A stretch of 64,000 nucleotides of DNA from a virus. Of this stretch, positions 1 through 64,000 are shown in pieces. The stretch lies in UHGV virus genome UHGV-0038495; one strand, written 5' to 3'. The notes below the pieces were generated by a model. The model had not been told where the DNA came from. It saw only the letters and a list, made by a program, of their open reading frames with translations, and searched no databases. The stretch's first letter is position 1. Each line of letters opens with the position of its first letter. The position numbers and the translations under genes are program-made.

Positions 1-93
1 GTTATACAACCATAGTCTACTAGCTCTTGTGTCTTCAAGTCTTTCAGCGCCCATCCGCTGGACTGTGTAGATAAATCAAGAGCAAGCAATAAT

Positions 94-297
94 TTATTTT
101 GTGCCGGTGCTTCCATGTCCGCCGACGCGAGCTTCATTCTCTGGCTTTACGTTCTCTGGAAGAACATATGGGATAAATAAAGCCTGACCAATGCGGTCGC
201 CCTTCTTTATGAGAATTGGATTAGGGGTCATATTTATGAGCTGGATAAAAATCTCACCCTCGTTCTCAGAATTATTATAGTAGTCCCGATCTATAAT
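94..297 (-). CDS. dut: dUTPase, exon 2 (C-terminal half with motifs III-V)
   Basis: Translation gives IIDRDYY (motif III GxIDxDYRG), RIGQALF (motif IV) and RVGGHGSTG (motif V). Motifs I and II are absent here but present in the ORF at 1784..2110. The reading frame stays open upstream of the listed ATG. Confidence 0.6.
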   Translation of the reverse strand: MIDRDYYNNSENEGEIFIQLINMTPNPILIKKGDRIGQALFIPYVLPENVKPENEARVGGHGSTGTK

Positions 298-1783
298 CAT
301 TTTGTTATCGTAAAAGCTTTTTATCTTTTACTTCTTATAGTTTCCTATAAGTTCGGCGTAACTTTTCATAATTAATATAATTATGTTGCGGCCTCGTGGT
401 AGGATTATATCTTTTCACCTACTACGCTCTGCCCCTGACTAAACTTAGTTTAGCCTTCGGTTCGGATTAGCATATTTATTATAACTTAGCTTTCCCGCTT
501 AATTCCGCAATTTAACCTCGGCATTATGCCTTTCTAAAAGTTGTTTTTTCGAGCAATAAATCAGATAAAGTAATTTTATTCAAATGACTATAAGGAATTC
601 TAATTAAAGGAATGTGGTTATCTTTACACCATTGATTTTTAATATTGTCTCGAATAGGTATTAAATCAGAATAATATTTTGAACTTTTATCAAAATGTTG
701 ATTGCCATCAAATTCAATCAAATATTTATTATCAACATAAAAATCAAATGGTAAAACAAGGATATGTTTACATGTTTCAAATACTTTTTCTCTTTCAAAA
801 GGAATATTATTTTCTTTTAAGATTTGTTCTATCTTTTCTTCTCCTCTTGATTTTCGTTTTTCACATCCACAATTAATGCTACGACCATTTCTTAATGAAG
901 GGCTAGATACTTCTCGAATATTACCACATTTGCATTGACATTTCCAATAAATATTTCCATTATAATCTCTTCTATCAGTTTTTTCTAAAACCGTCCAATC
1001 TCCAAACTTCTTTCCAGTTAAAGGTATTTCTGTAGTATGCTTTTGTATTTTTTCTTTACCGCTCAATCCGGCATCAAGCCAAAGCTTGGTAATCATACCT
1101 CTACTTACTTTAAATTTTTCAGCTAATTCATTTGATGTATGGGTATTATACATTTTACAAATTTCTTCTTTATCTTGTGGAGATAACTTATAATCTTTAC
1201 AGCTTTCTACATCGTACCCTATTTTTTTAGCATAATTTAGGACTGCTGTGGCACTACAGTTATATTTTTCACCCATTTTTTTCGCGTTTTTTAATTCATT
1301 ATAAGATTCAATAAATTCCTCTTTTGAAATTTTTGCTATTTTAGCATTTTTTTCAAAAGAACTTTCAATTAAATAATTATTCTTTTTTAAAAAGTTTCTT
1401 ACTGCCGTACCACTACATCCATATTTCTCTGCAACTTTTTTTAAAGTTCCTAACTGCTCATAATCAGCAATTATTTCTTTTAATTTCTCTTGTGGAAGTT
1501 TTATCTCTTTATGATTAGAATTATCATAACCAATTTTTTTTGCATGAGTTAATACAGTTTTTTTAGAACAACCGTAATAATCTGCTACTTTTTGAGCACT
1601 TTTAAGCTCATTATACTTTTGAATAAAAATTTCATCTGAACCAAAATCAAATGCTTTCATATTTTTTCTCCTTTATTGATTTAATTTTAAAATATAAATA
1701 TTTCTATTATATATAAAAAATATTAATAGCACTTGATAATAATTTGCCCAAACTTTTTAAACTTAGGAGAAAAATCTTCGTCT
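298..1783 (-). mobile_element. Putative group I intron carrying a homing-endonuclease ORF, inserted in dut
   Basis: The two dUTPase halves are separated by 1.49 kb. The upstream exon ends in ...GGT (U before the splice site). The insert ends in ...AAAATG, so G is its last base (omega-G). GC-rich stem-like segments occur at 360-470 in an otherwise AT-rich context. An internal ORF has its own AAAGGAG ribosome-binding site. Confidence 0.5.
524..1660 (-). CDS. Homing-endonuclease-like protein inside the dut intron
   Basis: Four repeated helix-turn-helix modules (VADYYGCSKKTVLTHAKKIGY, VAEKYGCSGTAVRNFLKKNNY, MGEKYNCSATAVLNYAKKIGY, LAEKFKVSRGMITKLW). A Cys cluster (CQCKCG...CGCE). A C-terminal YLIEFDGNQH motif typical of Vsr/DUF559-type PD-(D/E)xK nucleases. 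An AAAGGAG site lies 8 nt upstream of the ATG. Confidence 0.55.
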   Translation of the reverse strand: MKAFDFGSDEIFIQKYNELKSAQKVADYYGCSKKTVLTHAKKIGYDNSNHKEIKLPQEKLKEIIADYEQLGTLKKVAEKYGCSGTAVRNFLKKNNYLIESSFEKNAKIAKISKEEFIESYNELKNAKKMGEKYNCSATAVLNYAKKIGYDVESCKDYKLSPQDKEEICKMYNTHTSNELAEKFKVSRGMITKLWLDAGLSGKEKIQKHTTEIPLTGKKFGDWTVLEKTDRRDYNGNIYWKCQCKCGNIREVSSPSLRNGRSINCGCEKRKSRGEEKIEQILKENNIPFEREKVFETCKHILVLPFDFYVDNKYLIEFDGNQHFDKSSKYYSDLIPIRDNIKNQWCKDNHIPLIRIPYSHLNKITLSDLLLEKTTFRKA

Positions 1784-2110
1784 ACCGAGGGTATTTCCTA
1801 TAAAGAGCCACTGCTTGAGCGGCATTGAGCTTCTTGGGGTAATAGCCAGATAATATCCTTCATCAAGATGGACCTTTAAACCTGTTGAAACCATGGTAAG
1901 TCTACCATCGATTTCTTTAATATTCTTTTCATTTTCTTCGAGTGTATTTGCATCACCCTTTGGATACTGTCCATACTTAGACATAAAAGGTGGAATTATT
2001 GTATCTTTTACTGCGCGCAGGTCAAGTCCCGCAGAACCGGGAGTAGCAGGTTGGGGAAGTGGCAGTCCGCAATCTTTATATTTACTTACAAATTCAAAAT
2101 AATTAGCCAT
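1784..2110 (-). CDS. dut: dUTPase, exon 1 (N-terminal half with motifs I-II)
   Basis: GSAGLDLRA (motif I AGxDL) and ITPRSSM (motif II). The listed ORF reads through into the intron (GRRRFFS*). The predicted splice is after ...GNTLG, which gives ...ANTLG-IIDRDYY, colinear with E. coli Dut NSVGLIDSDY. Confidence 0.6.
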
Positions 2111-2124
2111 TTTAATTCTCCTCT

Positions 2125-2340
2125 CTAATCCCAGAATGTGTCATAGTCTTTAGCTATTTTTACAAGGTAGCCAGAGTCTATGACTTCTCCTTTAGACTTC
2201 TTCTCCTTAAAGGTAGTCCCATAGGACTTTAAGGTGTAACCGCCTTTATTTGCTTCTTCTTTACACTCTTCAATAAAACGAGTTGCTTCTTCTTCTGTAT
2301 CAAGTCTATACTGTTCTACTACGCTAATTAATTTTTTCAT
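2125..2340 (-). CDS. hypothetical small protein
   Basis: ORF tightly packed on the coding strand. No recognisable motif. Confidence 0.35.
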   Translation of the reverse strand: MKKLISVVEQYRLDTEEEATRFIEECKEEANKGGYTLKSYGTTFKEKKSKGEVIDSGYLVKIAKDYDTFWD

Positions 2341-3197
2341 TATTCATTCTCCTTTTGTATTTTATCATCTATATTTTTATATTCCTGCTGCCACCAATCG
2401 GGATGCGCTAATGCTGTGGCGTACGATATGCCGAATGTTTCTAAGAATATTTCATTGATTTTCTGCTCATTTGTTTTTATTGGATGCTCTACAAACCACT
2501 TTTTTAAGATTAATTCAGCTTTTTCAGGATAATTTCTTAAAAAATCCTGGCACGGTATTTGTGTGCCATTGTTATCTGAAGTTAAGGGACAATTTATACA
2601 TTCCGCTGTATTATTACATATTTTTTTATATATTTTTATAGCCTCTTGATAACCTAATGGCTTATCATCTGCTTTTATTTCCACTACTTTCTCCTGTTCT
2701 TTCTTTGGTGGTTCAGTGCTTCTGTAGTCTGACCATTCAAGTATTTGGTCTCCTCTTGCCTTAGACCACTCGATATTCACATATGTACCTCTGTTAAAAC
2801 AATAGCACGTTCGTTCATTATAGACATCAAAACAATTCCATATCGGACTATATGGTGTGCCGCCTTTCCATTTCAATCCTGCTTTATGCATTTCATTGCA
2901 GAAGTCCTCAGCTTCCTCTACAGTTTTACAATGCATAGAAACTTCTTTACCTTTCCAAGCATCAAAGTCAAACGGTGTTTCTGATGCAAGACCGGCGATC
3001 ATGTTGTCATACCAATACCATGCACCTCTATCTTCCACCATTTCGTAATAAAGAGATGTTTCAGAAATAAACGCTCTGTGATGAATATCTTTTATAGTTA
3101 TAACCGTGCCCAAATATTTGTCCATTTTTCCATTAGAATCCATGTCTGTTGTTCTATAAGACACTATCCTTACTCTATCGCCCTTTTTATACTTCAT
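2340..3197 (-). CDS. hypothetical protein
   Basis: 285-aa ORF on the coding strand. Cys-containing C-terminal part (CINCPLT...PCQDF). No family recognised. Confidence 0.45.
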   Translation of the reverse strand: MKYKKGDRVRIVSYRTTDMDSNGKMDKYLGTVITIKDIHHRAFISETSLYYEMVEDRGAWYWYDNMIAGLASETPFDFDAWKGKEVSMHCKTVEEAEDFCNEMHKAGLKWKGGTPYSPIWNCFDVYNERTCYCFNRGTYVNIEWSKARGDQILEWSDYRSTEPPKKEQEKVVEIKADDKPLGYQEAIKIYKKICNNTAECINCPLTSDNNGTQIPCQDFLRNYPEKAELILKKWFVEHPIKTNEQKINEIFLETFGISYATALAHPDWWQQEYKNIDDKIQKENE

Positions 3198-3477
3198 TCT
3201 TATTTATCTCCTGTTTCAGTGTTTTCTTATAATTATCTACTGTTTTTCTGTATGTTTCTAATTTCCAAACTTCTGATTTAATATCATCAAGACATTTATT
3301 ATATAATTCTTCCTCAACGAATTTCTGCCTACTAACAATATTTGCGGTTGAAGATATTACCCATCCACATGGAAAAGTAGCTATAATTGTTATTGCTTTA
3401 TTGTTGGGTGTTGTATATACATCTTTTTTAGCTTTATCAACTAATGAGTCTATATATTCGCTTGTTAATTTCGTCAT
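3187..3477 (-). CDS. hypothetical protein
   Basis: ORF on the coding strand. Confidence 0.35.
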   Translation of the reverse strand: MTKLTSEYIDSLVDKAKKDVYTTPNNKAITIIATFPCGWVISSTANIVSRQKFVEEELYNKCLDDIKSEVWKLETYRKTVDNYKKTLKQEINKNEV

Positions 3478-3501
3478 TTTATTTTAATACTCTTTTCATA
3501 A

Positions 3502-3777
3502 TTATATTATATTTATTAATAACTGATTATAACCATTTCTAATCTTTTCTTCTTTTGCAATTTTTTCTCTTAAACCTTCACAATAAGCTTTGTTACCAAC
3601 TAAAGTAACAACATCACTATTATACTTCTTTGCAAAAGAAAGAGTAACATCTGGCAAATTATCTAATTCAAATGAACCAATTTTTCCTGCAAATCCATTA
3701 TCATTTAGTGTATATAAATCAAAAACATTTTTATCAAACATTTTAACATCAATCATTATTTTCATTCTGTATTTCAC
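3502..3777 (-). CDS. hypothetical protein
   Basis: ORF on the coding strand. Confidence 0.35.
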   Translation of the reverse strand: MKYRMKIMIDVKMFDKNVFDLYTLNDNGFAGKIGSFELDNLPDVTLSFAKKYNSDVVTLVGNKAYCEGLREKIAKEEKIRNGYNQLLINII

Positions 3778-4162
3778 CTACCTTTACAATACCTTTGTCA
3801 TAAGGTATTAATACTATACATTCCGCGCCGCGCTCTGAGCTTTGCTTAACCCAAATTTCAACGCTTTGTTTATTATCAGATATTTGAACATCTAATATTT
3901 CTCCAAGATTTGAAGAACAATCTATTACTTCTGCGCCAAATGAAACAGATAAATTAATTTTAGTATCATTTGGCTTTGTGTCATAAACTGTAAAATATCT
4001 AAGATTATGACATAATGCAATATAATAACGATTTTTATGATTATTATGAAAATCATTAATTATAAATTTAGCCTTATTAATACCCGCCCATTTTAATGGT
4101 GGATAGTTTTTTACAAGACTAGCATTAAAATCATACATGCTGTAACCAGATTTAATGTCCAT
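3749..4162 (-). CDS. hypothetical protein
   Basis: ORF on the coding strand. Confidence 0.35.
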   Translation of the reverse strand: MDIKSGYSMYDFNASLVKNYPPLKWAGINKAKFIINDFHNNHKNRYYIALCHNLRYFTVYDTKPNDTKINLSVSFGAEVIDCSSNLGEILDVQISDNKQSVEIWVKQSSERGAECIVLIPYDKGIVKVGEIQNENND

Positions 4163-4238
4163 TAAATTCTCCTTTATTATTTTTGTTAATTTATTATATC
4201 ATATTTTTTATATTATTAATAATTAATGCTTATGGTTT

Positions 4239-4799
4239 TTATTTTCTTTTTATATTTATTGTAGTTATCTTATCCTTTGCAAAAGCTATTGCAAGTTTAT
4301 ATTCCTTTTCATATTTTGTTCCTTTATGAGTTTCTTCAACAGCTTTTTCAAACTTATCTATATTACCATGAAAACAACCGCAAGATACATATATATTTCC
4401 ACCTCTACCTAAAAAGAATGTTGTAAAATCATCTCTGCTACCTATTGGGCCTACTGTAAACCAGTTCTTTTTGTCACTAATCATTGCATTATTCCCAATC
4501 TCTGCATTGCCGCGAACCCATGCATTATCACAAACTATTGTATTGCCATAAATTTGCGCGTTACCTCCAACTATCGCATTATCACGAATTTTCGCGTTAC
4601 TGTAGACTTTAGCATTATTATATACCCATGCATTACCTCCATGGCTTAAATTATTTTCACTTCCAATATACCCACCTAGTTCACCTGTTTTTACACCATT
4701 GAAATCTTTTAAAGCTTCTATTCTATATAATTTTCTTCCACAGATTGTTTTATAATCTTCAGAGATTAATCTATATTTTTTTATATCTGTATTCATCAT
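4239..4799 (-). CDS. Hexapeptide-repeat (left-handed beta-helix type) protein, short paralog
   Basis: About 8 tandem N-A-x-[IV]-x-x hexapeptides (NAKVYS NAKIRD NAIVGG NAQIYG NTIVCD NAWVRG NAEIGN NAMISD). Conserved N-terminus LYRIxALKDF...TGELGGYI.SE.NLSH.GNAWV. Conserved C-terminus VGPIGSR..TTF..GG.I.VSCGCF.G....FE. Paralog of 43740..44588. Confidence 0.55.
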   Translation of the reverse strand: MMNTDIKKYRLISEDYKTICGRKLYRIEALKDFNGVKTGELGGYIGSENNLSHGGNAWVYNNAKVYSNAKIRDNAIVGGNAQIYGNTIVCDNAWVRGNAEIGNNAMISDKKNWFTVGPIGSRDDFTTFFLGRGGNIYVSCGCFHGNIDKFEKAVEETHKGTKYEKEYKLAIAFAKDKITTINIKRK

Positions 4800-4809
4800 T
4801 ATATCTCCT

Positions 4810-5352
4810 TTAAATTTTACAATAAAATTCTTTATTGTATATTATCATATTATCATATCTTTCAGTATTATCATTATATTCTCCGTCTATTAATTCATAT
4901 ATTCTCTGATTTTTACTGCCGCGCATGGCAATTTCATAGGATTTCTGAGATTCAATAAACGGTCCATCTATTATCATATTCACTTTTAATTTTTTTAAGT
5001 TTTCTATTAATTTCTTTGGGAGTTCTTTAAAGAGATAACCCGTCCAAATCCTAATAATTATATCTGGATAGTGTTTTCTTACTTCCTTTACAATAGAAAG
5101 AACAGGTGCACAATTTGCTGGGGTTAGTGGCTCGCCGCCAAGTATATTAAAGTTACGTACTATATTATTCTTTGCTATTGCTTCTATAATTTCATTTAAT
5201 GTTTCTTCTGTAAATAACTTGCCATAGAGATAATCCCACGTCTCTGGGTTAAAACATCCGGTACAATGGTGTGGGCATCCAGATACGAAGAGGGAAACCG
5301 AAATTCCCTCTCCATTGGCTATATCATTATACTTTATATTAGCGTAATTCAT
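4810..5352 (-). CDS. nrdG: Anaerobic ribonucleotide reductase activating protein (radical SAM)
   Basis: N-terminal GCPHHCTGCFN Cys cluster. Size 180 aa. Lies immediately downstream of nrdD. Confidence 0.8.
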   Translation of the reverse strand: MNYANIKYNDIANGEGISVSLFVSGCPHHCTGCFNPETWDYLYGKLFTEETLNEIIEAIAKNNIVRNFNILGGEPLTPANCAPVLSIVKEVRKHYPDIIIRIWTGYLFKELPKKLIENLKKLKVNMIIDGPFIESQKSYEIAMRGSKNQRIYELIDGEYNDNTERYDNMIIYNKEFYCKI

Positions 5353-7467
5353 TTAATCTCCTAAATGAGTGACTCTGTCGTGAATATCTGCCGCACGACC
5401 CTCGTTAAACGGGTTTGTACTTATATATCCGCAGATTCGGAGCGCGACATTCATTTTATTATAATCATCATTACCACACTGTGGACAATGAAACTTTAAA
5501 TCATCGCCCATATAAATATCAGTACAACCACACTTATGGCAATAACTTGTCATTGTATTTATTTCAGCATACATAATATTTTCATATATATACTTAATAA
5601 CTTCTAATATTGCCGGAATATTTTTTGTCATATTTGGAGTTTCAATATAAGAAATCGCGCCACCCGGACTAAGTTCCTGAAACTCGCTTTCGATCTTTAA
5701 TTTAGAAAAAGCATCTATAGGCTGTGCCGGCGTAATATGATAACTATTAGTCACATAATCTTTATCGGTTATTCCTTTAATAATGCCAAATCTTTTCTTC
5801 AATGCTTTTGCAAACTTATAAGTTGTACTTTCTATTGGAGAACCATAAACTGAAAATCCTATAGTAGTTTCTTCTCTCCATTTAGCACAAGCATCATTTA
5901 AAGCTTGCATGACAGATAAACCGAATTCTTTACCATAATCTTCAAGCTGACTTTCTCCTGTCATATATTTAATACATTCAAATAAACCTGCATATCCAAG
6001 TGAAATTGTAGAATAATTATTATATAAAAGTTTATCTATCTTTTCGCCCGGAGCTAATCTCGCATATGCGCCATGTTGCCAGAGTATAGGAGCTACATCT
6101 GAGACAGTACCCTTTAAACTATTATGTCTTGTCATTAAAGCTCTATAACATAATTCAAGCCTCTCATCAAGAATCTTCCAAAACTTTTCCATGTTTCCAC
6201 CAGAGCTTAAAGCTACATCTGGAAGATTAATGGTAACTACACCTTGATTAAATCGACCCCAATACTTATGCCCTTCTGGGTCTGGGGTTAGGAACGACCT
6301 ACAGCCCATACAACCGTAAACGTCGCCCTTAAGTTCTCGCATCTTCTTCGCAGATATATAATCTGGCACTAAGCGCTTTGCGCTACATTCCGCAGCTAAT
6401 TTTGTAAGATACCAATATTTAGTTCCTTTTTTTATATTATTATCATCAAGACAATAAAGCAACTTAGGAAAAGCTATTGTTATAGGCGCACCTTTTTCAT
6501 TTGGAACTCCTTCAATTCTTTGTTTAAGAATTTCTTCAATTAAAGTTGCTAAATCTTTTTTAGTAACTTCATCTTCAACCTCATTAATCCACATAAAAAC
6601 CGAAGTAAAAGGTGCTTGACCATTGGTTGTACTCATTGTAATAAGCTGATACTGAATAGTTTGAACGCCATCTCTAATCTCTTCTCTTACTAAGGATTCT
6701 ATTTGTTCTGTTGTAAAATCTGGATGCTTTCTTTTTATTTCCTGTCTAGATACGTCTATAAAAGGAGCTAGATGTGCGAGCGTGATGGTATTTCCACCGT
6801 ATTGTGAGCTAGCTACTTGAGTAATAATTTGAGTTGCAATAGTACAAGCAGTTCTAAATGAATGAGGTTTATGTATCTGTACTCCAGAAATAACTGTACC
6901 ATTCTGAAGCATATCCTCAAGATTTATCAAACAACAGTTCGACATAGGCATAACGGGAGAATAGTCAGTGTCGTGGTAATGTATAATACCTGCTTCATGC
7001 GCTTCTATAATGTCTTTGGGAAGAATAACTTTTTCTGCTAATTCTCTACAAGTAAATCCTGCAATATAATCTCTCATGGTAGGAATAATTCTTGTATCTT
7101 TATTACTATTTTCTTTATTACTTTCTTCATCCTGTCCGGTAATTAATTTATGTAAGCGCTGATAACGATTTTCTAAATCACTATTCGTGGCTCTATCCTG
7201 TTCTCTTTTATATCTATATCTAATATACGCGCGAGCTACATCAGTTCTTTCAGAATCCATTAAATAAGTTTCAACTAAATTCTGTATCTCTTCGATAGAA
7301 AGAGAATCTACTGAACGCGCAATCTTTTCTATGTCATCAGCAATATCCATTGCTGTTTCATTCTCATATAATTTGCCATCAACTTCTATAAAAGCTTTAT
7401 TAATAGCTTTTATAATTTTGTTTTTATCAAAATCAACCTTACTACCATTTCTTTTAATAACTTTCAT
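5353..7467 (-). CDS. nrdD: Anaerobic ribonucleoside-triphosphate reductase (class III)
   Basis: 704 aa. C-terminal zinc ribbon (CHKCGC...CPQCG) followed by the glycyl-radical motif ALRICGYISTNPFNEGRAADIHDR. Confidence 0.9.
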   Translation of the reverse strand: MKVIKRNGSKVDFDKNKIIKAINKAFIEVDGKLYENETAMDIADDIEKIARSVDSLSIEEIQNLVETYLMDSERTDVARAYIRYRYKREQDRATNSDLENRYQRLHKLITGQDEESNKENSNKDTRIIPTMRDYIAGFTCRELAEKVILPKDIIEAHEAGIIHYHDTDYSPVMPMSNCCLINLEDMLQNGTVISGVQIHKPHSFRTACTIATQIITQVASSQYGGNTITLAHLAPFIDVSRQEIKRKHPDFTTEQIESLVREEIRDGVQTIQYQLITMSTTNGQAPFTSVFMWINEVEDEVTKKDLATLIEEILKQRIEGVPNEKGAPITIAFPKLLYCLDDNNIKKGTKYWYLTKLAAECSAKRLVPDYISAKKMRELKGDVYGCMGCRSFLTPDPEGHKYWGRFNQGVVTINLPDVALSSGGNMEKFWKILDERLELCYRALMTRHNSLKGTVSDVAPILWQHGAYARLAPGEKIDKLLYNNYSTISLGYAGLFECIKYMTGESQLEDYGKEFGLSVMQALNDACAKWREETTIGFSVYGSPIESTTYKFAKALKKRFGIIKGITDKDYVTNSYHITPAQPIDAFSKLKIESEFQELSPGGAISYIETPNMTKNIPAILEVIKYIYENIMYAEINTMTSYCHKCGCTDIYMGDDLKFHCPQCGNDDYNKMNVALRICGYISTNPFNEGRAADIHDRVTHLGD

Positions 7468-7478
7468 TAAAATACCTC

Positions 7479-8309
7479 CTAATCAAGTAAGTCTGCCATT
7501 GCCGCAGTTTCACTTCTCTCTGTTTTAAGAAGTTTTACATATCCAAAACGTGGATGTCCTTTAAGCCTATCAATCGCAGTCATAAGACCATTATTGCGCT
7601 CGAATATGGCTAAATCGGTCTGCTTAAAGTCTCCATTAATCCAGAGGTTGGAACCTTCACCTACGCGCCCTATGAGAAGCTGAATATGCTCTTTCGTCAA
7701 GTTCTCTGCTTCAGAACAAAGAATAATAGAATTCTTAATATCTCTACCTCTTATAAAGCCTAAATGAACTACTTCAACAACTCCCTTTTCTATCATATAA
7801 CTAAGTCCATCAACTCCACCTACATGGTCAGCAAGACACATCGCAAAAGGCAGAAGTTTTTCATTTGATGAACCCGGTAAATGACCTATCGGTTTAGAGT
7901 TTTTAACCTCTATATTATTTCTAACATAAACAAGTTTATCAAAATAACCTTTTTCAATTAAATCTATAGCGGCTGAACTCATTAATAAATCTTTGCCAGT
8001 ACCAAATTTACCAGTCAGAATTTTAATAGTTGTATCTGTATCATACAACATATCAATTCCTAATTTTTGCTGAATATTGCGCGGTTTGATTTTTCCCGCG
8101 AACTTAGATTCAATCGCCTTATACGGGACCTGTGCGAGCCGCCCATCTTTGCACTTAAATAAATCAATGACCTCTTCTTTTTCGTCTCTTGCGATTAAAT
8201 ATTCATTCTCAAGACAACCAAAAGTTTCATTACTTTTTGGGTCATAAAGTGCATTAATGTCATTAGGATTAGTTAAAACTATATCTTTAAAGCCTGTATA
8301 TTCAGTCAT
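7479..8309 (-). CDS. phoH: PhoH-like ATPase
   Basis: Walker A GKFGTGKD. PhoH signature ...RGRDIKNSIILCSEAENLT...LLIGRVGEGSNLWINGDFKQTDL. Confidence 0.7.
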   Translation of the reverse strand: MTEYTGFKDIVLTNPNDINALYDPKSNETFGCLENEYLIARDEKEEVIDLFKCKDGRLAQVPYKAIESKFAGKIKPRNIQQKLGIDMLYDTDTTIKILTGKFGTGKDLLMSSAAIDLIEKGYFDKLVYVRNNIEVKNSKPIGHLPGSSNEKLLPFAMCLADHVGGVDGLSYMIEKGVVEVVHLGFIRGRDIKNSIILCSEAENLTKEHIQLLIGRVGEGSNLWINGDFKQTDLAIFERNNGLMTAIDRLKGHPRFGYVKLLKTERSETAAMADLLD

Positions 8310-8321
8310 TTACAAAACCTC

Positions 8322-8897
8322 TTATATTTCTTTATTATAAAAATTATTAATATAACTACATACTTCACCTACAGCTGATTTCAACTGTGTCTTACTATTA
8401 TTTTTAATTGAATAATAAGGTAAAGCAAGCATATTGTCTTTGTCATATTTTCTTTCGTCATCTATAAAACGACGAATAATTTCATCAACATCGGGGTCTT
8501 TTTCTCTATTTAATGCACGCAATAATCTTTCCTTTGGAGTAGCTTCAACATATATTACAATAGTGAATAAATCAGGATCACTACAAAGCGCCTCGGCAGC
8601 ATTAAAATCACAAGTCATAATATTGATTAAATCATCTTTTAAAACATCTTTACCAGTTCCATAAAACCAGTTATTAAATTCAGCAGCTTCCGCCATCTCA
8701 CAATTCAAAACTTTTTTAGTAAATTCTTCATTATTTATGAAATAATAATCTTTGCCTTCTATTTCATAATCTCTTTTTGGTCTTGTTGTATATCTTACAA
8801 CAGGTGAACAGATGGAAGATTTCTTTAGAACTTTTTGATAAATAGTATCTTTACCACAGGCGCTTGGACCAATAATACATACAAGTTTCTTTTTCAT
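8322..8897 (-). CDS. Guanylate-kinase-like (d)NMP kinase
   Basis: IGPSACGKDT P-loop. TTRPKRDYEIEGKDYYFI..EEF (GMP-binding TTRPPR..E.DG.DY.FV). NWFYGTGK. Confidence 0.65.
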   Translation of the reverse strand: MKKKLVCIIGPSACGKDTIYQKVLKKSSICSPVVRYTTRPKRDYEIEGKDYYFINNEEFTKKVLNCEMAEAAEFNNWFYGTGKDVLKDDLINIMTCDFNAAEALCSDPDLFTIVIYVEATPKERLLRALNREKDPDVDEIIRRFIDDERKYDKDNMLALPYYSIKNNSKTQLKSAVGEVCSYINNFYNKEI

Positions 8898-9259
8898 ATG
8901 AAAATTACCTCATTTGCGCGACTACACATAAATCCCATATATCTAGTAAATTCAGGTGGAAGGATAGTATTTGTGTCGACATAGACCCTATCTAACGTCT
9001 CATACTCCCTTCGGTCTTTAAGCTGCGGCGCGCATATCCATACTTTATTTCCTTTTGCATAACCTAAATAAGGAAAATCTTCTTTTTTGCTATATACTGT
9101 TACATTATTTCTTATAAATAAATCTCTTATTAAATCAAAATTCCTTGAAAAGATTATTGATACCCTTGCGGGCTTAGGTTTGCTACGACCGCCATAAAGT
9201 GACTGATAATAGTTAATACTATCATCTGTCCATAAAGTAGATTGTCTTTGTATCTTCAC
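8894..9259 (-). CDS. hypothetical protein, translationally coupled to dnaE
   Basis: Its start overlaps the DnaE stop codon. No motif recognised. Confidence 0.4.
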   Translation of the reverse strand: MKIQRQSTLWTDDSINYYQSLYGGRSKPKPARVSIIFSRNFDLIRDLFIRNNVTVYSKKEDFPYLGYAKGNKVWICAPQLKDRREYETLDRVYVDTNTILPPEFTRYMGFMCSRANEVIFI

Positions 9260-12200
9260 TATTCCTCACCTTCTTCTTCTATTCCTCTTGCACGTTCACT
9301 TGTTATCATTATATTACCAAAATCATCTATTTCTGATACTCTATATAAAGTATGTCCACCTTGGCTAGCATATTTTTTAGCTACGAAGTCATTATCTCCT
9401 CTTCTCATACCGTTAATAACTAACATATTTCCTTTTGTAAACCAAGATTTTTCAATTATTTTCTTTTTACCATCTTCGCCCATAATTGAAATCTGTTTGT
9501 CATATATACTATAATAAGCTTTTGGGAATTTAATTGTTACAACAGTTCCGCCGCGAGTTAATAAAGATATAATATTTTTATTTTTATCTTTTGCAATAAC
9601 AGTTCCTATAATTTTACTTAGCTCAAACATATTGATTGTTCTGCCGCCTTTTTCAAACGAATTTGCTACGCGTGGTTCCACTGGAAGAGTTTCAAAATCT
9701 CGTAAACCATATTTACCATTATTTATATTTTTTAATTCATGTTCATGGAAATATAAACAAGTGCTTTCCATTTCCCAAGAACTATAATTAGGACGTTTTA
9801 CATATTTATCCCAATCTTCTTTAAATATCTTTTCATTTAATCTAAATAATACTTCTTCACCATCTTCTTTTAACCATTCTCTTAAATTATCCATTTCTTT
9901 TTGATAAATTTTATCCCATTGCTTTATTTTTAATATTTTATCATAATTTACAATAGAAAACAAGTCAAGATAGTTATTCTCAATAAATGATAAAGCTCTT
10001 TCGTCTAATTTATAATTTTCTGCATCAGATTTACAAATAGCCTTTAAATATCTATTAAATTCAAAAACCGCGCGCTCATGATTAAGGTTACTTGGAACGA
10101 GGTCTTCGAGAATAAGCTTACGCATATTCTGTAAAGTTAAACGTTTCTTTTTATCACAAGTACGCCAAATATACCAACCCATTAATTCCATTCTATTGGG
10201 TTCTAAACTGTCAAAAGCACCACTCTTTATTAATGATAACACTGCTGGTTTTTTTAATTTAACTCTATTTAAAAAATCTGGTACAGATACAAAAGGTCGA
10301 TTACTTATAATCTGTGAGATAACATCATCACCAACACTAACCAAACTTTTAAAACCATAATATATACAATTATTATCTACATCTGGCGCGAATATGGCTT
10401 CTGACTTATTGACATCTGGCGGAATGATTTTAATACCATTCTTTTTCATCTTTCCTATTGCGATAGCTATTTTATTATAGTCTGCACTTTCATTTTCTTT
10501 TGCGGCACCGCTATCTGTTATAAGACACGCGCAGTTCCAAAAAATGATCGGATACTTAAAACATAAGTTCATTTCCTGTAACCCTATGATACTATATGCT
10601 AGAGTATGTGAAAGATTAAAACCATATCCCCTAGATGTAGCTACTAGAACGTTCCATACATAGCGACAAAGATTTGGGCTTAAGTCTTTTTCCTCCACAG
10701 TTTTATAATATTCTTCTTGGAGCTTCATGTATGCTGTTGGATTTTTTTTGGCTATAGATTTACGGAGGGAGTCCGCCCACGTTAATGACATACCACCGCA
10801 CTCAGGAAGTTGAACAAGCATCATGAACCTTTCCTGCGATTCACATATCCCATATGAAGACTTTAAGATTGGTTCTAAAAGTTTTTGTTCTTCTTTGGTC
10901 AGACCATATCGATCCATTTCTGCATACCACAAAAATATATCTTTCTTAAAGCGCGCATATTTGTTTAATGGCTGCTCATCTCCAGGTTCTTGCGCCATAA
11001 GTCTAATTACAGAATTTAATGTTGCTAAATCATCCAAACACTCTGGTTTAGTGAGCGCTATGCCCTGAACTCCTGATTGTTTTTCCATCTGAAATAATGA
11101 TTCAATCTTGTGTGACCAAATCATTTTCCACATATCTTTATTTTCTCTTTCAAGGTTATAAACACCAATCGCCTTTTCATAAGTTTCTTTTAAAGTTGCA
11201 CCCGGTTCTAGATATTTATATTCTACAAGTAGGTCTAAGCACGTATGAATTTTATCAAGAGCTTCGACCGAAAGTAAATCTATCTTGATCAAGCTTACAT
11301 CCTCTGAATCATGGAGATCAAACTGAGTAACCACATCTCCATTTGGAACTCTCATGAGCGCGGTTGATTTTGTAAAAGGCTCGTCTACGAAAATAACACC
11401 ACCTGCATGTTCTCCGATTCCGCATACAAGACCTTCTATCCTTTGCGCAACAGACCAAAGTTCTGGATATAACTTCATCTGTCTTACAAACTCTGGTACT
11501 GGTTTAAAACCATTTTCTTCATCGCCATAATAACACTGTTTTAAAGTACGCGCAATACCTCTATCTACTGGTACAAGAGAAGCAAGATAAAGAGAAATGT
11601 CTACATCTATACCTAACCCACGCGCGGCAGTCTGCAAGGCACTTTTACTTTTTTCAGTTCTAAAAGTAATAACATTAGACACGCGGTCTTGCCCATAAAA
11701 ATCTCTTAAAGCCTGAAGTGTTTGTGCTCGTCTTCCCCCTTCGATATCTGTATCTATATCTAAGACTGATACTCTAGATGGATTAAGGAAGCGCCATGGA
11801 TATAATTTGGTTGTTTCCCAAAGAGGATTTATCTGAATTATATCTAAAAGATATAATAATATAAACCCTACGCCAGAACCACGACCGCATCCTACCAACG
11901 TGCCTGAATCCCAGCACACTTCAATAATTTTTTGAAGATTTAAGAAATATGCGCTCCAGTGCGCGTTGTTTACCTCTGAACTTTCCCAAGTCATCTGTAA
12001 ATTAATTTCAACTTCATCGTATATTCTCTGAGTCTGTAAGCGCACATCAGATTCTAATTTTTCAATGATTGCTCTCGCTAAAACTTTATCGCCATTAAAT
12101 GATGATTCAACGAACTTTTTAAGTGAAGGAATCCTCTTAAAATACACGTCTGGGATTATTTTTAAAGTCGGCTCATTCCATACAAGAGAAGGAATAACTA

Positions 12201-13122
12201 AAGGTTTCATTAAACTATAATCTCGCGCGCGTGCAGCAACTTCTGCGATTGTTTCATTTGCTTTTACGATTATCTCTTCTTCTATAAAATCATTTAATTC
12301 ATTACCAGACATTAAATAAGTTGTAGCATAGAATGATTTTACTTCACGTTCACCTTCTTGTGCATTAAGAAAAGCTTCGTGAATTGGTGCATCTTCAGGT
12401 CTAGCATAATGACTATCGGTCGTGATTATATATGGTATATCTAATTCTTCAGACAATTTTAACAAACCTGCATTTGCTATTTTCTGCTCTTTATATTTAG
12501 AAGGCTGTAATTCTAATAAGAAATTACCTTTACCAAAAATACTCTGCATTGATAAACACCAACCAAGAATATTATTCCAAAGCGTAGGATCTGGATTCTC
12601 ATTATATTGGAGTAGTTTATTATCTAAGAATCCACCCAAGCAGGCTGTCGCGCCAACTACATGACCCGGATTTGCGCTTATAATATCAATTAAATCTTGA
12701 TAGTATGTAGGTCTGCGCGCCATCTTACCTGTTTTCCAACTGCGCATCCAAGCACGTGTTGATAATTCTCTTATTTGTTCATGTCCTGTTGCATCTAAAG
12801 CGAGTAAAATAAAATGGTAAAATTTATCCTGACCTTTAATAAAGTTATCTTTAGTCAATTCATCTCTACAAAGATATATTTCATTACCTCTAATAACTTT
12901 AAAGTCTGGATGCTTTTCTTTGATTTTATTATAATACTTTTCTATTTTTATCGCATTTGATACAGTTTCATGTTCTGTTATGGCTATTACCTTATGTCCA
13001 AGTGCAATCGCTGTATCTATTAACCCTCCTATTGTATTAATAGAATCTCTTAAATACAAATTGCTATAATCGGTATGATTGTGTAATGAGCCTATGTATT
13101 CTATTGTTCTTAAAGAATCCAT
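9259..13122 (-). CDS. dnaE: DNA polymerase III alpha subunit (DnaE-type, family C) with N-terminal PHP domain
   Basis: PHP motifs LHNHTDYS and AITEHET. Finger/palm region with VVTQFDLHDSEDVSLIKIDLLS (compare DnaE DFLGL). 1287 aa. Confidence 0.85.
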   Translation of the reverse strand: MDSLRTIEYIGSLHNHTDYSNLYLRDSINTIGGLIDTAIALGHKVIAITEHETVSNAIKIEKYYNKIKEKHPDFKVIRGNEIYLCRDELTKDNFIKGQDKFYHFILLALDATGHEQIRELSTRAWMRSWKTGKMARRPTYYQDLIDIISANPGHVVGATACLGGFLDNKLLQYNENPDPTLWNNILGWCLSMQSIFGKGNFLLELQPSKYKEQKIANAGLLKLSEELDIPYIITTDSHYARPEDAPIHEAFLNAQEGEREVKSFYATTYLMSGNELNDFIEEEIIVKANETIAEVAARARDYSLMKPLVIPSLVWNEPTLKIIPDVYFKRIPSLKKFVESSFNGDKVLARAIIEKLESDVRLQTQRIYDEVEINLQMTWESSEVNNAHWSAYFLNLQKIIEVCWDSGTLVGCGRGSGVGFILLYLLDIIQINPLWETTKLYPWRFLNPSRVSVLDIDTDIEGGRRAQTLQALRDFYGQDRVSNVITFRTEKSKSALQTAARGLGIDVDISLYLASLVPVDRGIARTLKQCYYGDEENGFKPVPEFVRQMKLYPELWSVAQRIEGLVCGIGEHAGGVIFVDEPFTKSTALMRVPNGDVVTQFDLHDSEDVSLIKIDLLSVEALDKIHTCLDLLVEYKYLEPGATLKETYEKAIGVYNLERENKDMWKMIWSHKIESLFQMEKQSGVQGIALTKPECLDDLATLNSVIRLMAQEPGDEQPLNKYARFKKDIFLWYAEMDRYGLTKEEQKLLEPILKSSYGICESQERFMMLVQLPECGGMSLTWADSLRKSIAKKNPTAYMKLQEEYYKTVEEKDLSPNLCRYVWNVLVATSRGYGFNLSHTLAYSIIGLQEMNLCFKYPIIFWNCACLITDSGAAKENESADYNKIAIAIGKMKKNGIKIIPPDVNKSEAIFAPDVDNNCIYYGFKSLVSVGDDVISQIISNRPFVSVPDFLNRVKLKKPAVLSLIKSGAFDSLEPNRMELMGWYIWRTCDKKKRLTLQNMRKLILEDLVPSNLNHERAVFEFNRYLKAICKSDAENYKLDERALSFIENNYLDLFSIVNYDKILKIKQWDKIYQKEMDNLREWLKEDGEEVLFRLNEKIFKEDWDKYVKRPNYSSWEMESTCLYFHEHELKNINNGKYGLRDFETLPVEPRVANSFEKGGRTINMFELSKIIGTVIAKDKNKNIISLLTRGGTVVTIKFPKAYYSIYDKQISIMGEDGKKKIIEKSWFTKGNMLVINGMRRGDNDFVAKKYASQGGHTLYRVSEIDDFGNIMITSERARGIEEEGEE

Positions 13123-13506
13123 ATACTTTACTCTCTTTCTTTAAAACTAAAATAAGATATATAATAAATAAATTATTATATATCTTATATATATTATTAT
13201 ATAATATATTATTTATATATTATATATATTATTTAGATTTATGATCTTTACTCTACATACACTTTTCTTTTTTGTTTTTCTTTCTTTGTTTTCTTTATTA
13301 TACCATATTTTTTTTCATTTTCCAAATATTTTGAGAATTATTTTTAGCACAGTAATTTGGATTTTCAATTTTCAAAGAATTAAATTGCCTTTTATCAATT
13401 CAATCAAATAATTTTTAATTGAAATGAACACTTTATCACCTCACTTATTTTTATGTTCAGACGACTAAAAATAAATTAGTCTCTGAACATATTTTTTAAT
13501 AAGGAA

Positions 13507-15765
13507 TTAATCTTTTTTTATAATAACAAGTTTATCTATCGCGCGAGTTACTGCGGTATAAAGCCAGCGTTTATGTTCTTCATTTTCGAATGGGAATCCT
13601 TCCTCTATAACAAGGACCTTATCGAACTGGCTACCTTGCGATTTATGGGTCGTGATCACATACCCATAAGCTACGTCATTGGGAAGAGGGCTGTGAAACC
13701 GCTTATTTTTTCTTAACTTATATAAATCCTGCCCAGTTAAAATAGAAGTTCCTGTAGCTAACATCTGTTTCTCAACAATAACATCACGAATAATATCATC
13801 ATTATCTAATCTTAAATCTACTTTATAACAAGGAATAATTCTTTCAGATTCAGATTCTTTTAACCAATAAGGTAAAACAACTTCATATTCTCTAATATTT
13901 TCAACAGTTCCTATCGTACCATTTGTTAAACTTGCTTCTTCACTATCAGAGACTTTATCATCATAATTATGTAAACAAATAAGTCTTTCACCCGGAACTA
14001 ACAACTTGTCTGAATACCCAAGTTGCTTACGCACATTGTTATTATAAGCTATTCTTTTTTTATTAGTTGCGCATAATGTAACATCAGCCCACGTCAACAT
14101 ACCTTCAGTCAAATCCGCCGCATTAAATATTTGTACTTCTTTCCCATGAAATTCTTTTAAAGACTCACCTTCTCGAATTTGCATAGAGACCTGTATTATT
14201 TCACTTTCTTTTGCCTGTCTCATTATCTCATCTAAGAATACATGAGGATGATCTAAGAGATGATTATCATCATTCTTAGAGATTGGAGGTAGCTGTCCGG
14301 GGTCTCCGCAGCATATAAGATAAACAGGATACGAGAGCAAGTCCTGAATCATCTTAGTTGGGACCATAGATACTTCATCTATTACTATAACCTTTGGACC
14401 CAACTCTTTTCTCTTTGTTCTCATATAAGTGCCATTAGGCATTTGTGTGTTATAGTACAAGAGCTTATGAAGTGTAGTTGCGCCTGGATTGCCTTTGTCT
14501 TTTAAAACCTGCGCGGCTTTACCTGTAAATGCACAGTAAGCTACGTCCATTTCATCTAAGTCTAGGGCTGCTATAATAAAATTAACTACAGTGGTATTAT
14601 GAGTAACTATAAAGTCATTTGTAAGATATAAATGCTCTTCATTATCAACATAAATACATATCATTTCTGTACTATAATTTTCTTTTATTATTTCTACTAT
14701 TGAATTCTTATTATAATTTTTATTCTTAATGTAATTCTTAGCCTTTATAGCTATTTCTTTTTTACGAGGTAATCTAAATAATTTATATTTTTCTTCATTT
14801 GGTATATTAATATTTAAATTATAGCATTTTCCAGTGCTATATTTATTACTTCTTTTATCTTCTGTAATGGTTGAGCTATAACTTAAAGATTGTAAAACTT
14901 CTTTTACATCTAAAATTAACTGTAAACTTGTAGACGTATATCGAATATTAAATCTATTATTACTTTCTGTAATAGACCCATCTGTATCTAGTATACCTTG
15001 TAATAAACTTAAACGCTGTTCTATTGACCCCCTTTTATAAATTTCAGGAATTCTTTTATCTTGAGCTGCACAACAAATTTCTTCTTGAAATTCACTAAAA
15101 AATTGATTTGTTTGAAATTTTAAAGTAGTCCAACCATTTCCTTCTATTGGGGCTGGAAGTAAAAAAGTCCAATTATAATTATCCACAGAATTTTTTTCTA
15201 CATCCTTTGCGCCGATTAAATCTTTTATAAAAATTGGAATTTGTTCGTTTTCAGAAGATATAGTTAATTGTCTTTGCTTACAACAACCATCTCCTAGAAA
15301 AGCACCAATAACATACGGGTCTATTTTATAATCTTGTTTTTCATACTGTACGGGTAAATTATTTGGCACAGCATATTTAAAACCTGCCGAATTAGTTAAA
15401 CCTTTGTTAAGAAGTTCTTCTGTCGTTAAAGTCTGCTTCTGATTTTTCTTATTTAAAACTGTCCATAAATGGTCTCCCGCGCACTGAGTTTCTCTTTTGT
15501 CTTTTAACTTTAAAGTATAGACTTTTTTTTCTCCTTGAGGATAAATTCCCATAACTTTTGTAGGTAATCCTTTTCTATCAAAGACATAATCTCCTATTTT
15601 TAATTCTCCTATTTTTCTCCAACCATTAGGAGTAGGGACCATCGTATCTATAGGCTGTGCTTTGCCTGCACCTGCATACCCAGATATCACGGTCATTTTC
15701 TCTCCGTCTCGATACCTTTTAACGGCTATTTTAACCGCTTCTTTCTGCTTTGCTGTTAATTCCAT
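13507..15765 (-). CDS. RecD/Dda-like SF1 helicase interrupted by a LAGLIDADG intein
   Basis: N-extein ...VISGYAGAGK. C-extein TTVVNFIIAA...AYCAFTGKAAQVL...ATTLHKLL...VIVIDEVSMV...GDPGQLPP (helicase motifs I, Ia, II, III). The removed 355 aa restores the GAGKTT P-loop. Confidence 0.8.
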   Translation of the reverse strand: MELTAKQKEAVKIAVKRYRDGEKMTVISGYAGAGKAQPIDTMVPTPNGWRKIGELKIGDYVFDRKGLPTKVMGIYPQGEKKVYTLKLKDKRETQCAGDHLWTVLNKKNQKQTLTTEELLNKGLTNSAGFKYAVPNNLPVQYEKQDYKIDPYVIGAFLGDGCCKQRQLTISSENEQIPIFIKDLIGAKDVEKNSVDNYNWTFLLPAPIEGNGWTTLKFQTNQFFSEFQEEICCAAQDKRIPEIYKRGSIEQRLSLLQGILDTDGSITESNNRFNIRYTSTSLQLILDVKEVLQSLSYSSTITEDKRSNKYSTGKCYNLNINIPNEEKYKLFRLPRKKEIAIKAKNYIKNKNYNKNSIVEIIKENYSTEMICIYVDNEEHLYLTNDFIVTHNTTVVNFIIAALDLDEMDVAYCAFTGKAAQVLKDKGNPGATTLHKLLYYNTQMPNGTYMRTKRKELGPKVIVIDEVSMVPTKMIQDLLSYPVYLICCGDPGQLPPISKNDDNHLLDHPHVFLDEIMRQAKESEIIQVSMQIREGESLKEFHGKEVQIFNAADLTEGMLTWADVTLCATNKKRIAYNNNVRKQLGYSDKLLVPGERLICLHNYDDKVSDSEEASLTNGTIGTVENIREYEVVLPYWLKESESERIIPCYKVDLRLDNDDIIRDVIVEKQMLATGTSILTGQDLYKLRKNKRFHSPLPNDVAYGYVITTHKSQGSQFDKVLVIEEGFPFENEEHKRWLYTAVTRAIDKLVIIKKD
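14596..15660 (-). mobile_element. Intein (Hint domain plus LAGLIDADG homing endonuclease) inside the helicase P-loop
   Basis: Block A-like start AQPIDTMVPTPNGWRKIGELKIGDYV. Block B ..AGDHLWT. Two LAGLIDADG motifs (YVIGAFLGDG and LLQGILDTDGSI). C-terminal FIVTHN followed by +1 Thr. The first intein residue is Ala rather than Cys or Ser. Confidence 0.7.
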
Positions 15766-15893
15766 TCCTTTTTCTCCTTTTAACTTTTCTAATATTCTTT
15801 TTATTTCTTATTTATATTTTATCATATTTTTTATTTTCTTTAAAAATAGAACAAAAAAACAGGAAAATCTACTAGAGACTTTCCTGTTCTTTA

Positions 15894-16721
15894 TTAATTT
15901 ACGAAATAATTATATGCAGCTCGCGCATTTGCTTGACGCTTACTACAAGTACCAAAAGAACCTCTACCATAAGCATATAAATATGCTTTAGCAGCTTCTT
16001 CTGGTGAAGTTAAATTACAAAAGTCTTTATAAGTAAAGCCAGACTTATATAATCTACCATAGGTATTGAAATTTGATTCAAGTGTATTTGCTAAATAATT
16101 TAACTGAACAAGCGTGGACGCGCCATGAATACCATAGGACTTACTCCATTGACATAACCCGTAGTATTTTCCCGTAGGATTATATACATAAGGGTTTAAA
16201 TCTAAAGTTCCGCCGCCACATTCTTGCATCATGTTACCAAGTATTCCAGCTGTAACCGCGTCATTATATCCCTTAGACTTTAAAAAAGCCCAAACCTCGC
16301 CTGCAACAGGAGAAGAAGAAATCTTAGCATACATCTTTTTACCTTCTTCTATTTTCTTCTGTTCAGCATATTTATTTTCATAATGTTGTTTCGCGCTTTT
16401 TGCTTGAGCATATTCATCTTGTGCCAGTTGAATTACAGCATGTTCTTCATCATAAGATAAATTTCTTGCAGCTTCAGCCATATCATGCGCGTCATCCATT
16501 CGTTTCTGACTTTCTTGAATTAAACTATTTAATTTATTTAAATCAGTAGTTTCAACAATCGCATAAGACGCGGAAAGAGGTTTAGGATCTTCAGTCTCAG
16601 CTGTATCTGCATGAGCCCTAATTCCTATGACCGCTATGGCGGCTGCCGCGACTAAACCTATAATAATTATATTCTTTGTTTTCATAATGTTGTTCTTCCT
16701 TTCTCTTGTTTCTAGTAACAA
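15894..16721 (-). CDS. Membrane-anchored coiled-coil protein with C-terminal GH73-like (glucosaminidase/lysozyme-like) domain
   Basis: N-terminal transmembrane/signal segment IIIIGLVAAAAIAVIGI. C-terminal AGILGNMMQECGGGTLDLNP...GLCQW...YLYAYGRG, resembling the A.ESG.G catalytic region of FlgJ/AcmA-type hydrolases. Confidence 0.45.
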   Translation of the reverse strand: MLLETRERKNNIMKTKNIIIIGLVAAAAIAVIGIRAHADTAETEDPKPLSASYAIVETTDLNKLNSLIQESQKRMDDAHDMAEAARNLSYDEEHAVIQLAQDEYAQAKSAKQHYENKYAEQKKIEEGKKMYAKISSSPVAGEVWAFLKSKGYNDAVTAGILGNMMQECGGGTLDLNPYVYNPTGKYYGLCQWSKSYGIHGASTLVQLNYLANTLESNFNTYGRLYKSGFTYKDFCNLTSPEEAAKAYLYAYGRGSFGTCSKRQANARAAYNYFVN

Positions 16722-16845
16722 CTATAAGACAAGAGCCGTTGTTTGGGCATTATGAAATAGCTTGTGCTTACTATTCCATTTTAATTAATCATAATTATAC
16801 CATATTTTTCATTATTAACGACTCTTTTTCATTCAGAACTCTTTC

Positions 16846-18603
16846 TTAGAAATTATATCCGACCGATTCAATGCAATAATCTTCTATAATAATTTGAGGA
16901 TTTATACGACCATTCCATTCGTTCTTTTCACATTTACCTACAACAGTAAGAATTTTAGAAGTGAAATCTGTTAATCCGCTAATTATACTTTCGTATTCCT
17001 CTTGTGAAGCTCTGAACTTAATAAAATTCGTCCCATTTGATAAACTTATCTTTAGAGTTGGGTTTCTATCTGGAGACATTAACTGTATATTGTTTTTAGT
17101 TACTGAAACTCCAGTAACTACAACTAATGGTTCTTCAACCCCATGTGCCCACAGATGATGATACTCTGCTATTTCAAGTATATCTTCTGACTTTAAAGAA
17201 TTTTTATCATAAATAAAATCAACCCTGTATATTGCCGAAAACTGAATGTTCGCAAGAGCAGAATTAGAATATTCAACAAGCGCGCTTAGGTTTTGGTCTT
17301 TTACCGAGGTACCGAATGCCTGAGGATGTCCACTTGCATATTCAACCAATCCAGAATTCGCGAGAAACTGTCTAAAATCATCGAAACCTACATTATTAAT
17401 CCCTCTTCCAGACCCAGACCACATAAGCCCGCCCGCGTCATTATAGCTTTCATGCAGAATTAATGTTGGATGCTGATATTTATTAGCAATTTGAGTTGCT
17501 ACTAAACCAGTAAGACCACGTTCCATTGCGCCATCCGGCAAACATACTATAATTAACTTATTTTCAAATAAGTCTTGCTCTAAGATTTTGCGTTCTATTT
17601 CTTCTGTTGCAACATCTCTGAGCTTCTTTTGTCTATTCTTTACATTTGTCGCAGTTCTAACAGCTTGTTCAACCACTGTTTCAAACTGCCCCTTACAACC
17701 ACGTTTAGTTGAAGGAATTTCTTTATATGCTTTATATTCTAAGAATGATTCAAAAATTAATCTTTTTTCTTCCATTGTTCCAACTCGTGTAACCGCATTT
17801 ACAAAAGGAACAATATAAAAGGAGATTCCAAATGGTGTTAATTCTGGACCAATGCTAAATGAGTTACGTTCAGCCATAGTTATAATGAAAGGATTCTTGA
17901 TATTATCTATGCCTTTTGCTATCATGGCTCTATTTTCTAATGGTCGGACGTCCATTATATCACTTATTTCTGATAGTCCAGCCAAATCAATATAATCATC
18001 TGCTATGTCAGTTTTAAAAAATTCATCTAAGAATTTACAAAACTTGTAAACAACACCACCACCACATAAAAATTTATTTGGATACTCACATATCATTGGG
18101 TTGATTATTACTGCGTCTGTCGCGGGAGTGCCCGTGTAGTGATGATCTAAGATAAGAGTATCAATACCTCGTTCTTTTAAACGAGAGACAATCTCACATT
18201 CATTCGAAGCAGCATCTGGGACTATGAGGAACTGAATATCATCAGTTATAGCTTCCTCAATAATACCATGAGCTTTCTTATTATGAAGCACATAGCGCAC
18301 ACAATTTTCTATATATGTGGGTACAAGTCGATGAAGATAGTTAAGAAGGAGCGCGGCGCTGGCATAACCATCTTGATCCGAGTCCACAACTACTAAAGTC
18401 TGACTTCGCATAGCAATATGTTTAGCTAAAAGCTCTGCACCCTCGCGCATATTATCTAAATCTTCTGGAGGTAAAATAAAAGTATCTTTAGGAAAAAGAT
18501 ACTTACTTATTTCTTCTCTCTTTAAACCTCGGTTTAATAAAATTTTAGTTATAGGGGCATCATCTGATTCAATCTCAGGTGATTCTATTAATTTATATTC
18601 CAT
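16846..18603 (-). CDS. RecJ-like DHH/DHHA1 phosphoesterase (ssDNA exonuclease)
   Basis: DHH motifs VVVDSDQDGYASAALL and LILDHHYTG. DHHA1 GHPQAFG. Confidence 0.7.
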   Translation of the reverse strand: MEYKLIESPEIESDDAPITKILLNRGLKREEISKYLFPKDTFILPPEDLDNMREGAELLAKHIAMRSQTLVVVDSDQDGYASAALLLNYLHRLVPTYIENCVRYVLHNKKAHGIIEEAITDDIQFLIVPDAASNECEIVSRLKERGIDTLILDHHYTGTPATDAVIINPMICEYPNKFLCGGGVVYKFCKFLDEFFKTDIADDYIDLAGLSEISDIMDVRPLENRAMIAKGIDNIKNPFIITMAERNSFSIGPELTPFGISFYIVPFVNAVTRVGTMEEKRLIFESFLEYKAYKEIPSTKRGCKGQFETVVEQAVRTATNVKNRQKKLRDVATEEIERKILEQDLFENKLIIVCLPDGAMERGLTGLVATQIANKYQHPTLILHESYNDAGGLMWSGSGRGINNVGFDDFRQFLANSGLVEYASGHPQAFGTSVKDQNLSALVEYSNSALANIQFSAIYRVDFIYDKNSLKSEDILEIAEYHHLWAHGVEEPLVVVTGVSVTKNNIQLMSPDRNPTLKISLSNGTNFIKFRASQEEYESIISGLTDFTSKILTVVGKCEKNEWNGRINPQIIIEDYCIESVGYNF

Positions 18604-18644
18604 TTAAAACTCCTTATAATATATATAAAAATTCTTCTATAGTG

Positions 18645-19760
18645 CTAGTGTGAAAATGCCCAACCGTAAACAATTCTTGTTTGAAAAAGTTTTAAAAAAG
18701 TATCTAACCCACAATCTATAGGACTATCTTTATACCCCAATAAATCATTTCTATCAAATACAATAGAAATGGTAATTTCATTACCAAATGTTTTAGCTTG
18801 TTTAATTAACTTTTTCTTTACTTTTTTAAATTCTTCACTAGCCTTATCTGTAAAATCTTTATCAAAACATAATACCATTTCTTTCGCGCCAAACTTTTTT
18901 AATAATTCATATTGTCTATTTGATAATGTACTGCCGCAACAGGCAACACTAATATCATTACATGCTCCTACCGCAGTCCGATACTTGAGAACTGACTTTT
19001 CACTCTCAAACACTAATGCTCTACCGGCTCGTTTTATATTCTCTTTACTTTTATCTAAGTTATAGAGATTACCTCCAATTGCGTGATTATAAAGTATACC
19101 ATTTATCCTAAGAGGACGATATTTACCATATTTCTCTGCCTCTGGGATAATTAAGCTGCGTCCGCGCAATCCAATAAATCTACCATTATAATCATAATGA
19201 GGAATAGTAATTTGCTCTCCTCCGGGGTAATACCCAATACGCGCTTCATTCATTACCTCTTGCGAAATACCTTCTTTAAGCCAAGGTACAATAGGAATAT
19301 AAGAAAAACGATTAAGTATACTATCATCATAAGGTTCATATATTATTTCTCTGCCTTTAATACTCTTATGATTTGCGCGCCCAGCATATTTTTGGAAGAT
19401 TTTGGCATCTGCATTATCTAAGGTTTCAAATTCACTTTTCTGTTCTCTTGCAATTCCAAAATAATTTGTAATATAATCAAGTGCTGCACTGATACCTAAG
19501 TCAATATTGCGTTGCACCTTAAAAACTTTACAAGTTAATTCAATTATATCAAATCTATCTTGACACCCAGTAAAACAAGAAAATAATTGAGTATTCTGAT
19601 AATAATATAATTTTTGGCTACCCTCTCCGGGTAGGTTGTGACATATGGTATCAGCGACAAGCCCAAAGGATTTAAAGACTGGGTTGCCGCCAAAGTTATT
19701 AACTAATTCATATATTTGTTCTATTGTAAGAGATTCTTTAACCCTCTGTAGTTCTTCCAT
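18645..19760 (-). CDS. dnaG: DnaG-type DNA primase
   Basis: CHC2 zinc finger CHNLPGEGSQKLYYY....FSCFTGC. TOPRIM with LVFESEKSV (catalytic E) and VLCFDKDFTD (DxD). Confidence 0.7.
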   Translation of the reverse strand: MEELQRVKESLTIEQIYELVNNFGGNPVFKSFGLVADTICHNLPGEGSQKLYYYQNTQLFSCFTGCQDRFDIIELTCKVFKVQRNIDLGISAALDYITNYFGIAREQKSEFETLDNADAKIFQKYAGRANHKSIKGREIIYEPYDDSILNRFSYIPIVPWLKEGISQEVMNEARIGYYPGGEQITIPHYDYNGRFIGLRGRSLIIPEAEKYGKYRPLRINGILYNHAIGGNLYNLDKSKENIKRAGRALVFESEKSVLKYRTAVGACNDISVACCGSTLSNRQYELLKKFGAKEMVLCFDKDFTDKASEEFKKVKKKLIKQAKTFGNEITISIVFDRNDLLGYKDSPIDCGLDTFLKLFQTRIVYGWAFSH

Positions 19761-20004
19761 TTTTTACCTCATACTCTTTACAAAAACGAGGAATATTTTC
19801 ATAATCAATCTTTTTATCTTTTAAAAGACATTCTTTTATCTCTGGTAAGAAAGGAATTGGTAAAGTGCGCGCTCTATAATATTTACAATATTTACAGCGC
19901 TTATGTTTTTGCCTATAAGCAATCATATTTTTGTCCATTAAAAAGCTCCTTTTTCTACGTTTATATTTGTTCCTTTTAAACCTTGAACTATTTGATAATC
20001 CCAA
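19738..20004 (-). CDS. possible small basic Cys-containing protein (uncertain)
   Basis: 88-aa ORF that fills the 177-nt gap between helicase and primase but overlaps both. Very basic; contains CKYCKYY. Confidence 0.25.
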   Translation of the reverse strand: MGLSNSSRFKRNKYKRRKRSFLMDKNMIAYRQKHKRCKYCKYYRARTLPIPFLPEIKECLLKDKKIDYENIPRFCKEYEVKNGRTTEG

Positions 20005-21467
20005 GTTGTTGCTATTGTAAAATCTACTCTACAAACACCTAATCTTTTATATCCAAAAAGATATATACCATTCCAAGGTGAACGTCTGTTTTTATAAATA
20101 GCTAACTTTATATCTGGGATTCTACCATCTGAGAATAAATGTTGCATACTCGTGAGCATATCTCGGTCTCTATCATTGAGAGGTAAAAGATGACATCCAA
20201 AGTCTAGCTTGTCTCCTACTGCCTTAGACCCCCGTAATAATCTCTGGTCTGGGGTGGAAGTATCTAAATCACCTGATAACTGCGTTGAACTTATTATCCA
20301 AACATTATAAAGAACTGCTATTTCTTTTATTTTTGTTGCCAAAAGAAAGAGAATCTGATCTTCTCTGATATTATTGACTTTAGTCCTATTAGATATTTCT
20401 GCTAATATTTTCATTGTACTTTGAATATAATCAAAACAAATATAAGTTGCATTTCTTTCTTCTATATTATATTTAATCCTGCGCTCTATATCTTCTAAGC
20501 TAAAGTCTGGAAGAAATTCAAGATATAATGGAGAATTCTCAAGAATTTGTATTCCTTTTAATATTCTTTCATATTCATCTTCTTCATAGTCACCAGTTAA
20601 TATATGACTTTCATTGACTTCGCATATAAAAGAAAGAAGTAAAGTCTGCGCTTCTGACCTGTCCTGCTCAGTCAAAATAAATAAAGTTGGCGCGGGAGCT
20701 GGATTCTTAACCCATCCACCCTTGGCACTATCATAATATTCTATACATGATAAGAATGCGGCATCCTGCGCTAAGAGTCTTGACTTACCGACTCCGGTCG
20801 GCGCACTACGTAAATAGAACTTACCCAAACGCGCGCCCATTGTTACAGTTGTATATACAGGGTCATAGAATGGAAGACCATATGCCGGATGCTGACGCAA
20901 TTCTTCTACTAAATCTGCCGCGCCCTCAGCAGCCTGGCAAGATAAATCCTCAGAACCGCCGCCATAATTATTTACTACTTTATCTATTTGCTTTTGTATT
21001 CTATCGGAAATGTCTGTCAAACTTGCATTATTTAACCATTCTTCTTGTTTTTCTTTCTTTTTTGTATCTATTAAATTATCTTCATCTAAAATATCAGAAA
21101 CATCAACGCCGATTTTACTGAGCTGGCGCAATAAAGTCATTTTCTGTAATCTTTCAGCATAATAATTAAAACCAGTTTCTTCTGCATTTTCTGCGCAGTT
21201 ACGTATAAAATCTATACCACCACCAGACTTAAATACAGCTTCAGCTTTAGGCTTATTCTCAAGATAATCTAATATTACATTTTCTGAAAAATCTGTTATC
21301 TTATTATTAAAATAAAGATTATATAAAGTACCATAAACTATTTTATGAAATTTATTTGGAAAATCTTCATTAGTTAAATAAACCTTTTCTAAAAGAGAAG
21401 GATTATTATAAATATTTCCTATTACCTGTACAGTACAGGTTGTATCTAAAAACCTAATTCTCTCCAA
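19938..21467 (-). CDS. DnaB-like replicative helicase
   Basis: 509 aa. RecA-fold Walker A RSAPTGVGKSRLLAQDAAF. Walker B-like LFILTEQD. Sits between a putative loader and the primase. Confidence 0.55.
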   Translation of the reverse strand: MERIRFLDTTCTVQVIGNIYNNPSLLEKVYLTNEDFPNKFHKIVYGTLYNLYFNNKITDFSENVILDYLENKPKAEAVFKSGGGIDFIRNCAENAEETGFNYYAERLQKMTLLRQLSKIGVDVSDILDEDNLIDTKKKEKQEEWLNNASLTDISDRIQKQIDKVVNNYGGGSEDLSCQAAEGAADLVEELRQHPAYGLPFYDPVYTTVTMGARLGKFYLRSAPTGVGKSRLLAQDAAFLSCIEYYDSAKGGWVKNPAPAPTLFILTEQDRSEAQTLLLSFICEVNESHILTGDYEEDEYERILKGIQILENSPLYLEFLPDFSLEDIERRIKYNIEERNATYICFDYIQSTMKILAEISNRTKVNNIREDQILFLLATKIKEIAVLYNVWIISSTQLSGDLDTSTPDQRLLRGSKAVGDKLDFGCHLLPLNDRDRDMLTSMQHLFSDGRIPDIKLAIYKNRRSPWNGIYLFGYKRLGVCRVDFTIATTWDYQIVQGLKGTNINVEKGAF

Positions 21468-22137
21468 TATTATCCTCCTCTAAGAACCCGAAAAGTGGTT
21501 TGCGCATTTCTATTTTTATAGGTGTGCGCTCTGGTTCTTTGATTGTTACATTCTTTATCTCTTGCGTGGGATTTGCTTTATATTCCAAATTTTCTTGTTT
21601 ATTGCGCTGTTGCAAAAGCCAAATGTTATAATAGTAATTGTATGCACTATCATAAACATATGGAATAATACCAATGCCACCCGTACTTTTCATTGGGTCA
21701 TTTCCCATTTTTTGATAATAATAAATAAGACTACGCATCATACCGGAATATGTATAACCATATTTCTTTTTATAACTATTAATCTGTCGCATAATACGTG
21801 ACCAAACCGCTTTATTACCAAATAAATCTCTAATAGTATCTTTGAGTCTTTCTAAATCTTCTTTTTCTTTTTGTTCTTCTTTAAGTTGCGCGGATTTTGC
21901 TGTAACCGCGCCGGTCTGCATATTTATAGTTATCTGCTCTTGTTCTTTATTTAAAACAAGTTGTTCATTATTTTGTTTTAAACTTTGCGCTGGGGTTACT
22001 GCTTCCATGGTTTTTATCTCAGGATGTTGGTCCGCGCAAGTTTTATGAGCATATCTACGAGAATTTACTTTAACAGCTTCATATATATCTCTGTCAAATG
22101 TTTGCCCGCAAATTAAACACTTTACATTATGTGCCAT
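21454..22137 (-). CDS. Zinc-ribbon protein, possible helicase loader/replication initiation factor
   Basis: N-terminal CLICG...HKTC. Overlaps the DnaB-like gene start by 14 nt. No catalytic motif. Confidence 0.35.
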   Translation of the reverse strand: MAHNVKCLICGQTFDRDIYEAVKVNSRRYAHKTCADQHPEIKTMEAVTPAQSLKQNNEQLVLNKEQEQITINMQTGAVTAKSAQLKEEQKEKEDLERLKDTIRDLFGNKAVWSRIMRQINSYKKKYGYTYSGMMRSLIYYYQKMGNDPMKSTGGIGIIPYVYDSAYNYYYNIWLLQQRNKQENLEYKANPTQEIKNVTIKEPERTPIKIEMRKPLFGFLEEDNIGEN

Positions 22138-22305
22138 TTTTGTCTATTCTCCTTTCCTTTATATTATAACAAATTTTAAATAAAAACACAAATAGGGTTA
22201 TAAGAAGTAAATCTTATAACCCTAAAATTGGTTTAAAAATTTGTTAAATCACTTTTTGTTTCTGGGGACGGGTTCTACGACCGCTTGCCGCCCAAGGACA
22301 GAAAC

Positions 22306-23310
22306 CTAAACATTTGTATGTTCAGAAACCATAGCCTTTAATTCATCAACAACAAGTGATAAAAGCTCAGCCTGCTCTCTCGAACATTGACTAACTTTCT
22401 TTCCCTTACCAAGAATCTTATCTGTAATCTCTGTTACTCGCGGCGCCCAAAATTCAGCAAAATTCGCTTCCTTTGAGAGAGAAGTTATGATTGTGTTAAA
22501 CTCTTCAAGAATCTTGTCAAAATCATAAGTAACAACTTCTTCTCTTACAATTTTCTTATCTGTTACTGCACCGGCGCCATTCATTTCAGCTTCTTTATCT
22601 ATTGCTTCATTTAAAGCATCAACAAGTGGTTTATAACCAAATGGAATCTTTTCTGCCATATAAGGGAATCTTGTACCACAATCTATTGTACCGTCATTAC
22701 TTCTGAGATACATAACTCTCTCGCCTGTGCGCCAATCCATACAACCATAACCAATAATATCTGCCATATTTTTAATTATGTTATTTACTGAATCAGAAAC
22801 TGTAGGTACAATCTTTGTATACTCCGTTCCATCAGGTCTAGTAATTGTCTTCTCTTTATCATGTCCTATAAAAAGAATCGCATAGCCCTGGAGTGCAAGG
22901 TCTCTAAATGTAGTTTCAATCTCTTTCTTCAACTGAGTCCACCCTCCACCCCAGCTTATATCACCCAGTTTCTCGACTCCGTTCTGAGAACAAACCCATT
23001 TCTCACAAAGGCTAGCCGCAACATCAATAGTATCTATGGCAAGTGCCTTATATCTTTCCTTAAACCTTGGGTCTTTAGCAAGTCTCGCGATTGTTCTTAC
23101 ATCACCCCAAGACTGCATTATCTGCGCGTACGCGCCGGACATTGCCCTAGTACCATCTTCAAAGGATAAGATTAAAGCACCCATGTCCTTAGCCAAAGTG
23201 GATTTACCAACTTTCGGCGCACCAAAGACATAGGTAATATATCCTGAAAGGTCGCGCGATACAACTGACGGCTCCATATTAATTAATGAATCTAATGTAA
23301 AATTTGCCAT
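22306..23310 (-). CDS. Sak4-like (AAA_24) RecA-fold ATPase
   Basis: Walker A VFGAPKVGKST. Walker B ALAIDTID. Size and context typical of phage Sak4. Confidence 0.6.
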   Translation of the reverse strand: MANFTLDSLINMEPSVVSRDLSGYITYVFGAPKVGKSTLAKDMGALILSFEDGTRAMSGAYAQIMQSWGDVRTIARLAKDPRFKERYKALAIDTIDVAASLCEKWVCSQNGVEKLGDISWGGGWTQLKKEIETTFRDLALQGYAILFIGHDKEKTITRPDGTEYTKIVPTVSDSVNNIIKNMADIIGYGCMDWRTGERVMYLRSNDGTIDCGTRFPYMAEKIPFGYKPLVDALNEAIDKEAEMNGAGAVTDKKIVREEVVTYDFDKILEEFNTIITSLSKEANFAEFWAPRVTEITDKILGKGKKVSQCSREQAELLSLVVDELKAMVSEHTNV

Positions 23311-23394
23311 ATATTAAATCTCCTTATTATTAAAGGGGCAAGTTTAACTTACCCCTTATTATTTATTTTAACTAACTTAAATCATATTTAATTA

Positions 23395-24414
23395 TTAAAA
23401 ATTAAAACCGCCCGGTGCAGGAGAAGCCGTAGGAGTTGACTGGAAAGCATTTGCACCATTCTTCTTTGCTTCCTTTCTATCAAGATATCTCTGCTTTAAC
23501 TCAGCAAGATGAAGTTCTCTATCCTGCATAGCCTTCTGAATATCTTCAACTGTTAAATCATCACTTGGGAATTCATAAGGTTCAGCCGCCGCCCAAGTAA
23601 TAATCCAATCTTTTCTCGTAGAAGTAAATTCCTTCACAATAGGTTCACCAAAAGCGCCCTGTTCTTCTCTCTTAGTCTTTACAACACTTGAAATCTGCTT
23701 ACCCTTAATTCTAGTAAATAAAGGATTTGAATTTGAAATATCGCAGTTTTCAAAGTAATTCATCGCAGCTGAGTCAAGAACTGAAAACTCAACCGGCAGA
23801 AGCGCGCCGCTATAATTAAATACTGCACCACTTACAATCATCTTAGCCGGTCTATCATTTTCTTCATCAGCTTCAATCATTCTTGTTCCTTTTGCAAAGA
23901 AATCAACATCAAACATAGCTCTTGAAGATTCATCTTCCGGAAGTTCCTTTATCAGAGAAATAAAACCACCATCATTTATCTTTGTACTAATAAATGTAGG
24001 TTCATCTCCACCTTCTCTATTGTCTATATAAAATTCATTTATACCAACACTTGGAGAACACTTAACCTTTGCAGCTTCTTCCTTTGAGGAATTCATAACA
24101 GTCTTTAAATCACCATCAATAATTCTCTTAAGAATCTTATAAGTACTATTTTCTCTTGGTTCATTACTACCCGGCTTTGGTGGGAAAAATTCTGCTACAT
24201 AAGAATAGTTTATAGTAATTATGTTTGTACAGGCTTCATCTGTTGCAACCTTAATTTCACCACCAATGTATTCAGTTCCCGGATGCTTAGAATTTTCACC
24301 TGTTTTTCTTATCTTAAGTGCGCGGAAGGATTCTGGGTCTGTATCTACTTCATAGAGATAACCCCAAATTCCTGCTACTGAGCCCTTACCATTGTTATTA
24401 ATCATCTTCTTCAT
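23395..24414 (-). CDS. hypothetical protein (possible ssDNA-binding or annealing partner of Sak4)
   Basis: Placed from context only. C-terminal low-complexity tail. Confidence 0.3.
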   Translation of the reverse strand: MKKMINNNGKGSVAGIWGYLYEVDTDPESFRALKIRKTGENSKHPGTEYIGGEIKVATDEACTNIITINYSYVAEFFPPKPGSNEPRENSTYKILKRIIDGDLKTVMNSSKEEAAKVKCSPSVGINEFYIDNREGGDEPTFISTKINDGGFISLIKELPEDESSRAMFDVDFFAKGTRMIEADEENDRPAKMIVSGAVFNYSGALLPVEFSVLDSAAMNYFENCDISNSNPLFTRIKGKQISSVVKTKREEQGAFGEPIVKEFTSTRKDWIITWAAAEPYEFPSDDLTVEDIQKAMQDRELHLAELKQRYLDRKEAKKNGANAFQSTPTASPAPGGFNF

Positions 24415-24477
24415 AAAATTATTTTCTCCTTTAATTATTAAATACTAAACTTATTTTTTTTCTTATTACTATTTTTA

Positions 24478-24849
24478 TTATTCTTCAGTAAACATCTGAG
24501 TCGTATCTACTGCTATGCCCAGTTCTGTTAATACATAAGCAGGAGGTGTAGAACCTTCAACCTTTGTAATATATCCCTTTGTTATTAACTTTCTTGTGCC
24601 ACCAGATGCTGTTCTGCCTGTAACTTCAAAACCAGCTATTGTGCTAACTGCTTCACCAAGCATCTTTGCAGTAAACTCACAGTCTGGGTCTGCCTGCATC
24701 GCGGCAAGTATTCTATATCCAAGTTCCGTAATCTCAGGAACTTCCTTTTCTTTCTTATTCTTGATTGTTTCAAAATACTTAACGGCTTCCTCTGGAGCCT
24801 GTGTCATCATTGGTTCAACATAATTAATAAATACTTCTCTGTTAGTCAT
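24478..24849 (-). CDS. hypothetical protein, possible winged-helix
   Basis: GRTASGGTRKLITKGYITK resembles a MarR-type recognition wing. Weak. Confidence 0.3.
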   Translation of the reverse strand: MTNREVFINYVEPMMTQAPEEAVKYFETIKNKKEKEVPEITELGYRILAAMQADPDCEFTAKMLGEAVSTIAGFEVTGRTASGGTRKLITKGYITKVEGSTPPAYVLTELGIAVDTTQMFTEE

Positions 24850-24926
24850 AGTTATTTCTCCTTTTTTAATTTCTTTAGTAATTCAAATGACTCATTAATT
24901 ATAACAAATTTTTTCTGACTTTCAAA

Positions 24927-25205
24927 TTAATCAACCGCTAATGTGTAGCCGTCCAAATAACCCGGTGCGCAATAGCGAGCAAATAATTCAAGGTCATCTA
25001 TAAGATAATGCTTATCTTCAAATTCTTCTTCATTCTGCAAAAGAAAAGAATAAGTATAAACCTTAATATCTTTATATCCCATAAGTAATGCTTTCATGTA
25101 AATATCCTGCGGATTTGCAGCAAAAATAGGTAAACCGCGGATTGCAGCAAACTCAATAAGTTCCTGCGTCTTTCCAGAACCTCTGCCATTAATAATTCTC
25201 TTCAT
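24927..25205 (-). CDS. hypothetical protein
   Basis: ORF on the coding strand. GRGSGKTQ near the N-terminus. Confidence 0.3.
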   Translation of the reverse strand: MKRIINGRGSGKTQELIEFAAIRGLPIFAANPQDIYMKALLMGYKDIKVYTYSFLLQNEEEFEDKHYLIDDLELFARYCAPGYLDGYTLAVD

Positions 25206-25573
25206 TAATAACCCTCGCTTTCTTTATTAATAAACCGCTGATAGTATTAATTCAATTTCTTCTTCTGATAACTTAAAATTCCATCTTAAAAAATCTTCTA
25301 CTTCATCTTCTTCAATATCTCCTTCTTCTAACACAGTTCTTGCAGTTTCTACCACTTTATCCAAATATTCGCAGCGCGCAGCATACATCATTTCATCACT
25401 ATTCATCTTTAAGTTTTACTCCTTCTTCTTCTAAAACTCTCCTTACCATTTCACTGTCAATGATTGACATTCTATTACTTTCAGCAACTGCTACGCGCCA
25501 TGCCAAAGTTTCAATAATATCAATCATTTCTTCTCTTGTCATAAAATCAATCTTTTTCATTTATTCGTTCCTC

Positions 25574-25617
25574 AACTTTCTATAATTATTATAACAAAAT
25601 TTTTTGAGTTTTTGAAG
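25574..25617 (-). promoter_or_regulatory. Conserved sigma-A-type promoter cassette (TTCAAA-N17-TGTTATAAT)
   Basis: Minus-strand reading is cTTCAAAaactcaaaaaattttgTTATAATaattatagaaagtt, followed by GAGGAA and ATG of an unlisted 52-aa ORF. Confidence 0.55.
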
Positions 25618-25625
25618 TTCATATC

Positions 25626-26546
25626 TTAGCGCGAGCCGCTAACAGTATTAAATCCAGATGCAACAGAGTCATAAAAATCAATCCAATAAGATTCTAAATC
25701 AGCAAGTTCATTAACATTACCAGTTTGTAAAATCTCAAATGTAAAGTTCTCAACACCAAGAGTAAACAAAGTATTATAGAACGGCGCCGTTCCCTTAGAC
25801 GCCCTTAATCCACATCTTATGTGCTGACGGAATCGTTCTGCAATATCTACACTACGTCCTATGTAACATCTACCATCAGGAATATAAGTTATCTTATAAA
25901 TACCTAAAACTCTATCAGAACCAACAACTCTGTCTATCATTTCTCCTGTTAAACTTTGATAATATTCTTTCCAAATAAGTTTATATAAAACATCCGGATT
26001 TTTTAATTCTAAAGCTAAATTTTTAAGCTTCTCTATATCATTCAAATTTGCAATAGGAACACAAACACGATGATAATCGCGGTCGGCATGTTCTTTTTCA
26101 GCTAATTTGCGTGCAGTATTAGCAGCTTTTATTTTCGCGCGCTCCTCGCTTAAAGTTCTTTTTGCCTGGTTTAATTCTTCTACAATCTTACCTGCATCGG
26201 TTGCATACTCAGCGCGCATCCTATCTAACATTTCTTTTTGCTTTTCCTCTTGCTCAATTTCTAATTGCGCGAGCCTTTCTTTATTTTGCTGTCTTTGCGC
26301 GTCTAACTTACCAGATTCGAATAATAGGTTTTTTGAAAGTTCATCTTGTTCTTTTGTTAGTTCATCAACTTTTTCTTTACCTTTTGCAATTAAATCTTCT
26401 ATATCTTTATAAGTAGTTTTTTTACTTTCTAATTCATTATTCATTAAAGTTATATTGTGATGAATTTTTTTAGCTTTTTTATTTAAAAAATAAAACCACG
26501 CGCCAGTTGCCATTGCAAATAAAATACTAAATATTGTTCCCGCCAT
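25626..26546 (-). CDS. Transmembrane, coiled-coil protein with C-terminal GIY-YIG nuclease domain
   Basis: N-terminal transmembrane segment IFSILFAMATGAWFYFL. About 150 aa of heptad-rich E/K/Q sequence. C-terminal GIYKITYIPDGRCYIGRSVDIAERFRQH...E (GIY-10 to 11 residues-YIG, with Arg, His and Glu). Confidence 0.6.
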   Translation of the reverse strand: MAGTIFSILFAMATGAWFYFLNKKAKKIHHNITLMNNELESKKTTYKDIEDLIAKGKEKVDELTKEQDELSKNLLFESGKLDAQRQQNKERLAQLEIEQEEKQKEMLDRMRAEYATDAGKIVEELNQAKRTLSEERAKIKAANTARKLAEKEHADRDYHRVCVPIANLNDIEKLKNLALELKNPDVLYKLIWKEYYQSLTGEMIDRVVGSDRVLGIYKITYIPDGRCYIGRSVDIAERFRQHIRCGLRASKGTAPFYNTLFTLGVENFTFEILQTGNVNELADLESYWIDFYDSVASGFNTVSGSR

Positions 26547-26617
26547 TTATTCCTCCTAAAAAAAATAGAGGGTATTCAAACCCTCTATTTAATTATATAT
26601 TAAGTTATATTAATATC

Positions 26618-26902
26618 TTATTCAGCTGGAGCTGCTTCAAGGTCGTGTGCAAGTCCATCTTCGTTCATTCTCAGGAATTTAACTTCCTTTTCAGTACCAT
26701 CAGACATCTTAACCTTAGCAGGCTCTCTGAAGCCATATTTATTCTGACCCTTTACGTCAATACACATAGTAAATACACCATTTACCTGTCTTACTGAAAG
26801 ACCAGTTTCCTCAGCGATATCTGCCGCAGTAACCTTTTCACCTGCGATTTCATGCTGCTTAATTGCGTTAAAAATTTCCTTAGTTGTAGCCTTTACTGCC
26901 AT
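26618..26902 (-). CDS. Small HTH-containing protein
   Basis: TAADIAEETGLSVRQVNGVF helix-turn-helix. Confidence 0.4.
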   Translation of the reverse strand: MAVKATTKEIFNAIKQHEIAGEKVTAADIAEETGLSVRQVNGVFTMCIDVKGQNKYGFREPAKVKMSDGTEKEVKFLRMNEDGLAHDLEAAPAE

Positions 26903-26972
26903 AATTATTTTCTCCTTTTTAATTAAAAATTTAATGATTTATTGTATAAACATTATATCAAAAGTTTTTATA

Positions 26973-27158
26973 TTAAGCAAAACTTTTCGACATTTTTTCT
27001 TGGATAATTTCATCGAGTTTGATAAAGTCGTAGGCGGTCAGACCTTCGCATAATTCCTCTATCTTTTTCTCCGCATGAGCAAGTTCAACTTTACTGTGTG
27101 AACTGGTAAGAATTTGTTCATACTTAATGATATTATCTGCGATTTCTTGAAGAGTCAT
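26973..27158 (-). CDS. hypothetical small protein
   Basis: ORF on the coding strand. Confidence 0.3.
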   Translation of the reverse strand: MTLQEIADNIIKYEQILTSSHSKVELAHAEKKIEELCEGLTAYDFIKLDEIIQEKMSKSFA

Positions 27159-27246
27159 ATCTTTTTTCTCTCTCCTTAACTTTGTATATTTATTATATCA
27201 AAATTTTTAAGAGCAGTAAACTATTTTTACTGCTCTTTTACTGTGT

Positions 27247-28392
27247 TTATGAAAAAGTTTCTTCAATGGTGCAATCGCGCGCTGGCTTATCATCACGGAA
27301 CTGAACTATAAATGGGTGGCGTAGGGTATGCTCTTTTTTATCTCGACTCATAGCCTGAATAGCTACTACTCTGCCTTCATACTTAGATGGATTCTCCGCA
27401 AGGTCCGCGCGCAGTTCATCAGTAAGTCCACTTGATACAGTTCCAATTTCTTCTATTTCACCTTTGCTATTGTATAAACCTATTCTTATAGCTGTCTTCC
27501 AACCATAATAATAAGCTTTAGTTATCGGGTGATAAATATGAGGATTATGTTGATAATCTTCATAATAATATCCTTTTGTTTTTTCCCATCTATAATTGCC
27601 ATCTTTATCAGCTTCTAAGCGCTCTTCCCAATATTCCCAAGACTCTATATCCTTGCCATTATATTCGCGTGTTGGATCAATGCCTCCAAGGCATATAACA
27701 TCTACATAATCGACACTTTTAACCTTAAAGTTCGTCTGAGGCCTCTTATCACACTCGTATACTCCAGTCTTAAGTTTCATAACGATTCCTTCTCCACCCT
27801 CAGAGATAATTCGCGCAGCGCGACCCTTGAAGTCATCAAAAAATGCTTCAGCTAAATGAATATTAGGATGTTCAAGATTATATTTCTCCCAAACTTTCTG
27901 TAAGATGCAATAGCGTTCAAGATTAGTAGCCTTACCTGTAATTAAATTAATGCCATTATACCAAAGAATATCGTGGACATAATATGAGATATAACCATAT
28001 TCACCCATCTGTCTTTCTTTTGCCTTTTCTGGCAAACATCCCATTATACTTGTGACATTCTTAGAAGTGCCATTAGGATAATAAATTTCACCTAAAAGAA
28101 TCGTACCTTTAGGCAGTACACTCAGAGCATTCATAATATGTGGAACATTTTCAGATTTATCCACAAGCAGACCAGTTTTCTTACTTGGAGTTCTCGAAAA
28201 TAAATAATCACCTTTTTCTGTTAAAGTGGCTAAATACAGCGCACCATCTATTTTCTTTTCTCCAAACCAATCATTAGTTTCACAAGCTCTATCAATCTTT
28301 TCATCAGAAGCTGCATAATACTTCATAGGTGGAAACATCATATTCTCTGCACCCGGATATAATTCTGCTATTTTCTCTTTATCAAATCCCAT
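27247..28392 (-). CDS. ATP-dependent DNA ligase
   Basis: Motif I GEKKIDGA (KxDG). Motif IV/V-like EGIVMK. 381 aa. Confidence 0.75.
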   Translation of the reverse strand: MGFDKEKIAELYPGAENMMFPPMKYYAASDEKIDRACETNDWFGEKKIDGALYLATLTEKGDYLFSRTPSKKTGLLVDKSENVPHIMNALSVLPKGTILLGEIYYPNGTSKNVTSIMGCLPEKAKERQMGEYGYISYYVHDILWYNGINLITGKATNLERYCILQKVWEKYNLEHPNIHLAEAFFDDFKGRAARIISEGGEGIVMKLKTGVYECDKRPQTNFKVKSVDYVDVICLGGIDPTREYNGKDIESWEYWEERLEADKDGNYRWEKTKGYYYEDYQHNPHIYHPITKAYYYGWKTAIRIGLYNSKGEIEEIGTVSSGLTDELRADLAENPSKYEGRVVAIQAMSRDKKEHTLRHPFIVQFRDDKPARDCTIEETFS

Positions 28393-28400
28393 ATTATCTC

Positions 28401-30734
28401 CTATATTTTACTAACACTTTTAATATTTCCACTTTCTACTAACTTATTACCTTTGCTTCCACGATCAAGTGTTGGTAATTCTTTAGCAGGTATTACTATA
28501 TTATTTCTCGCGCAAGAGAAAAGAAGAATATCATCATCTGAAACCATCGCGGCGCCAGCTATCTTAGAGTCCGAATATCTAAGTCCCTTCCCGCCACGCG
28601 ACTGCTGGCGCATTTCTTCTTTACATTTATAACCATAACCATTTTCATTTGCTATTGCAAGCTTATCATTATTATCTCTAACTATAAGCGCGGAAACAAT
28701 ATAATCATCTTTGGTTAATTCTATACCCTTTACACCTATAGTTAATTTACCCATTGGTCTAACTTCTGAGGAAGGAATTCTAATTCCGATACCGTTTTTA
28801 GTTAATAAGATTATATCTTCATCATTTAATAAAGTAACTGCTATAAGTTCATCATTGTCCTTAATCTTAATAGCGGCAATACCTTTCTTACGTCTTGTAG
28901 AAGTATATTCTGAAAGTAAAGACTTCTTTAAAATACCATTCTTGGTTACAAACAGCACATATTCAAAGTTGCTATCATCTGATAATGAATAAATAGTTGC
29001 AACCTTTTCATTAAAGTCCATACCAACTAACATTGCAAGACTTGTACCGCGCGCAGTATTAGTTCCTTCCGGAATATCATTAACTTCTATTTTATATAAC
29101 TTGCCTAAAGAAGAGAATACCAACAATGAATCAACTGTATTAGTTCTAATAGTTATTTTTGTTATATCTTCCTGTGACTTAACGCCTTTTCCGCCACGGT
29201 GCTGTACTTTATAAGAAGATGTTGGAATCCTCTTAATATTTCCAGTTTCAGTTAATACTACCATACAAGGTACTGGTGCGGGCTTTGGTTTAATTGTTTT
29301 CTTTCCTTTTGTAGTAGGCTCTTCAATATCTAATAATTCTGTGCGTCTTGCATCACCATATTTCTTTACTATTGTGTCAAGTCTTGTAATTAATTCTTCT
29401 ATCTGTTTGTCTTTATTGTTTATTAATATATTTAAGCTTTCAATAGAATTTAATAATGCTTTGTATTCATCATTTAAAGCAATTTTTTCAAGATTAGCTA
29501 AGCTACCTAATCTCATACCTACAATCGCTTTTGCTTGATTTTCTGTAAAGTTATACTGAGATATTAAATTATCTTTAGCATCTGCACTACTCTTAGATTT
29601 TTTAATTAAAGCTATAATATTATCAATATCTTCAAGCGCACGCAGTAAACCTTCTAGTATTTCCTGTCTTGCTTTTGCTTTTGCTAAATCAAATTCAGCT
29701 TCTCTTTTAATACAAGAAGTATTATGATTAATATATATTTCAATACACTGCTTTAAATTTAATTCTGTCGGTGTCTTACCCACAAGAGCAACTTGATTAT
29801 AAGATATAGAAGTCTGTAAAGAAGTTTTTTCAAATAGAAGTTTAGCTATATAGTTTGGGTCAGCAGTTTTCTTACATTCAATAACTACTCTAACACCTTT
29901 TTTATTAGTTTCGTCACGAACATCTGAAACTCCTTCAATTTCCTTCTTGTCGCAAACCGCACCAATTTCATTCATTATCTTTTCTATTGAAACGCCATAA
30001 GGTATTTCATAAAAAACAATGTTATTTTTCTCAATTTTATAGCGCCCACGCAGCCTTACACTACCATGACCTGTTGCCATAATCTTTGGAATATCTCTTG
30101 TATTAATAACTATCCCGCCTGTAGGAAAATCTGGACCTGGAAGAGTTGGCTCTTCACCTTTAAGATACATTTTAATAGCTTCAGATACTTCAGTCAAGTT
30201 ATGTGGTAACCACGATGTAGCTATCGCAACCCCGATACCTGAGTTAGGATTACACAAGAGGTTAGGAAAAATGGAAGGTAAATCTACCGGTTCTTCTAAT
30301 GTTTCATCATAATTTGGTTTAAAATCAACATTCTTCTTTTTAATATTTACAAGTAAACCATCTTCTGAAATTTTGCTAAGGCGCGCTTCGGTATAACGAC
30401 TCGCAGCTGGACCATCGCCCGACTGCGTGCCATTAGACCCGTGCCAATCTATAAGAGGATATCTAAGCACCCAATTCTGAGATAAACGAACCATTGCGCC
30501 ATATATAGAACTATCTCCATGAGGATGATACTGACCCATAGTGTTTCCAACAATTCTCGCACTCTTTACGTGAGGTTTAGAGTATGTATACCCAGATTCA
30601 TGAGCTGACCATAATATTCTGCGCGCGACTGGTTTAAGACCGTCGGTCGCGCTTGGGATACTTCTATCTGTATTACAAGCTACAGCATACTCAATAAAGT
30701 TCTTCTTTAATTCATTTTGTACATCATTAAACAC
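28401..30734 (-). CDS. Type IIA topoisomerase, A subunit (T4 gp52/GyrA-like)
   Basis: GLKPVARRILW, YHPHGDSSIYGAMVRLSQ, active-site AASRYTEARL. Confidence 0.85.
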   Translation of the reverse strand: MFNDVQNELKKNFIEYAVACNTDRSIPSATDGLKPVARRILWSAHESGYTYSKPHVKSARIVGNTMGQYHPHGDSSIYGAMVRLSQNWVLRYPLIDWHGSNGTQSGDGPAASRYTEARLSKISEDGLLVNIKKKNVDFKPNYDETLEEPVDLPSIFPNLLCNPNSGIGVAIATSWLPHNLTEVSEAIKMYLKGEEPTLPGPDFPTGGIVINTRDIPKIMATGHGSVRLRGRYKIEKNNIVFYEIPYGVSIEKIMNEIGAVCDKKEIEGVSDVRDETNKKGVRVVIECKKTADPNYIAKLLFEKTSLQTSISYNQVALVGKTPTELNLKQCIEIYINHNTSCIKREAEFDLAKAKARQEILEGLLRALEDIDNIIALIKKSKSSADAKDNLISQYNFTENQAKAIVGMRLGSLANLEKIALNDEYKALLNSIESLNILINNKDKQIEELITRLDTIVKKYGDARRTELLDIEEPTTKGKKTIKPKPAPVPCMVVLTETGNIKRIPTSSYKVQHRGGKGVKSQEDITKITIRTNTVDSLLVFSSLGKLYKIEVNDIPEGTNTARGTSLAMLVGMDFNEKVATIYSLSDDSNFEYVLFVTKNGILKKSLLSEYTSTRRKKGIAAIKIKDNDELIAVTLLNDEDIILLTKNGIGIRIPSSEVRPMGKLTIGVKGIELTKDDYIVSALIVRDNNDKLAIANENGYGYKCKEEMRQQSRGGKGLRYSDSKIAGAAMVSDDDILLFSCARNNIVIPAKELPTLDRGSKGNKLVESGNIKSVSKI

Positions 30735-32636
30735 TTATATATCACCTTCCGCTTCTTCTGAATGATTCTTAATGTATTCTTTTCTTGGAATTGAACTTGT
30801 TCCCATCAAATCATCAAAAAGTTTATTTGTACCTTCTATATCTTCTACAGTTATCTGTTTTATTATTCTATTCGCGGGATCGGTTAAAGTCTCTTCGGTC
30901 TCGTCTGCCGACATTTCGCCCAAGCCTTTGAGTCGGTTCACTAGGTACTTTCCCTTAGGATTAGCTTCTCGGAACTTTTCCAATTCCGCATCATTCTTTA
31001 AGTATTTATATTCTTTACCTATAGTAATTTTATAAAGAGGCGGAACCCCTGCATATATGTAACCTTCAGATATAAGTTCCGGGCAGAAGGTCCAGATAAA
31101 AGTGTAAAAGAGGTTCTTTATGTGACTTCCATCTATATCTCCATCACTCATTATAATGATTTTCCCGTAACGCAAGTCCTCTGAGCGGTAAGTCACCTTC
31201 ATGGTCTTAACATCTATAGTTAAACCAAATGCTTCTATCATAGTCATAATTTCTGCATTCTTCTGAATCTGCTCTAAAGTCGCTTTTCTAGTATTAAGAA
31301 TTTTACCTCGTACCGGAAGGACAGCCTGAAACTCATTATCACGAGCTAACTTAATGTTCCCAGAAGCAGAGTCGCCCTCTACGATATAGATTTCGCACTT
31401 TTTTCTATCCTTGGAATAACAATCAGCCAGCTTCGAGTCAAATTTAAGAACCTTTTCCTTTTTCTTTTTATCAATCGCGCGTGCTGCATCTCGCGCTTTT
31501 TTTGCTGCTTCGCGCGCTTTTCTTGCTCCTATTGCTTTATCTGCAATTATCTTAACTTCTTTTTCATTAGCATGTAACCAATAATTTAAGGCTTCCGCAA
31601 AAGGAGAGGTAAAAGGTTTCATATCTATCTTAGAGACCCTTGACTTAACCTGAGCATCATAAGCCACGCCCGCGCAAGTTAAATTGAAAACAAAATATAA
31701 ACCTTCATTTATATCATCTCCACTTAAATTTTCGTCTTTTTCTTTTAACCATTTCTTTTCCTTAAAGAACTTATTCATTTCTCTTGTAAAAATGGTTTTT
31801 AACTGTGTTATATGCTGTCCACTTTCAGTTAAACCTGCATTTACATATGGTACAATAGTAGAAGAATAATTAGATGTATAAGTTAAAACTAAATCTAACT
31901 TATTTTTACCATCGGTATAATTCATTGCAAATCTATTGTTAATAATCTCTTTATCTTTAATTGCGGCGTCCAGTAAATCTGAGATACCATTCTTAGAATG
32001 ATACTTAATAACTGGTTTATCATCTATATATAAATTAATAGTTAAACCGGGGCAGAGCGCAGCTAAAGTCTTAAATAGGTCTTTTACCTTATTAATTTCA
32101 ACTTCTGTATGAGTAAAAAATTCTTCGCTTGGCGTCCATGTTACTGTAGTACCATGAAGAGTCTTATCAACCTGTTTAACTTCTCTCTTATCAAACACAC
32201 CTTCAACAAAATCAATCTTTTCACTTAAGCCATCGCGGAAAGTGGTTACGGTCAAAGAGTGAGATAAGAAGGTCGCTAACTTAGACCCTATACCGTAACT
32301 TCCTAATGAAGTCCCCTCATAGCTACCATCTTCACGATATTTACCACTAGTATTAAGTACCGAAAATGCAGCTTCAAGGATTGTTTTGCCATCATCACGA
32401 AAAGAATTAGGTATAAAACCCTGACCTTCATCTATGACCGTAACTTTAGATTTATCTATACTAACTTCTATCATAGACCCATGTCCTGCGCGGAATTCAT
32501 CAATAGAGTTAGATATAATCTCTATTAAGAGTTGAGTCGAATACTCACAATCGCCTACATAGACCTGTGGTCTAAGTCTTGTAAATTCAAGAGGTGAAAG
32601 TGATTCAATAGATTTTTCATCGTATAACTTTCCCAA
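30735..32636 (-). CDS. Type IIA topoisomerase, B subunit (ATPase plus TOPRIM; T4 gp39/GyrB-like)
   Basis: GHKL ATPase region. TOPRIM IYIVEGDSASG. PVRGKILN. Stop abuts the A-subunit start. Confidence 0.85.
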   Translation of the reverse strand: MGKLYDEKSIESLSPLEFTRLRPQVYVGDCEYSTQLLIEIISNSIDEFRAGHGSMIEVSIDKSKVTVIDEGQGFIPNSFRDDGKTILEAAFSVLNTSGKYREDGSYEGTSLGSYGIGSKLATFLSHSLTVTTFRDGLSEKIDFVEGVFDKREVKQVDKTLHGTTVTWTPSEEFFTHTEVEINKVKDLFKTLAALCPGLTINLYIDDKPVIKYHSKNGISDLLDAAIKDKEIINNRFAMNYTDGKNKLDLVLTYTSNYSSTIVPYVNAGLTESGQHITQLKTIFTREMNKFFKEKKWLKEKDENLSGDDINEGLYFVFNLTCAGVAYDAQVKSRVSKIDMKPFTSPFAEALNYWLHANEKEVKIIADKAIGARKAREAAKKARDAARAIDKKKKEKVLKFDSKLADCYSKDRKKCEIYIVEGDSASGNIKLARDNEFQAVLPVRGKILNTRKATLEQIQKNAEIMTMIEAFGLTIDVKTMKVTYRSEDLRYGKIIIMSDGDIDGSHIKNLFYTFIWTFCPELISEGYIYAGVPPLYKITIGKEYKYLKNDAELEKFREANPKGKYLVNRLKGLGEMSADETEETLTDPANRIIKQITVEDIEGTNKLFDDLMGTSSIPRKEYIKNHSEEAEGDI

Positions 32637-32864
32637 TTATTCTTCCTCCACTATTTCTATAATTTTTTCTATATGTTTATTAACTTCTTCGCCATAATCT
32701 TGTTTAAAAGGACATCTATAATTATCATTAAAATCATCAAAAAAATTGCAACTTAAATCATCTGTTAGTTGTCTATACATTGCAATAGGACAATCAGCAT
32801 AACAGTCTGGTGCATCCGAAATGAAATATTCTGACAAATCTTTAAATATTATTACCTTTGTCAT
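32637..32864 (-). CDS. Small acidic Cys-containing protein
   Basis: DCYADCP...CNFF...C. Confidence 0.35.
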   Translation of the reverse strand: MTKVIIFKDLSEYFISDAPDCYADCPIAMYRQLTDDLSCNFFDDFNDNYRCPFKQDYGEEVNKHIEKIIEIVEEE

Positions 32865-33064
32865 TAGTTTAACCGTCCTTTCACATATTCCAATAAAGTT
32901 TCTAACGCGTGAACCTGCTCTGTTAAAAAAATAGCAAAATCAGTTCCCTTTGCCTCTTTCTTTATTAACTGTTTATCTGTATCTATAATAGATTCAACTA
33001 TTTTAACTGCCTGCATAATCGTCATTTTTATCACCTCTCATTTCATATATATTATAACAAAATT

Positions 33065-33571
33065 TTAAAGGTTTTTATAATATTCTTCCAATATCTCATA
33101 CGACTTAAAAACATCCTCAGATTTGAGCAATTTTTCAAGTTTCTGAGTGTTTTTTGAGGCAAGAGCATCACATAATTCGTTGTCAAGAACACCATTATGA
33201 CCTTTGACCTTGATTACATCGCAAGAGCAAAGGAATGAAAGGTCGTAAAGTTCCTTAACTAAATCTAAATTTTCAACGCGCGCGCCCTTGCTTCGAGTCC
33301 AGTCAGCTCTAGCCCATTTGAACATCCAGTCATTATAAAGATTTACGACGTAGGCTGAGTCACTATAAATCGGAACCGCGAATAAATTTTCACTGCGCGC
33401 CCACTTTAAAGCTTCTATTAGAGCTTTCATTTCCATTCTATTATTTGTAGTATTTTCTTCATAATCAAACCAATACCAAACAATTCCTTTTTCATTGTCT
33501 CTTGCTATCGCGGCAGCGCCTCCTGGTCCAGGGTTTGGAGCTGCGCTTCCATCTGTATATATTTCAATCAT
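33065..33571 (-). CDS. RNase H (RNase HI-like)
   Basis: IYTDGS....GPGG, TNNRMEMKALIEAL, IYSDS. Confidence 0.8.
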   Translation of the reverse strand: MIEIYTDGSAAPNPGPGGAAAIARDNEKGIVWYWFDYEENTTNNRMEMKALIEALKWARSENLFAVPIYSDSAYVVNLYNDWMFKWARADWTRSKGARVENLDLVKELYDLSFLCSCDVIKVKGHNGVLDNELCDALASKNTQKLEKLLKSEDVFKSYEILEEYYKNL

Positions 33572-33763
33572 TTAATTTTCCTCGCATCGTATACAATCAA
33601 TATTAATGACATTAATAAGATTGTTTGTTATATGTTCATCTTGCCAATCGACAATATAAGAGAGTAAATCTGCTACATTTTCTGCATATTTACAAATATC
33701 TTGATTTTTACAATGGTCGCATTTAATAAATAACATTTTTTGATGAATCACTTTCTGTGCCAA
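33572..33763 (-). CDS. Small Cys-rich protein (CxxC...CK[YF] / DCxxCEEN family)
   Basis: CDHCKNQDICKY ... IDCIRCEEN. Paralog of the next two ORFs. Confidence 0.4.
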   Translation of the reverse strand: MAQKVIHQKMLFIKCDHCKNQDICKYAENVADLLSYIVDWQDEHITNNLINVINIDCIRCEEN

Positions 33764-34046
33764 CTACAGGAGAAGTTCCGCTATAAAACTTTACAGGACT
33801 TGATTCTATATTTTTATCTATATATGATTTATTTTTATTTTCCTCACAATGACAAATATCAACACTAATTATATGTAATTTATTTTTATTTTCTTCGCAA
33901 CCCTGGCAATCAATATCAATATTAATTATATCGTCTGCTTCATAACTCTCTATCCAATCGTTCGTATAAAGCTGTAATTTTCTTAAAGGTTCTATAAATT
34001 TACAAAATTTTTTATGGTTACAATGTTCACATTTATTAAAATTCAT
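33723..34046 (-). CDS. Small Cys-rich protein (same family, duplicated CxxCEEN module)
   Basis: CEHCNHKKFCKF ... IDCQGCEEN ... ICHCEEN. Confidence 0.4.
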   Translation of the reverse strand: MNFNKCEHCNHKKFCKFIEPLRKLQLYTNDWIESYEADDIINIDIDCQGCEENKNKLHIISVDICHCEENKNKSYIDKNIESSPVKFYSGTSPVVGTESDSSKNVIY

Positions 34047-34262
34047 TTATCTTAATAACACCTCACTTATAGGGTTTAGCTCATTTAATTTAGAAGTTCT
34101 TATCTCGGAATAGACTTGCTTCGGTTCAAAATAAATACATTTTAAAGTAATCGTATAAATAGGTGAATTACCCTTTAATTCATTGACCTTATTTTCTATA
34201 TCTGTAATTTCCGAAATATACTTACAAATAGATACATTTTTACATTTAGAACAATATTCCAT
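34047..34262 (-). CDS. Small Cys-rich protein (same family)
   Basis: CSKCKNVSICKY. Confidence 0.4.
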   Translation of the reverse strand: MEYCSKCKNVSICKYISEITDIENKVNELKGNSPIYTITLKCIYFEPKQVYSEIRTSKLNELNPISEVLLR

Positions 34263-34408
34263 TTTTCACTCCTTTTACTTTCTTCATTAACTTATATAAA
34301 TATTATAACAAATTTTTTATAAGAATGATAATTTATACGTATAACTTCTTAAAAAAGTCAGAATAATAAAAAAAAGAGGAAAATCTATTGAAAGATTTTC
34401 CTCTTTTT

Positions 34409-34777
34409 TTAAATCGGTGGGTTTGTATCATCTATATAACCATTATCTTCTAAAGTAAAGTCCATAGCTTTAGCTTGAGCATACTTAATTCCATCTCCAT
34501 CAGATGAAGTATTTTCATCTCTATTCTTATCTACAACGCGCGCGAGTACAACTGAAACCCCTATGCCTAATGGAGAAAAGATCGCGGTCCAGCAAATTAA
34601 AGAACCTACATAATCCATTTGTATACTTAAAACTGCGAGTCGATATCCTCCGGCTAGTCCAAGCGCGAGAAAAAGTGTAAGGTAAAGCGCGAGACGGTTA
34701 GTAAAACCTAACTTTTTTAAATGTCTAAAAGGCGCGGTTATAGCTCGACGTATCTTATGTTTAGACTTTTTGCTCAT
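34409..34777 (-). CDS. Holin-like membrane protein
   Basis: Two hydrophobic segments (LALYLTLFLALGLAGG and ICWTAIFSPLGIGVSVVLA). Basic N-terminus. Lies immediately downstream of the endolysin. Confidence 0.45.
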   Translation of the reverse strand: MSKKSKHKIRRAITAPFRHLKKLGFTNRLALYLTLFLALGLAGGYRLAVLSIQMDYVGSLICWTAIFSPLGIGVSVVLARVVDKNRDENTSSDGDGIKYAQAKAMDFTLEDNGYIDDTNPPI

Positions 34778-35580
34778 TATGCTTTACCCATGAGTTTTGC
34801 GAAGCGATAAAAGATCGTGACAGCTTGTTCTCTGGAGAGTTGGTCTGCCCACATATAGTTTGGCTCTCCCTTCGCGTCCTTACCCGAACCCGTGACAATG
34901 CCATTCTTGATGGCCCACTCGCGCGCCTCTGCCGAATAAACATTGCAGTCATTATCTTGAAGAGTTTTTCTATACTCTTTCATCATTGAATTGAATTGCT
35001 CTTGTGTCATTTCTTCTTCCTCCTTTTGCGGCGTTTGATTTACGCCCTTTACTCTATTCATAAAATTTTCCCATCTAGCATTACCCTCTGAGGTATGGCA
35101 CATTGGTGCTGGGCATAGCTTCCCGGTCACGGACCAATGTCTTGTCACATTAGAGCTAGGTATATGGTACTTCGACATAAGTGCGCGCGTCAATTCAACA
35201 GCGTGGTTAATAGTTGCTTCCGGTATATAATAATTACCTTTTGAATCAGTATGGCTAACCATTTCTATTGATATTGAATTGCCGTTTGTACATTTTCCTT
35301 TAAGTTGCGCACCACCATTAGTATACTTTTGTCTATCTCCCACCGCATATGCGGCATGGGTATCGGGTACACATTGGTAGATTATATTACCTTCATCACA
35401 AATGTAATGCGCACTAGCCTTGCGGTCTGTGGTGTGGAAATAGTTTGCGTTACCCTTGGCCGTAGCCTTCAGACCGCTATTCGCGGTGTAGTGAAGGACT
35501 ATATACTTGATACTTGATGTAGAGCGAGGGGTTTGGTTATAGTACCTCGCGCGGATTGAGCTGTTTATAGTATAACTCAA
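34777..35580 (-). CDS. Endolysin: N-acetylmuramoyl-L-alanine amidase (Amidase_2/PGRP) with C-terminal SLH-like wall-binding module
   Basis: IVLHYTA, HY.CDEGNIIYQCVPD, AYAVG, ISIEMV, CP. C-terminus AREWAIKNGIVTGSG....MWADQLSREQAVTIFYRF resembles an SLH repeat. Confidence 0.75.
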   Translation of the reverse strand: MSYTINSSIRARYYNQTPRSTSSIKYIVLHYTANSGLKATAKGNANYFHTTDRKASAHYICDEGNIIYQCVPDTHAAYAVGDRQKYTNGGAQLKGKCTNGNSISIEMVSHTDSKGNYYIPEATINHAVELTRALMSKYHIPSSNVTRHWSVTGKLCPAPMCHTSEGNARWENFMNRVKGVNQTPQKEEEEMTQEQFNSMMKEYRKTLQDNDCNVYSAEAREWAIKNGIVTGSGKDAKGEPNYMWADQLSREQAVTIFYRFAKLMGKA

Positions 35581-35603
35581 ATTATATTAACCTCCTTTAT
35601 TGT

Positions 35604-36533
35604 TTATTTAATAGTTTTATATAAAATCCAATCTAAATTAAGATTATCTTTGATTAAATCATAATTCAAATCTTCTCTATTCTTATGCGCTATATTAAAC
35701 TCTGGTTTATATTTATTAATAAGAATAGCTTCTAATAAGTCTAATTCTTTTTTAGAGCCGCAAGTTGTATAGTATATTTCGCCTTTAAAATTATATAATT
35801 TATCTTGAGTATGCTGCTGGACTCTTCTTTTTAGAGAAATTGTCTGTCCAATATAAACAATATTGTCATTAGATACATATTTATATAAATAAAAATTATC
35901 ATTAGAAATATTAGAAACTTCTTCCAAAGAGTTAGGATTTTCATAAAAAGTAAAAGTTTTAGTTGTTTTATCTAAAATAAGAAAACCTTTGTTTATAAGT
36001 TCTTTGAGAACAGTTCTATATGTTGTATGAGAAAAATTACATTTATCAAGAATATCTTTTGTACTTAATGGTTGAGAAAGTTGAGAACTTAAAGAAGAAA
36101 AATAACACCATGCTTTGAATTCATTAGCAGATAATATTTTCATAGCATAGAACATTGCTTGATAAGAAAAAACAATGTTCTGAACATTTTCTTCTTTATT
36201 TATACAAATACTTCTTTGATTTGGCACTTTCTTTGTAATAATATTAAAAGGATCTTCATAAAAATTCCAAATTTTCATTCGTTTTTCTATAGTACTTTCA
36301 GAAGTTTCTTTTAAAAACCCTTTTTCAATCAGCTCTTTAATCGCTTTATTATATTTATATTCAGTTAATCCAGAATTTTTATTAGATAAAGCAAAATCAG
36401 TTGATTGATTCTTAATATAAGAATATAAAACAAATCCTTCAGGAGAAAGACTATTTAAAATTACACTTATATCTTTTATTTCTCCTCTTATAATTCTTAT
36501 AAATTTTTGGTTGTTGAAATTTGTTGTAGCCAT
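35604..36533 (-). CDS. GIY-YIG endonuclease with N-terminal winged-helix repeats (free-standing homing-endonuclease-like)
   Basis: C-terminal FYLYKYVSNDNIVYIGQTISLKRRVQQH....E. Two KxIKELIxKGFL wHTH-like repeats in the N-terminal half. Confidence 0.55.
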   Translation of the reverse strand: MATTNFNNQKFIRIIRGEIKDISVILNSLSPEGFVLYSYIKNQSTDFALSNKNSGLTEYKYNKAIKELIEKGFLKETSESTIEKRMKIWNFYEDPFNIITKKVPNQRSICINKEENVQNIVFSYQAMFYAMKILSANEFKAWCYFSSLSSQLSQPLSTKDILDKCNFSHTTYRTVLKELINKGFLILDKTTKTFTFYENPNSLEEVSNISNDNFYLYKYVSNDNIVYIGQTISLKRRVQQHTQDKLYNFKGEIYYTTCGSKKELDLLEAILINKYKPEFNIAHKNREDLNYDLIKDNLNLDWILYKTIK

Positions 36534-36846
36534 TCTCTGCTACCTCCTTTTATTTTTTAAATTTTGAAATATATAATTGTAGATTATCACTATCCTCAAA
36601 ATAAAATACATTCATCCAAGGTCTATCTCTATTAGGAGAAATTTTAACTATTTGGAAGTGATTATCTGTTAAAAACCTTGCAAGAGCAAGTGAGAAGCAA
36701 GGGAATAATTTTTTTTTCATTCTTTCACTCCTTTTTATTGGTATAATTTGCCTACTTTGTCTTTTTAAATTTTAAAATCTTAAAATAATAGGGAAGTAGA
36801 ATCAACCACTTCCCTAAAATATATAAAAATTATTTACAGCGCCTTA

Positions 36847-37317
36847 TTATTCATTGACCTTAATATTTTTACTACGGCGGGCGCGCACTTTATCATATAG
36901 ATCTGTTTTACTCTCTATATACTCCTTTAATTCTTTTCTCATTACCGTAACCTCTTCATTAATAAACTTTATTTCATCTCTACAGCGATTTGCTGCGCGA
37001 TAAATCATATAACCATTCTTATCTTTTTCTTCTTTTGCATTAACTCCATTCTCTAAATGCTCAAGAATCTTTAACTGCTGACTAAGCTCTATGTCTCTTA
37101 TCCAAGTAAGATAATTAATCATAGCTCTTGTTTCTGCAATAGCAAGACCGGTCTTTTCAGAACAAAACTCCATATCTTCAGGCGCGCACTGTGCTGTGCC
37201 TATAAAAACATTATCTGCAACACAAATAGTTACTGAAGCAAAGCCATCCTCATCAAACTGATACTCTTTCTTAATTCTTCTAATGTCTAACATTCTGTTT
37301 CCTTTCATTAATATCAT
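36847..37317 (-). CDS. hypothetical protein
   Basis: ORF on the coding strand. Last gene of the kinase/phosphoesterase operon. Confidence 0.35.
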   Translation of the reverse strand: MILMKGNRMLDIRRIKKEYQFDEDGFASVTICVADNVFIGTAQCAPEDMEFCSEKTGLAIAETRAMINYLTWIRDIELSQQLKILEHLENGVNAKEEKDKNGYMIYRAANRCRDEIKFINEEVTVMRKELKEYIESKTDLYDKVRARRSKNIKVNE

Positions 37318-37822
37318 TTAAAATTGTTTCTATATTAACTGGACAACAATCATGCGCCTCCAGTGAAACACAATATATCTTCTTATCTTTTATCTCAAAC
37401 TTTTCTTTGCTATGTGTATGCGCTGAAATATTCCATACATTAACGGGGTCGTCAAAATTATTGACAAAAGTAGGGTAATGTGACAGATAAAAACGCGTGT
37501 TCTTAGATGCTTTAAGCCTAGCTCCAAACTGTACGTCCTCAAATATACCTTCTTCAACATAGGTTTTTATCCTTTGGTCTGTGTCATGGTTACCGATAAT
37601 TAAGACCTTATGACCATTCATCTGTTTTATATATTCTATAGCGACAGCTGTATTACCTAGCGCGCAATCTCCTAGTACATAGACCGTATCCTCTGGAGTC
37701 ACGCGCGCGTTATGTCTTTCTACTATTGCTTCATTCATTTCTTCAATAGAATTAAATCCACGTGTTTTCCATATAAAATCTTTATCGTGACAAAAATGCC
37801 AGTCTCCGCAAAACCAAATCAT
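37280..37822 (-). CDS. Calcineurin-like metallophosphoesterase
   Basis: GDWH, VLGDCALG, IIGNHD, SAHTH motifs. Confidence 0.7.
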   Translation of the reverse strand: MIWFCGDWHFCHDKDFIWKTRGFNSIEEMNEAIVERHNARVTPEDTVYVLGDCALGNTAVAIEYIKQMNGHKVLIIGNHDTDQRIKTYVEEGIFEDVQFGARLKASKNTRFYLSHYPTFVNNFDDPVNVWNISAHTHSKEKFEIKDKKIYCVSLEAHDCCPVNIETILNDINERKQNVRH

Positions 37823-37845
37823 AATTTATACCTCCTCTCTTTTTT

Positions 37846-38364
37846 CTAAAAAGTAATACTCCAATACTCCATATTAAAGAATTCTTTCCAAAAGCGCTTT
37901 TCACTATCAGTTACTGGTTCAATAGAATCGGTCTGTTTTGAGATTACTTCAGAACCAACCTGCTCGCGCCCTAATCTTTTCTTGTCTCTTGCAATAGAAA
38001 TAGAAGGTTTTGTATCTATATGCATTACAATAACTTTATAACCATGTTCCTGCAAAGGTTCTTTAATAGCATTTAAAATTTTCTGTCTACTTGAGAAGTT
38101 TAAATGAGTTGCATCTAAAATAACATTATTTATTTCTGCTTTTATAGCTTCACAAGCCAAATGTGCGAACGTCTTAAATACTTTCTTTTCTTTTGCAAAA
38201 TATGCTTCATTCTCTTTTACAAGAGAAAAACGGACTGCATCGCGCGAAATCACTATAGAGTCCGAAAACTTAGACTGAAAATCACGTACCCAGGTAGACT
38301 TCCCCGAGCCACTTATTCCCATCATTAAATATAATTTTTTCATTAATGAAATACCTCTTTCCAT
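37846..38364 (-). CDS. P-loop polynucleotide-kinase-like kinase
   Basis: MMGISGSGKST Walker A. ISRDAVR. Size 172 aa. Operon with the metallophosphoesterase. Confidence 0.55.
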   Translation of the reverse strand: MERGISLMKKLYLMMGISGSGKSTWVRDFQSKFSDSIVISRDAVRFSLVKENEAYFAKEKKVFKTFAHLACEAIKAEINNVILDATHLNFSSRQKILNAIKEPLQEHGYKVIVMHIDTKPSISIARDKKRLGREQVGSEVISKQTDSIEPVTDSEKRFWKEFFNMEYWSITF

Positions 38365-38687
38365 TCATTTTTTTTAATAATTCTTCTCATATTTTCTCTT
38401 CCTACTGGATTAGCAGTATGGAGATGAATTGATATATTGTTTATTCCTTTTTCTTCCATTTTATCAAGTATCTTTATATAATCACCGCCATAAGCTACAT
38501 ATTCTCCTGCATCATGGTCTAAAGATATTTCTTCAATATCATTACGGAAAGCGAGAATTGTTTTTATTGCTTCTTTTGTGGTTATAATCCACATATAACC
38601 CTGTGGAGCAGGTCTTACATCATCTATCCAAAGTTTCATCATTTTATTTTTTCCTCTCTTTAACTTCTGATTGCTATTGCATAGCAA
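38343..38687 (-). CDS. hypothetical protein (first gene after a promoter-operator module)
   Basis: ORF on the coding strand. No motif recognised. Confidence 0.35.
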   Translation of the reverse strand: MLCNSNQKLKRGKNKMMKLWIDDVRPAPQGYMWIITTKEAIKTILAFRNDIEEISLDHDAGEYVAYGGDYIKILDKMEEKGINNISIHLHTANPVGRENMRRIIKKNEWKEVFH

Positions 38688-38691
38688 TCAC

Positions 38692-38735
38692 ACTTTCTAT
38701 AATAATTATAACAAAAAATTTACTGTTTTTGAAAA
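38692..38735 (-). promoter_or_regulatory. Conserved promoter cassette copy, followed by an 18-nt perfect palindrome
   Basis: Minus-strand reading TTTTCAAAAACAGTAAATTTTTTGTTATAATTATTATAGAAAGTG. Downstream lies TTGCTATtgcATAGCAA (38670..38688), then the ribosome-binding site of the 38687 gene. Confidence 0.5.
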
Positions 38736-38771
38736 TAGAAAAAGTCCTACTGTTAAGTAGGACTTAATTTA

Positions 38772-40094
38772 TTACATTTCTTCAAGTATATCTTCTGAAA
38801 GATTGGTCGCGCTTTCTGCTGTTTTTTCTACAATAATACCAGAAATTAACTTAAACAAATAATTTTTTAACTTATATGCTTCAAATTTTGGTGAATTTAC
38901 CTTACGTACAACTACACCTTCTCTTACATGAGTTCCATCTATTGGATCTGGGCCACTAGCATACTGTTCCGCCATCTGATAAACCCAATTACCCGCAGTC
39001 TTAAAACCTAACTGGTCTAAGGTTTCTTGGTCTGGAATAAATGTGCGCAGAAAAAGAGGCGGAGTCTTTATATTCATACGCTCACAATAAATTCTCATTA
39101 CATCTGGTGGTATTTCTATAACATCTTTATCCTCGTTAGTCATTGTCATTCTATAAACATAAATATCATGTTCTGCTGGCGTGCAACCATATGAGAATAT
39201 TATTTTATTACCATACTGCTTCTGATAATCCTTTGGAACTTTTGCTTCTCCCATAATAGGAGTTCCATCATTAGTATAACCAACAATTTCATAATAAGCA
39301 GTTACATCTTTAAATAACTTATCTGCAAATTCCTTTTCGCAATCTATTCTAAATGTATTATCATTATAGTAACCATCGCCTTCTTTGCGCGGATCCAGTA
39401 CCGTTCTCCTAGTACCAGATACATACCCCCAATCATAAACTGGCTTACCTTCGCGCTTAAAGATATGATCTAAGAACGACTTCTTAAATCCCTTTAATGT
39501 TGGAAGATGCGCAGTTCTACCTGAAGTACCATGGAGCTTAAGTGTAATCTCTATAAGGTCGCCTGGCGCGAACCTATCAAGATTATAAGCCAACTGCTGT
39601 GTATCTACATGCTCTTCAAACAAAGGCGCAATAGGAACAGAAAACTTCTTCTTTTTTGGAGTATAAGTACCTTCACGATGCTGGCGGCGCGGAACATACT
39701 TAGTTGCAATAACATGACCATTTAAAGTATCTACACAATCACCTATATTTACTTCGTCAAGATTTATACCTGTATACACAAGAGCAGACAATGGTAAGAA
39801 TAAGCCATCTGATTTTTCTCCTCTCAGTGCGATTGTTTTTACATTTCTCTTGTTAGGGTCTAAGTAACCTCCAATATTATTACCTGCGGCGTCCTTCTTT
39901 CTGCAAAGATTATTTTCTTCACAGAATTCCTCAGAAAGCTGTGCGCCTTCTGAGATATAAACACCTATTTCTCCTTCAGCGTAAGAAAGGTCTACACAAA
40001 TAGTATTACCAAAACATTCACCAAGCTGTAGTCTATCTGCATTTGGATGTTTTCTAAGATTCTTTAATGTTGTTACATAAGCATAATTAGACAT
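38772..40094 (-). CDS. Rnl2/Rnl5-like ATP-dependent RNA ligase with N-terminal tRNA-binding-type OB domain
   Basis: N-terminus LKNLRKHPNADRLQLGECFGNTICVDLS....GVYISEGAQL (Myf/Trbp111-type tRNA-binding OB signature). Motif I ITLKLHGTSG (KxHGxN as in T4 Rnl2). Motif IV REGVVVRK. Motif V YKLKN. Confidence 0.55.
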   Translation of the reverse strand: MSNYAYVTTLKNLRKHPNADRLQLGECFGNTICVDLSYAEGEIGVYISEGAQLSEEFCEENNLCRKKDAAGNNIGGYLDPNKRNVKTIALRGEKSDGLFLPLSALVYTGINLDEVNIGDCVDTLNGHVIATKYVPRRQHREGTYTPKKKKFSVPIAPLFEEHVDTQQLAYNLDRFAPGDLIEITLKLHGTSGRTAHLPTLKGFKKSFLDHIFKREGKPVYDWGYVSGTRRTVLDPRKEGDGYYNDNTFRIDCEKEFADKLFKDVTAYYEIVGYTNDGTPIMGEAKVPKDYQKQYGNKIIFSYGCTPAEHDIYVYRMTMTNEDKDVIEIPPDVMRIYCERMNIKTPPLFLRTFIPDQETLDQLGFKTAGNWVYQMAEQYASGPDPIDGTHVREGVVVRKVNSPKFEAYKLKNYLFKLISGIIVEKTAESATNLSEDILEEM

Positions 40095-40098
40095 TATA

Positions 40099-40917
40099 TC
40101 ACTCTCCTATCATTCTCCAAGATTTATAATACTTATTTCTTTTCTTTGCGGCTTCTAATATTTTTTCTGCAATTTCACTCTCTTCCTTATCTTCGATTTT
40201 CTTCTCAGATATAAGCCATTTTGCTGCTTCATTTGCTGTTTTAAAGGAATGTGTGACCTTCTTTTTAGTTGAAATCGTAACAATGGTTCCGCGCGGCAGG
40301 TCAGATTCAGTCCACTTAGGCTTAGGTTTAGCCTCTTCAAATTCGGTCAAGCGTGCCACTATCTTTTTTATTTCTGCTTTTTTATATTTCTCTTCACAAG
40401 AGTGAATAAACTGTAAAAGTATAGCATCATTTAAAGCATTATGATCCTGTTCTTTTGTATGGTCAAATGCCTGTGCAACTCTTAATAAACCACGCTGCTT
40501 AATATTATATCGCTGACAAAATCTCGTACCATAATCAGTAAGTCCGCCCGCTATATCGCCTAAAATCAGTCTTGCGCACGGGTCACTGGCACAATCCTTA
40601 AACGTACCTTTTACAAAATGAATATCTTCTGAACCCCAACAAAACCATTCGGGATTCCAATTTACTTCATTTTCTTTTGCCTCTTCCTCCTGTGCAAGTA
40701 CCCAATTATAAAATTCATTGAATACTTCTATTGCGCCTTTAGCATTATCAATATCTTCAATAGTAATTCCTGTAAGCTCTGTAATCATTTTACTAATTTT
40801 ATACCTACTCTCTGGCTTTACGAGAGAATAAAAAAAGTGACCATTCTCACAAACCGCGCCAATGGATATAATTCTATGACTAAACTGTGTTCCTTCAAAA
40901 TCTAAAAAATATTTCAT
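40099..40917 (-). CDS. DEDDh (DnaQ-like) 3'-5' exonuclease with C-terminal extension
   Basis: Exo I FLDFEGT. Exo II-like. Exo III HNALNDA. Confidence 0.7.
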   Translation of the reverse strand: MKYFLDFEGTQFSHRIISIGAVCENGHFFYSLVKPESRYKISKMITELTGITIEDIDNAKGAIEVFNEFYNWVLAQEEEAKENEVNWNPEWFCWGSEDIHFVKGTFKDCASDPCARLILGDIAGGLTDYGTRFCQRYNIKQRGLLRVAQAFDHTKEQDHNALNDAILLQFIHSCEEKYKKAEIKKIVARLTEFEEAKPKPKWTESDLPRGTIVTISTKKKVTHSFKTANEAAKWLISEKKIEDKEESEIAEKILEAAKKRNKYYKSWRMIGE

Positions 40918-41666
40918 TATCTATCTCCCTTTGCTAAAATATTCTTAAATAAATCTATAAATGCTTCCTTATTTCTTTCGTTTATATTTGTTGAAGTCAA
41001 AGTTGTTTTACAATCATATAACTCATATGGAATTTCGCGCGGACCTACTTTGAAAACTTCAGAACTATTCTTTATATTCATTAAAACTATGCTGCGCGCA
41101 GCAGATAATTCATATAAATTAGCATAGTTATTATTACAATATTTTTCAGCAGAATCTATTAATCTTAAATGATTTGCTAATGACTTGCCGTTAGAAACTT
41201 CCTTCTTTTCTTTTTCTCTTGCATCATCTAAATAAGATTTAGCTTGACCTAATATAGAGTTTATAGTCTTATTTGGATTTCCCTGTAAAAAAGAAAATCT
41301 CATATTTCTTAATTTTTCCCATTCTTCTATATATTTTTCATTTATTATTACATAGGACGTAAATAATAATTCGATAGTTGAAAAGTTACCTTTATCTAAT
41401 TCTTTAAAGAAGTCTATTAAATTCTTTGTAGTAATTTTATTATCATTAGCAGCTCCTATTTTAAATGTTGCATTTTTATTATAGCCAAACAAAACTTCTT
41501 TATAAGATGGTACTGTTATACAATACATATCTATATCAGAATTTTCATCTGCAAGACCATAATTCTGGCTTCCATAAAGAAAATATCCAAAGACTTCTTT
41601 ACTAGCTTCTATATTCGCCATTTCAGCCATGTGTTTCATATTTTCTATTATTGTTTTTCTTTCCAT
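40917..41666 (-). CDS. Pol-beta-superfamily nucleotidyltransferase (ANT/KNTase-like)
   Basis: FLYGSQNYGLADENSDIDMY matches GS-x9-13-SDID of minimal nucleotidyltransferases (AadA/LinB/KNTase-like). About 150 aa of helical C-terminus. 249 aa. Confidence 0.5.
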   Translation of the reverse strand: MERKTIIENMKHMAEMANIEASKEVFGYFLYGSQNYGLADENSDIDMYCITVPSYKEVLFGYNKNATFKIGAANDNKITTKNLIDFFKELDKGNFSTIELLFTSYVIINEKYIEEWEKLRNMRFSFLQGNPNKTINSILGQAKSYLDDAREKEKKEVSNGKSLANHLRLIDSAEKYCNNNYANLYELSAARSIVLMNIKNSSEVFKVGPREIPYELYDCKTTLTSTNINERNKEAFIDLFKNILAKGDR

Positions 41667-41686
41667 TTTATTTTCCTTTCTTCCTT

Positions 41687-41730
41687 AACTTTCTATAATT
41701 ATTATAACAAATTTTTTTGAGATTTTGAAA
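41687..41730 (-). promoter_or_regulatory. Conserved promoter cassette copy
   Basis: aactttctataattattataacaaatttttttgagattttgaaa (plus strand). Minus-strand reading gives TTCAAA-N17-TGTTATAAT. Confidence 0.5.
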
Positions 41731-41808
41731 AGTGAAAAAATGGCTTGTATAAAACAAGCCATTTAAAAGAAATTTATGTTTAACACTAATACTAATTAGT
41801 GATTTTAA

Positions 41809-42705
41809 CTATTTTTCAGTTATAAAAGCATTATAGCCTTTAACTCTTAAATCATCTACAACTTTCTGCGCATTTGCTTTTTTGCTAAAAACGCCAACCT
41901 GACATTTATAAAGTCCATTTATAAGTTTACAATAAGCATTTTTATACCCTGCACCAATAGTATCTTCTAATCTTTTTATTCTATCTACAAGAGCAAGGCA
42001 ATTAGTCTGAGATTTAAATGCGCCAACCTGTACTGTATATAAAACCTTTTTAACTGGTTCTTCAATAGGACTAATAGTTGTCTTTCTATAAAAGCAAATT
42101 ACATTATCAACTGCGCGATTGTAGTTCTCTGAGGTTATAGATTCACCTTTGACTAAAATTTTTGTACTGCCGCCGCCATCTAAGTTTATTGCATGAGTAC
42201 AGTGTAAACCAAGCATAATATTAGTTAAGCCAGTAAAAGTTAGACCTCTGCCTTCAACAGCGACAAGAAATATCTTATTAGCATTATAACCAAGTGCAGT
42301 TCTGCGCGCCTTATAATCGAGTTCTTTAGCTATATCAGTCGAAACTCTTACACCATTGCACACAAGTGGAGGATATCCACTGATAAAATCAATGAATTTA
42401 CCTTCATCAATATTACCATATTCTAATTCACCTGTTGCGCGATTAATACCCATACCAATCTTATATTTTACTGTAGTAGAAATTGCTTTATCACCTGTTC
42501 TATACTCAAACATAGTAACGCCGTCAGCCATATTAAACAAGCCGCCATTACATATAACGTCTGGTTTTATTGTCTGCCTCTTGTAAAAAGAGCTTAAAGT
42601 CTCGCGCGGCTGCTGACATAAAGCAAAATGAATCTTTGAAAGTTCTGATTTTTCAAACTCTACTACAGTTATATCCGCATTATTTACATATTTATATGTT
42701 TTCAA
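41809..42705 (-). CDS. Phosphodiester glycosidase (NAGPA/DUF2233) fused to C-terminal SPOR domain
   Basis: CNGGLFNM, RTALGYN, AINLDGGGST (NAGPA core). The C-terminal ~75 aa YTVQVGAFKSQTNCLALVDRIK....GYNAFI is a SPOR-type fold signature. Confidence 0.55.
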   Translation of the reverse strand: MKTYKYVNNADITVVEFEKSELSKIHFALCQQPRETLSSFYKRQTIKPDVICNGGLFNMADGVTMFEYRTGDKAISTTVKYKIGMGINRATGELEYGNIDEGKFIDFISGYPPLVCNGVRVSTDIAKELDYKARRTALGYNANKIFLVAVEGRGLTFTGLTNIMLGLHCTHAINLDGGGSTKILVKGESITSENYNRAVDNVICFYRKTTISPIEEPVKKVLYTVQVGAFKSQTNCLALVDRIKRLEDTIGAGYKNAYCKLINGLYKCQVGVFSKKANAQKVVDDLRVKGYNAFITEK

Positions 42706-42716
42706 TTATTGTCTCC

Positions 42717-43082
42717 TTAATAGCTATCATAAAAGATAACTTCTAAATCTGATTCTTTTTTCATTCTTTTAATTAATTTATTAAGTGTTTTAATATCTCT
42801 TTTAAGACTTTTTCTTATTTCTTCCCATTCCCAAATACTACCACCATTCTCGCTCCAATTTTCTTTATTAAGAGTCTTTAAAGCATAGTATATATCTACT
42901 AAATTATCAAGAGAAAGGGAATATTCAAACAACATTTCATTTGGATCTATACATTCAAAAATCAATCTTCTTATATTCCAACACTTACGCCAGTAACAAA
43001 TTTCTTTTTTTTCTATACCATTTTTATTTTTTATAATAATACCATTATCCAGTCCCATATTTATTCTCCCATTAATCTGCAA
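42717..43082 (-). CDS. hypothetical protein
   Basis: ORF on the coding strand. Confidence 0.3.
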   Translation of the reverse strand: MQINGRINMGLDNGIIIKNKNGIEKKEICYWRKCWNIRRLIFECIDPNEMLFEYSLSLDNLVDIYYALKTLNKENWSENGGSIWEWEEIRKSLKRDIKTLNKLIKRMKKESDLEVIFYDSY

Positions 43083-43226
43083 AAGCTAAGCAAAAAGCAA
43101 AAAGCATAGTTAAAAATTCAGATATTATTATACGGTGCGTAGGAATTTCTTTATCAGATATTGCATCTGAAATACCAAGGAATCCCCATATTAAACCAAC
43201 CGCTATCCATATCATTTTTGTTATCA

Positions 43227-43412
43227 TTAATATGTCTCCTTTTCTCTTAATTTTCTAATCTTTTCTTTCTTTTCATTTAATATCTTTACTCTGGCGCGCG
43301 GCTTATAAAGATTGCAGTGCTGGCAATATCCCGTCATCTCTGCCTCCCTGCCCTTTAAGCAGTTCCCGCGACTTTCATAATAAATGCAAGGTATTAATTT
43401 ATCCTTTGCCAT
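43227..43412 (-). CDS. Small Cys-containing basic protein
   Basis: CIYYESRGNCLKG....CQHCNLY. Confidence 0.3.
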   Translation of the reverse strand: MAKDKLIPCIYYESRGNCLKGREAEMTGYCQHCNLYKPRARVKILNEKKEKIRKLREKETY

Positions 43413-43636
43413 TAATAATTCATCCCCTCTTCTACTAAATCTGCAATGTCCTTGCTATCAACTGGCAGAACATCATTATCTGTAATGTATTTTAAAGTAA
43501 TATATTCAGTTTCATTTTCGCCATAATACCCCATAGCCTGTTCCATTGCATTTTTATAATTATCTGCTATAATAAAACCATATTCAACATTATTTTCTTC
43601 ATATTCTTTTACTTCTACTCTATAAATATTTTTCAT
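43412..43636 (-). CDS. Small acidic protein
   Basis: ORF on the coding strand. Confidence 0.3.
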   Translation of the reverse strand: MKNIYRVEVKEYEENNVEYGFIIADNYKNAMEQAMGYYGENETEYITLKYITDNDVLPVDSKDIADLVEEGMNY

Positions 43637-43659
43637 TTTTTTTATTATCCTCTCTCAAT

Positions 43660-43701
43660 AACTTTATAATTATTATAACAAAATTTTTTGAGTTTTTGAA
43701 G
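43660..43701 (-). promoter_or_regulatory. Conserved promoter cassette copy
   Basis: actttataattattataacaaaattttttgagtttttgaag. Confidence 0.5.
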
Positions 43702-43739
43702 TTATAATTTTATCCTTTTTTACTGCAATTGTTATTATT

Positions 43740-44588
43740 CTATAAACTCCTGTACTTCATTTTTCTTTTTGCGAACTCTATTGCAAGCATATAATCTTCC
43801 TCATGTCTAGTACCAGAATGTTCTTTATGAACTTTATTTTCAAATTCCTGTAAACTACCACTAAAACATCCGCAAGAAACAATAATTTCACCTCCACCAT
43901 TTGTTGCAAATGTTGTATATCCTTCTCTACTGCCTATTGGACCAACTACAAAATAATCAGTCATTTTTTCAACATATGCTTTACCTGATAGATGTGCATT
44001 GCCAGATATTCTTACAGACCCACTTACCTGTGCTTCACCAGTAACCTGTGCGAAACCAAGTATAGTTGCTTTATCAGACACCTTGGAGTTACCATATATC
44101 CGTGCTTTATCTAATAAAAACACATTTCCAGATACTTGGGCATTATCATATATACGAGAATCGTCATGTATATGTGCATAATCACGAACTATTGCACAGC
44201 CGCAAACACATGAATTTTCATACAGCTGGGCATTTTCTAAAATCTGTGCATTACCATAAACTATAGCACCATTATGGATTTTAGCATTACCAGATATTTG
44301 AGCATTACCGGCTATTCTTACGTCATCTGAGAGTGATGCATTTCCGAAAACTCGTGCATACTGAGATACTAATGCATTATCACGAACTATTGCATTTTCA
44401 CAAACCCAAGCACTATTAGCTACCCAAGCATTACCTTCATGACTTAAATTATCTTCACTTTCAATATACCCACCTAGTTCACCTGTTATGATATTTCTAA
44501 AATCTTTTAATGCTACTATTCGATATAATCTATGTCCAAAAATTTCTATAAAATCATCTTTAAGTAACTCATATTTCCTGTTTACCAT
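43740..44588 (-). CDS. Hexapeptide-repeat (left-handed beta-helix type) protein, long paralog (about 25 repeats)
   Basis: Same N-terminal (LYRIVALKDF..ITGELGGYIESEDNLSHEGNAWV) and C-terminal (VGPIGSREGYTTFATNGGGEIIVSCGCFSG) modules as 4239..4799, with an expanded NAxIxx array. Confidence 0.55.
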   Translation of the reverse strand: MVNRKYELLKDDFIEIFGHRLYRIVALKDFRNIITGELGGYIESEDNLSHEGNAWVANSAWVCENAIVRDNALVSQYARVFGNASLSDDVRIAGNAQISGNAKIHNGAIVYGNAQILENAQLYENSCVCGCAIVRDYAHIHDDSRIYDNAQVSGNVFLLDKARIYGNSKVSDKATILGFAQVTGEAQVSGSVRISGNAHLSGKAYVEKMTDYFVVGPIGSREGYTTFATNGGGEIIVSCGCFSGSLQEFENKVHKEHSGTRHEEDYMLAIEFAKRKMKYRSL

Positions 44589-44592
44589 ATTA

Positions 44593-45024
44593 TTAATTTC
44601 CTTCTATTTCCCAAGTAAGCATTTTTTCAACACTAAATCTTGTATAATTAGGGTCGCAAAAACCAAATAGCCCTTTATGTAACTCATACGTCAGCATATA
44701 TTCTGTTTCATTTTCACTTGGTTGCCAAAATATGTTTCCAAGTGTATCTCTATAAATCTCTCCATGCTGTAATACTTCTAAAAAATGCCATTCTCTTTTT
44801 GTTAATGTAGGTGTCTCTTCATGCTCTTTATAAAACCATTCATAGCGTTTTTGGATACAAGGTTTATCTTCTTCTTCATAACTATCAAAGATACAATCTT
44901 TACAATTCGAGAGCGAACAAGTTTTTATACAATTATCTGCTGGTGCATTTCGTATAACTGCTATACTCTGACATTTACTTGCATTTTCTAATATAATATC
45001 TTTAAAAAACTTAAAATTTGTCAT
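44593..45024 (-). CDS. Cys-rich small protein
   Basis: CQS...C..C.L..CKDCIFD.....KPC....W. Confidence 0.4.
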   Translation of the reverse strand: MTNFKFFKDIILENASKCQSIAVIRNAPADNCIKTCSLSNCKDCIFDSYEEEDKPCIQKRYEWFYKEHEETPTLTKREWHFLEVLQHGEIYRDTLGNIFWQPSENETEYMLTYELHKGLFGFCDPNYTRFSVEKMLTWEIEGN

Positions 45025-45089
45025 TTTTTTTCTCCTTTTCTTTTTTTTCTATAATTATTATAGCAAATTTTTTTAAAAAATTTTAATAG

Positions 45090-45656
45090 TTATTTTTTAT
45101 CAGACTTTTCTTTGCAGTCACAGCAATCTCCGCATGGAACTGTAGATGAAACTGTTTTTGTACTATGGTCATGGTTGTCATAAGTATTGCATTGATCAGG
45201 GTGAAACATTAATGTTTCCGCTTCATTTATTAATTGTTGCAAATAAGAACCATAAATTAAATCATCTTTCTCTACATGAATTGAAGCACTGCCATTTGCA
45301 CTTTCTGTTGGCAAGACTCCTCCTTTATTTAAAGCTTTTGCAACAGCATTAAAAGATTCTGCTGTTAGAAATTGTTCATTTGGAAAAGAAGAATCTTCAA
45401 TAAAACGCCACCTCGTAACGTGTGTTTTTTTACTTTTATTATATCTAGCGTCATCAATATATTTCATAAGAGCAATCCAATCTTTTCTACTCCAATAACC
45501 AGACTCTCCATGTCCAATAACTTCATTGAATTGAACGCATCCCCATTCTGGTAAAGAAATTTGACTTTTTACAGTTTGCCCATGTTCGCAAAGATTTTGA
45601 CATGAATCACAACGAGTACAAATTTCTTCTGTTACTGTTTTGCCTTGGTCGCCCAT
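45090..45656 (-). CDS. Cys-rich protein
   Basis: N-terminal CTRCDSCQNLCEHGQTV. C-terminal CGDCCDCKEK. Immediately downstream of the radical-SAM gene. Confidence 0.45.
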   Translation of the reverse strand: MGDQGKTVTEEICTRCDSCQNLCEHGQTVKSQISLPEWGCVQFNEVIGHGESGYWSRKDWIALMKYIDDARYNKSKKTHVTRWRFIEDSSFPNEQFLTAESFNAVAKALNKGGVLPTESANGSASIHVEKDDLIYGSYLQQLINEAETLMFHPDQCNTYDNHDHSTKTVSSTVPCGDCCDCKEKSDKK

Positions 45657-45657
45657 A

Positions 45658-46893
45658 TTATAACCTCCTTGCTATAATACTATTGAAATACCTTATAAAA
45701 GAATCACTATTACTATCTCGCATATTTTCTATTAAATTGCGCGCCAAGTAAAAATTCATTAACTTCCAAGAGCAATCCATATTTGCATGAGTATATAAGT
45801 TACCAAACAAATCCATATTAGTAGAAGGACAAGATTTATTCTTACATATTTCTTTTCTTGGACAATCTATACATAAAGAAGGCGTTTCGCAGATTACAAT
45901 AGAAGAAGAATTAATAAATCTATTTATAAGATTAATATGTCTTGCTTTCTTATATCCAGTTTCTATGTTTCCTAAGTAAAACTTACTTCTCTTACCATGC
46001 GTGGCTTGTTCTTGACATCCATAGATAGAACCATCATAACCTATTCCCACGCAATCTTCACCCATTCCACAGTGATGCGCGCTGCGGCTATAAAATATTT
46101 CCTGCTCGCACTGAATATTTTCCTTAATAGCATCTGAAATTTGAATAAAATCTATAAATGGCTTCTTATTATCACTAAAGACTTTATCATAAAATTCATA
46201 AATCATGCCTAATTGTTCAAAAAGTATCATTTTACTCTCAGCCGTCCAGTTTTCTCGAACGTTTGGGGTAAAAAAGCAGTTAGAAAAACCCATTCGTAAA
46301 GCATAAATAAAATTATCATAAAGAAAACATGCACTTTGCGGGGTTATTGTAGCTCGGAAAGTAACTTCTGGGAATAATTTTATCATTGCAGGAATAATAT
46401 CTTGTAACTTCTCAAAGCTACTATTACCATCTTTACAAGGTCTGTTCATATCCTGAGTCTGCTTCGCGCCATCCATTGAAAAATGAGGATAAATATTATG
46501 TTCTTTCATCCATAAAAGACGTTTATAAGTTAATAAAATTCCATTTGTAGTAATAGAAAATGTGAACATCTTAGGATATGTTTGCTCAGCATAGTTTACA
46601 ACAGGAACAATAATAGAATCCCAGCAAAGTAATGGCTCACCACCGAAGAAGGTTATTCTACCTTCAGCTTTATTTTGCTCTTGTATATTATTAGCTAAAT
46701 AATCTACCGCGCTTTTTGCTGTGTCTAAAGTCATATAATGAGGATTCTGCTCAGTAAAACAATAAACACAACAATTATTACAATCATCTGTTACATTAAA
46801 AACAGCATTTGTAGGTTTATGTTTTAATTTATCATTTTGCTGCGCTTTTTGCTGGCGCGCGCCTATAATCTTTTTTCTTTCTTCTTTTGTCAT
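45658..46893 (-). CDS. Radical SAM enzyme with C-terminal SPASM/twitch-like Cys clusters
   Basis: DDCNNCCVYC contains Cx3Cx2C. GGEPLL. C-terminus CGMGEDCVGIGYDGSIYGC and CIDCPRKEICKNKSCP auxiliary-cluster-like motifs. Confidence 0.7.
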   Translation of the reverse strand: MTKEERKKIIGARQQKAQQNDKLKHKPTNAVFNVTDDCNNCCVYCFTEQNPHYMTLDTAKSAVDYLANNIQEQNKAEGRITFFGGEPLLCWDSIIVPVVNYAEQTYPKMFTFSITTNGILLTYKRLLWMKEHNIYPHFSMDGAKQTQDMNRPCKDGNSSFEKLQDIIPAMIKLFPEVTFRATITPQSACFLYDNFIYALRMGFSNCFFTPNVRENWTAESKMILFEQLGMIYEFYDKVFSDNKKPFIDFIQISDAIKENIQCEQEIFYSRSAHHCGMGEDCVGIGYDGSIYGCQEQATHGKRSKFYLGNIETGYKKARHINLINRFINSSSIVICETPSLCIDCPRKEICKNKSCPSTNMDLFGNLYTHANMDCSWKLMNFYLARNLIENMRDSNSDSFIRYFNSIIARRL

Positions 46894-47013
46894 ATTCTAC
46901 CACTTTCCTTTTTTCTTTTTTAACTTTCTTTCTTTTAATATATTATAACATAAATTTTACTGTTTCCAAATTTACTATAAAAAAAAAGGCTACCTTTCAA
47001 AGTAGCCTTTATA

Positions 47014-47436
47014 TTAAAATGTTTCAATAACCATTAAAGTAAGTATTGCGCTTGTTGCAGCAGACAATGTAAATGTAAGTGTATTAGTGGTCGCACTTAC
47101 TGCTGTAATTTTCGCATAATCTTCATCAGAACCACTTGCTTTTGCAATTAGTGGCGGCTGTGCAAACTGCGCGCCAGTTACTGTAATTACCTTAGAGCCT
47201 GAAGAGCCAGAAGGTAAAGCCACTGTCCAATTTCTACAATAAGCCCCTTTTGGTTGATAAGCCTCATCTGCAACGGGTTTTGTTAATGTGCCATCATACA
47301 ATTGTTTTCTTTCTGATGAACTTACATCCATAAAGATTTTCCCAGTATCTGTAGTAAAATAAATAGAACCTTCATCTTTCGCAGTTGGCAGATTGGCTTC
47401 TTTACCTTTTTTAAATTTTACTTTTACTTTTGCCAT
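47014..47436 (-). CDS. Virion structural protein (short fibre-like)
   Basis: Its N-terminus MAKVKVKFKKG....YFTTDTGKIFMD is shared with the tail-fibre ORF 47613..48896. Ala/Thr/Ser-rich. Confidence 0.4.
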   Translation of the reverse strand: MAKVKVKFKKGKEANLPTAKDEGSIYFTTDTGKIFMDVSSSERKQLYDGTLTKPVADEAYQPKGAYCRNWTVALPSGSSGSKVITVTGAQFAQPPLIAKASGSDEDYAKITAVSATTNTLTFTLSAATSAILTLMVIETF

Positions 47437-47612
47437 TTTATAAACTCCTTTTTACAAAGGTTGGAATATAAACATAAAAAACGTTTTTTATAATTGTATT
47501 CATGCTCTATAATTGAATTATCATTACCGGCTAATTTTAATTCAAGAGCAATAATTCCTTAAAAAGAAAGGGCGCATTTTACTGCACCCTTTGTATAGAT
47601 ATTACTTATTGA

Positions 47613-48896
47613 TTAAAAAGTACCCCAAGCCATAGCTTTATCAGTATATGCTTTTGCATTTGTTTCAGCGGTGCCAGCTTTAGTAGTTGCATCAGTTGCT
47701 GCGGCTTTTACCGCTTCAGTCTTAGCTGTTGCAATAAGACCCGCAACATCAAGTTCTCCGATTGCTGTGATTACACCATCAACTTGAGTTATCTTATTGA
47801 TAGCTTTGCCAGTAGCAGCAGTCTTTACAGCATCAAGTTTACCAATAGCAGTCTTAATCTGAGTTGCTACATTACCACCATCACCAAGTGCATCATTAAC
47901 CTTAGTTTCTAATGCTGTAATTTTACCAGTTGCGCCCTCGACAGCTTTCTTCACGCCACGGATAGTTTCAGCAGCTGGAGTAGTTTCATCACCGAGTAAT
48001 TCAGTCTTAACGCCTGCGGCTGTGCCTGCTCCATCAAATGCTTCTGAATTTTGATATGCAGCAGAACCAAGACCATGAATCTTTACACCTTCACCGTCTA
48101 CAAGGATTTCACCATTCACAGTACCTTCTGCAACAGTCTGAACTGCTGAGTCAGCTTTACCAAGTGAATCCTGTACAGCTTGTTCAAGCTTAGCCTTAGT
48201 TACATTCTTATCAGCAATCTTACCAGTAGTAACTGCTGCATCAGCAATCTTATCTGTTGAAACGCCGCCATCTACTAAAGTTGCAGAAACTTCATGACCA
48301 TTGGCGCCACCAAATGCAAGCTGAACTTCTGTAGCACCTTCAGCGGCAGTATAAATATCAACCAGACCAGCTACATTAATATAAATCTTATCTTGCGTAG
48401 TATTTGCAAGAGTTAAGCAAATATAAGTACCTGGCTCCTGCCCTTTTGGATCTTTAACAACTTCACCCCTAGATACTACCATATCCTTTGGAATATCAAT
48501 AACTGTAATCTGCTTACCATTCTGAGAGAATGTATAAGACTTAGACATTCCTTCTGTAGTTGTTTCTGTTGAAACTGTTACTGCGCCAGCGCTCTGAGCG
48601 TTTTTAATGTCATTTGCTAACTTTACAATAGCCGCAGAAACAGTTGCGCCTACCTTAGCAAAATCACCTACTGTACCGATATTATCTTCAACAATCTTTA
48701 CTCTTGCATCATTATCAGTCTTATAAGTTTCAAGCGCATTTTTAAGAGTTTCTACTTCTGGGTGGTTAGAAAGAAGCTGTTTACCTAAGTAAAGTTCATC
48801 AGTATCTGTAAGATAATAGAAAGTCTTATTATCAGGAGCTGCTATAGCCTTAAAAGCTGTTGAAGTACCACGTAAAAATTTTACATCATATGCCAT
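47613..48896 (-). CDS. Tail fibre protein
   Basis: Ala/Gly/Thr-rich. Repeated ..TDKIADAAVTTGKIADKNVTKAKL.. fibre repeats. N-terminal domain shared with 47014..47436. Confidence 0.55.
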   Translation of the reverse strand: MAYDVKFLRGTSTAFKAIAAPDNKTFYYLTDTDELYLGKQLLSNHPEVETLKNALETYKTDNDARVKIVEDNIGTVGDFAKVGATVSAAIVKLANDIKNAQSAGAVTVSTETTTEGMSKSYTFSQNGKQITVIDIPKDMVVSRGEVVKDPKGQEPGTYICLTLANTTQDKIYINVAGLVDIYTAAEGATEVQLAFGGANGHEVSATLVDGGVSTDKIADAAVTTGKIADKNVTKAKLEQAVQDSLGKADSAVQTVAEGTVNGEILVDGEGVKIHGLGSAAYQNSEAFDGAGTAAGVKTELLGDETTPAAETIRGVKKAVEGATGKITALETKVNDALGDGGNVATQIKTAIGKLDAVKTAATGKAINKITQVDGVITAIGELDVAGLIATAKTEAVKAAATDATTKAGTAETNAKAYTDKAMAWGTF

Positions 48897-48929
48897 ATAT
48901 GTATTTTCCTACCTTTCAAAAATAAAGAA

Positions 48930-49643
48930 CTAACCTTCCAAATATGGAAGTTGTGTAAGTACACCATCAATATAAACTTTACCTCTCGATTCTACAGTTA
49001 CAAGAGGTGTATCATTAGAACCCACGTAGTAATAAGCTACTTGTTCACTTGGAATTGTTAAATTATTGATATTTACTGTCATATTCGCAAAACTTGTTGT
49101 TTGTCTTCCATACGGTTGTATACAAATTAATCCCGCCCATTCATCATCTGTAGTTTTGAGAACAGTATTACCCTTTACGTTTATTGTGCAAACAGGTTCT
49201 TGTTTAATACCAATGCGCACTCCACCAGTAAGTTCAAAAACATTATTATTTATGTCAATAGTCGCGCCTTCTGCTGCGCCATATAGATTAATATGGTTGT
49301 GAGTGCAACTATTTTCAACAAAATAATTATTAGAGAATGACGAACCATTTTTCAGTTTAGTATTTAATTCAAGCATATTATAAACTGTATTATTGTTCGT
49401 ACCAAAGAAACAATAGGTAACAGAAATCTTTGTTTCTTTGTCTCCTAAAGTTTTTAACCAATAACCCTTAGAAGTGGTTGAGTCTGGGTCGTTAGAAAGA
49501 TTATAAATTCTACAGTTAGTTATCACTAATTCTTCAGCATTTATAACTCTTATATACCCTTCTTCAGTAAAATCAAAACCATCCAAAATTACTGTTTTAC
49601 CTTCTCCATTAATGGTAATTGGTTTGGTGATTTTTGTTGCCAC
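48930..49643 (-). CDS. Right-handed beta-helix protein (tailspike or depolymerase-like)
   Basis: Asn-rich. Repeated ..N..V.N../..NN.F. strands typical of pectate-lyase-like folds. Within the structural block. Confidence 0.4.
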   Translation of the reverse strand: MATKITKPITINGEGKTVILDGFDFTEEGYIRVINAEELVITNCRIYNLSNDPDSTTSKGYWLKTLGDKETKISVTYCFFGTNNNTVYNMLELNTKLKNGSSFSNNYFVENSCTHNHINLYGAAEGATIDINNNVFELTGGVRIGIKQEPVCTINVKGNTVLKTTDDEWAGLICIQPYGRQTTSFANMTVNINNLTIPSEQVAYYYVGSNDTPLVTVESRGKVYIDGVLTQLPYLEG

Positions 49644-49982
49644 TTACATCACCTCCTGCTTGAAATTTTGTTTTACGCCCGCGGCGCTACCAGCAAACTT
49701 AGCGCTTGCTGCAACCGCAAGAGGTCGTGAAACATCACAATTACAAGTTATTTCTACAGGATCTTCTGCAAAAGTGGCTTCTGACAGAATAGAAGAAATG
49801 TCGTCAACTGAATTCGCGGTATATGTATTGCCAAAACTGCCCCACTGGCGCGTTTCTTCTAAGCTATCTATTGCTTTTTTTAAATCTGCTATTGTTGTAT
49901 CATCTAATTTAGCTAAAAGCGCATCAACGAATTGCTTATTAACTAAATCAGTATTATCATTAATTCTTGCATTTAATCTCAA
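49644..49982 (-). CDS. structural-module hypothetical protein
   Basis: ORF in the tail gene block. Confidence 0.35.
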   Translation of the reverse strand: MRLNARINDNTDLVNKQFVDALLAKLDDTTIADLKKAIDSLEETRQWGSFGNTYTANSVDDISSILSEATFAEDPVEITCNCDVSRPLAVAASAKFAGSAAGVKQNFKQEVM

Positions 49983-49995
49983 ATTAATTCACTCC

Positions 49996-50592
49996 TTAGT
50001 TTAAATAAGCAGTTCCCTTAACAGGTTCATCAAAATGAATTGTTAAAGTATTATCGTTTACATATTCTATATCACCTAAAACACTCTCGCGTCCATTATC
50101 AAAATCACCTATGATAGTAACAGAAGGATATTTCTTCATATCATGTTTGATAGTCCAAACATCTGCGGCTTCCGTTTGAGCGTAAATAAATGTTTTATCA
50201 GAACCATCTGGAATACCTTCAAGGAAAATCTTATAATAATTTTCATCTGTAACTGGTGTTCCTGCTGGCGTATCCTTTAAAGTGATATAAACATTACCAT
50301 TAAAACTAACAGTAGTCATTGCCTCATATGCCTTAGTCGGATCATAAACACCGCCGGCTTTGATTGTGGCGATAGAACCTGGAGTATCAGATCCTCCACT
50401 AGTGCTCGTATTTTTTACATGCCACTGCGCATCATGTCCTAAGATATATTCGGTAGAATTAGCGATACAATAAGCTGTGCTACCCGGTTGAATTTTTACT
50501 GGGAGCGCGTTCAAATCTTCAAGAGTATCACAAGTGTAATGTTTTAAACCATACACCGGATGACCATTTTGATAAGAAATTGATGAAGCCAT
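49996..50592 (-). CDS. structural-module hypothetical protein
   Basis: ORF in the tail gene block. Preceded by a 24-nt conserved upstream element. Confidence 0.4.
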   Translation of the reverse strand: MASSISYQNGHPVYGLKHYTCDTLEDLNALPVKIQPGSTAYCIANSTEYILGHDAQWHVKNTSTSGGSDTPGSIATIKAGGVYDPTKAYEAMTTVSFNGNVYITLKDTPAGTPVTDENYYKIFLEGIPDGSDKTFIYAQTEAADVWTIKHDMKKYPSVTIIGDFDNGRESVLGDIEYVNDNTLTIHFDEPVKGTAYLN

Positions 50593-50678
50593 TGTATAAC
50601 TCCTTGCTTATGTTGTTTATTATTTCCTATTGTATATAAAAAATAATTTCAGCAGCTTATAGAAGAATGCCCAAAAAA

Positions 50679-51434
50679 TTAATCTGTCGTTGATTCAACA
50701 AAAGGAAAGACATAATAATAAGAATCGTCTCCCGTAGATTTTAAAGTTTTTCCTGTTGTAGAGTCGTATTCATAAGTAATTTTTGAGGTTAAATTATCAA
50801 TTAAAACAGTTGGACTGTGTGTTGTTTGTGCGGTAAAAGGTTTTAACCATAAAATTCTTAAACCGGGTTCAGAAGCCGCCCATAAACTTCCAATAACTAT
50901 TATATAAGATTTTGTCGGGTCTAAAGAAATTGTTGCATTAGTATTATCATCACCCTCAATATATCCCTTTAATGTTTGCGCAGTTCCCACTACGCCCGCT
51001 ATTGTATTACCTTTTGCTATTTTATCTGCGGTAATTTTATATCCTTGTGTGACTGCTCCAACTGGAATTCCTATTTGAGTTGTTTGGTCAATAAGCCATC
51101 TTTGAGAAGTATCTTGATAAAACAATCTTGCTTCAAGATTGTTCGTAGAAGGTGAAACAGTGCAAGTTATTTGAGGTGCTAAGAAAATATCTTTATGTGT
51201 TGGAAAGCATCCATCTTTAATAGTTCCAGTTACTTTCTCTGGTCCATTAGTATAAGCAGTTTTACCCTCTACAATATCTGCGGCAGTAGCAGTACCATCA
51301 AAATTAAAAGTTGCAGTATTATCTATAGCATCAATAGCGCTTGGAAAGTCAGAAGCTTTTATTTTATCAGCTGAACCTGTTTTATTTCTAATCGCAGCCG
51401 CAATAGAAGAAAAGAGTGTTGTTAAATCAGTCAT
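50679..51434 (-). CDS. structural-module hypothetical protein
   Basis: ORF in the tail gene block. Confidence 0.4.
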   Translation of the reverse strand: MTDLTTLFSSIAAAIRNKTGSADKIKASDFPSAIDAIDNTATFNFDGTATAADIVEGKTAYTNGPEKVTGTIKDGCFPTHKDIFLAPQITCTVSPSTNNLEARLFYQDTSQRWLIDQTTQIGIPVGAVTQGYKITADKIAKGNTIAGVVGTAQTLKGYIEGDDNTNATISLDPTKSYIIVIGSLWAASEPGLRILWLKPFTAQTTHSPTVLIDNLTSKITYEYDSTTGKTLKSTGDDSYYYVFPFVESTTD

Positions 51435-51631
51435 TAATAACTCGCCTCCATTGCTGCACCAACCGCTGTAGAAATAGCTTTATCTACATATTCCTTAGTT
51501 ACTATACTATTTATATTTCCTAAAGCTTTATTAAAATCTTCTTCTGTACCAGTATAACCACCTGCAAGAGCATAAAGATAAGCAGACTTACCACTACCGG
51601 CAACTTGAATACCATTTACTGTAAAAGCCAT
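51434..51631 (-). CDS. structural-module small protein
   Basis: AAGGAGG ribosome-binding site. Preceded by the same 24-nt conserved upstream element. Confidence 0.4.
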   Translation of the reverse strand: MAFTVNGIQVAGSGKSAYLYALAGGYTGTEEDFNKALGNINSIVTKEYVDKAISTAVGAAMEASY

Positions 51632-51806
51632 TTTATCCTCCTTTATTTTATTTCCTATTGTATATAAAAAATGTGTTGCGTGCTTTGCAGTAAAATGACC
51701 AGAAAAATTTACTAAACCACTTTTCGTTCTGAGAAGTCGGTTTAAGTGGTCGTCTGCCGCGCGAGCATTTGCCTAAAGATCTCGCACCTACTTTCGCGCA
51801 TAATAA

Positions 51807-51832
51807 AAGAGCTATCAATTAAGATAGCTCTT
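51807..51832 (-). terminator. Intrinsic terminator (10-bp stem, loop AATTAA, T-tract) after the tRNA cluster
   Basis: Minus strand AAGAGCTATC-TTAATT-GATAGCTCTT followed by TTTATTA. Confidence 0.5.
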
Positions 51833-51866
51833 TAAATAAAGAGGGACTAAAGATGTGTAAACAAAC

Positions 51867-51958
51867 TGGAGGAAGGAGTGAGATTCGAACTCACATGCCG
51901 AAGAACTTCGACCTAACGCTTTAGCAGAGCGCCCTCTTTACCATTTGAGTACCCTTCC
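51867..51958 (-). tRNA. tRNA-Ser (GCU), class II with long variable arm, CCA encoded
   Basis: Acceptor GGAAGGG/TCCTTCC. Anticodon stem GCGCU/AGCGU, loop CU-GCU-AA. 7-bp variable-arm hairpin GTCGAAG-TT-CTTCGGC. T arm GTGAG-TTCGAAT-CTCAC. Ends TCCA. Confidence 0.8.
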
Positions 51959-52312
51959 TTATCTATATCCTACTTTATCATACATTGGCGCGAATGTCTT
52001 TACTCTATTATGAGTTACAATACCTAACAATTTCTTTTTATTATCTTTTTCTTTAATATAAATCTTGGATTCATCTGTACTGACCGCGCCTCTACCTTTA
52101 GGGTACGTAAACCGCTTCGCGCATTTTTCAAGATATTTCATATCAACCGTTGGTATTTCCATGCGCCCAGCAGAACTAATTATAATGAATACTGGTAAGC
52201 CATCCTTGTTAAAATAAGGATTGGCTTCAGCAATCTTACCACACCAATCTATATGAAATTCAGAATGAACATCTGTAGTTATAAGGTGTGTCTTTATCTT
52301 TACCTCTTGCAT
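51959..52312 (-). CDS. hypothetical protein
   Basis: ORF on the coding strand between tRNAs. Confidence 0.35.
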   Translation of the reverse strand: MQEVKIKTHLITTDVHSEFHIDWCGKIAEANPYFNKDGLPVFIIISSAGRMEIPTVDMKYLEKCAKRFTYPKGRGAVSTDESKIYIKEKDNKKKLLGIVTHNRVKTFAPMYDKVGYR

Positions 52313-52314
52313 AT

Positions 52315-52521
52315 TTATCTCCTTTGTAAGTTTGCGAAAAAATCTGTTATATCTTTATTTTCTTTTCTTGTTTCTATTGTTTCACTTGGTTCTATACTAT
52401 TTGTTTTATGATTTGGATTATTTTCTTTCCAACATTTCAAAAAATGTCTTGACATTCTACTTTCTTTTTCATTTTCAAATTCGCATTTACATATTGGGCA
52501 AATATACATTTTATTCTCCAT
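52315..52521 (-). CDS. Small zinc-ribbon protein
   Basis: CPICKC....H..C. Confidence 0.35.
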   Translation of the reverse strand: MENKMYICPICKCEFENEKESRMSRHFLKCWKENNPNHKTNSIEPSETIETRKENKDITDFFANLQRR

Positions 52522-52875
52522 TTTAAGTTTTCAGGTTTAGATTAAATTGGCGGCGGATGAAGGTAACGCTCCTTCTCTTTTTGGGTCAAAGCCAAATGTA
52601 CTAACTTTTATACGAATCCGCTATATTAAAGCGGGTTCTAAGGTCAACCCGCAGACCGTTCAGAAAGGGGACAAAAAATGAATAAAAAAATATCTTCAAA
52701 TGGAAACTTAAGCCTTTCTAAGTTTCCTCTCTAATTTTCTCTTTACTCCCGGAGATTTCATATTAATTTCTCTCGCGTTAAGTTTTGCAAGTCGCGCACT
52801 ATAAATTGCTTTCTTCTGTTCTCTTGTCATAATCTTTCTCCTTTAGTATATCTTCAAATTCTTTCCTTTTTTTAT

Positions 52876-52950
52876 TGGTGCGCCCGGACGGTTACGATCC
52901 GACCTAATCGAAATTAAAAGTTTCGTGCCTCTCCACTAGGCTACGGGCAC
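52876..52950 (-). tRNA. tRNA-Lys (UUU), non-canonical T arm
   Basis: Perfect 7-bp acceptor GTGCCCG/CGGGCGC plus ACCA. D stem GCCT/AGGC. Anticodon stem CGAAA/TTTCG, loop CU-UUU-AA. T stem has one T-T mismatch and the T loop is ATCGTAA rather than TTCRANY. Confidence 0.5.
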
Positions 52951-52954
52951 ATGT

Positions 52955-53030
52955 TGGTGGAGGTTAAGAGATTCGAACTCTTGACCTTCTGCGTGCAAAG
53001 CAGATGCTCTCCCAACTGAGCTAAACCCCC
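52955..53030 (-). tRNA. tRNA-Ala (UGC), CCA encoded
   Basis: Acceptor GGGGGTT/AACCTCC with the G3-U70 Ala identity pair. D arm GCTCAGTTGGGAGAGC. Anticodon loop UU-UGC-AC. T arm AAGAG-TTCGAAT-CTCTT. Confidence 0.8.
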
Positions 53031-53367
53031 ATTTATTCCTTTTTCCTCCGTCAGAGCAGATTAAGGATAACTGGCACGCGTACTATAAGGATTTTCTCCC
53101 TCAAGCGGAAAACCCGTTAGAAAATAACTACTTCTAATTTAGCAAATCTATACCTTAGACCTATCGAAGAAACATTTTAAAGCAATCGACTTCCGCGGGT
53201 GCAACTACTTTGCAATGCTACCGTATCTTTAGTGATGTGTATAAATCAGTATCCGAGAGACGCCACGAGGAGGCATTAGAAGACTTTTTATCTCTCATAA
53301 GTGGAAGCTGCAATCTCCCACTTTATCTATCATAATGTGAGGAGGTGAATTATGATACATTTCATGC

Positions 53368-53441
53368 TGGAGCCAATAACGAGAATCGAACTCATAACTA
53401 AGCCTTACCATGGCTTTGTTTTACCTTTAAACTATATCGGC
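53368..53441 (-). tRNA. tRNA-Thr (GGU), CCA encoded
   Basis: Acceptor GCCGATA/TATTGGC (one G-U). D arm GTTT-AAAGGTA-AAAC. Anticodon stem AAGCC/GGCTT, loop AU-GGU-AA. T arm ATGAG-TTCGATT-CTCGT. Confidence 0.7.
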
Positions 53442-53861
53442 ATTTCTGATATTAGTCATTCAAATGAATGTGCAGGTTGAACCACGTGCAGGTTTCAGAT
53501 TTCTCAACCCTTACGGGCTTTTTGCAAGCCCGCATTTGAAAGGAAGGTAATTTAAAAATGTTTATCTATATAAAAGGATTTTTGCATGATAAGCGGCTAA
53601 GGGTTAATTATTTAACACTTTTGCATCTTAGCCGCATCAACCTTTTTTTATAAAATTAAAAGCGGGCGTTAAAACGAAAGTTAATCAGACTTTTAATAAA
53701 AAGGAAACGCCTTTGCTTTTAAAGTTGCGTTTTGCGGAAGGTAAGTAAAATATTTTCTAAGCCTATAAAAAGGAACCTTCTATGCAAAACTCTATATTTA
53801 TAAAAAGCGAAGAGTAAAACACTTGCAACAATAATATCCCGAAAAGGAACTCTTTATGCTT

Positions 53862-53905
53862 TTTATTACATATTTATTATAACAAAATTTTTTATATTTG
53901 TAAAA
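53862..53905 (-). promoter_or_regulatory. Promoter cassette copy upstream of the tRNA cluster (first of two tandem copies)
   Basis: ttattacatatttattataacaaaattttttatatttg. The same 30-nt core recurs at 53966..54008. Confidence 0.45.
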
Positions 53906-53965
53906 AGCGAAGAGTAGGATTTTAATATTTTAAGTATTATAATAAAGGAACTCTTTGTGCTTTTA

Positions 53966-54008
53966 TTACATATTTATTATAACAAAATTTTTGAAGTTTT
54001 TAAACAAA
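53966..54008 (-). promoter_or_regulatory. Promoter cassette copy upstream of the tRNA cluster (second tandem copy)
   Basis: ttattacatatttattataacaaaatttttgaagtttt. Confidence 0.45.
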
Positions 54009-54176
54009 CACTTTTTTCTTTGCTACAAGCACTTGTTTTAGTTGATGAACAGTTATTCGCTGCCGAAAGTTTTTTTCGTCTTGGTTAAGTCGAAACTTTG
54101 TAGCGCACTTTCAAAACCTCACTTACCATACCTTCTTTGATTTAAAAGAGTGAAGCATAAGTAGTAACTTCTCTTT

Positions 54177-54220
54177 AACTTTCTATAATTATTATAACAA
54201 AATTTTTATTATTTTTCAAT
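54177..54220 (-). promoter_or_regulatory. Conserved promoter cassette copy
   Basis: aactttctataattattataacaaaatttttattatttttcaa. Confidence 0.5.
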
Positions 54221-54247
54221 TAAGTTCTTTTTCTACAGCAAGCGCCA

Positions 54248-54913
54248 TTACCAATAAATACTTAACTGATTATTTGTTATTTCATATTCATATCCCTGCT
54301 CAGCAAGAATCTTTATTAAATCATTTAAGTGTTCCATAATACATTTTCCTACTACTACGCCACACTCCTCAAAATTCATGGAAGCACTTCTCTCACCTTC
54401 ATTTGCTTTGCCCATAATCAATATTCCGATATATGTTATAATAGAATCAAAATTGTTAAGTCTATTATTCGCAAGATTAATCATTTCATCTACGGATTTG
54501 ATATTATAATATTCTTCCATTGTTTCTTCCATTCTTACATTTAATAATAAATTATCTTCATCTTTTAACCATGCATCTAACACCTTACCACAACTCCAAT
54601 TATATACATTATGAAGTGCACAGTAATCGCAATCTATATCTTCATCTAGACATTTACATATGCCTAATTTAATATTTTCTTTTCTTTTATCTATTGCGAC
54701 ATTATCAACAAGAAGAGAGAGAATTTTATCTTCCCACTCTTTATCATTCCACTTAGACAATAACCATTCAAGAGAAATATCTTCAACATCTAAAGTATTT
54801 TCTTCTTCATCTAATATTAATATATCTTTCTTGAAGAAATCTTTTCCATCTGTTCTATATGTCTGTATTATTATATCTGCCAAAGCATCTTTATATTTAT
54901 CATAATTTCTCAT
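54248..54913 (-). CDS. Cys-x2-Cys family protein, intact two-module copy
   Basis: N-module M.NYDKYK..LADI.IQ.Y.TDG.....LGICKCLDEDIDCDYCA....W.CG....WLKDED. C-module MEEYYNIKSVDEMINL....NFDSIITYIGILIMGKANEG. Colinear with the split pair 55652..56038 plus 55471..55671. Confidence 0.5.
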   Translation of the reverse strand: MRNYDKYKDALADIIIQTYRTDGKDFFKKDILILDEEENTLDVEDISLEWLLSKWNDKEWEDKILSLLVDNVAIDKRKENIKLGICKCLDEDIDCDYCALHNVYNWSCGKVLDAWLKDEDNLLLNVRMEETMEEYYNIKSVDEMINLANNRLNNFDSIITYIGILIMGKANEGERSASMNFEECGVVVGKCIMEHLNDLIKILAEQGYEYEITNNQLSIYW

Positions 54914-55094
54914 GTTATTTTCCTTTTATTTTTCTTTCTATAATTATTATAGCAAAATTTTTAAAGTTTTAAAAATGAGAGAATTTTGGTTGACGGTATT
55001 CACAGGTTTCTCTCAGAACCACCGGTAAAGTAATCTCTCAACCTTACAAATATATTATATCAAAAATTTTAAAGTTTTTGCAATAGAAAACAAA

Positions 55095-55337
55095 TTAATA
55101 ATTCATTGATAACTCAGCCTTTTTATGCGCCAGCGATACTGTGCGCTCTGCAATATCCAGTTCCATAATAGCACAATCAATAAACTCTTCATCAGCATAA
55201 TTAAATCTCTGTTCTGCCGCTTTCTTTTCTGCTATTGCAAATCTAAAATCTCTTACAGCTATATCATATACAGTTGGCACACTTTTCTTCTTAAACAATC
55301 TCATAAAAAGTCTCCTTTTTTCTATAAAAACAATCAT
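55095..55337 (-). CDS. hypothetical small protein
   Basis: ORF between the two duplicate copies. Confidence 0.3.
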   Translation of the reverse strand: MIVFIEKRRLFMRLFKKKSVPTVYDIAVRDFRFAIAEKKAAEQRFNYADEEFIDCAIMELDIAERTVSLAHKKAELSMNY

Positions 55338-55470
55338 CTAAATAGATTCTGAAATTACTATCTTCATACGTAAATAATATCTGTTTTAGTTATTATATTA
55401 ACTCCTTACCAGTGAATATGTAAGTAATGAGCTTCTATTTCACACTTGTATCCCTACTCAATGAGAATCT

Positions 55471-55671
55471 TTATTCACCTAAGTAACGCGTAAAGCATCT
55501 TCTTATAGATACACCATATTCTTCAAGATTTATATAAATTTCTTGCCCGCCTTCGTTTGCTTTACCTTCAATTAATCTTCCTATATATTTTATAATAGAA
55601 TCAAAATTATCAAGTTTATCATGCATAATTTCAACCATTTTATCAGCGGATTTAATATAATTCTGTTCCAT
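55471..55671 (-). pseudogene. C-module fragment of the duplicated Cys-x2-Cys gene (truncated)
   Basis: MEQNYIKSADKMVEIMHDKLDNFDSIIKYIGRLIEGKANEG... aligns with residues ~130-195 of the 221-aa copy. The downstream DNA still resembles the C-terminus of copy 1 but is out of frame and has a stop. Confidence 0.45.
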
Positions 55672-56038
55672 TGTCTATTACCTCATTACTTTCATCTTCT
55701 AGCCAGTGTCTTATTGAACGACTGCATCCCCAGTCAGACATATTAGCAAACGCGCAATGATTACAATTTATCTCATCGCAAGAGCATAAACCTAATGCAA
55801 TATCATTATCCTCACGGCTGTCTAATGCTATTGTATCTACAAGTTTACAAAGAATTTCAGGCTTCCACCAGAATTTTTCATCCCATCTTAAAAGAAGCCA
55901 ATCAAGCGGAATACTCTCAATACACTCAAAATCTTTTAATATTAAGTTATCTTTACTCCATAAAGATTCTCCATCTGTCTTATAATTCTGTATTACTATA
56001 TCTGCTAAAACTTCTTTATATTTATCATAATTCGTCAT
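55652..56038 (-). CDS. N-module fragment of the duplicated Cys-x2-Cys gene
   Basis: MTNYDKYKEVLADIVIQNYKTDGE....LGLCSCDEINCNHCAFANMSDWGCSRSIRHWLEDES. Overlaps the next ORF by 20 nt in another frame. Confidence 0.45.
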   Translation of the reverse strand: MTNYDKYKEVLADIVIQNYKTDGESLWSKDNLILKDFECIESIPLDWLLLRWDEKFWWKPEILCKLVDTIALDSREDNDIALGLCSCDEINCNHCAFANMSDWGCSRSIRHWLEDESNEVIDNGTELY

Positions 56039-56062
56039 ATTTATCCTCCAATTTATTTCTTT

Positions 56063-56395
56063 TTAAACAAACTCATAACCACCACATTCTATTTCTTCTT
56101 TTGTAAAATATTCTTCTATAACGACTCTTCTTTTATATACTTCTGAAATTGAAGTATATATTGAATAATCATTTTCCTGCATTTCAGTTTTACCCTCTAA
56201 CCAGTTTACTTCAAAATATCTATTTCCTATTTTTATAATAGTTCCTTTTACATTCTCCCAACGACTAGCTTCGTCTATAGTTTTCTCTTTTATAGTTTCC
56301 ATACCGGGAATTTTTTCCCAAACTATCTGCTGTATTTCATAAGGAGTAAATTCATTTGTCATTTCATATCTTTCAATTATTTCTTTCGCTGTCAT
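56063..56395 (-). CDS. hypothetical protein (paralog of 56598..56945)
   Basis: TIIKIGNRYFEVNW aligns with TVVKVKNRFFEIFW in the other ORF. Confidence 0.35.
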   Translation of the reverse strand: MTAKEIIERYEMTNEFTPYEIQQIVWEKIPGMETIKEKTIDEASRWENVKGTIIKIGNRYFEVNWLEGKTEMQENDYSIYTSISEVYKRRVVIEEYFTKEEIECGGYEFV

Positions 56396-56589
56396 TATGG
56401 TCTTGCCCTCAACACATTCTTTATTCTTTCAATTTTATAATTATATTCTCTAAGCGTTCTAAATAAGTGACGGATTTCATCCGAGGTTATATCTGGCTTA
56501 ATCTTCGTAAGGTCCATTTCTACCTTCTCTAAACCTGCTTCGCGCGCCTGCGCTATATTAATGATTACTGTCTCAATTACCTTTTGCAT
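56395..56589 (-). CDS. hypothetical small protein
   Basis: ORF on the coding strand. Confidence 0.3.
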   Translation of the reverse strand: MQKVIETVIINIAQAREAGLEKVEMDLTKIKPDITSDEIRHLFRTLREYNYKIERIKNVLRARP

Positions 56590-56597
56590 AGCTTCTC

Positions 56598-56945
56598 CTA
56601 ATAATATATTACAGTTTCTACTGTATGTGGGAATACTTCATTGACATCGTCAACATAAAAATTAAGTTCACTAAAATTTCCAAATAATACTTCACATTTC
56701 ATATCCCAAAATATTTCAAAAAATCTGTTCTTTACTTTTACTACTGTTATATAAGTTTTTTTATAGATAGATTCAATATCATTTTCAGCTCTTTCTGCTA
56801 CGATTTCAAAATTATCTATTGCATATTTTAAATCTTTTTCTGAAAACTTTTCATCTAAATTATCATATATTTCTATAAACCTATCTTCTGTCATTAAGTT
56901 CACTCTCCAATCCATATCTACAAACATCACATGCGCAAGAGCCAA
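56598..56945 (-). CDS. hypothetical protein (paralog of 56063..56395)
   Basis: See 56063..56395. Confidence 0.35.
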   Translation of the reverse strand: MALAHVMFVDMDWRVNLMTEDRFIEIYDNLDEKFSEKDLKYAIDNFEIVAERAENDIESIYKKTYITVVKVKNRFFEIFWDMKCEVLFGNFSELNFYVDDVNEVFPHTVETVIYY

Positions 56946-57014
56946 GTTTTATACAGTACTTTGCGCAACAATTTTCTCCAAATAAATTCATTAATAATTC
57001 TTTCATATTATTTC

Positions 57015-57071
57015 CCTCAACTTTCTATAATTATTATAACAAATTTTTTGAGAATTTGAAAGTCGGAGCCG
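57015..57071 (-). promoter_or_regulatory. Promoter cassette copy (long variant, near-identical to 61935..61991)
   Basis: caactttctataattattataacaaattttttgagaatttgaaagtcgga. Confidence 0.5.
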
Positions 57072-57087
57072 CGCAATGGCAAAAAAG

Positions 57088-57113
57088 AAAGCACACTAAT
57101 TAAAGTGTGCTTT
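57088..57113 (-). terminator. Intrinsic terminator with AATTAA loop directly upstream of a promoter cassette
   Basis: Minus strand AAAGCACACT-TTAATT-AGTGTGCTTT followed by CTTTTTTGCC. Confidence 0.5.
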
Positions 57114-57129
57114 GAAAAAATATTTTTAT

Positions 57130-57471
57130 TTAAAACTTACTTAAATCTATACCAAGATTTGTAAGTAAAGTATCAACATTCTTTCTTTCTTCATCTGATA
57201 TTTCTAACTTTTCCTTTTCTTTAGCCGCAGCTTCCGCTGTAACAAACGCGCCAGCATTAGACGAAGGCGTCGTAATAGTAGGGCTTGGAGTACCCTGACG
57301 AGGAATTAAGGTCTTTGGACAGCTTAAAGCTACAGCAACCTGGATTGGTTCTCCATCTTCCACGAACTCGAATACCGCGCGCTTCTTATCGTCCATACCA
57401 ACCCAGTGTTCAGGGAGTGCAGCCTTGAGCGCGTCTATAATTTTATCCTTTGATGTTCCACCTTTTGCCAT
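57130..57471 (-). CDS. hypothetical protein
   Basis: ORF on the coding strand. Confidence 0.35.
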   Translation of the reverse strand: MAKGGTSKDKIIDALKAALPEHWVGMDDKKRAVFEFVEDGEPIQVAVALSCPKTLIPRQGTPSPTITTPSSNAGAFVTAEAAAKEKEKLEISDEERKNVDTLLTNLGIDLSKF

Positions 57472-57995
57472 TAGTGCACCTCCTTTTCGAGTTCGTCAAT
57501 TTCTGCTGTAAGGTCAGCAAGCTCATTATATAACTTCATCTTCTTAGTTAAATCAGATTCATAAATAAGATGTGTTGTCTTAGAAAGAAATTCCTTCTGA
57601 AGCTTAAATAATCTCTTTTCTTTTTCTTCTTTTGTATCCTCAGATTCTGTACAATTACAGTCACAATTGTTACTGCAATGGGATTCATACTCTTCATTTT
57701 CTATTGTATCGTCAAACATATCGAAATCTATAGCTCGCGCGCAATCATCCATCTTATAATAATTATAAGAGGTATCATATTCATCTTCTATTGCAACACA
57801 CCATTCTCTATCATCAAAAACAATAGATGGGTCTAAATGGAAAGTTTCCATACCTACACCATCTTTCATAACTAAAACAGCGTCATCCATTTCCTCTATA
57901 TCAACTAATCCTATAGCTGTGCCCATCTTTCTCATTGCATCATCAGCAACAAAATAACCATTCTTAATAAATTCAATAGCTGTTGAAAATTTCAT
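57471..57995 (-). CDS. Acidic Cys-containing protein
   Basis: CSNNCDCNCTESED. Confidence 0.35.
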   Translation of the reverse strand: MKFSTAIEFIKNGYFVADDAMRKMGTAIGLVDIEEMDDAVLVMKDGVGMETFHLDPSIVFDDREWCVAIEDEYDTSYNYYKMDDCARAIDFDMFDDTIENEEYESHCSNNCDCNCTESEDTKEEKEKRLFKLQKEFLSKTTHLIYESDLTKKMKLYNELADLTAEIDELEKEVH

Positions 57996-58071
57996 ATTTA
58001 TTGTTCCTTTCTACTGTGATTTTTAATCACCTTTAACTTACAAATATATTATAACAAAAAATTTATTGTTT

Positions 58072-58854
58072 TTAATCTGAGAGAATATCTTTCATTTTTT
58101 CTGCAATAGCCGCAACAGAAGAACAGAAATTACAAGGCTTATTCTCAGTAATACAAGCCAATTTACAGTTCCTGCGCCTGACTCCAAATTCATTATATAT
58201 TAAACAATTATTCGCGCGCGGCATACGAGGTCCGAGCATCTCAAGGTCAAAAAACCATTCTCCATTAAAATAGATTTTTGTGAGCGTTTTTTCTATAGTT
58301 ATATTGTTTACATGTGAGAAATCAATCGTCTTAAAAACATCCTCATATAAGTCAATATCTTCCGGTCTAATAAAGCAAGATTCTAACTTATCTTCCGCAC
58401 TTAAAATTGGTGAGCATCTAAGCTCAACCATACTTGCAAAAGGAAGTAAATCATCATGCGATAAAAGAAGCGCGCCAGCCACTCCGACTGAAATAACGCC
58501 CATAGAGATATATCGCTCTATATCTTTGATACTTATGGCAGGCGCCGCGCAATAAAACTTGTTTGTAACTTTTCTATTGTTTTTAAAAAATACCTCTGCT
58601 TTCTGAGGCGTGTCAAAGCGCAAAGGTACTATCTCAGCAAAATCCGCGAGTAATTTTGTATCTTCTTCATTAAGCGGATTCTGCGGGCAGTCGAGTGTGA
58701 ACCTAATCTTAGGGTACGTCGTCATAAAGTCAGGCAACTTACGGCGACTGCGCCATGGCACTATAACTTCTCTCACCAAATGAGAGTCTAAATTTTTTCT
58801 ATCTTTCTTTTTCTTTGGAAGATTAATACAAAAAGTAATCTTCTTATTCGTCAT
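58072..58854 (-). CDS. hypothetical protein
   Basis: 260-aa ORF with C-terminal Cys cluster (CKLACITENKPCNFC). Confidence 0.4.
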   Translation of the reverse strand: MTNKKITFCINLPKKKKDRKNLDSHLVREVIVPWRSRRKLPDFMTTYPKIRFTLDCPQNPLNEEDTKLLADFAEIVPLRFDTPQKAEVFFKNNRKVTNKFYCAAPAISIKDIERYISMGVISVGVAGALLLSHDDLLPFASMVELRCSPILSAEDKLESCFIRPEDIDLYEDVFKTIDFSHVNNITIEKTLTKIYFNGEWFFDLEMLGPRMPRANNCLIYNEFGVRRRNCKLACITENKPCNFCSSVAAIAEKMKDILSD

Positions 58855-60154
58855 CTGGTTCTAACCACCCTTCTGTTACTTCTTTCTCTTGCCAGCAATC
58901 TATATGATATTCATTATTGTTACGATCAGATATAGTATATTCTGATGGATTTATAACTCCACCACAATAAGGACATAACTTAGGCGCGCGGCATTTGGTA
59001 CAAACTCTTAAGGTTACACCGTCAATATTTTTACCCACTTCTCCGGGTTTAATCACATCCCCGCATTTTAAACAGTGAACCTCGTTATCAAATAAAATAT
59101 TCTCATATTTACTATACTGCTGTTGCGCATTAATCCAGTAAGTTAATTTGCCATAGAAATCATTATATCCATTGGCATTGGATATAATTAAAGATACTGG
59201 ACATTCATTTGTCGCTCTTGTAATAGAATGGTCAACATGACTTTTAGCAATATCTGCTTCTATTTTTGTATAAGGTATATTTATATTATTATTGCTTAAT
59301 AATTCCCTTAAATAACCAACAATTTTTTCAGTAAGCTGTTCGCTGTCATATGGATACGCGCGCCCAGGTACAATGAAATCTTGGTCTATGTAAACGAGCT
59401 GGCGCCACATCTTAGAATTCCATTCTCCTACGCCATCCCAATCATAGTTCTTTTTATCATCTTTTAAATAAGCTACTATAGTATTAGGTGCGCCAATATA
59501 TGCAAGAGTAGAAGCATGATATAAACCATTGTCATGCCAATTATAACAAGACTTCCAATTGGAGCTATTATCTGATAAAGTTAAATAGTCCATCGGTAAT
59601 GCGCTCAAGCACAAAGTACCGCGCAAAGTCTTGGTTGAGAGGATTTTAGCGTGCTCACGCCTGAACTCCTCAAACTCTTCCATGTCAAGGCCCAAGGCCT
59701 CAGATACTTTACGCAGCGCGCGCATTATCTTCATTCCTTCTTTTATCTGGATTTCTACACCATTAAGGCATATATTATCTTTTACTTTAGAAGTATTACC
59801 AATTAAGTTATTTACTTCCACAAAATCTAAAAGCAAACCTTTAATCTGTTCCGCTGTTGCACCATCTAAGTTTGTCGTTGATATATAGTAATGTACTGCC
59901 GCGGTATAATTAGAAACAAACTTATTATTATCTAAAAGCTGAGTCATATTATAATCAAGACTTGCTGAGTTTGCATTAATTATAAAATTAGGATATTCTT
60001 TATACATATTGGGTCCAAGCAAGAGCTGAATAAAATCAGACTTCTTCCAAAAGTTTTTTAAATAACTTTCTGCGCCCATAAAATCCTGTTCATAGAATGA
60101 AATATATTTATCTACAAGTTCAATCTGTTCCTTTAAAGTATTATTATCAATCAT
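58844..60154 (-). CDS. hypothetical protein with C-terminal zinc ribbon
   Basis: 436 aa. C-terminus CLKCGD....CTKC....CPYCGG. Confidence 0.4.
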   Translation of the reverse strand: MIDNNTLKEQIELVDKYISFYEQDFMGAESYLKNFWKKSDFIQLLLGPNMYKEYPNFIINANSASLDYNMTQLLDNNKFVSNYTAAVHYYISTTNLDGATAEQIKGLLLDFVEVNNLIGNTSKVKDNICLNGVEIQIKEGMKIMRALRKVSEALGLDMEEFEEFRREHAKILSTKTLRGTLCLSALPMDYLTLSDNSSNWKSCYNWHDNGLYHASTLAYIGAPNTIVAYLKDDKKNYDWDGVGEWNSKMWRQLVYIDQDFIVPGRAYPYDSEQLTEKIVGYLRELLSNNNINIPYTKIEADIAKSHVDHSITRATNECPVSLIISNANGYNDFYGKLTYWINAQQQYSKYENILFDNEVHCLKCGDVIKPGEVGKNIDGVTLRVCTKCRAPKLCPYCGGVINPSEYTISDRNNNEYHIDCWQEKEVTEGWLEPDDE

Positions 60155-60232
60155 TCTGTCATAAGCCTTCCTTTAATTATTAATTTATTTTATACAAATA
60201 TTATAACAAGTTTTTTAAAAAATTTGAAAAAG

Positions 60233-60430
60233 TTAAATTAATAAATGGAGTGTGTATTTTCCTAATGTATAAATCGCAAGAGCAAAGATGACTGCGAATA
60301 CTGAATCAAGAACCAATTTTAATATGCCATCATAATAAGTAATATCATATATAAAAGCAAACATTAAAAAAGCAGTGCTAAACAATAAGAATAACATCAT
60401 AACTGCATTAAGAATAATTATAAAGGACAT
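60233..60430 (-). CDS. Small membrane protein (two predicted transmembrane segments)
   Basis: Hydrophobic throughout. Confidence 0.35.
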   Translation of the reverse strand: MSFIIILNAVMMLFLLFSTAFLMFAFIYDITYYDGILKLVLDSVFAVIFALAIYTLGKYTLHLLI

Positions 60431-60582
60431 ATTATCACCCCACTAAACACCTACTCATAATATACAAAAGTATACATTCTAATATAAAGATACAAGTTTT
60501 ATTAAAAAGATCTTCCTGCACGATTATCTGGTAAAGTAAAAAACTTATTAAAGATACAAGAATAACAAAGAATAACAGCGCG

Positions 60583-60771
60583 CTAAACATTAGTCACCTC
60601 ACCTATCATTTTAAAAATAGTAAACATAATAAACATAGACATAATAATAGATATAAGAATATTAACATCTATCTCCTCTCCAAACTCAAATATATCTACA
60701 ATAATGCTACAAAGATTCATAAGCAGCAATCCTAAGATAACTATAAGAGTATATACAATTACTAATCCCAT
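60583..60771 (-). CDS. Small membrane protein
   Basis: Hydrophobic throughout. Confidence 0.35.
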   Translation of the reverse strand: MGLVIVYTLIVILGLLLMNLCSIIVDIFEFGEEIDVNILISIIMSMFIMFTIFKMIGEVTNV

Positions 60772-60885
60772 TTTTCATTCCTTTCTATTGCGCAATAAGT
60801 TATTCCAAAATATAATATCGCGGTAGTCAGCGCGCCAAATAATGGATATATAAACTCAAACATTAAAAAGCTCCAATCTAAGCTG

Positions 60886-61365
60886 CTATAATACAGCTTT
60901 CTTCATACTGTCTATCATGTAAGTAACGTGTCTATCACTTTTTAAAGTTCCATCTTCATTACCTATAAAACTCCAAGGTAAATCTATTGAAACAATACCT
61001 TTTCCTTCCATTGGGTCTTCTTCACCATAAGGCACATACCAACCCCAAAGTTTATGGAAGCGCGCGTGACTAGATTTGAGCGGCTCAAAATTCAAATCCT
61101 TAGCGCAAGAGCCGCAATAAATACGAATAGTATCCCTTGGTCCGCCGAATCCTAAGACATCATGTACTTTATGCGCCGCCCCAGCAGACACAGTAAAAGC
61201 GCATTTCTCCTTTGGATATGCTCTTGCATATTCTAATTCAGTATACCATCTTGCATCTCTTGTATTGCCAGTTCTATTATGCTTAATCTTTACGTAATTT
61301 TTTCCATTCTTCTTGAATGGTTCACTTTCTATTGTATAATTTTTCTGATATGAAGGTGCTATCAT
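60886..61365 (-). CDS. hypothetical protein
   Basis: ORF on the coding strand. Confidence 0.35.
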   Translation of the reverse strand: MIAPSYQKNYTIESEPFKKNGKNYVKIKHNRTGNTRDARWYTELEYARAYPKEKCAFTVSAGAAHKVHDVLGFGGPRDTIRIYCGSCAKDLNFEPLKSSHARFHKLWGWYVPYGEEDPMEGKGIVSIDLPWSFIGNEDGTLKSDRHVTYMIDSMKKAVL

Positions 61366-61368
61366 TTT

Positions 61369-61908
61369 TTACTTATCCTCTCTATTATTAGGGTCTATAC
61401 CCATTTCAAAGTCATATACTATAGGTTTATTATTTTCACAATAGGAAACAATGCTATCAACCGGCGGCTTCTGCATTTCACTTGCTATACGATTTATCTG
61501 ATTCTGCGCTTCTACCTGTAAAGTCTGTGCGTCCTTTAAAACATACTGTAGATAATCTCTAGTATGAGCATTATTTTTAGCAGTAATCTTATTATGTTTT
61601 ATCTGTCTGATAAACCACAAACTTCTTAACCAAGTTATATAATTATTACCCATTATATATTCTTTTTCATACATCATATAATTATCAGGTATATAAGTAA
61701 AAACTCCTTTTAAATCATATGGATTAGTAATTTTGTACTTTTCAGGTGCTAAATTATAAAAATCTTGTATTTTTTCAAGCGGCAATCTTATTGGTGCTAA
61801 ATCTTGTGCTTCCTTATAATCTATAAATTTTACAATAAGATACCCCATACCTACTGCGCCAGTAGCAAAAGCAATAACTCCTGATATCACTAAACTTACC
61901 ATTATCAT
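61369..61908 (-). CDS. Membrane-anchored hypothetical protein
   Basis: N-terminal transmembrane segment MIMVSLVISGVIAFATGAVGMGYLIV. Confidence 0.35.
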   Translation of the reverse strand: MIMVSLVISGVIAFATGAVGMGYLIVKFIDYKEAQDLAPIRLPLEKIQDFYNLAPEKYKITNPYDLKGVFTYIPDNYMMYEKEYIMGNNYITWLRSLWFIRQIKHNKITAKNNAHTRDYLQYVLKDAQTLQVEAQNQINRIASEMQKPPVDSIVSYCENNKPIVYDFEMGIDPNNREDK

Positions 61909-61934
61909 ATAAAATCCCTCTTTTCTTTTTTTCC

Positions 61935-61991
61935 TTCCTTTAACTTATATATATATTATAACAAATTTTTTTGAGAATTTGAAAGTCGGAA
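61935..61991 (-). promoter_or_regulatory. Promoter cassette copy (long variant)
   Basis: ttataacaaatttttttgagaatttgaaagtcgga. Confidence 0.5.
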
Positions 61992-62003
61992 ATATAAATA
62001 GAA

Positions 62004-62033
62004 AAAGAGTTATCTAATTAAAGATAACTCTTT
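62004..62033 (-). terminator. Intrinsic terminator with AATTAA loop directly upstream of a promoter cassette
   Basis: Minus strand AAAGAGTTATC-TTTAATT-AGATAACTCTTT followed by TTCTATTTATATTT. Confidence 0.5.
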
Positions 62034-62228
62034 ATAAGGAGTAAGCATTATATGTATATTAAAGGCGCTGCGCGCCTTGGTTTATGTTATATTATCATAT
62101 ATTTATTAATAATATAAATATTTATAATATATTAATATAATATATTATATTATATATTTATTATCTAGGTCTTTCCTCTTAATCCTCCACACACTTTTGG
62201 CTTTTTTGTTTTTGTTTTTTCTGTAAGA

Positions 62229-62260
62229 AAATTATAACACAAATTTTTTGTTTGTCAAAT
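62229..62260 (-). promoter_or_regulatory. Promoter copy with perfect TTGACA -35 and TGTGTTATAAT extended -10
   Basis: Minus strand gaTTTGACAaacaaaaaatttgtgTTATAATttt. Confidence 0.5.
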
Positions 62261-62494
62261 CAACAGTGAAATACTGTAAAAACGCAATAGCAAACAGAAA
62301 AAGAACGGTCAGCGCGCAGCAAAAAATTTTTTTGGGATTTATACTGCCGCAAACGCGCACTTTTAAAAATGAGAGGGCGACTAAAAACGAATCTCAGACG
62401 CTTTTATTTTTTTAGTTATTTTATTACAAAAATGCCTTATATGAGAAAAATATAAGGCATGATATTTTTGAGATTTATTTTTAGTTACGCGTCA

Positions 62495-62731
62495 TTATAT
62501 TTCTTCCATTAACCAATCGTACATTGCGCTCAGACAATCCTCTTCTTCCCAGAATCTACAATCTTCACAATATAGATCGTTACAAATTATTCCTTCTCCC
62601 TTTGCAGTCGCGCCATGGTCTTTAGAATATATGTGCGCCATTACTTCATCTTGAGTTTTTTCAGAAAGACTATTGTCTCCTTCAAATGTTTTATACATTT
62701 CTTCTGAGAACACTTTTCTAATTCTTTTCAT
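62495..62731 (-). CDS. Cys-x2-Cys small-protein family member (tandem array 1 of 5 or more)
   Basis: LYCEDCRFWEEEDC....WLMEEI-COOH. Confidence 0.45.
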   Translation of the reverse strand: MKRIRKVFSEEMYKTFEGDNSLSEKTQDEVMAHIYSKDHGATAKGEGIICNDLYCEDCRFWEEEDCLSAMYDWLMEEI

Positions 62732-62733
62732 AG

Positions 62734-63135
62734 TTATACCTCTTCATTAAGATACTCTTTCTTTAATTCAGTACAGGAGCCATATTTATCAAAAAGACAG
62801 TTATGACAACTTAGTAAATTACACTTAGCATAGTTATCCCATTTATCTACTGTTATTGTATCATAGATATAGTCCATAATATCTTCATTCTGCTTCTCAA
62901 AATTTGTTGTTATCCATTTATGTGTTGCCCGAATAGCTTCAGCTATATTTTTATGACAAGCAGAATTTATTAAACAATCGTCACAGTAAAGTTCCCTACA
63001 AAAATATATTTTATTATCACCAATACCTATACCAGTATCTTCAGCCAATAAATCAAACAATACTTCTTTATCTCTCTCAAATCTTGTCATTATATCTCCT
63101 CCTCTAACCAAGCTATTAATGTAGGCGTACAGCAA
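62734..63135 (-). CDS. Cys-x2-Cys small-protein family member (two modules)
   Basis: LYCDDCLINSAC ... LSCHNCLFDKYGSC....YLNEEV-COOH. Confidence 0.45.
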   Translation of the reverse strand: MLYAYINSLVRGGDIMTRFERDKEVLFDLLAEDTGIGIGDNKIYFCRELYCDDCLINSACHKNIAEAIRATHKWITTNFEKQNEDIMDYIYDTITVDKWDNYAKCNLLSCHNCLFDKYGSCTELKKEYLNEEV

Positions 63136-63470
63136 AAATAAGAATCTTCAAACCCAAAGAGTTTACATGTTTTAGAAGTACAAGGCACAGTTCTACACCT
63201 CTGAAGCGCGCCATCTTTATCTATCGCTATAACTTCTAATATAAGTTCATATATCTGCGCGCGTTTTAGTTTGTACTGCCAATTACGCTTAAGCCAATCA
63301 AGTTTCATTTCTTTGCCATTAAGACATTTAGACTCAAAAGCGCAATCATCGCACTCTATCTCTCTATCGACGCAGAGAAAAGGCTGATTAGTCTTTGCAT
63401 CTACACCCAATTCTTTCTGTAATAGTTCAAAAATTCTATTCAGTATCTGTGGATTCTCTATTCTCTTCAT
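63090..63470 (-). CDS. Cys-x2-Cys small-protein family member (two modules)
   Basis: ECDDCAFESKC ... CTSKTC......CC....WLEEEI-COOH. Confidence 0.45.
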   Translation of the reverse strand: MKRIENPQILNRIFELLQKELGVDAKTNQPFLCVDREIECDDCAFESKCLNGKEMKLDWLKRNWQYKLKRAQIYELILEVIAIDKDGALQRCRTVPCTSKTCKLFGFEDSYFCCTPTLIAWLEEEI

Positions 63471-63804
63471 CTATTTTCTCCCATATAAAATGATTTGCAA
63501 GATTGCTACACTCACCTGTAAAACTAAAAATACATTCATAGCAATCCATGTCTGTGCAACCACCTATAATATATTTTATGGTAAGTCCAACTGCCGGGCG
63601 CGTTCTATTTACTTTCTTTGTAAATATTTCATCAAAATGTTCCTCATAATAGTTTGCACGATTCACTGCATCACAATGAGCAAAACTTTGAAATACACAA
63701 TCCTTACAGAGTGTTTCTTCACAAAGATTTACTTCATTTACATCTTTATCTATTGCATAGGGCACAAGCGCAAGAGCTTCACAGTATTTAGTTTTCCAGC
63801 TCAT
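63436..63804 (-). CDS. Cys-x2-Cys small-protein family member (two modules)
   Basis: LCKDCVFQSFAHC ... CTDMDCYECIFSFTGEC.....W. Confidence 0.45.
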   Translation of the reverse strand: MSWKTKYCEALALVPYAIDKDVNEVNLCEETLCKDCVFQSFAHCDAVNRANYYEEHFDEIFTKKVNRTRPAVGLTIKYIIGGCTDMDCYECIFSFTGECSNLANHFIWEKIDEENRESTDTE

Positions 63805-63805
63805 A

Positions 63806-64000
63806 TTAAACCTCCTCCAGTAAATAATCTATTCTGCGCTGCGCACAGTTTCCATCTTCAGTGTAGAACATGCAAGAGGAACAGAAATCATCATCCCGTA
63901 CATTGCGGCAGTACCTTACTTTATTGTTCTGAATAGCTAAGTCATAGCTACCTTCGCGCACTATCTGGTCTATGTAGTCTTTGATATTATGTTTATCTAA
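63806..64000 (-). CDS. Cys-x2-Cys small-protein family member, partial (runs off the window)
   Basis: Minus-strand translation ends ...YCRNVRDDDFCSSCMFYTEDGNCAQRRIDYLLEEV*. GGAGGAGG ribosome-binding site for the downstream member. Confidence 0.4.
   Translation of the reverse strand, partial: LDKHNIKDYIDQIVREGSYDLAIQNNKVRYCRNVRDDDFCSSCMFYTEDGNCAQRRIDYLLEEV

What the first reader, a model, noticed from the sequence alone, without database searches (positions are those of the whole stretch)
44593..46893. A radical SAM/SPASM enzyme is followed by two Cys-rich ORFs, making a RiPP-maturase-like neighbourhood in a phage
The 411-aa protein has the Cx3Cx2C radical-SAM triad (DDCNNCCVYC) and C-terminal Cys clusters typical of SPASM/twitch auxiliary Fe-S domains. 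That fold is used by anSME, sactipeptide and ranthipeptide synthases. The two genes directly downstream on the same transcript encode Cys-rich proteins (188 and 143 aa). A phage-encoded peptide- or protein-modifying rSAM enzyme with co-encoded Cys-rich substrates is not a standard phage module. The window also encodes a large family of Cx2C small proteins that could be substrates.
Basis: partly seen in the sequence, partly recalled or inferred. Interest (0 to 1): 0.75.

Follow-up and report, generated by a model that had tools for sequence, protein, structure and literature searches.

The report
Phage rSAM enzyme with Cys-tailed partner protein
A gut phage carries a radical-SAM enzyme of the thioether-crosslinking type, translationally coupled to a small protein with cysteine-rich tails, and the same pairing recurs inside the tail-gene modules of many unrelated phages, which suggests that phages of anaerobes chemically staple some particle proteins.

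Summary
ORF 45658-46893(-) is a 411-aa radical SAM/SPASM enzyme with a CxxxCxxC triad and seven conserved SPASM cysteines spaced as in CteB. Its best profile and structure matches are the thioether-forming maturases PapB and CteB. It scores below every curated family cutoff and lacks the N-terminal leader-recognition domain.

Only the first downstream ORF is its partner. The 188-aa ORF starts 1 nt after the enzyme's stop codon, with an AAGGAGG site inside the enzyme's last codons, and it stays adjacent in relatives down to about 31% enzyme identity. It has a Cys-poor helical core flanked by two Cys-rich, probably disordered tails.

The 143-aa ORF is not part of the module. It sits with a beta-solenoid gene in a 1.33-kb insertion that is absent from a 91%-identical phage.

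Across 66 non-identical viral loci, a Cys-dense ORF sits directly beside the enzyme gene in 53-67% of loci, against 0.2% of background ORFs. The repeat is C-[QEDN]-[STG]-x. It is fused to the shared core, to FN3 domains or to Hoc-like Ig arrays, and it lies inside tail/baseplate modules.

Best reading: the enzyme installs Cys-to-Asp/Glu/Asn/Gln thioether staples in a virion-module protein, working like QhpD on QhpC rather than like a leader-dependent RiPP system. No chemistry was tested. I found no prior description.

The parts
46985..47010 (-). Terminator-like hairpin (11-bp stem, T-run) ending the upstream tail-fibre-like gene
   Evidence: scan (8 terminator-like sites against 2.9 expected); sequence read.
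46942..46969 (-). Promoter-like site TTGGAA-16-TG-TATAAT upstream of the rSAM gene (consensus match only)
   Evidence: The number of promoter-like matches in the region is not above chance (25 found, 26.4 expected), so this is weak evidence.
45658..46893 (-). Radical SAM/SPASM enzyme, 411 aa, CteB/PapB-like, without an N-terminal RRE
   Evidence: The AF2 model has pLDDT 91, and CteB is the top structural match.
46759..46782 (-). Codons for C38-x3-C42-x2-C45, the radical-SAM [4Fe-4S] binding triad
   Evidence: nearly invariant in 20 homologues.
45772..46071 (-). SPASM region, residues 275-374. By spacing with CteB, the predicted AC1 ligands are C275, C293 and C355, and the AC2 ligands are C341, C344, C350 and C374
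   Evidence: the seven Cys are invariant; alignment to CteB 91-446; CteB cluster ligands from PMC10177961.
45664..45670 (-). AAGGAGG ribosome-binding site for the partner gene, embedded in the last codons of the rSAM gene (stop 45658-45660, partner ATG 45654-45656)
   Evidence: Sequence read.
45090..45656 (-). Conserved partner protein, 188 aa: Cys-rich N-tail, helical core, Cys-rich C-tail. It is the putative substrate
45582..45656 (-). Partner N-terminal tail (residues 1-25) with C13-T-R-C16-D-S-C19-Q-N-L-C23-E; predicted disordered
   Evidence: C16 and C23 are invariant; C13 and C19 are at least 90% conserved; pLDDT below 50; motif.
45189..45581 (-). Partner core domain (residues 26-156) with three main helices. 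It is homologous to the C-terminal domain of the FN3-type partners in other phages
   Evidence: helices 57-72, 99-110 and 136-147; hhalign 96%, E 1.5e-9. No fold match was found.
45093..45188 (-). Partner C-terminal tail (residues 157-188) with C175-G-D-C178-C179-D-C181; predicted disordered
43688..45017 (-). NOT part of the module: a 1.33-kb moron-like insertion carrying the 143-aa ORF (44593-45024, phrog_22292) and the 282-aa YdcK-like beta-solenoid gene (43740-44588), bounded by a duplicated promoter-like element

Best explanation
The 411-aa protein and the 188-aa protein form a two-gene enzyme-substrate module that is expressed with the late (virion) genes.

The enzyme is a three-cluster radical SAM/SPASM protein of the CteB/PapB/QhpD type. 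Proposed mechanism:
1. The CxxxCxxC cluster cleaves SAM to give a 5'-deoxyadenosyl radical.
2. The radical abstracts a side-chain hydrogen from an acceptor residue (Asp, Glu, Asn, Gln or Thr) next to a cysteine in the partner's flexible tails.
3. The donor Cys thiolate is bound at the open iron site of auxiliary cluster 1.
4. An intramolecular Cys-S-to-carbon thioether forms.

The enzyme has no leader-recognition domain and the partner has no leader. Recognition is therefore probably of the repeat motif itself or of the folded core, as when QhpD modifies the protein QhpC.

The product would be a small protein whose two tails are locked by redox-insensitive staples. In relatives the same Cys tract is fused to FN3, Ig-array (Hoc-like) or other domains encoded inside tail/baseplate modules. 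The partner is therefore most likely a virion-associated (tail or decoration) protein, with thioethers doing the job that disulfides cannot do in a reducing, protease-rich anaerobic gut.

Shown here: enzyme class, cluster ligands, gene coupling, conserved synteny, tract motif and genomic position.
Inferred: the enzyme-substrate relation, the thioether chemistry and the virion location.
For: Enzyme class:
- Full-length matches are PapB E 1.1e-50, SCIFF maturase 2.4e-30, QhpD 9.5e-30 and CXXX-repeat maturase 1.4e-29, against anSME 7e-18.
- Among solved structures, CteB 5WGG scores E 6e-43 over CteB residues 91-446, against anSME 8e-19.
- The AF2 model has pLDDT 91, and CteB is the top structural hit.
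- Exactly seven SPASM Cys are conserved, with CteB-like spacing. CteB AC1 has three Cys ligands and an open site that binds the substrate Cys/Sec (PMC10177961).

Coupling:
- The gap between the two genes is 1 nt, with AAGGAGG inside the enzyme's last codons.

Conserved partnership:
- Homologous Cys-tailed proteins sit directly downstream in loci whose enzyme is 95%, 54%, 41%, 37%, 36%, 35% and 31% identical.
- In 66 dereplicated loci, a Cys-dense ORF occupies position +1 in 67% of the >=29%-identity class, and positions -1/-2 in 53-60% of the <29%-identity class, against 0.2% of 532 background ORFs.
- Prophage-like copies in Oscillospiraceae, Aedoeadaptatus and Peptoniphilus genomes keep the tract. 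Bacterial rSAMs at <=27% identity do not.

Substrate-like features:
- The tails are predicted disordered.
- In 130 family representatives, Cys makes up 17-18% of the tails and 1.4% of the core, and the residue after a tail Cys is N/D/Q/E in 69% of cases.
- In the Cys-dense tracts, Cys spacing is mostly 3-4 and the +1 position is dominated by Q/E/D/N.
- These are the acceptor classes known for this clade: Asp in freyrasin, Asp/Glu in QhpC, Asn in NxxcA and Thr in CteA (PMC8326336).

Virion context:
- Tract-bearing partners match Hoc-like head decoration phrog_10993 (E 1e-85 to 1e-92), fn3 and tail-protein PHROGs.
- The gene pair lies between tape-measure/tail proteins (L036), between baseplate wedge and tail fibre (L066), and here between tail-fibre-like genes and the lysis genes.
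- In recoded relatives both genes carry in-frame TAGs, a feature reported mainly for late genes (PMC10607447).
Against: - No chemistry or expression was measured. The enzyme-substrate link rests on synteny and motif logic alone.
- The enzyme scores below the curated cutoff of every named maturase family, so its reaction cannot be transferred by membership.
- The fold does not separate it from anSME (Foldseek 2e-19 for CteB against 3e-17 for anSME).
- The window's partner is a Cys-poor member (10 Cys; family median 21.5), and its tails do not reach the Cys-dense threshold used for the statistics.
- The partner model has low confidence (pLDDT 55) and no fold match. Neither the partner nor its core matches any virion protein family, so virion location is inferred only from relatives and gene position.
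- Dense Cys repeats could equally be metal ligands.
- About a third of the >=29%-identity loci lack a Cys-dense +1 ORF by my threshold. Some of these are truncated loci, some have tandem rSAMs, and some have a different partner such as the Tyr/Ser/Asn-rich tract in L067.
Confidence: 0.5

Rival explanations
1. Diffusible RiPP. The 188-aa protein is a precursor. After modification by the rSAM, one or both Cys-rich tails are cleaved off and released at lysis as a ranthipeptide-like bacteriocin or signal, comparable to SCIFF peptides that have been linked to quorum sensing.
For: The enzyme's best matches are RiPP maturases. The tract motif resembles SCIFF/freyrasin-type cores. SCIFF-derived ranthipeptides are listed with a quorum-sensing role (PMC8326336).
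Against: - There is no leader. Cys tracts start at residues 2-13.
- The enzyme has no RRE domain.
- No protease or transporter lies in the neighbourhood.
- The partner has no signal peptide (sequence).
- Tracts occur at both ends of a conserved folded core and, in relatives, are fused to 300-790-aa FN3/Ig proteins inside tail modules.
- No precursor-family model matches the partners.
Confidence: 0.15
2. Metal-binding partner. The Cys tails ligate Zn or Fe-S clusters. The 188-aa protein would then be an accessory to the rSAM enzyme (electron donor, cluster carrier or chaperone) or an independent metalloprotein, and the enzyme's true substrate lies elsewhere, for example a tail-fibre protein or a host molecule.
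For: CxxC/CxxxC repeats are classic metal ligands. The window partner has two compact four-Cys groups (13/16/19/23 and 175/178/179/181), each of which could form one tetrahedral site. The partner core has no recognisable virion fold.
Against: - Tract length varies enormously, from 7 to 81 Cys per protein. That is not expected for a defined cofactor site.
- There is a strong preference for N/D/Q/E directly after Cys, which are the acceptor classes of this enzyme clade.
- The tract is fused to unrelated passenger domains while remaining adjacent to the enzyme gene. This fits a modified tag better than an enzyme accessory.
Confidence: 0.13
3. anSME-like oxidation. The enzyme converts tract cysteines (or serines) to formylglycine or another oxidised residue rather than forming crosslinks.
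For: anSME structures are near-equal structural matches. anSME also lacks an RRE and acts on proteins. The window enzyme has an extra C281 that gives C275-x5-C281-x11-C293.
Against: - The anSME profile is far weaker than the thioether maturases (7e-18 against 1e-50; 8e-19 against 6e-43).
- There is no C/S-x-P/A-x-R motif in either downstream ORF.
- No sulfatase is encoded nearby.
- C281 is not conserved even in the 74%-identical homologue.
Confidence: 0.07
4. No functional link. The adjacency of the rSAM gene and the Cys-rich ORF is incidental, and the enzyme is an auxiliary metabolic gene acting on a small molecule.
For: Neither protein reaches a curated family cutoff. Function is unproven.
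Against: - The gene pair is coupled.
- Adjacency is kept from 95% down to about 26% enzyme identity and across different passenger domains, with roughly 300-fold enrichment over background ORFs.
- Small-molecule rSAM families such as QueE and NrdG are not among the matches.
Confidence: 0.03

Closest known systems
CteB / SCIFF (ranthipeptide) maturases, PDB 5WGG, TIGR03974
   Same: It is the best solved-structure match by sequence (E 6e-43) and by fold. It has the same CxxxCxxC triad plus seven SPASM Cys with matching spacing, which predicts a three-Cys AC1 and a four-Cys AC2. Its substrates are Cys-rich with C-x2-3-C spacing and polar acceptor residues. It is typical of Clostridia.
   Different: The phage enzyme lacks the N-terminal segment of about 90 residues that precedes the aligned region of CteB (that this segment is the RRE is my own knowledge). 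It scores 106 bits against a cutoff of 425. Its partner is a 188-aa folded protein with two tails, not a 45-residue leader-plus-core peptide, and no SCIFF precursor model matches it.
PapB / freyrasin system (NF047865)
   Same: It is the best NCBIfam profile match (E 1.1e-50, profile positions 8-326 of 330). PapB installs multiple Cys-to-Asp C-beta thioethers in repeated C-x3-D motifs and accepts minimal motif peptides (PMC10177961). The phage tracts are likewise repeats with acidic or amide residues.
   Different: The score is 172.7 against a cutoff of 340. The phage repeat places Q/E/D/N directly after each Cys, with spacing 3-4, rather than a strict CX3D motif. The substrate is a phage protein.
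QhpD acting on QhpC (quinohemoprotein amine dehydrogenase gamma subunit), TIGR03906
   Same: It is the functional precedent for an rSAM/SPASM enzyme installing Cys-Asp and Cys-Glu thioethers in a protein subunit rather than a RiPP (PMC8326336). The profile match is significant (E 9.5e-30).
   Different: The score is 103.6 against a cutoff of 453. The window has no amine dehydrogenase genes. The partner is unrelated to QhpC and sits in a phage tail/lysis region.
Anaerobic sulfatase-maturating enzyme (anSME), PDB 4K36-4K39, TIGR03942
   Same: It has a comparable size and fold (Foldseek E about 1e-17), has no RRE, and acts on a protein substrate.
   Different: The sequence relation is much weaker. 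There is no sulfatase and no C/S-x-P/A-x-R target motif nearby. The family conserves seven SPASM Cys, a pattern shared with CteB.
Phage radical SAM family phrog_1802, and the Campylobacter phage (CP220/CPt10) radical SAM proteins
   Same: The window enzyme matches phrog_1802 (E 2.3e-26). The Campylobacter phage proteins are the only homologues in cultured phages (24% identity).
   Different: These are annotated only as 'radical SAM domain-containing'. The CPt10 gene has no Cys-tract neighbour, so it is not the same module.

Membership tests
Radical SAM superfamily (PF04055) | CxxxCxxC cluster-binding triad and a Pfam score above the gathering threshold | tested here: met
   C38-x3-C42-x2-C45. 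PF04055 scores 48.7 bits against a cutoff of 29.5. The FFGGEP motif is invariant.
SPASM-domain radical SAM subfamily | C-terminal seven-Cys motif C-x9-15-G-x4-C ... C-x2-C-x5-C-x3-C ... C, which binds two auxiliary [4Fe-4S] clusters | tested here: met
   C275-x12-G288-x4-C293 ... C341-x2-C344-x5-C350-x4-C355 ... C374, invariant in 20 homologues, with x4 instead of x3 in one gap. It aligns to the CteB SPASM region. The Pfam SPASM model PF13186 did not itself hit the window protein, only Fer4_12, although homologue P0019 carries PF13186.
PapB family ranthipeptide maturase (NF047865) | Whole-protein score at or above the curated cutoff (340 bits) | tested here: not met
   172.7 bits, E 1.1e-50. 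It is the best match but is not a member.
SCIFF maturase (TIGR03974) / SCIFF system | Score at or above 425 bits, an N-terminal leader-recognition domain, and an adjacent precursor of about 45 aa with six Cys | tested here: not met
   105.8 bits. The alignment begins at CteB residue 91, so the N-terminal domain is absent. The neighbour is 188 aa, and no NCBIfam precursor model hits it.
Anaerobic sulfatase maturase (TIGR03942) | Score at or above 349 bits, and a sulfatase substrate with a C/S-x-P/A-x-R motif | tested here: not met
   64.8 bits. The motif is absent from both downstream ORFs. No sulfatase gene was seen in the window's ORF list.
QhpD (TIGR03906) | Score at or above 453 bits and an adjacent qhpC/qhpA/qhpB operon | tested here: not met
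   103.6 bits. There is no such operon. It remains a functional analogue only.
Canonical RiPP biosynthetic cluster | Precursor with an N-terminal leader followed by a core, an RRE or other leader-binding element, and a leader protease and/or exporter | tested here: not met
   The Cys tracts start at residues 2-13. The enzyme has no N-terminal domain. Neighbours are tail-fibre-like, small unknown, holin-like and endolysin-like genes.
Thioether (sactionine/ranthionine) forming enzymes | Demonstrated Cys-S-to-carbon crosslink in the product | not testable with these tools
   This needs MS/NMR of the co-expressed proteins. Only enzyme similarity and the acceptor-residue pattern support it.
Prokaryotic viperin (pVip) defence enzymes | Full-length match to pVip profiles | tested here: not met
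   Only the generic rSAM core (residues 32-170) matches, at E 4e-16.

The most novel reading that the evidence does not exclude
Phages of strict anaerobes carry a portable 'Cys-tract tag plus dedicated rSAM/SPASM stapler'. The stapler installs multiple thioether crosslinks in virion surface proteins (tail, baseplate and head-decoration proteins, and small tail-module proteins such as the 188-aa one here). This would be a redox-proof substitute for disulfides and a previously unrecognised class of post-translationally crosslinked virion proteins, found in hundreds of phage lineages including TAG-recoded gut phages.
Probability: 0.35. Interest if true: 0.85.

Novelty: new variant of a known kind. 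Interest (0 to 1): 0.72.

Why it matters
If true, radical-SAM thioether chemistry, so far known from small secreted RiPPs and from one bacterial dehydrogenase subunit, would extend to phage particle proteins.

It would explain how phages of obligate anaerobes stabilise extracellular protein parts without disulfides. It would define a sizeable unannotated family: at least 352 clusters at 50% identity of the small partner alone, all named 'hypothetical'. It would also offer leader-independent, multi-site peptide/protein stapling enzymes for biotechnology.

It also corrects annotation. In Phass-1 the enzyme is split into two CDSs and the partner is missing from the record.

A cultured bacterium (Aedoeadaptatus nemausensis) carries a prophage-like copy, so the hypothesis can be tested directly.

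Tried and rejected
- **DNA search against known phages:** megablast of the region found nothing. The closest GenBank phage protein is 31% identical (Phass-1).
- **Stop-codon recoding:** it could have changed the ORF boundaries, but the window has no suppressor tRNA and the three ORFs end in TAA.
- **The 143-aa ORF as a second substrate:** rejected. It lies in an insertion absent from L002 and L004, has its own promoter-like copy, belongs to dispersed phrog_22292, and its Cys neighbours do not fit the motif.
- **The window's small CxxC proteins as a substrate family:** no paralogy was found and none carries a tract motif.
- **Precursor-family models (SCIFF and others) on ten partner proteins:** no hits.
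- **Fold of the 188-aa partner:** the AF2 model has pLDDT 55, and Foldseek against BFVD and PDB found nothing significant.
- **Defence role:** PADLOC gives only generic pVip core matches.
- **Campylobacter phage rSAMs as a cultured example:** there is no Cys-tract neighbour.
- **Literature:** eight searches found no description of a phage rSAM paired with Cys-tract virion proteins. The Phass-1 paper never mentions the gene. The library is incomplete, so absence is not proof.
- **Promoter scan:** the number of matches equals chance, so transcription-unit claims stay tentative.
Full report
**1. What is in the sequence**

The window is part of a large, low-GC (about 33%) phage genome with every gene on the minus strand. 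The exact proteins studied here occur on metagenomic contigs of about 142 kb.

At the stated coordinates there are three minus-strand ORFs, all ending in TAA: 411 aa (45658-46893), 188 aa (45090-45656) and 143 aa (44593-45024). The window has five ordinary tRNAs and no suppressor tRNA, so the boundaries stand even though many relatives read TAG as a sense codon.

Upstream lie tail-fibre-like genes. Downstream lie small ORFs, a holin-sized membrane ORF and a NAGPA+SPOR endolysin-like gene.

**2. The enzyme**

The 411-aa protein has:
- the C38-x3-C42-x2-C45 triad and a FFGGEP motif;
- Pfam Radical_SAM and Fer4_12 matches;
- seven further cysteines, invariant in 20 homologues: C275-x12-G-x4-C293 ... 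C341-x2-C344-x5-C350-x4-C355 ... C374.

NCBIfam ranks it as follows:

| Family | E-value | Bits | Cutoff |
|---|---|---|---|
| PapB ranthipeptide maturase | 1.1e-50 | 172.7 | 340 |
| nif11-peptide maturase | 6.7e-39 | 133.9 | 518.7 |
| SCIFF maturase | 2.4e-30 | 105.8 | 425 |
| QhpD | 9.5e-30 | 103.6 | 453 |
| CXXX-repeat maturase | 1.4e-29 | 103.7 | 350 |
| anSME | 7e-18 | 64.8 | 349.45 |

The PapB match is nearly full length. The enzyme therefore belongs to the thioether-type SPASM clade but is a member of none of the curated families.

Against solved structures, CteB (5WGG) is best at E 6e-43, aligned to CteB residues 91-446. The phage enzyme therefore lacks the N-terminal domain of about 90 residues. 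anSME scores 8e-19.

A confident AF2 model (pLDDT 91) again finds CteB first, with anSME close behind. Fold alone does not separate the two; the sequence profiles do.

In CteB, AC1 is held by three Cys (C344, C362, C413), leaving an open iron that binds substrate Cys/Sec. AC2 is held by four (C400, C403, C409, C432) (PMC10177961). The phage spacing matches, which predicts AC1 = C275/C293/C355 and AC2 = C341/C344/C350/C374.

PADLOC gives only generic viperin-core matches.

**3. The partner**

The 188-aa ORF starts 1 nt after the enzyme's stop codon, and an AAGGAGG site lies within the enzyme's last codons. A terminator-like hairpin and a TTGGAA-16-TG-TATAAT site precede the enzyme gene. The pair may therefore be its own unit, but the promoter scan is no better than chance.

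The protein has ten Cys, at positions 13, 16, 19, 23, 40, 156, 175, 178, 179 and 181. Eight of them are in the two tails (P = 0.0013). AF2 gives a moderately confident helical core (helices 57-72, 99-110 and 136-147) with both tails disordered. No fold match was found.

Homologues sit directly downstream of the enzyme gene in the following loci:

| Locus | Enzyme identity | Note |
|---|---|---|
| L002 | 95% | |
| L004 | 54% | |
| L006 | 41% | TAG-recoded |
| L009, L010 | 37% | |
| L012 | 36% | |
| L016 | 35% | |
| Phass-1 (L001) | 31% | partner ORF is unannotated |

An exhaustive profile search finds 352 clusters at 50% identity (187 at E <= 1e-10). They are nearly all 150-260 aa and matched end to end. 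In 130 of them, Cys makes up 17% of the N-terminal quarter, 1.4% of the middle and 18% of the C-terminal part, and the residue after a tail Cys is N/D/Q/E in 69% of cases. The window protein is a Cys-poor member: 10 Cys against a family median of 21.5.

**4. A wider phage theme**

Using an alignment of enzyme homologues, 80 viral loci were fetched.

Placement of Cys-dense ORFs (at least 7 Cys in 30 residues) after dereplication to 66 loci:
- position +1 in 67% of loci with >=29% enzyme identity;
- positions -1/-2 in 53-60% of the <29%-identity class;
- 0.2% of 532 background ORFs.

The tract motif:
- Cys is 29% of tract residues.
- Cys spacing is mostly 3-4.
- The +1 position is Q/E/D/N and the +2 position is S/T/G.

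Passenger domains fused to the tract:
- the same core domain as here (hhalign 96%, E 1.5e-9 against the C-terminal domain of the FN3-type partners);
- fn3 domains;
- Hoc-like Ig arrays (phrog_10993, E 1e-85 to 1e-92);
- 720-790-aa proteins;
- in the distant relatives, whole 276-aa proteins with 76-81 Cys.

Genomic position: the pair lies inside tail modules. In L036 it sits between tape-measure/tail proteins and a tail protein. In L066 it sits between baseplate wedge and tail fibre.

Prophage-like copies at about 32% identity occur in Oscillospiraceae MAGs, Aedoeadaptatus nemausensis and Peptoniphilus with the tract retained. Bacterial rSAMs at <=27% identity lack it.

**5. What is not part of it**

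The window and L002 are collinear at about 91% nucleotide identity, except for a 1.33-kb insertion (about 45017 to 43688) that carries exactly the 143-aa ORF and the 282-aa YdcK-like beta-solenoid gene. Both junctions carry the same extended -10 promoter-like element, which occurs once in L002.

L004 also lacks both genes. The solenoid has a paralogue at 4239-4799. The 143-aa ORF is phrog_22292, also matched by the ORF at 62734-63135. The residues after its cysteines (Q, I, S, K, I, I, D) do not fit the motif.

The other small CxxC proteins in the window show no paralogy and no tract motif.

**6. Mechanism and rivals**

The best-supported reading is an enzyme-substrate pair in which a CteB/PapB/QhpD-like enzyme installs Cys-to-Asp/Glu/Asn/Gln (or Thr) thioethers in the partner's flexible tails. 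The known acceptors of this clade are exactly the residue classes enriched after each Cys (PMC8326336).

Because both the leader and the RRE are absent, the logic resembles QhpD acting on the protein QhpC more than a RiPP pathway. Gene position and the passenger domains of relatives argue that the partner is virion-associated. In recoded relatives both genes carry in-frame TAGs, a feature reported mainly for late genes (PMC10607447).

Thioethers as redox-insensitive substitutes for disulfides in phages of strict anaerobes is my inference. The window also encodes NrdD/NrdG-like genes.

Rivals, in order of weight:
1. A diffusible RiPP cut from the tails. Against it: no leader, protease or exporter; the tract is fused to large virion-type proteins.
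2. Metal-binding tails, with the enzyme acting elsewhere. Against it: Cys number varies from 7 to 81, and the acceptor-type residue bias is strong.
3. anSME-like oxidation. Against it: a weak profile, and no target motif or sulfatase.
4. Chance adjacency. Against it: about 300-fold enrichment.

None of the chemistry was tested here.

**7. Novelty**

Public sources name both proteins 'hypothetical' or 'uncharacterized'. The Phass-1 paper does not mention the gene. Eight full-text searches found no description of phage rSAM/Cys-tract modules; the library is incomplete, so this is not proof of absence.

I rate it a new variant of a known kind: a known enzyme class and a known chemistry by inference, with a new substrate class, a new context and leader-independent architecture.

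Interest is 0.72. A specialist would be surprised by systematic rSAM stapling of phage tail-module proteins, and the idea can be tested directly by co-expression and mass spectrometry.

Noticed in passing
window 43688-45017 (with 4239-4799 and 62734-63135): A 1.33-kb moron-like insertion (143-aa phrog_22292 ORF plus 282-aa YdcK-like beta-solenoid) is absent from the 91%-identical phage L002. It is bounded by a duplicated extended -10 promoter-like element. The solenoid has a paralogue at 4239-4799, and phrog_22292 has a second member at 62734-63135.
   Followed up: yes
L001 5968-7686 (Phass-1 OQ749652.1, about 67828-69546, minus strand): In the GenBank record the rSAM gene is split into two 'hypothetical protein' CDSs at an in-frame TAG. 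The 174-aa Cys-tailed partner directly downstream (L001 7162-7686) is not annotated at all.
   Followed up: partly
L006, L009, L012, L013, L018, L040, L046, L067, L068 and others: Many relatives of the module are in TAG-recoded phages, with 1-11 in-frame TAGs in the rSAM gene and TAGs in the partner too. The window's own phage uses TAG as a stop in 15 genes and shows no recoding.
   Followed up: partly
L074 4771-5601; L078 4720-5550; also L077, L080, L083: Distant relatives (26-28% identity, enzymes of about 430-500 aa) are preceded by whole proteins that are essentially a C-x-x-C lattice. Examples are 276 aa with 76-81 Cys and a recurring ACYTGQC unit.
   Followed up: partly
L061, L063, L064, L065, L068 (positions about 6000-8300): Two different rSAM/SPASM genes sit in tandem before the Cys-tract ORF. 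This suggests two-enzyme versions of the module.
   Followed up: no
L067 7160-8134: Here the ORF downstream of the rSAM has only 2 Cys. It carries a Tyr/Ser/Asn-rich low-complexity tract (…YSNYSNTYSRYSRYSDYDNYYNYS…) followed by Ig-like sequence, so it may be a different substrate chemistry.
   Followed up: no
window 46051-46053 (codon for C281 of the enzyme): The window enzyme and its closest relatives have an extra Cys that gives C275-x5-C281-x11-C293. It is Phe or Ser in the 74% and 54% homologues, so it is not a family feature. Whether it ligates AC1 is unknown.
   Followed up: no
window 4810-7467 and 41809-42705: An NrdG-like activase (180 aa, CxxxCxxC) and a 704-aa NrdD-like anaerobic ribonucleotide reductase suggest a strictly anaerobic host. 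A NAGPA (phosphodiester glycosidase) plus SPOR protein is the likely endolysin.
   Followed up: partly
L092 (Aedoeadaptatus nemausensis NZ_CAIJCS010000019.1, 119745-130776): A cultured isolate's genome carries a prophage-like copy of the module (32% identical rSAM, Cys tract downstream). The related viral locus L066 shows a Hoc-like Ig-array partner with the same tract sequence. This gives a possible experimental handle.
   Followed up: partly
window 51867-53441: A cluster of five tRNA genes (Ser-GCT, Gln-TTG, Lys-TTT, Ala-TGC, Thr-GGT) lies in an otherwise ORF-poor stretch between the structural genes and the next gene block.
   Followed up: no

Follow-up and report, generated by a model that had tools for sequence, protein, structure and literature searches.

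Paralogous small proteins with a shared four-cysteine domain in a large SPbeta-like phage with an anaerobic Firmicute host from the gut

Introduction

WhiB-like proteins (Wbl, PF02467) of actinobacteria and actinophages dock on the housekeeping sigma factor and redirect transcription. They share with the phage proteins described here a small size, four invariant cysteines including a C-x2-C pair, many paralogues and the existence of phage-encoded members, and both groups may modulate host machinery via protein-protein contacts. On the other hand, our proteins give no such Pfam match at E<=1, the WhiB spacing C-x(14-30)-C-x2-C-x5-C is not seen in their modules, and the G[VI]WGG turn and the basic tail are missing. 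The modules are acidic, a beta-hairpin is predicted for them, a fold match was not found, and the host phylum is Firmicutes. The resemblance is one of logic only.

Structural Zn(Cys)4 loops, such as the ADH lobe (C-x2-C-x2-C-x7-C) and the treble-clef and zinc-knuckle sites, likewise have closely spaced cysteines and a CxxC knuckle with a hydrophobic or aromatic residue, and their last ligand stands at the start of a helix, as in our module. The SPO1 host-takeover module and the yo* genes of SPbeta are comparable at the level of the gene cluster: they too are closely spaced short genes without an assigned function, belonging to large Firmicute phages and probably served by strong sigma-A promoters. 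However, those clusters consist of unrelated small proteins, whereas here a single Cys4 domain has undergone paralogous expansion, and a tblastn search of the phage collection with H (see below) and P0068 had no SPbeta or SPO1 record among its matches. Precursors of the SCIFF type and other Cys-rich RiPPs are also Cys-rich small ORFs of Clostridia-type genomes, and one of our genes (H) lies near a radical SAM (rSAM) gene. In contrast to such precursors, the window proteins are predicted to be folded, the linkage to rSAM is not kept across genomes, and NCBIfam gives no match. Finally, PHROG 22292 is a protein of ~155 aa composed of one module and a C-terminal domain; the array genes A-E lack that domain and have the module duplicated internally. 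The PHROG entry describes neither a function nor a structure.

Results

The phage and its module-bearing genes

The window, i.e. the whole stretch of 64,000 nucleotides of UHGV-0038495 analysed here, derives from a large, SPbeta-like phage whose host is an anaerobic gut Firmicute. The phage DNA polymerase shares 38-39% identity with SPbeta YorL, and NrdD/NrdG-like genes at 4810-7467 together with an rSAM enzyme are markers of an anaerobe. A nucleotide search of positions 60000-64000 against GenBank phages returned zero matches. From position 64000 down to 62495, five consecutive ORFs of the minus strand abut or overlap in the order E, D, C, B, A, and three further genes (F, G, H) are scattered elsewhere:

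63806..64000 and beyond, minus strand: gene E, partial; module 2 of a two-module protein, with module 1 and the start codon past the window end
63436..63804, minus strand: gene D, 122 aa; modules 63625-63801 and 63460-63624
63090..63470, minus strand: gene C, 126 aa; modules 63270-63455 and 63093-63266
62734..63090, minus strand: gene B, 118 aa from the ATG at 63090; modules 62890-63075 and 62737-62889
62495..62731, minus strand: gene A, 78 aa; one module, 62498-62656; last gene of the operon
55652..56038, minus strand: gene G, 128 aa; one full module, 55685-55867; paralogue of the N-terminal part of F
55471..55671, minus strand: ORF of 66 aa overlapping the end of G; homologous to residues 132-198 of F (49% identity, 2e-17)
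54248..54913, minus strand: gene F, 221 aa; one full module, 54551-54736
44593..45024, minus strand: gene H, 143 aa; N-terminal module 44815-45021 and the class-I C-terminal domain of PHROG 22292

The first member of the array can be completed from other phages: the full-length orthologue of E (P0026) is a protein of 118 aa with two modules, as are in length the orthologues in the loci L004 and L005, and E is detected with an iE of 1e-10 by an HMM profile made from proteins of other phages. Gene D, in which an acidic tail runs beyond the second module, has as orthologues P0006-P0009 and genes in L001, L004, L005 and L007. Gene C is present, absent or a remnant in related phages. For gene B an ORF of 133 aa starting at a TTG (to 63135) can be drawn, which is probably not the true start; the ATG at 63090 is preferred since it is the start used by the orthologues, which begin with MTRFERDK. 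Gene A is matched at 7.7e-11 by the profile from other phages and has orthologues P0011-P0019 and P0048. The genes are tightly spaced, with overlaps of 1 nt (B/C) and 35 nt (C/D, the start codon of C lying within D) and gaps of 1 nt (D/E) and 2 nt (A/B). Annotation of the neighbours of the array with PHROG and Pfam yielded unknowns only, and a Rfam scan of the non-coding gap after gene A found nothing credible.

The N-terminus of F is a degenerate helix (MRNYDKYKD...), and its C-terminal half (aa132-198) is homologous to the ORF at 55471-55671 (8e-17), which would make G plus this ORF a split version of F, or F a fusion of both. Orthologues of G are P0012 and P0035. Gene H, matched at 3e-15 by the profile from other phages, has the canonical architecture of the family.

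Extent of the family

Eight proteins in the window carry the module, with 11 complete modules between them, or 12 if the off-window first module of E is counted; B, C, D and E have two modules each by internal duplication. Pairwise blastp connects B-C (1e-8), B-D (2e-3), C-F (4e-4), F-G (2e-33) and A-E (9e-3). When each protein in turn was left out of an HMM, a search of 1233 six-frame segments always ranked the omitted protein first (E 1e-15 to 1e-2). All 8 are recovered, at 2e-21 to 2e-10, by a profile of 110 proteins of other phages, taken from database members less than 40% identical to any window module; the next best segment scores 0.28. A regular expression for the cysteines and aromatic residues matches 13 times in the window vs 1.0 in shuffles. 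Identities between modules are low (17-33%), first modules being most like first modules and second like second, in accordance with the order of duplication. The E-D-C-B-A operon arose by tandem duplication from an ancestral two-module gene.

The original prediction had described the array through seven cysteine-containing strings, all of which are present in the five consecutive ORFs, and it had correctly seen that four of the five end in [WY]L[LMN]EE[IV]; for A, B, C and E the motif reads [WY]L[LMNE]EE[IV] with the class widened by one residue. Its assignment of F, G and H as relatives is borne out by blastp and HMM comparison. Its total of more than 12 members is too high, as the eight proteins above are the members in the window. 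The ORF at 32637-32864, which had been counted, was rejected, since profile comparisons find no similarity to the module. The same applies to the triplet at 33572-34262, for which hhalign against the module profile gives a probability of 1.8%; these three ORFs form a separate small family (J-K 3e-10, J-L 4e-4).

Layout, predicted fold and selection

The module comprises ~55-60 aa with an N-terminal helix, a beta-hairpin (..[IF][AG]VDKxTNK..), four cysteines and a C-terminal helix bearing W-L-x-E-E. The cysteines are spaced as C-x4-C-x2-C-[hydrophobic]-F-x5-11-C, with the Phe two residues after Cys3. The family pattern, namely C-x4(-8)-C-x2-C-x5-11-C with an aromatic residue after Cys3, [WYF][LIF] 6-10 residues after Cys4, and a preceding helix and hairpin, is followed by most of the 11 modules in the window. 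Exceptions are the second module of C (C2), which has x4 between Cys2 and Cys3 (C-x4-C-x4-C), and the first modules of B and C (B1, C1), where the [WYF][LIF] pair is more distant from Cys4 or Cys4 itself is displaced. The C-x2-C module proposed at the outset is therefore real but incomplete: the unit has four invariant cysteines, the extra one lying 4-8 residues upstream of C-x2-C. The EE[IV] C-terminus is likewise present but is not a separate tag, as W-L-x-E-E is the end of the last helix of the domain and is internal in most family members (...EEYKEP, then another domain).

Among 160 non-redundant modules, the four cysteines are conserved in 158-160, the Phe in 144 and the Trp in 148. The only conserved residues of surface type are the Lys of VDK and the acidic EE; a basic patch is not conserved. 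All eight proteins are acidic (pI 4.3-5.3, net charge -3 to -22), and modules across the family have a median pI of 5.0, with 78% below 6. AF2 predicts the single module of H with a pLDDT of 91.2 (five models, 89-91) as helix, hairpin, CxxC turn and C-terminal helix. The two-module protein B reaches pLDDT 84 and pTM 0.80, and is good in only one of five models. In the model Cys1 is placed at the hairpin end, Cys2 and Cys3 within a short knuckle turn and Cys4 at the beginning of the last helix. This placement, together with the invariance of the cysteines, suggests that all four may come together at one site. A profile search of the PDB with the module has as its best match the structural-zinc segment of ADH3, which at E about 1 is non-significant, and the same search with the class-II C-terminal domain (see below) retrieved nothing. 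A zinc-ribbon or treble-clef fold had been envisaged for the family; comparison of the module with solved structures in the PDB found no structural neighbour, either of these types or of any other.

Orthologues across four or five related phages have dN/dS of 0.07-0.48, i.e. they are under purifying selection, which indicates that these are real genes. As to positive selection in the loops between cysteines, dN is raised in A and B only, over 13-24 codons, and this is not robust. The family had been called diversifying, which holds for the old divergence of the paralogues and not for the present orthologues.

Distribution and relation to PHROG 22292

A word-indexed homologue search proved insensitive to such a short domain, and the exhaustive profile search was informative: 151 clusters were found at E<=1e-3 among 1.84e9 representatives. 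Their sources are viral contigs, Thomasclavelia phages, and genomes of Lachnospiraceae, Wujia and Firmicutes CAG:238. As judged by these matches, the domain is restricted to phages. Of 146 relatives, 124 match phrog_22292, annotated as of unknown function. Conversely, the phrog_22292 profile finds H at 3.8e-17 (positions 1-103 of 155), B at 2.1e-5, E at 0.0025, G at 0.016, A at 0.025 and C at 0.11; in the five weaker cases the aligned part is the N-terminal stretch that corresponds to the module (~1-65), and D has zero match. Together with the leave-one-out profiles and those from other phages, this supports a transitive homology of all eight to the N-terminal domain of phrog_22292. H is the only one of the eight with the full architecture of module plus class-I C-terminal domain (motif ...LTxxExxxL...ARD..G.L...KP...FxFIKWEDxEP...), A-E being module-only or two-module proteins and F and G carrying other extensions.

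Across the family at large, the domain usually stands at the N-terminus, and the C-terminal domains that come after it can be exchanged; we sort these into classes I, II and III. Fusions to DUF3310, DUF6378, ORF6N and a DUF4406-like domain are rare. Paralogues are commonly neighbours, with arrays of 4-6 genes in L001, L004, L005 and L007, and 2-3 adjacent single-module paralogues in L009, L013, L016, L017, L020, L021 and L024. Metagenomes show recombinants at the level of modules. A profile scan of genome contigs with the A-type alignment yielded nothing, while one with the MTNYEKY subset yielded two genomes. Scans with Pfam and NCBIfam gave zero matches for the module, and in the literature nothing was found on the PHROG identifier or on SPbeta-like Lachnospiraceae prophages.

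On this evidence the module is a real but uncharacterised family outside the named Pfam and NCBIfam families, as judged from sequence profiles. The idea of a paralogous, Cys-rich and probably metal-binding small-protein family without a name in these collections is thus upheld. A known domain can be said to explain the family in a weak sense, in that PHROG 22292 covers the module and is itself of unknown function; Pfam and NCBIfam offer none.

Predicted expression signals

Putative transcription signals were located on the minus strand by consensus scan for the terminator and as extended -10 elements for the promoters:

62432..62460, minus strand: terminator-like hairpin, 11-bp stem then a T-run, 35 nt 3' of the stop of A
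54942..54960, minus strand: extended -10 sigma-A-type promoter element, ~30 nt upstream of the start codon of F
45053..45071, minus strand: extended -10 promoter element, ~30 nt upstream of the start codon of H

The hairpin is a probable end of the E-D-C-B-A transcript. The extended -10 element occurs in 21 copies, all on the coding strand, vs 0.29 expected. The array's own promoter falls outside the window; in relatives that include E, the E orthologue is preceded at ~35 nt by an extended -10 promoter of consensus sequence. On this promoter consensus, the host RNA polymerase would probably transcribe the family genes early, from strong promoters of the extended -10 type.

At the gene junctions of the array the sequence reads GGAGG-N6-7-ATG. 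The terminal Glu-Glu codons are GAG GAG at the E/D and C/B junctions, GAA GAG at the B/A junction and GAA GAA in the last gene, which may be compared with a GAG share of 0.20 among Glu codons genome-wide. These Glu codons double as the Shine-Dalgarno sequence for the cistron that follows, and the cistrons are translationally coupled.

Discussion

We hypothesize that these are early accessory proteins built on a metal-stabilised protein-binding module that has been expanded in this phage lineage. We give this reading somewhat less than even confidence, and it agrees with the loose framing as phage accessory proteins in the original prediction. The window carries a lineage-specific expansion of one ~60-residue, phage-restricted domain. 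The four cysteines would bind one metal ion, most likely as a structural Zn(Cys)4 site with an Fe-S cluster as the alternative, and the metal would lock a domain otherwise too small to fold. The module is most likely a compact protein-binding scaffold and not a nucleic-acid binder, since conservation is limited to the metal ligands and core hydrophobics, the surface is variable and the proteins are acidic. It would probably dock onto host or phage proteins in the context of host takeover, counter-defence or regulation, and the two-module proteins could be bivalent binders. A search of PADLOC-DB at E<=0.01 with 10 family proteins gave zero matches; PADLOC holds defence, not anti-defence genes, so that this result has little bearing on counter-defence. 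Several observations count against this explanation: proteins in an arms race often show positive selection, which is not robustly seen here, the two-module prediction is confident in one of five models, and the fusions to domains of the nucleotide-metabolism type hint at a different, housekeeping-like role.

If the Cys4 site is a Zn or Fe-S centre on a module that binds host proteins, it would represent a new class of phage effector scaffold and, being compact, would lend itself to structural and interaction studies. Unannotated small genes abound in gut Firmicute phages, and one recurrent group of them can now be assigned to a domain whose boundaries and invariant residues are defined, whose fold is confidently predicted and whose architectures are known (one module, two modules, or a module with a variable C-terminal domain, often in tandem arrays). 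The array shows cleanly how a domain can be duplicated both in tandem and within a gene. The outcome is a well-described domain and not a new mechanism.

Instead of zinc, the four cysteines could hold a [4Fe-4S] or [2Fe-2S] cluster, the proteins being redox- or oxygen-sensitive regulators and a functional WhiB analogue in Firmicute phages. We consider this unlikely. It would nevertheless fit small proteins (60-130 aa) with four invariant cysteines, an invariant aromatic residue after Cys3 and an invariant Trp after Cys4, with C-x2-C-x5-C in B1 and C1, and with many phage-encoded paralogues per genome. The anaerobic host (NrdD/NrdG, rSAM enzyme) makes an Fe-S cluster plausible. A bolder version, to which we assign a slightly smaller chance, is an unrecognised metal-cluster fold, perhaps an oxygen-labile Fe-S centre in phages of strict anaerobes, acting as a 'warhead adaptor'. 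The constant N-terminal Cys4 domain would dock on one central host machine (for example RNA polymerase/sigma-A, or a defence hub), and the variable C-terminal domains or second modules would give specificity. If true, the arrays would be the Firmicute-phage counterpart of WhiB-type or anti-defence effector families.

The module might also be an N-terminal regulatory or assembly domain that tethers enzymes of nucleotide metabolism or DNA modification, and the stand-alone paralogues, into a replication or precursor-synthesis complex. Some members are fused to DUF3310, DUF6378 or PHROGs named 'nucleotide kinase', a DUF4406-like (nucleoside deoxyribosyltransferase-like) domain in L004 (7008-7490), just upstream of the array, has a degenerate module in front of it, and arrays of other phages adjoin genes for SSB, DNA methyltransferase, thymidylate synthase and dUTPase. 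However, such fusions amount to about one protein each among 146, most members have C-terminal domains of unknown function or none, and the gene neighbours within the window are all unknowns, so that we regard this as quite improbable. A role as zinc-finger nucleic-acid-binding regulators of phage expression (repressors, antiterminators or RNA binders) seems still more doubtful. Cys4 mini-domains often bind nucleic acids, the array lies downstream of a gene for an HTH protein in two related phages, and one member is fused to a domain of the ORF6N/anti-repressor type; against this stand the acidity of all eight proteins and the lack of a conserved basic patch.

The original prediction had further proposed rSAM substrates. 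Here these would be RiPP-like precursors (sactipeptide, ranthipeptide or SCIFF type) of the rSAM enzyme at 45658-46893. The modules are rich in Cys, and this enzyme (C-x3-C-x2-C, Cys-rich SPASM-like C-terminus) is encoded two genes upstream of H. However, only H lies near it, the other seven family genes being 9-18 kb away, and the predicted promoter element at 45053..45071 separates H from the upstream rSAM operon. Moreover, L032 and L033 have a 99%-identical H with neither the rSAM gene nor the 188-aa gene in the 5 kb upstream, that position being taken by a gene of 233-235 aa lacking the rSAM motif. A homologue of the rSAM or the 188-aa protein is found in none of the 34 fetched loci. The predicted folded domains (pLDDT 91), conserved over their full length, are unlike a leader-plus-core layout, and NCBIfam SCIFF/RiPP matches are absent. 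This proposal is rejected as very improbable.

Finally, the low module identities and some marginal blastp E-values might suggest that Cys spacings recur by chance in AT-rich ORFs, or that the ORFs are not genes. This is refuted, as the leave-one-out and database profiles split all eight proteins from 1225 other six-frame segments, orthologues are under purifying selection in at least 4 other phage contigs, and ~150 database clusters carry the domain.

A phage-restricted family of four-cysteine modules

Our analysis shows a real, phage-restricted family of four-Cys proteins that has expanded by internal and tandem duplication and includes a coupled operon under purifying selection. The original prediction described five consecutive ORFs with C-x2-C-x5-8-C strings, four of them ending in [WY]LxEE[IV]; all five ORFs, every quoted string and all four ends are present. 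As a repeat unit, however, the strings are too small. The true unit, a module some 55-60 residues long, comprises in order an N-terminal helix, a hairpin ('..[IA][AG][IV]DK..'), an additional Cys 4-8 residues ahead of C-x2-C, the C-x2-C itself and a last helix with [WY][LI]xEE.

Module genes of the window (A to E confirmed by ORF check)
62495-62731, minus strand: array gene A
62734-63090, minus strand: array gene B; orthologues begin at the ATG at 63090
63090-63470, minus strand: array gene C
63436-63804, minus strand: array gene D
63806 to past 64000, minus strand: array gene E, partial
54248-54913, minus strand: scattered gene F
55652-56038, minus strand: scattered gene G
44593-45024, minus strand: scattered gene H

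A longer TTG-initiated ORF of B, reaching 63135, is probably not real. B, C and D carry two modules each, and so does E, judged from its full-length orthologue P0026 (118 aa), the first module lying past the window end. The tally is 8 proteins and, within the window, 11 complete modules; a twelfth lies just past its end. This replaces the more than 12 members first counted. All eight proteins are acidic (pI 4.3-5.3, net charge -3 to -22), and the family median of module pI is 5.0.

Kinship of the array with the ORFs at 44593, 54248 and 55652 was borne out by four tests. All-versus-all blastp of 109 minus-strand ORFs linked B-C (1e-8), B-D (2e-3), C-F (4e-4), F-G (2e-33), A-E (9e-3), and A-H and D-H (both ~0.05). 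When one protein at a time was left out, the omitted protein was always the top match among 1233 six-frame segments (E 1e-15 to 1e-2; top unrelated segment 0.03-0.7). An independent profile, built from 110 database sequences only, each <40% identical to any window module, matched all eight proteins at 2e-21 to 2e-10, with the next segment at 0.28. A Cys/aromatic regular expression gave 13 matches, 12 of them in the eight proteins (residue-shuffle mean 1.0). Against these four tests, the chance that the Cys spacing merely recurs at random is negligible.

Two further loci had been proposed as members and do not belong. The ORF at 32637-32864 showed no similarity to the module, and a triplet of ORFs aligned to it by hhalign with a probability of 1.8%, its kinship being internal (blastp 3e-10 and 4e-4).

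Separate paralogous family
33572-34262, minus strand: three adjacent ORFs of 63, 107 and 71 aa, pattern C-x-[HK]-C-x5-C-K-[YF] ... I-D-C-x2-C-E-E-N

No database annotation was found for this triplet, which adjoins an RNase H-like gene (33065-33571).

Distribution and database status

When 1.84 billion representatives were searched exhaustively with a profile, 151 clusters came out at E<=1e-3, one of them a spurious repeat protein. The relatives are mostly 60-220 aa long and come from gut Firmicutes throughout; the module is usually N-terminal, typically starting MTNYEKYKDEI..., and 29/169 proteins have two modules. Conservation is confined to metal ligands and core hydrophobic residues: among 160 non-redundant modules the four Cys are kept in 158-160, Trp in 148, the Leu that follows this Trp in 130, Phe two residues past Cys3 in 144 and, of the 'EE' pair, the second Glu in 128. 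Most members run on as '...WLxEEYKEP...' into a C-terminal domain; therefore the supposed conserved C-terminus is no separate tag, it is the end of the domain's last helix and internal in most proteins. At least three unrelated classes can be told apart among these extensions, none with an assigned function, and PDB profile searches with them gave no match.

The first reading could assign no named family, and the searches agree. The module itself has no Pfam match, Pfam matches in the family being limited to rare fused partners (DUF3310, DUF6378, ORF6N), and NCBIfam and PADLOC scans of the family proteins gave none. Among 146 relatives, 124 match PHROG 22292 and 22 match PHROG 21026, both labelled 'unknown function'; the family is catalogued only there, with no solved or detectably similar structure. 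The sources give just two names: 'hypothetical protein [Lachnospiraceae bacterium]' and, for one protein of Thomasclavelia phage TR-TP1, a spurious 'ankyrin repeat protein'.

Operon organisation and transcription

Junction and end sites of the array
63806-63826, minus strand: E-to-D junction, ...CTG GAG GAG GTT TAA T ATG
63090-63110, minus strand: C-to-B junction, ...GAG GAG GAG ATA TAATG
62734-62752, minus strand: B-to-A junction, ...GAA GAG GTA TAA CT ATG
62495-62515, minus strand: end of A
62460-62432, minus strand: terminator-like hairpin 3' of A

At the ends of E, C and B the Glu codons (GAG GAG or GAA GAG) double as the GGAGG/AGAGG Shine-Dalgarno sequence of the next cistron; A, the last gene, has GAA GAA at its end, and only 20% of the window's Glu codons are GAG. 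Four related contigs keep this pattern. This double use of the codons indicates that the array cistrons are translationally coupled, and it explains why the proteins stop exactly past EE[IV].

A highly conserved extended -10 element, AAAWTTTG[T/C/A]TATAATAATTATAGAAAG (AAAWTTTGnTATAAT), preceded by an A-tract and, 17 nt upstream, by a TTCAAA-like -35 element, occurs in 21 copies in the window (0.29 expected by shuffling), on the coding strand only and directly upstream of genes.

Extended -10 copies (4189-61969), examples
61951-61969, minus strand
57029-57047, minus strand
54942-54960, minus strand
46938-46956, minus strand
45053-45071, minus strand
41697-41715, minus strand

Copies lie ~30 nt ahead of the start codons of F and H. 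The same element is found in related contigs, including L004 and L005, which carry E and have a copy ~35 nt upstream of it; the array's own promoter in our genome is past the window end. Going by promoter consensus only, the module genes are probably transcribed early by host sigma-A RNA polymerase, and the element probably marks a temporal class of transcription units that depend on the host enzyme.

A non-coding gap of ~520 bp (61909-62431, minus strand), ~79% conserved in L005, separates the array terminator from the gene that follows.

Features of the gap
62258-62231, minus strand: perfect consensus promoter TTGACA-16-TGnTATAAT
about 62075-62165: AT-only short-repeat run
62033-62004, minus strand: second terminator-like hairpin

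An Rfam scan of the gap gave no credible match; it could hold a small RNA of ~200 nt or an origin-like AT-rich element.

Evolution of the array

Related phage contigs of four groups share the array, with gene content that varies; X denotes an array gene found in relatives.

Array content in related contigs
L005/L006: X-E-D-C-B-A (six genes, 11 modules)
L004: X-E-D-B-A
L007/L008: D-C-B-A
L001/L002: X-D-(C remnant)-B

Orthologue pairs have whole-gene dN/dS values of 0.07-0.48, and the array genes are therefore functional and under purifying selection. The family had been called diversifying, which holds for the old divergence of paralogues and not for selection: dN at non-Cys residues from Cys1 to Cys4 is raised in A and B (omega to ~1, 2.2 in one pair), an excess over 13-24 codons that is not robust, and it is not seen in C, D or X.

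Modules resemble each other by position (B1, C1, E1 and X1 alike; B2, C2 and D2 alike) and B, C and D align collinearly; the array therefore arose by tandem duplication of an ancestral two-module gene. Metagenomic B genes with an inter-module deletion (P0003 and P0022, single-module forms of 92 aa and 54 aa) and C genes that break off or shift frame just past the first CDDC (P0020, P0023, P0024) give evidence of recombination at the module level. Two or three single-module paralogues side by side are common in unrelated gut-phage contigs, and tandem paralogy is therefore a family trait.

F (221 aa) matches, in the same order, G (128 aa) and the small ORF that follows G. F and G are paralogues ~1 kb apart, and one of the two arrangements has come about by gene fusion or splitting. 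Both proteins begin M[TR]NYDKYK..., like the family helix, which suggests a degenerate first module.

ORF following G
55471-55671, minus strand: 66-aa ORF, overlapping the end of G

Immediately past A's stop, ATATAATGACGCGTAACTAA (62482-62499) repeats the C-to-B junction ATATAATGACAAG... and codes M-T-R-N-stop only; it looks like what unequal recombination has left of the start of a B-type gene (MTR...). Compared with the window, L001 carries two extra genes downstream of the array, which marks this region as a hotspot of accessory-gene turnover. Just upstream of the array, relatives encode a DUF4406-like (nucleoside deoxyribosyltransferase-like) fusion with the N-terminus MTNREFFIKNF...C..GC....C..C.WW.QEYVEP, which may be a degenerate module serving as the appendage of an enzyme.

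Genes flanking the array in relatives
L001 14727-15551 and 18595-19656: D12-class DNA methyltransferase and IS605 OrfB/TnpB-type gene
L004 7008-7490, L001 7117-7548, L005 7354-7821: DUF4406-like fusion gene, family-like N-terminus

Predicted structure and possible function

AlphaFold2 modelled the H module from a 130-sequence alignment with a pLDDT of 91.2 (all five models 89-91): a helix (2-15), two strands (20-23 and 32-34) and a C-terminal helix (55-64). In the model Cys1 immediately follows strand 2, a short helical turn carries Cys2 and Cys3 and, past a loop, Cys4 opens the last helix as its first residue. For two-module B, only 1/5 models reached pLDDT 84 and pTM 0.80. From the invariance and placement of the four Cys we infer that they would meet at one metal site. 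The fold is probably new.

The domain family is well defined, and we regard it as a small phage-encoded Cys4 domain, putatively metal-binding, distinctive here in its two-module, tandem-array form. We tentatively read the module as a metal-dependent, protein-binding scaffold, granting this a little under an even chance. The Cys4 site would bind metal, most likely Zn because of the knuckle-plus-helix-start ligand geometry and an ADH-like local pattern; Fe-S may be an alternative in the phage of an anaerobe. The metal would stabilise the mini-domain, whose variable acidic surface would bind proteins, not nucleic acids, and the module genes would be early accessory genes acting on host or phage machinery.

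In their logic the proteins recall WhiB-like proteins and structural Zn(Cys)4 knuckles; by the tests of membership they belong to neither, and a role as WhiB-like Fe-S regulators is unlikely. Adaptors for nucleotide-metabolism enzymes are a more doubtful proposal, and nucleic-acid-binding zinc fingers slightly more doubtful again.

That the proteins are substrates of a radical SAM (rSAM) enzyme, as once suggested, is very improbable: H alone lies near the rSAM gene, a promoter of its own serves H, contigs with 99%-identical H lack the rSAM and 188-aa genes within 5 kb upstream, and no other fetched locus holds a homologue of either protein. In such contigs (L032, L033) a 233-235-aa gene without rSAM motif takes the cassette's place.

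rSAM cassette
45090-46893, minus strand: two genes with their own promoter at 46938-46956

The first cassette gene encodes a 411-aa rSAM enzyme (Pfam Radical_SAM 1.3e-12) with C-x3-C-x2-C and, at its C-terminus, a Cys-rich SPASM-like region; the second encodes 188 aa with Cys clusters at both ends (CTRCDSCQNLC... / ...CGDCCDCK). The pair may form a mobile cassette of RiPP-like or modification type.

Phage and genome setting

All substantial ORFs of the window are on the minus strand, and G+C is ~33%. A DNA polymerase III alpha-type protein (1287 aa) shares 38-39% identity with the YorL protein of Bacillus phage SPbeta; NrdD/NrdG-like proteins, topoisomerase subunits, the rSAM enzyme and five tRNAs are also encoded. 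A nucleotide search of the window end against GenBank phages gave no match. The source is therefore a large phage or prophage of SPbeta-like kind; its host is an anaerobic Firmicute, and it has no counterpart among sequenced isolates.

Other features of the window
51867-53441, minus strand: tRNA cluster (Ser-GCT, Gln-TTG, Lys-TTT, Ala-TGC, Thr-GGT)
43740-44588, minus strand: hexapeptide-repeat/beta-solenoid protein, 282 aa
4239-4799, minus strand: hexapeptide-repeat/beta-solenoid paralogue, 186 aa

Copies of the promoter element are interspersed among the five tRNA genes. The solenoid paralogues, 39 kb apart, match each other by blastp at 4e-46 and show Pfam Hexapep and a YdcK-type solenoid; one of the two genes lies directly downstream of H.
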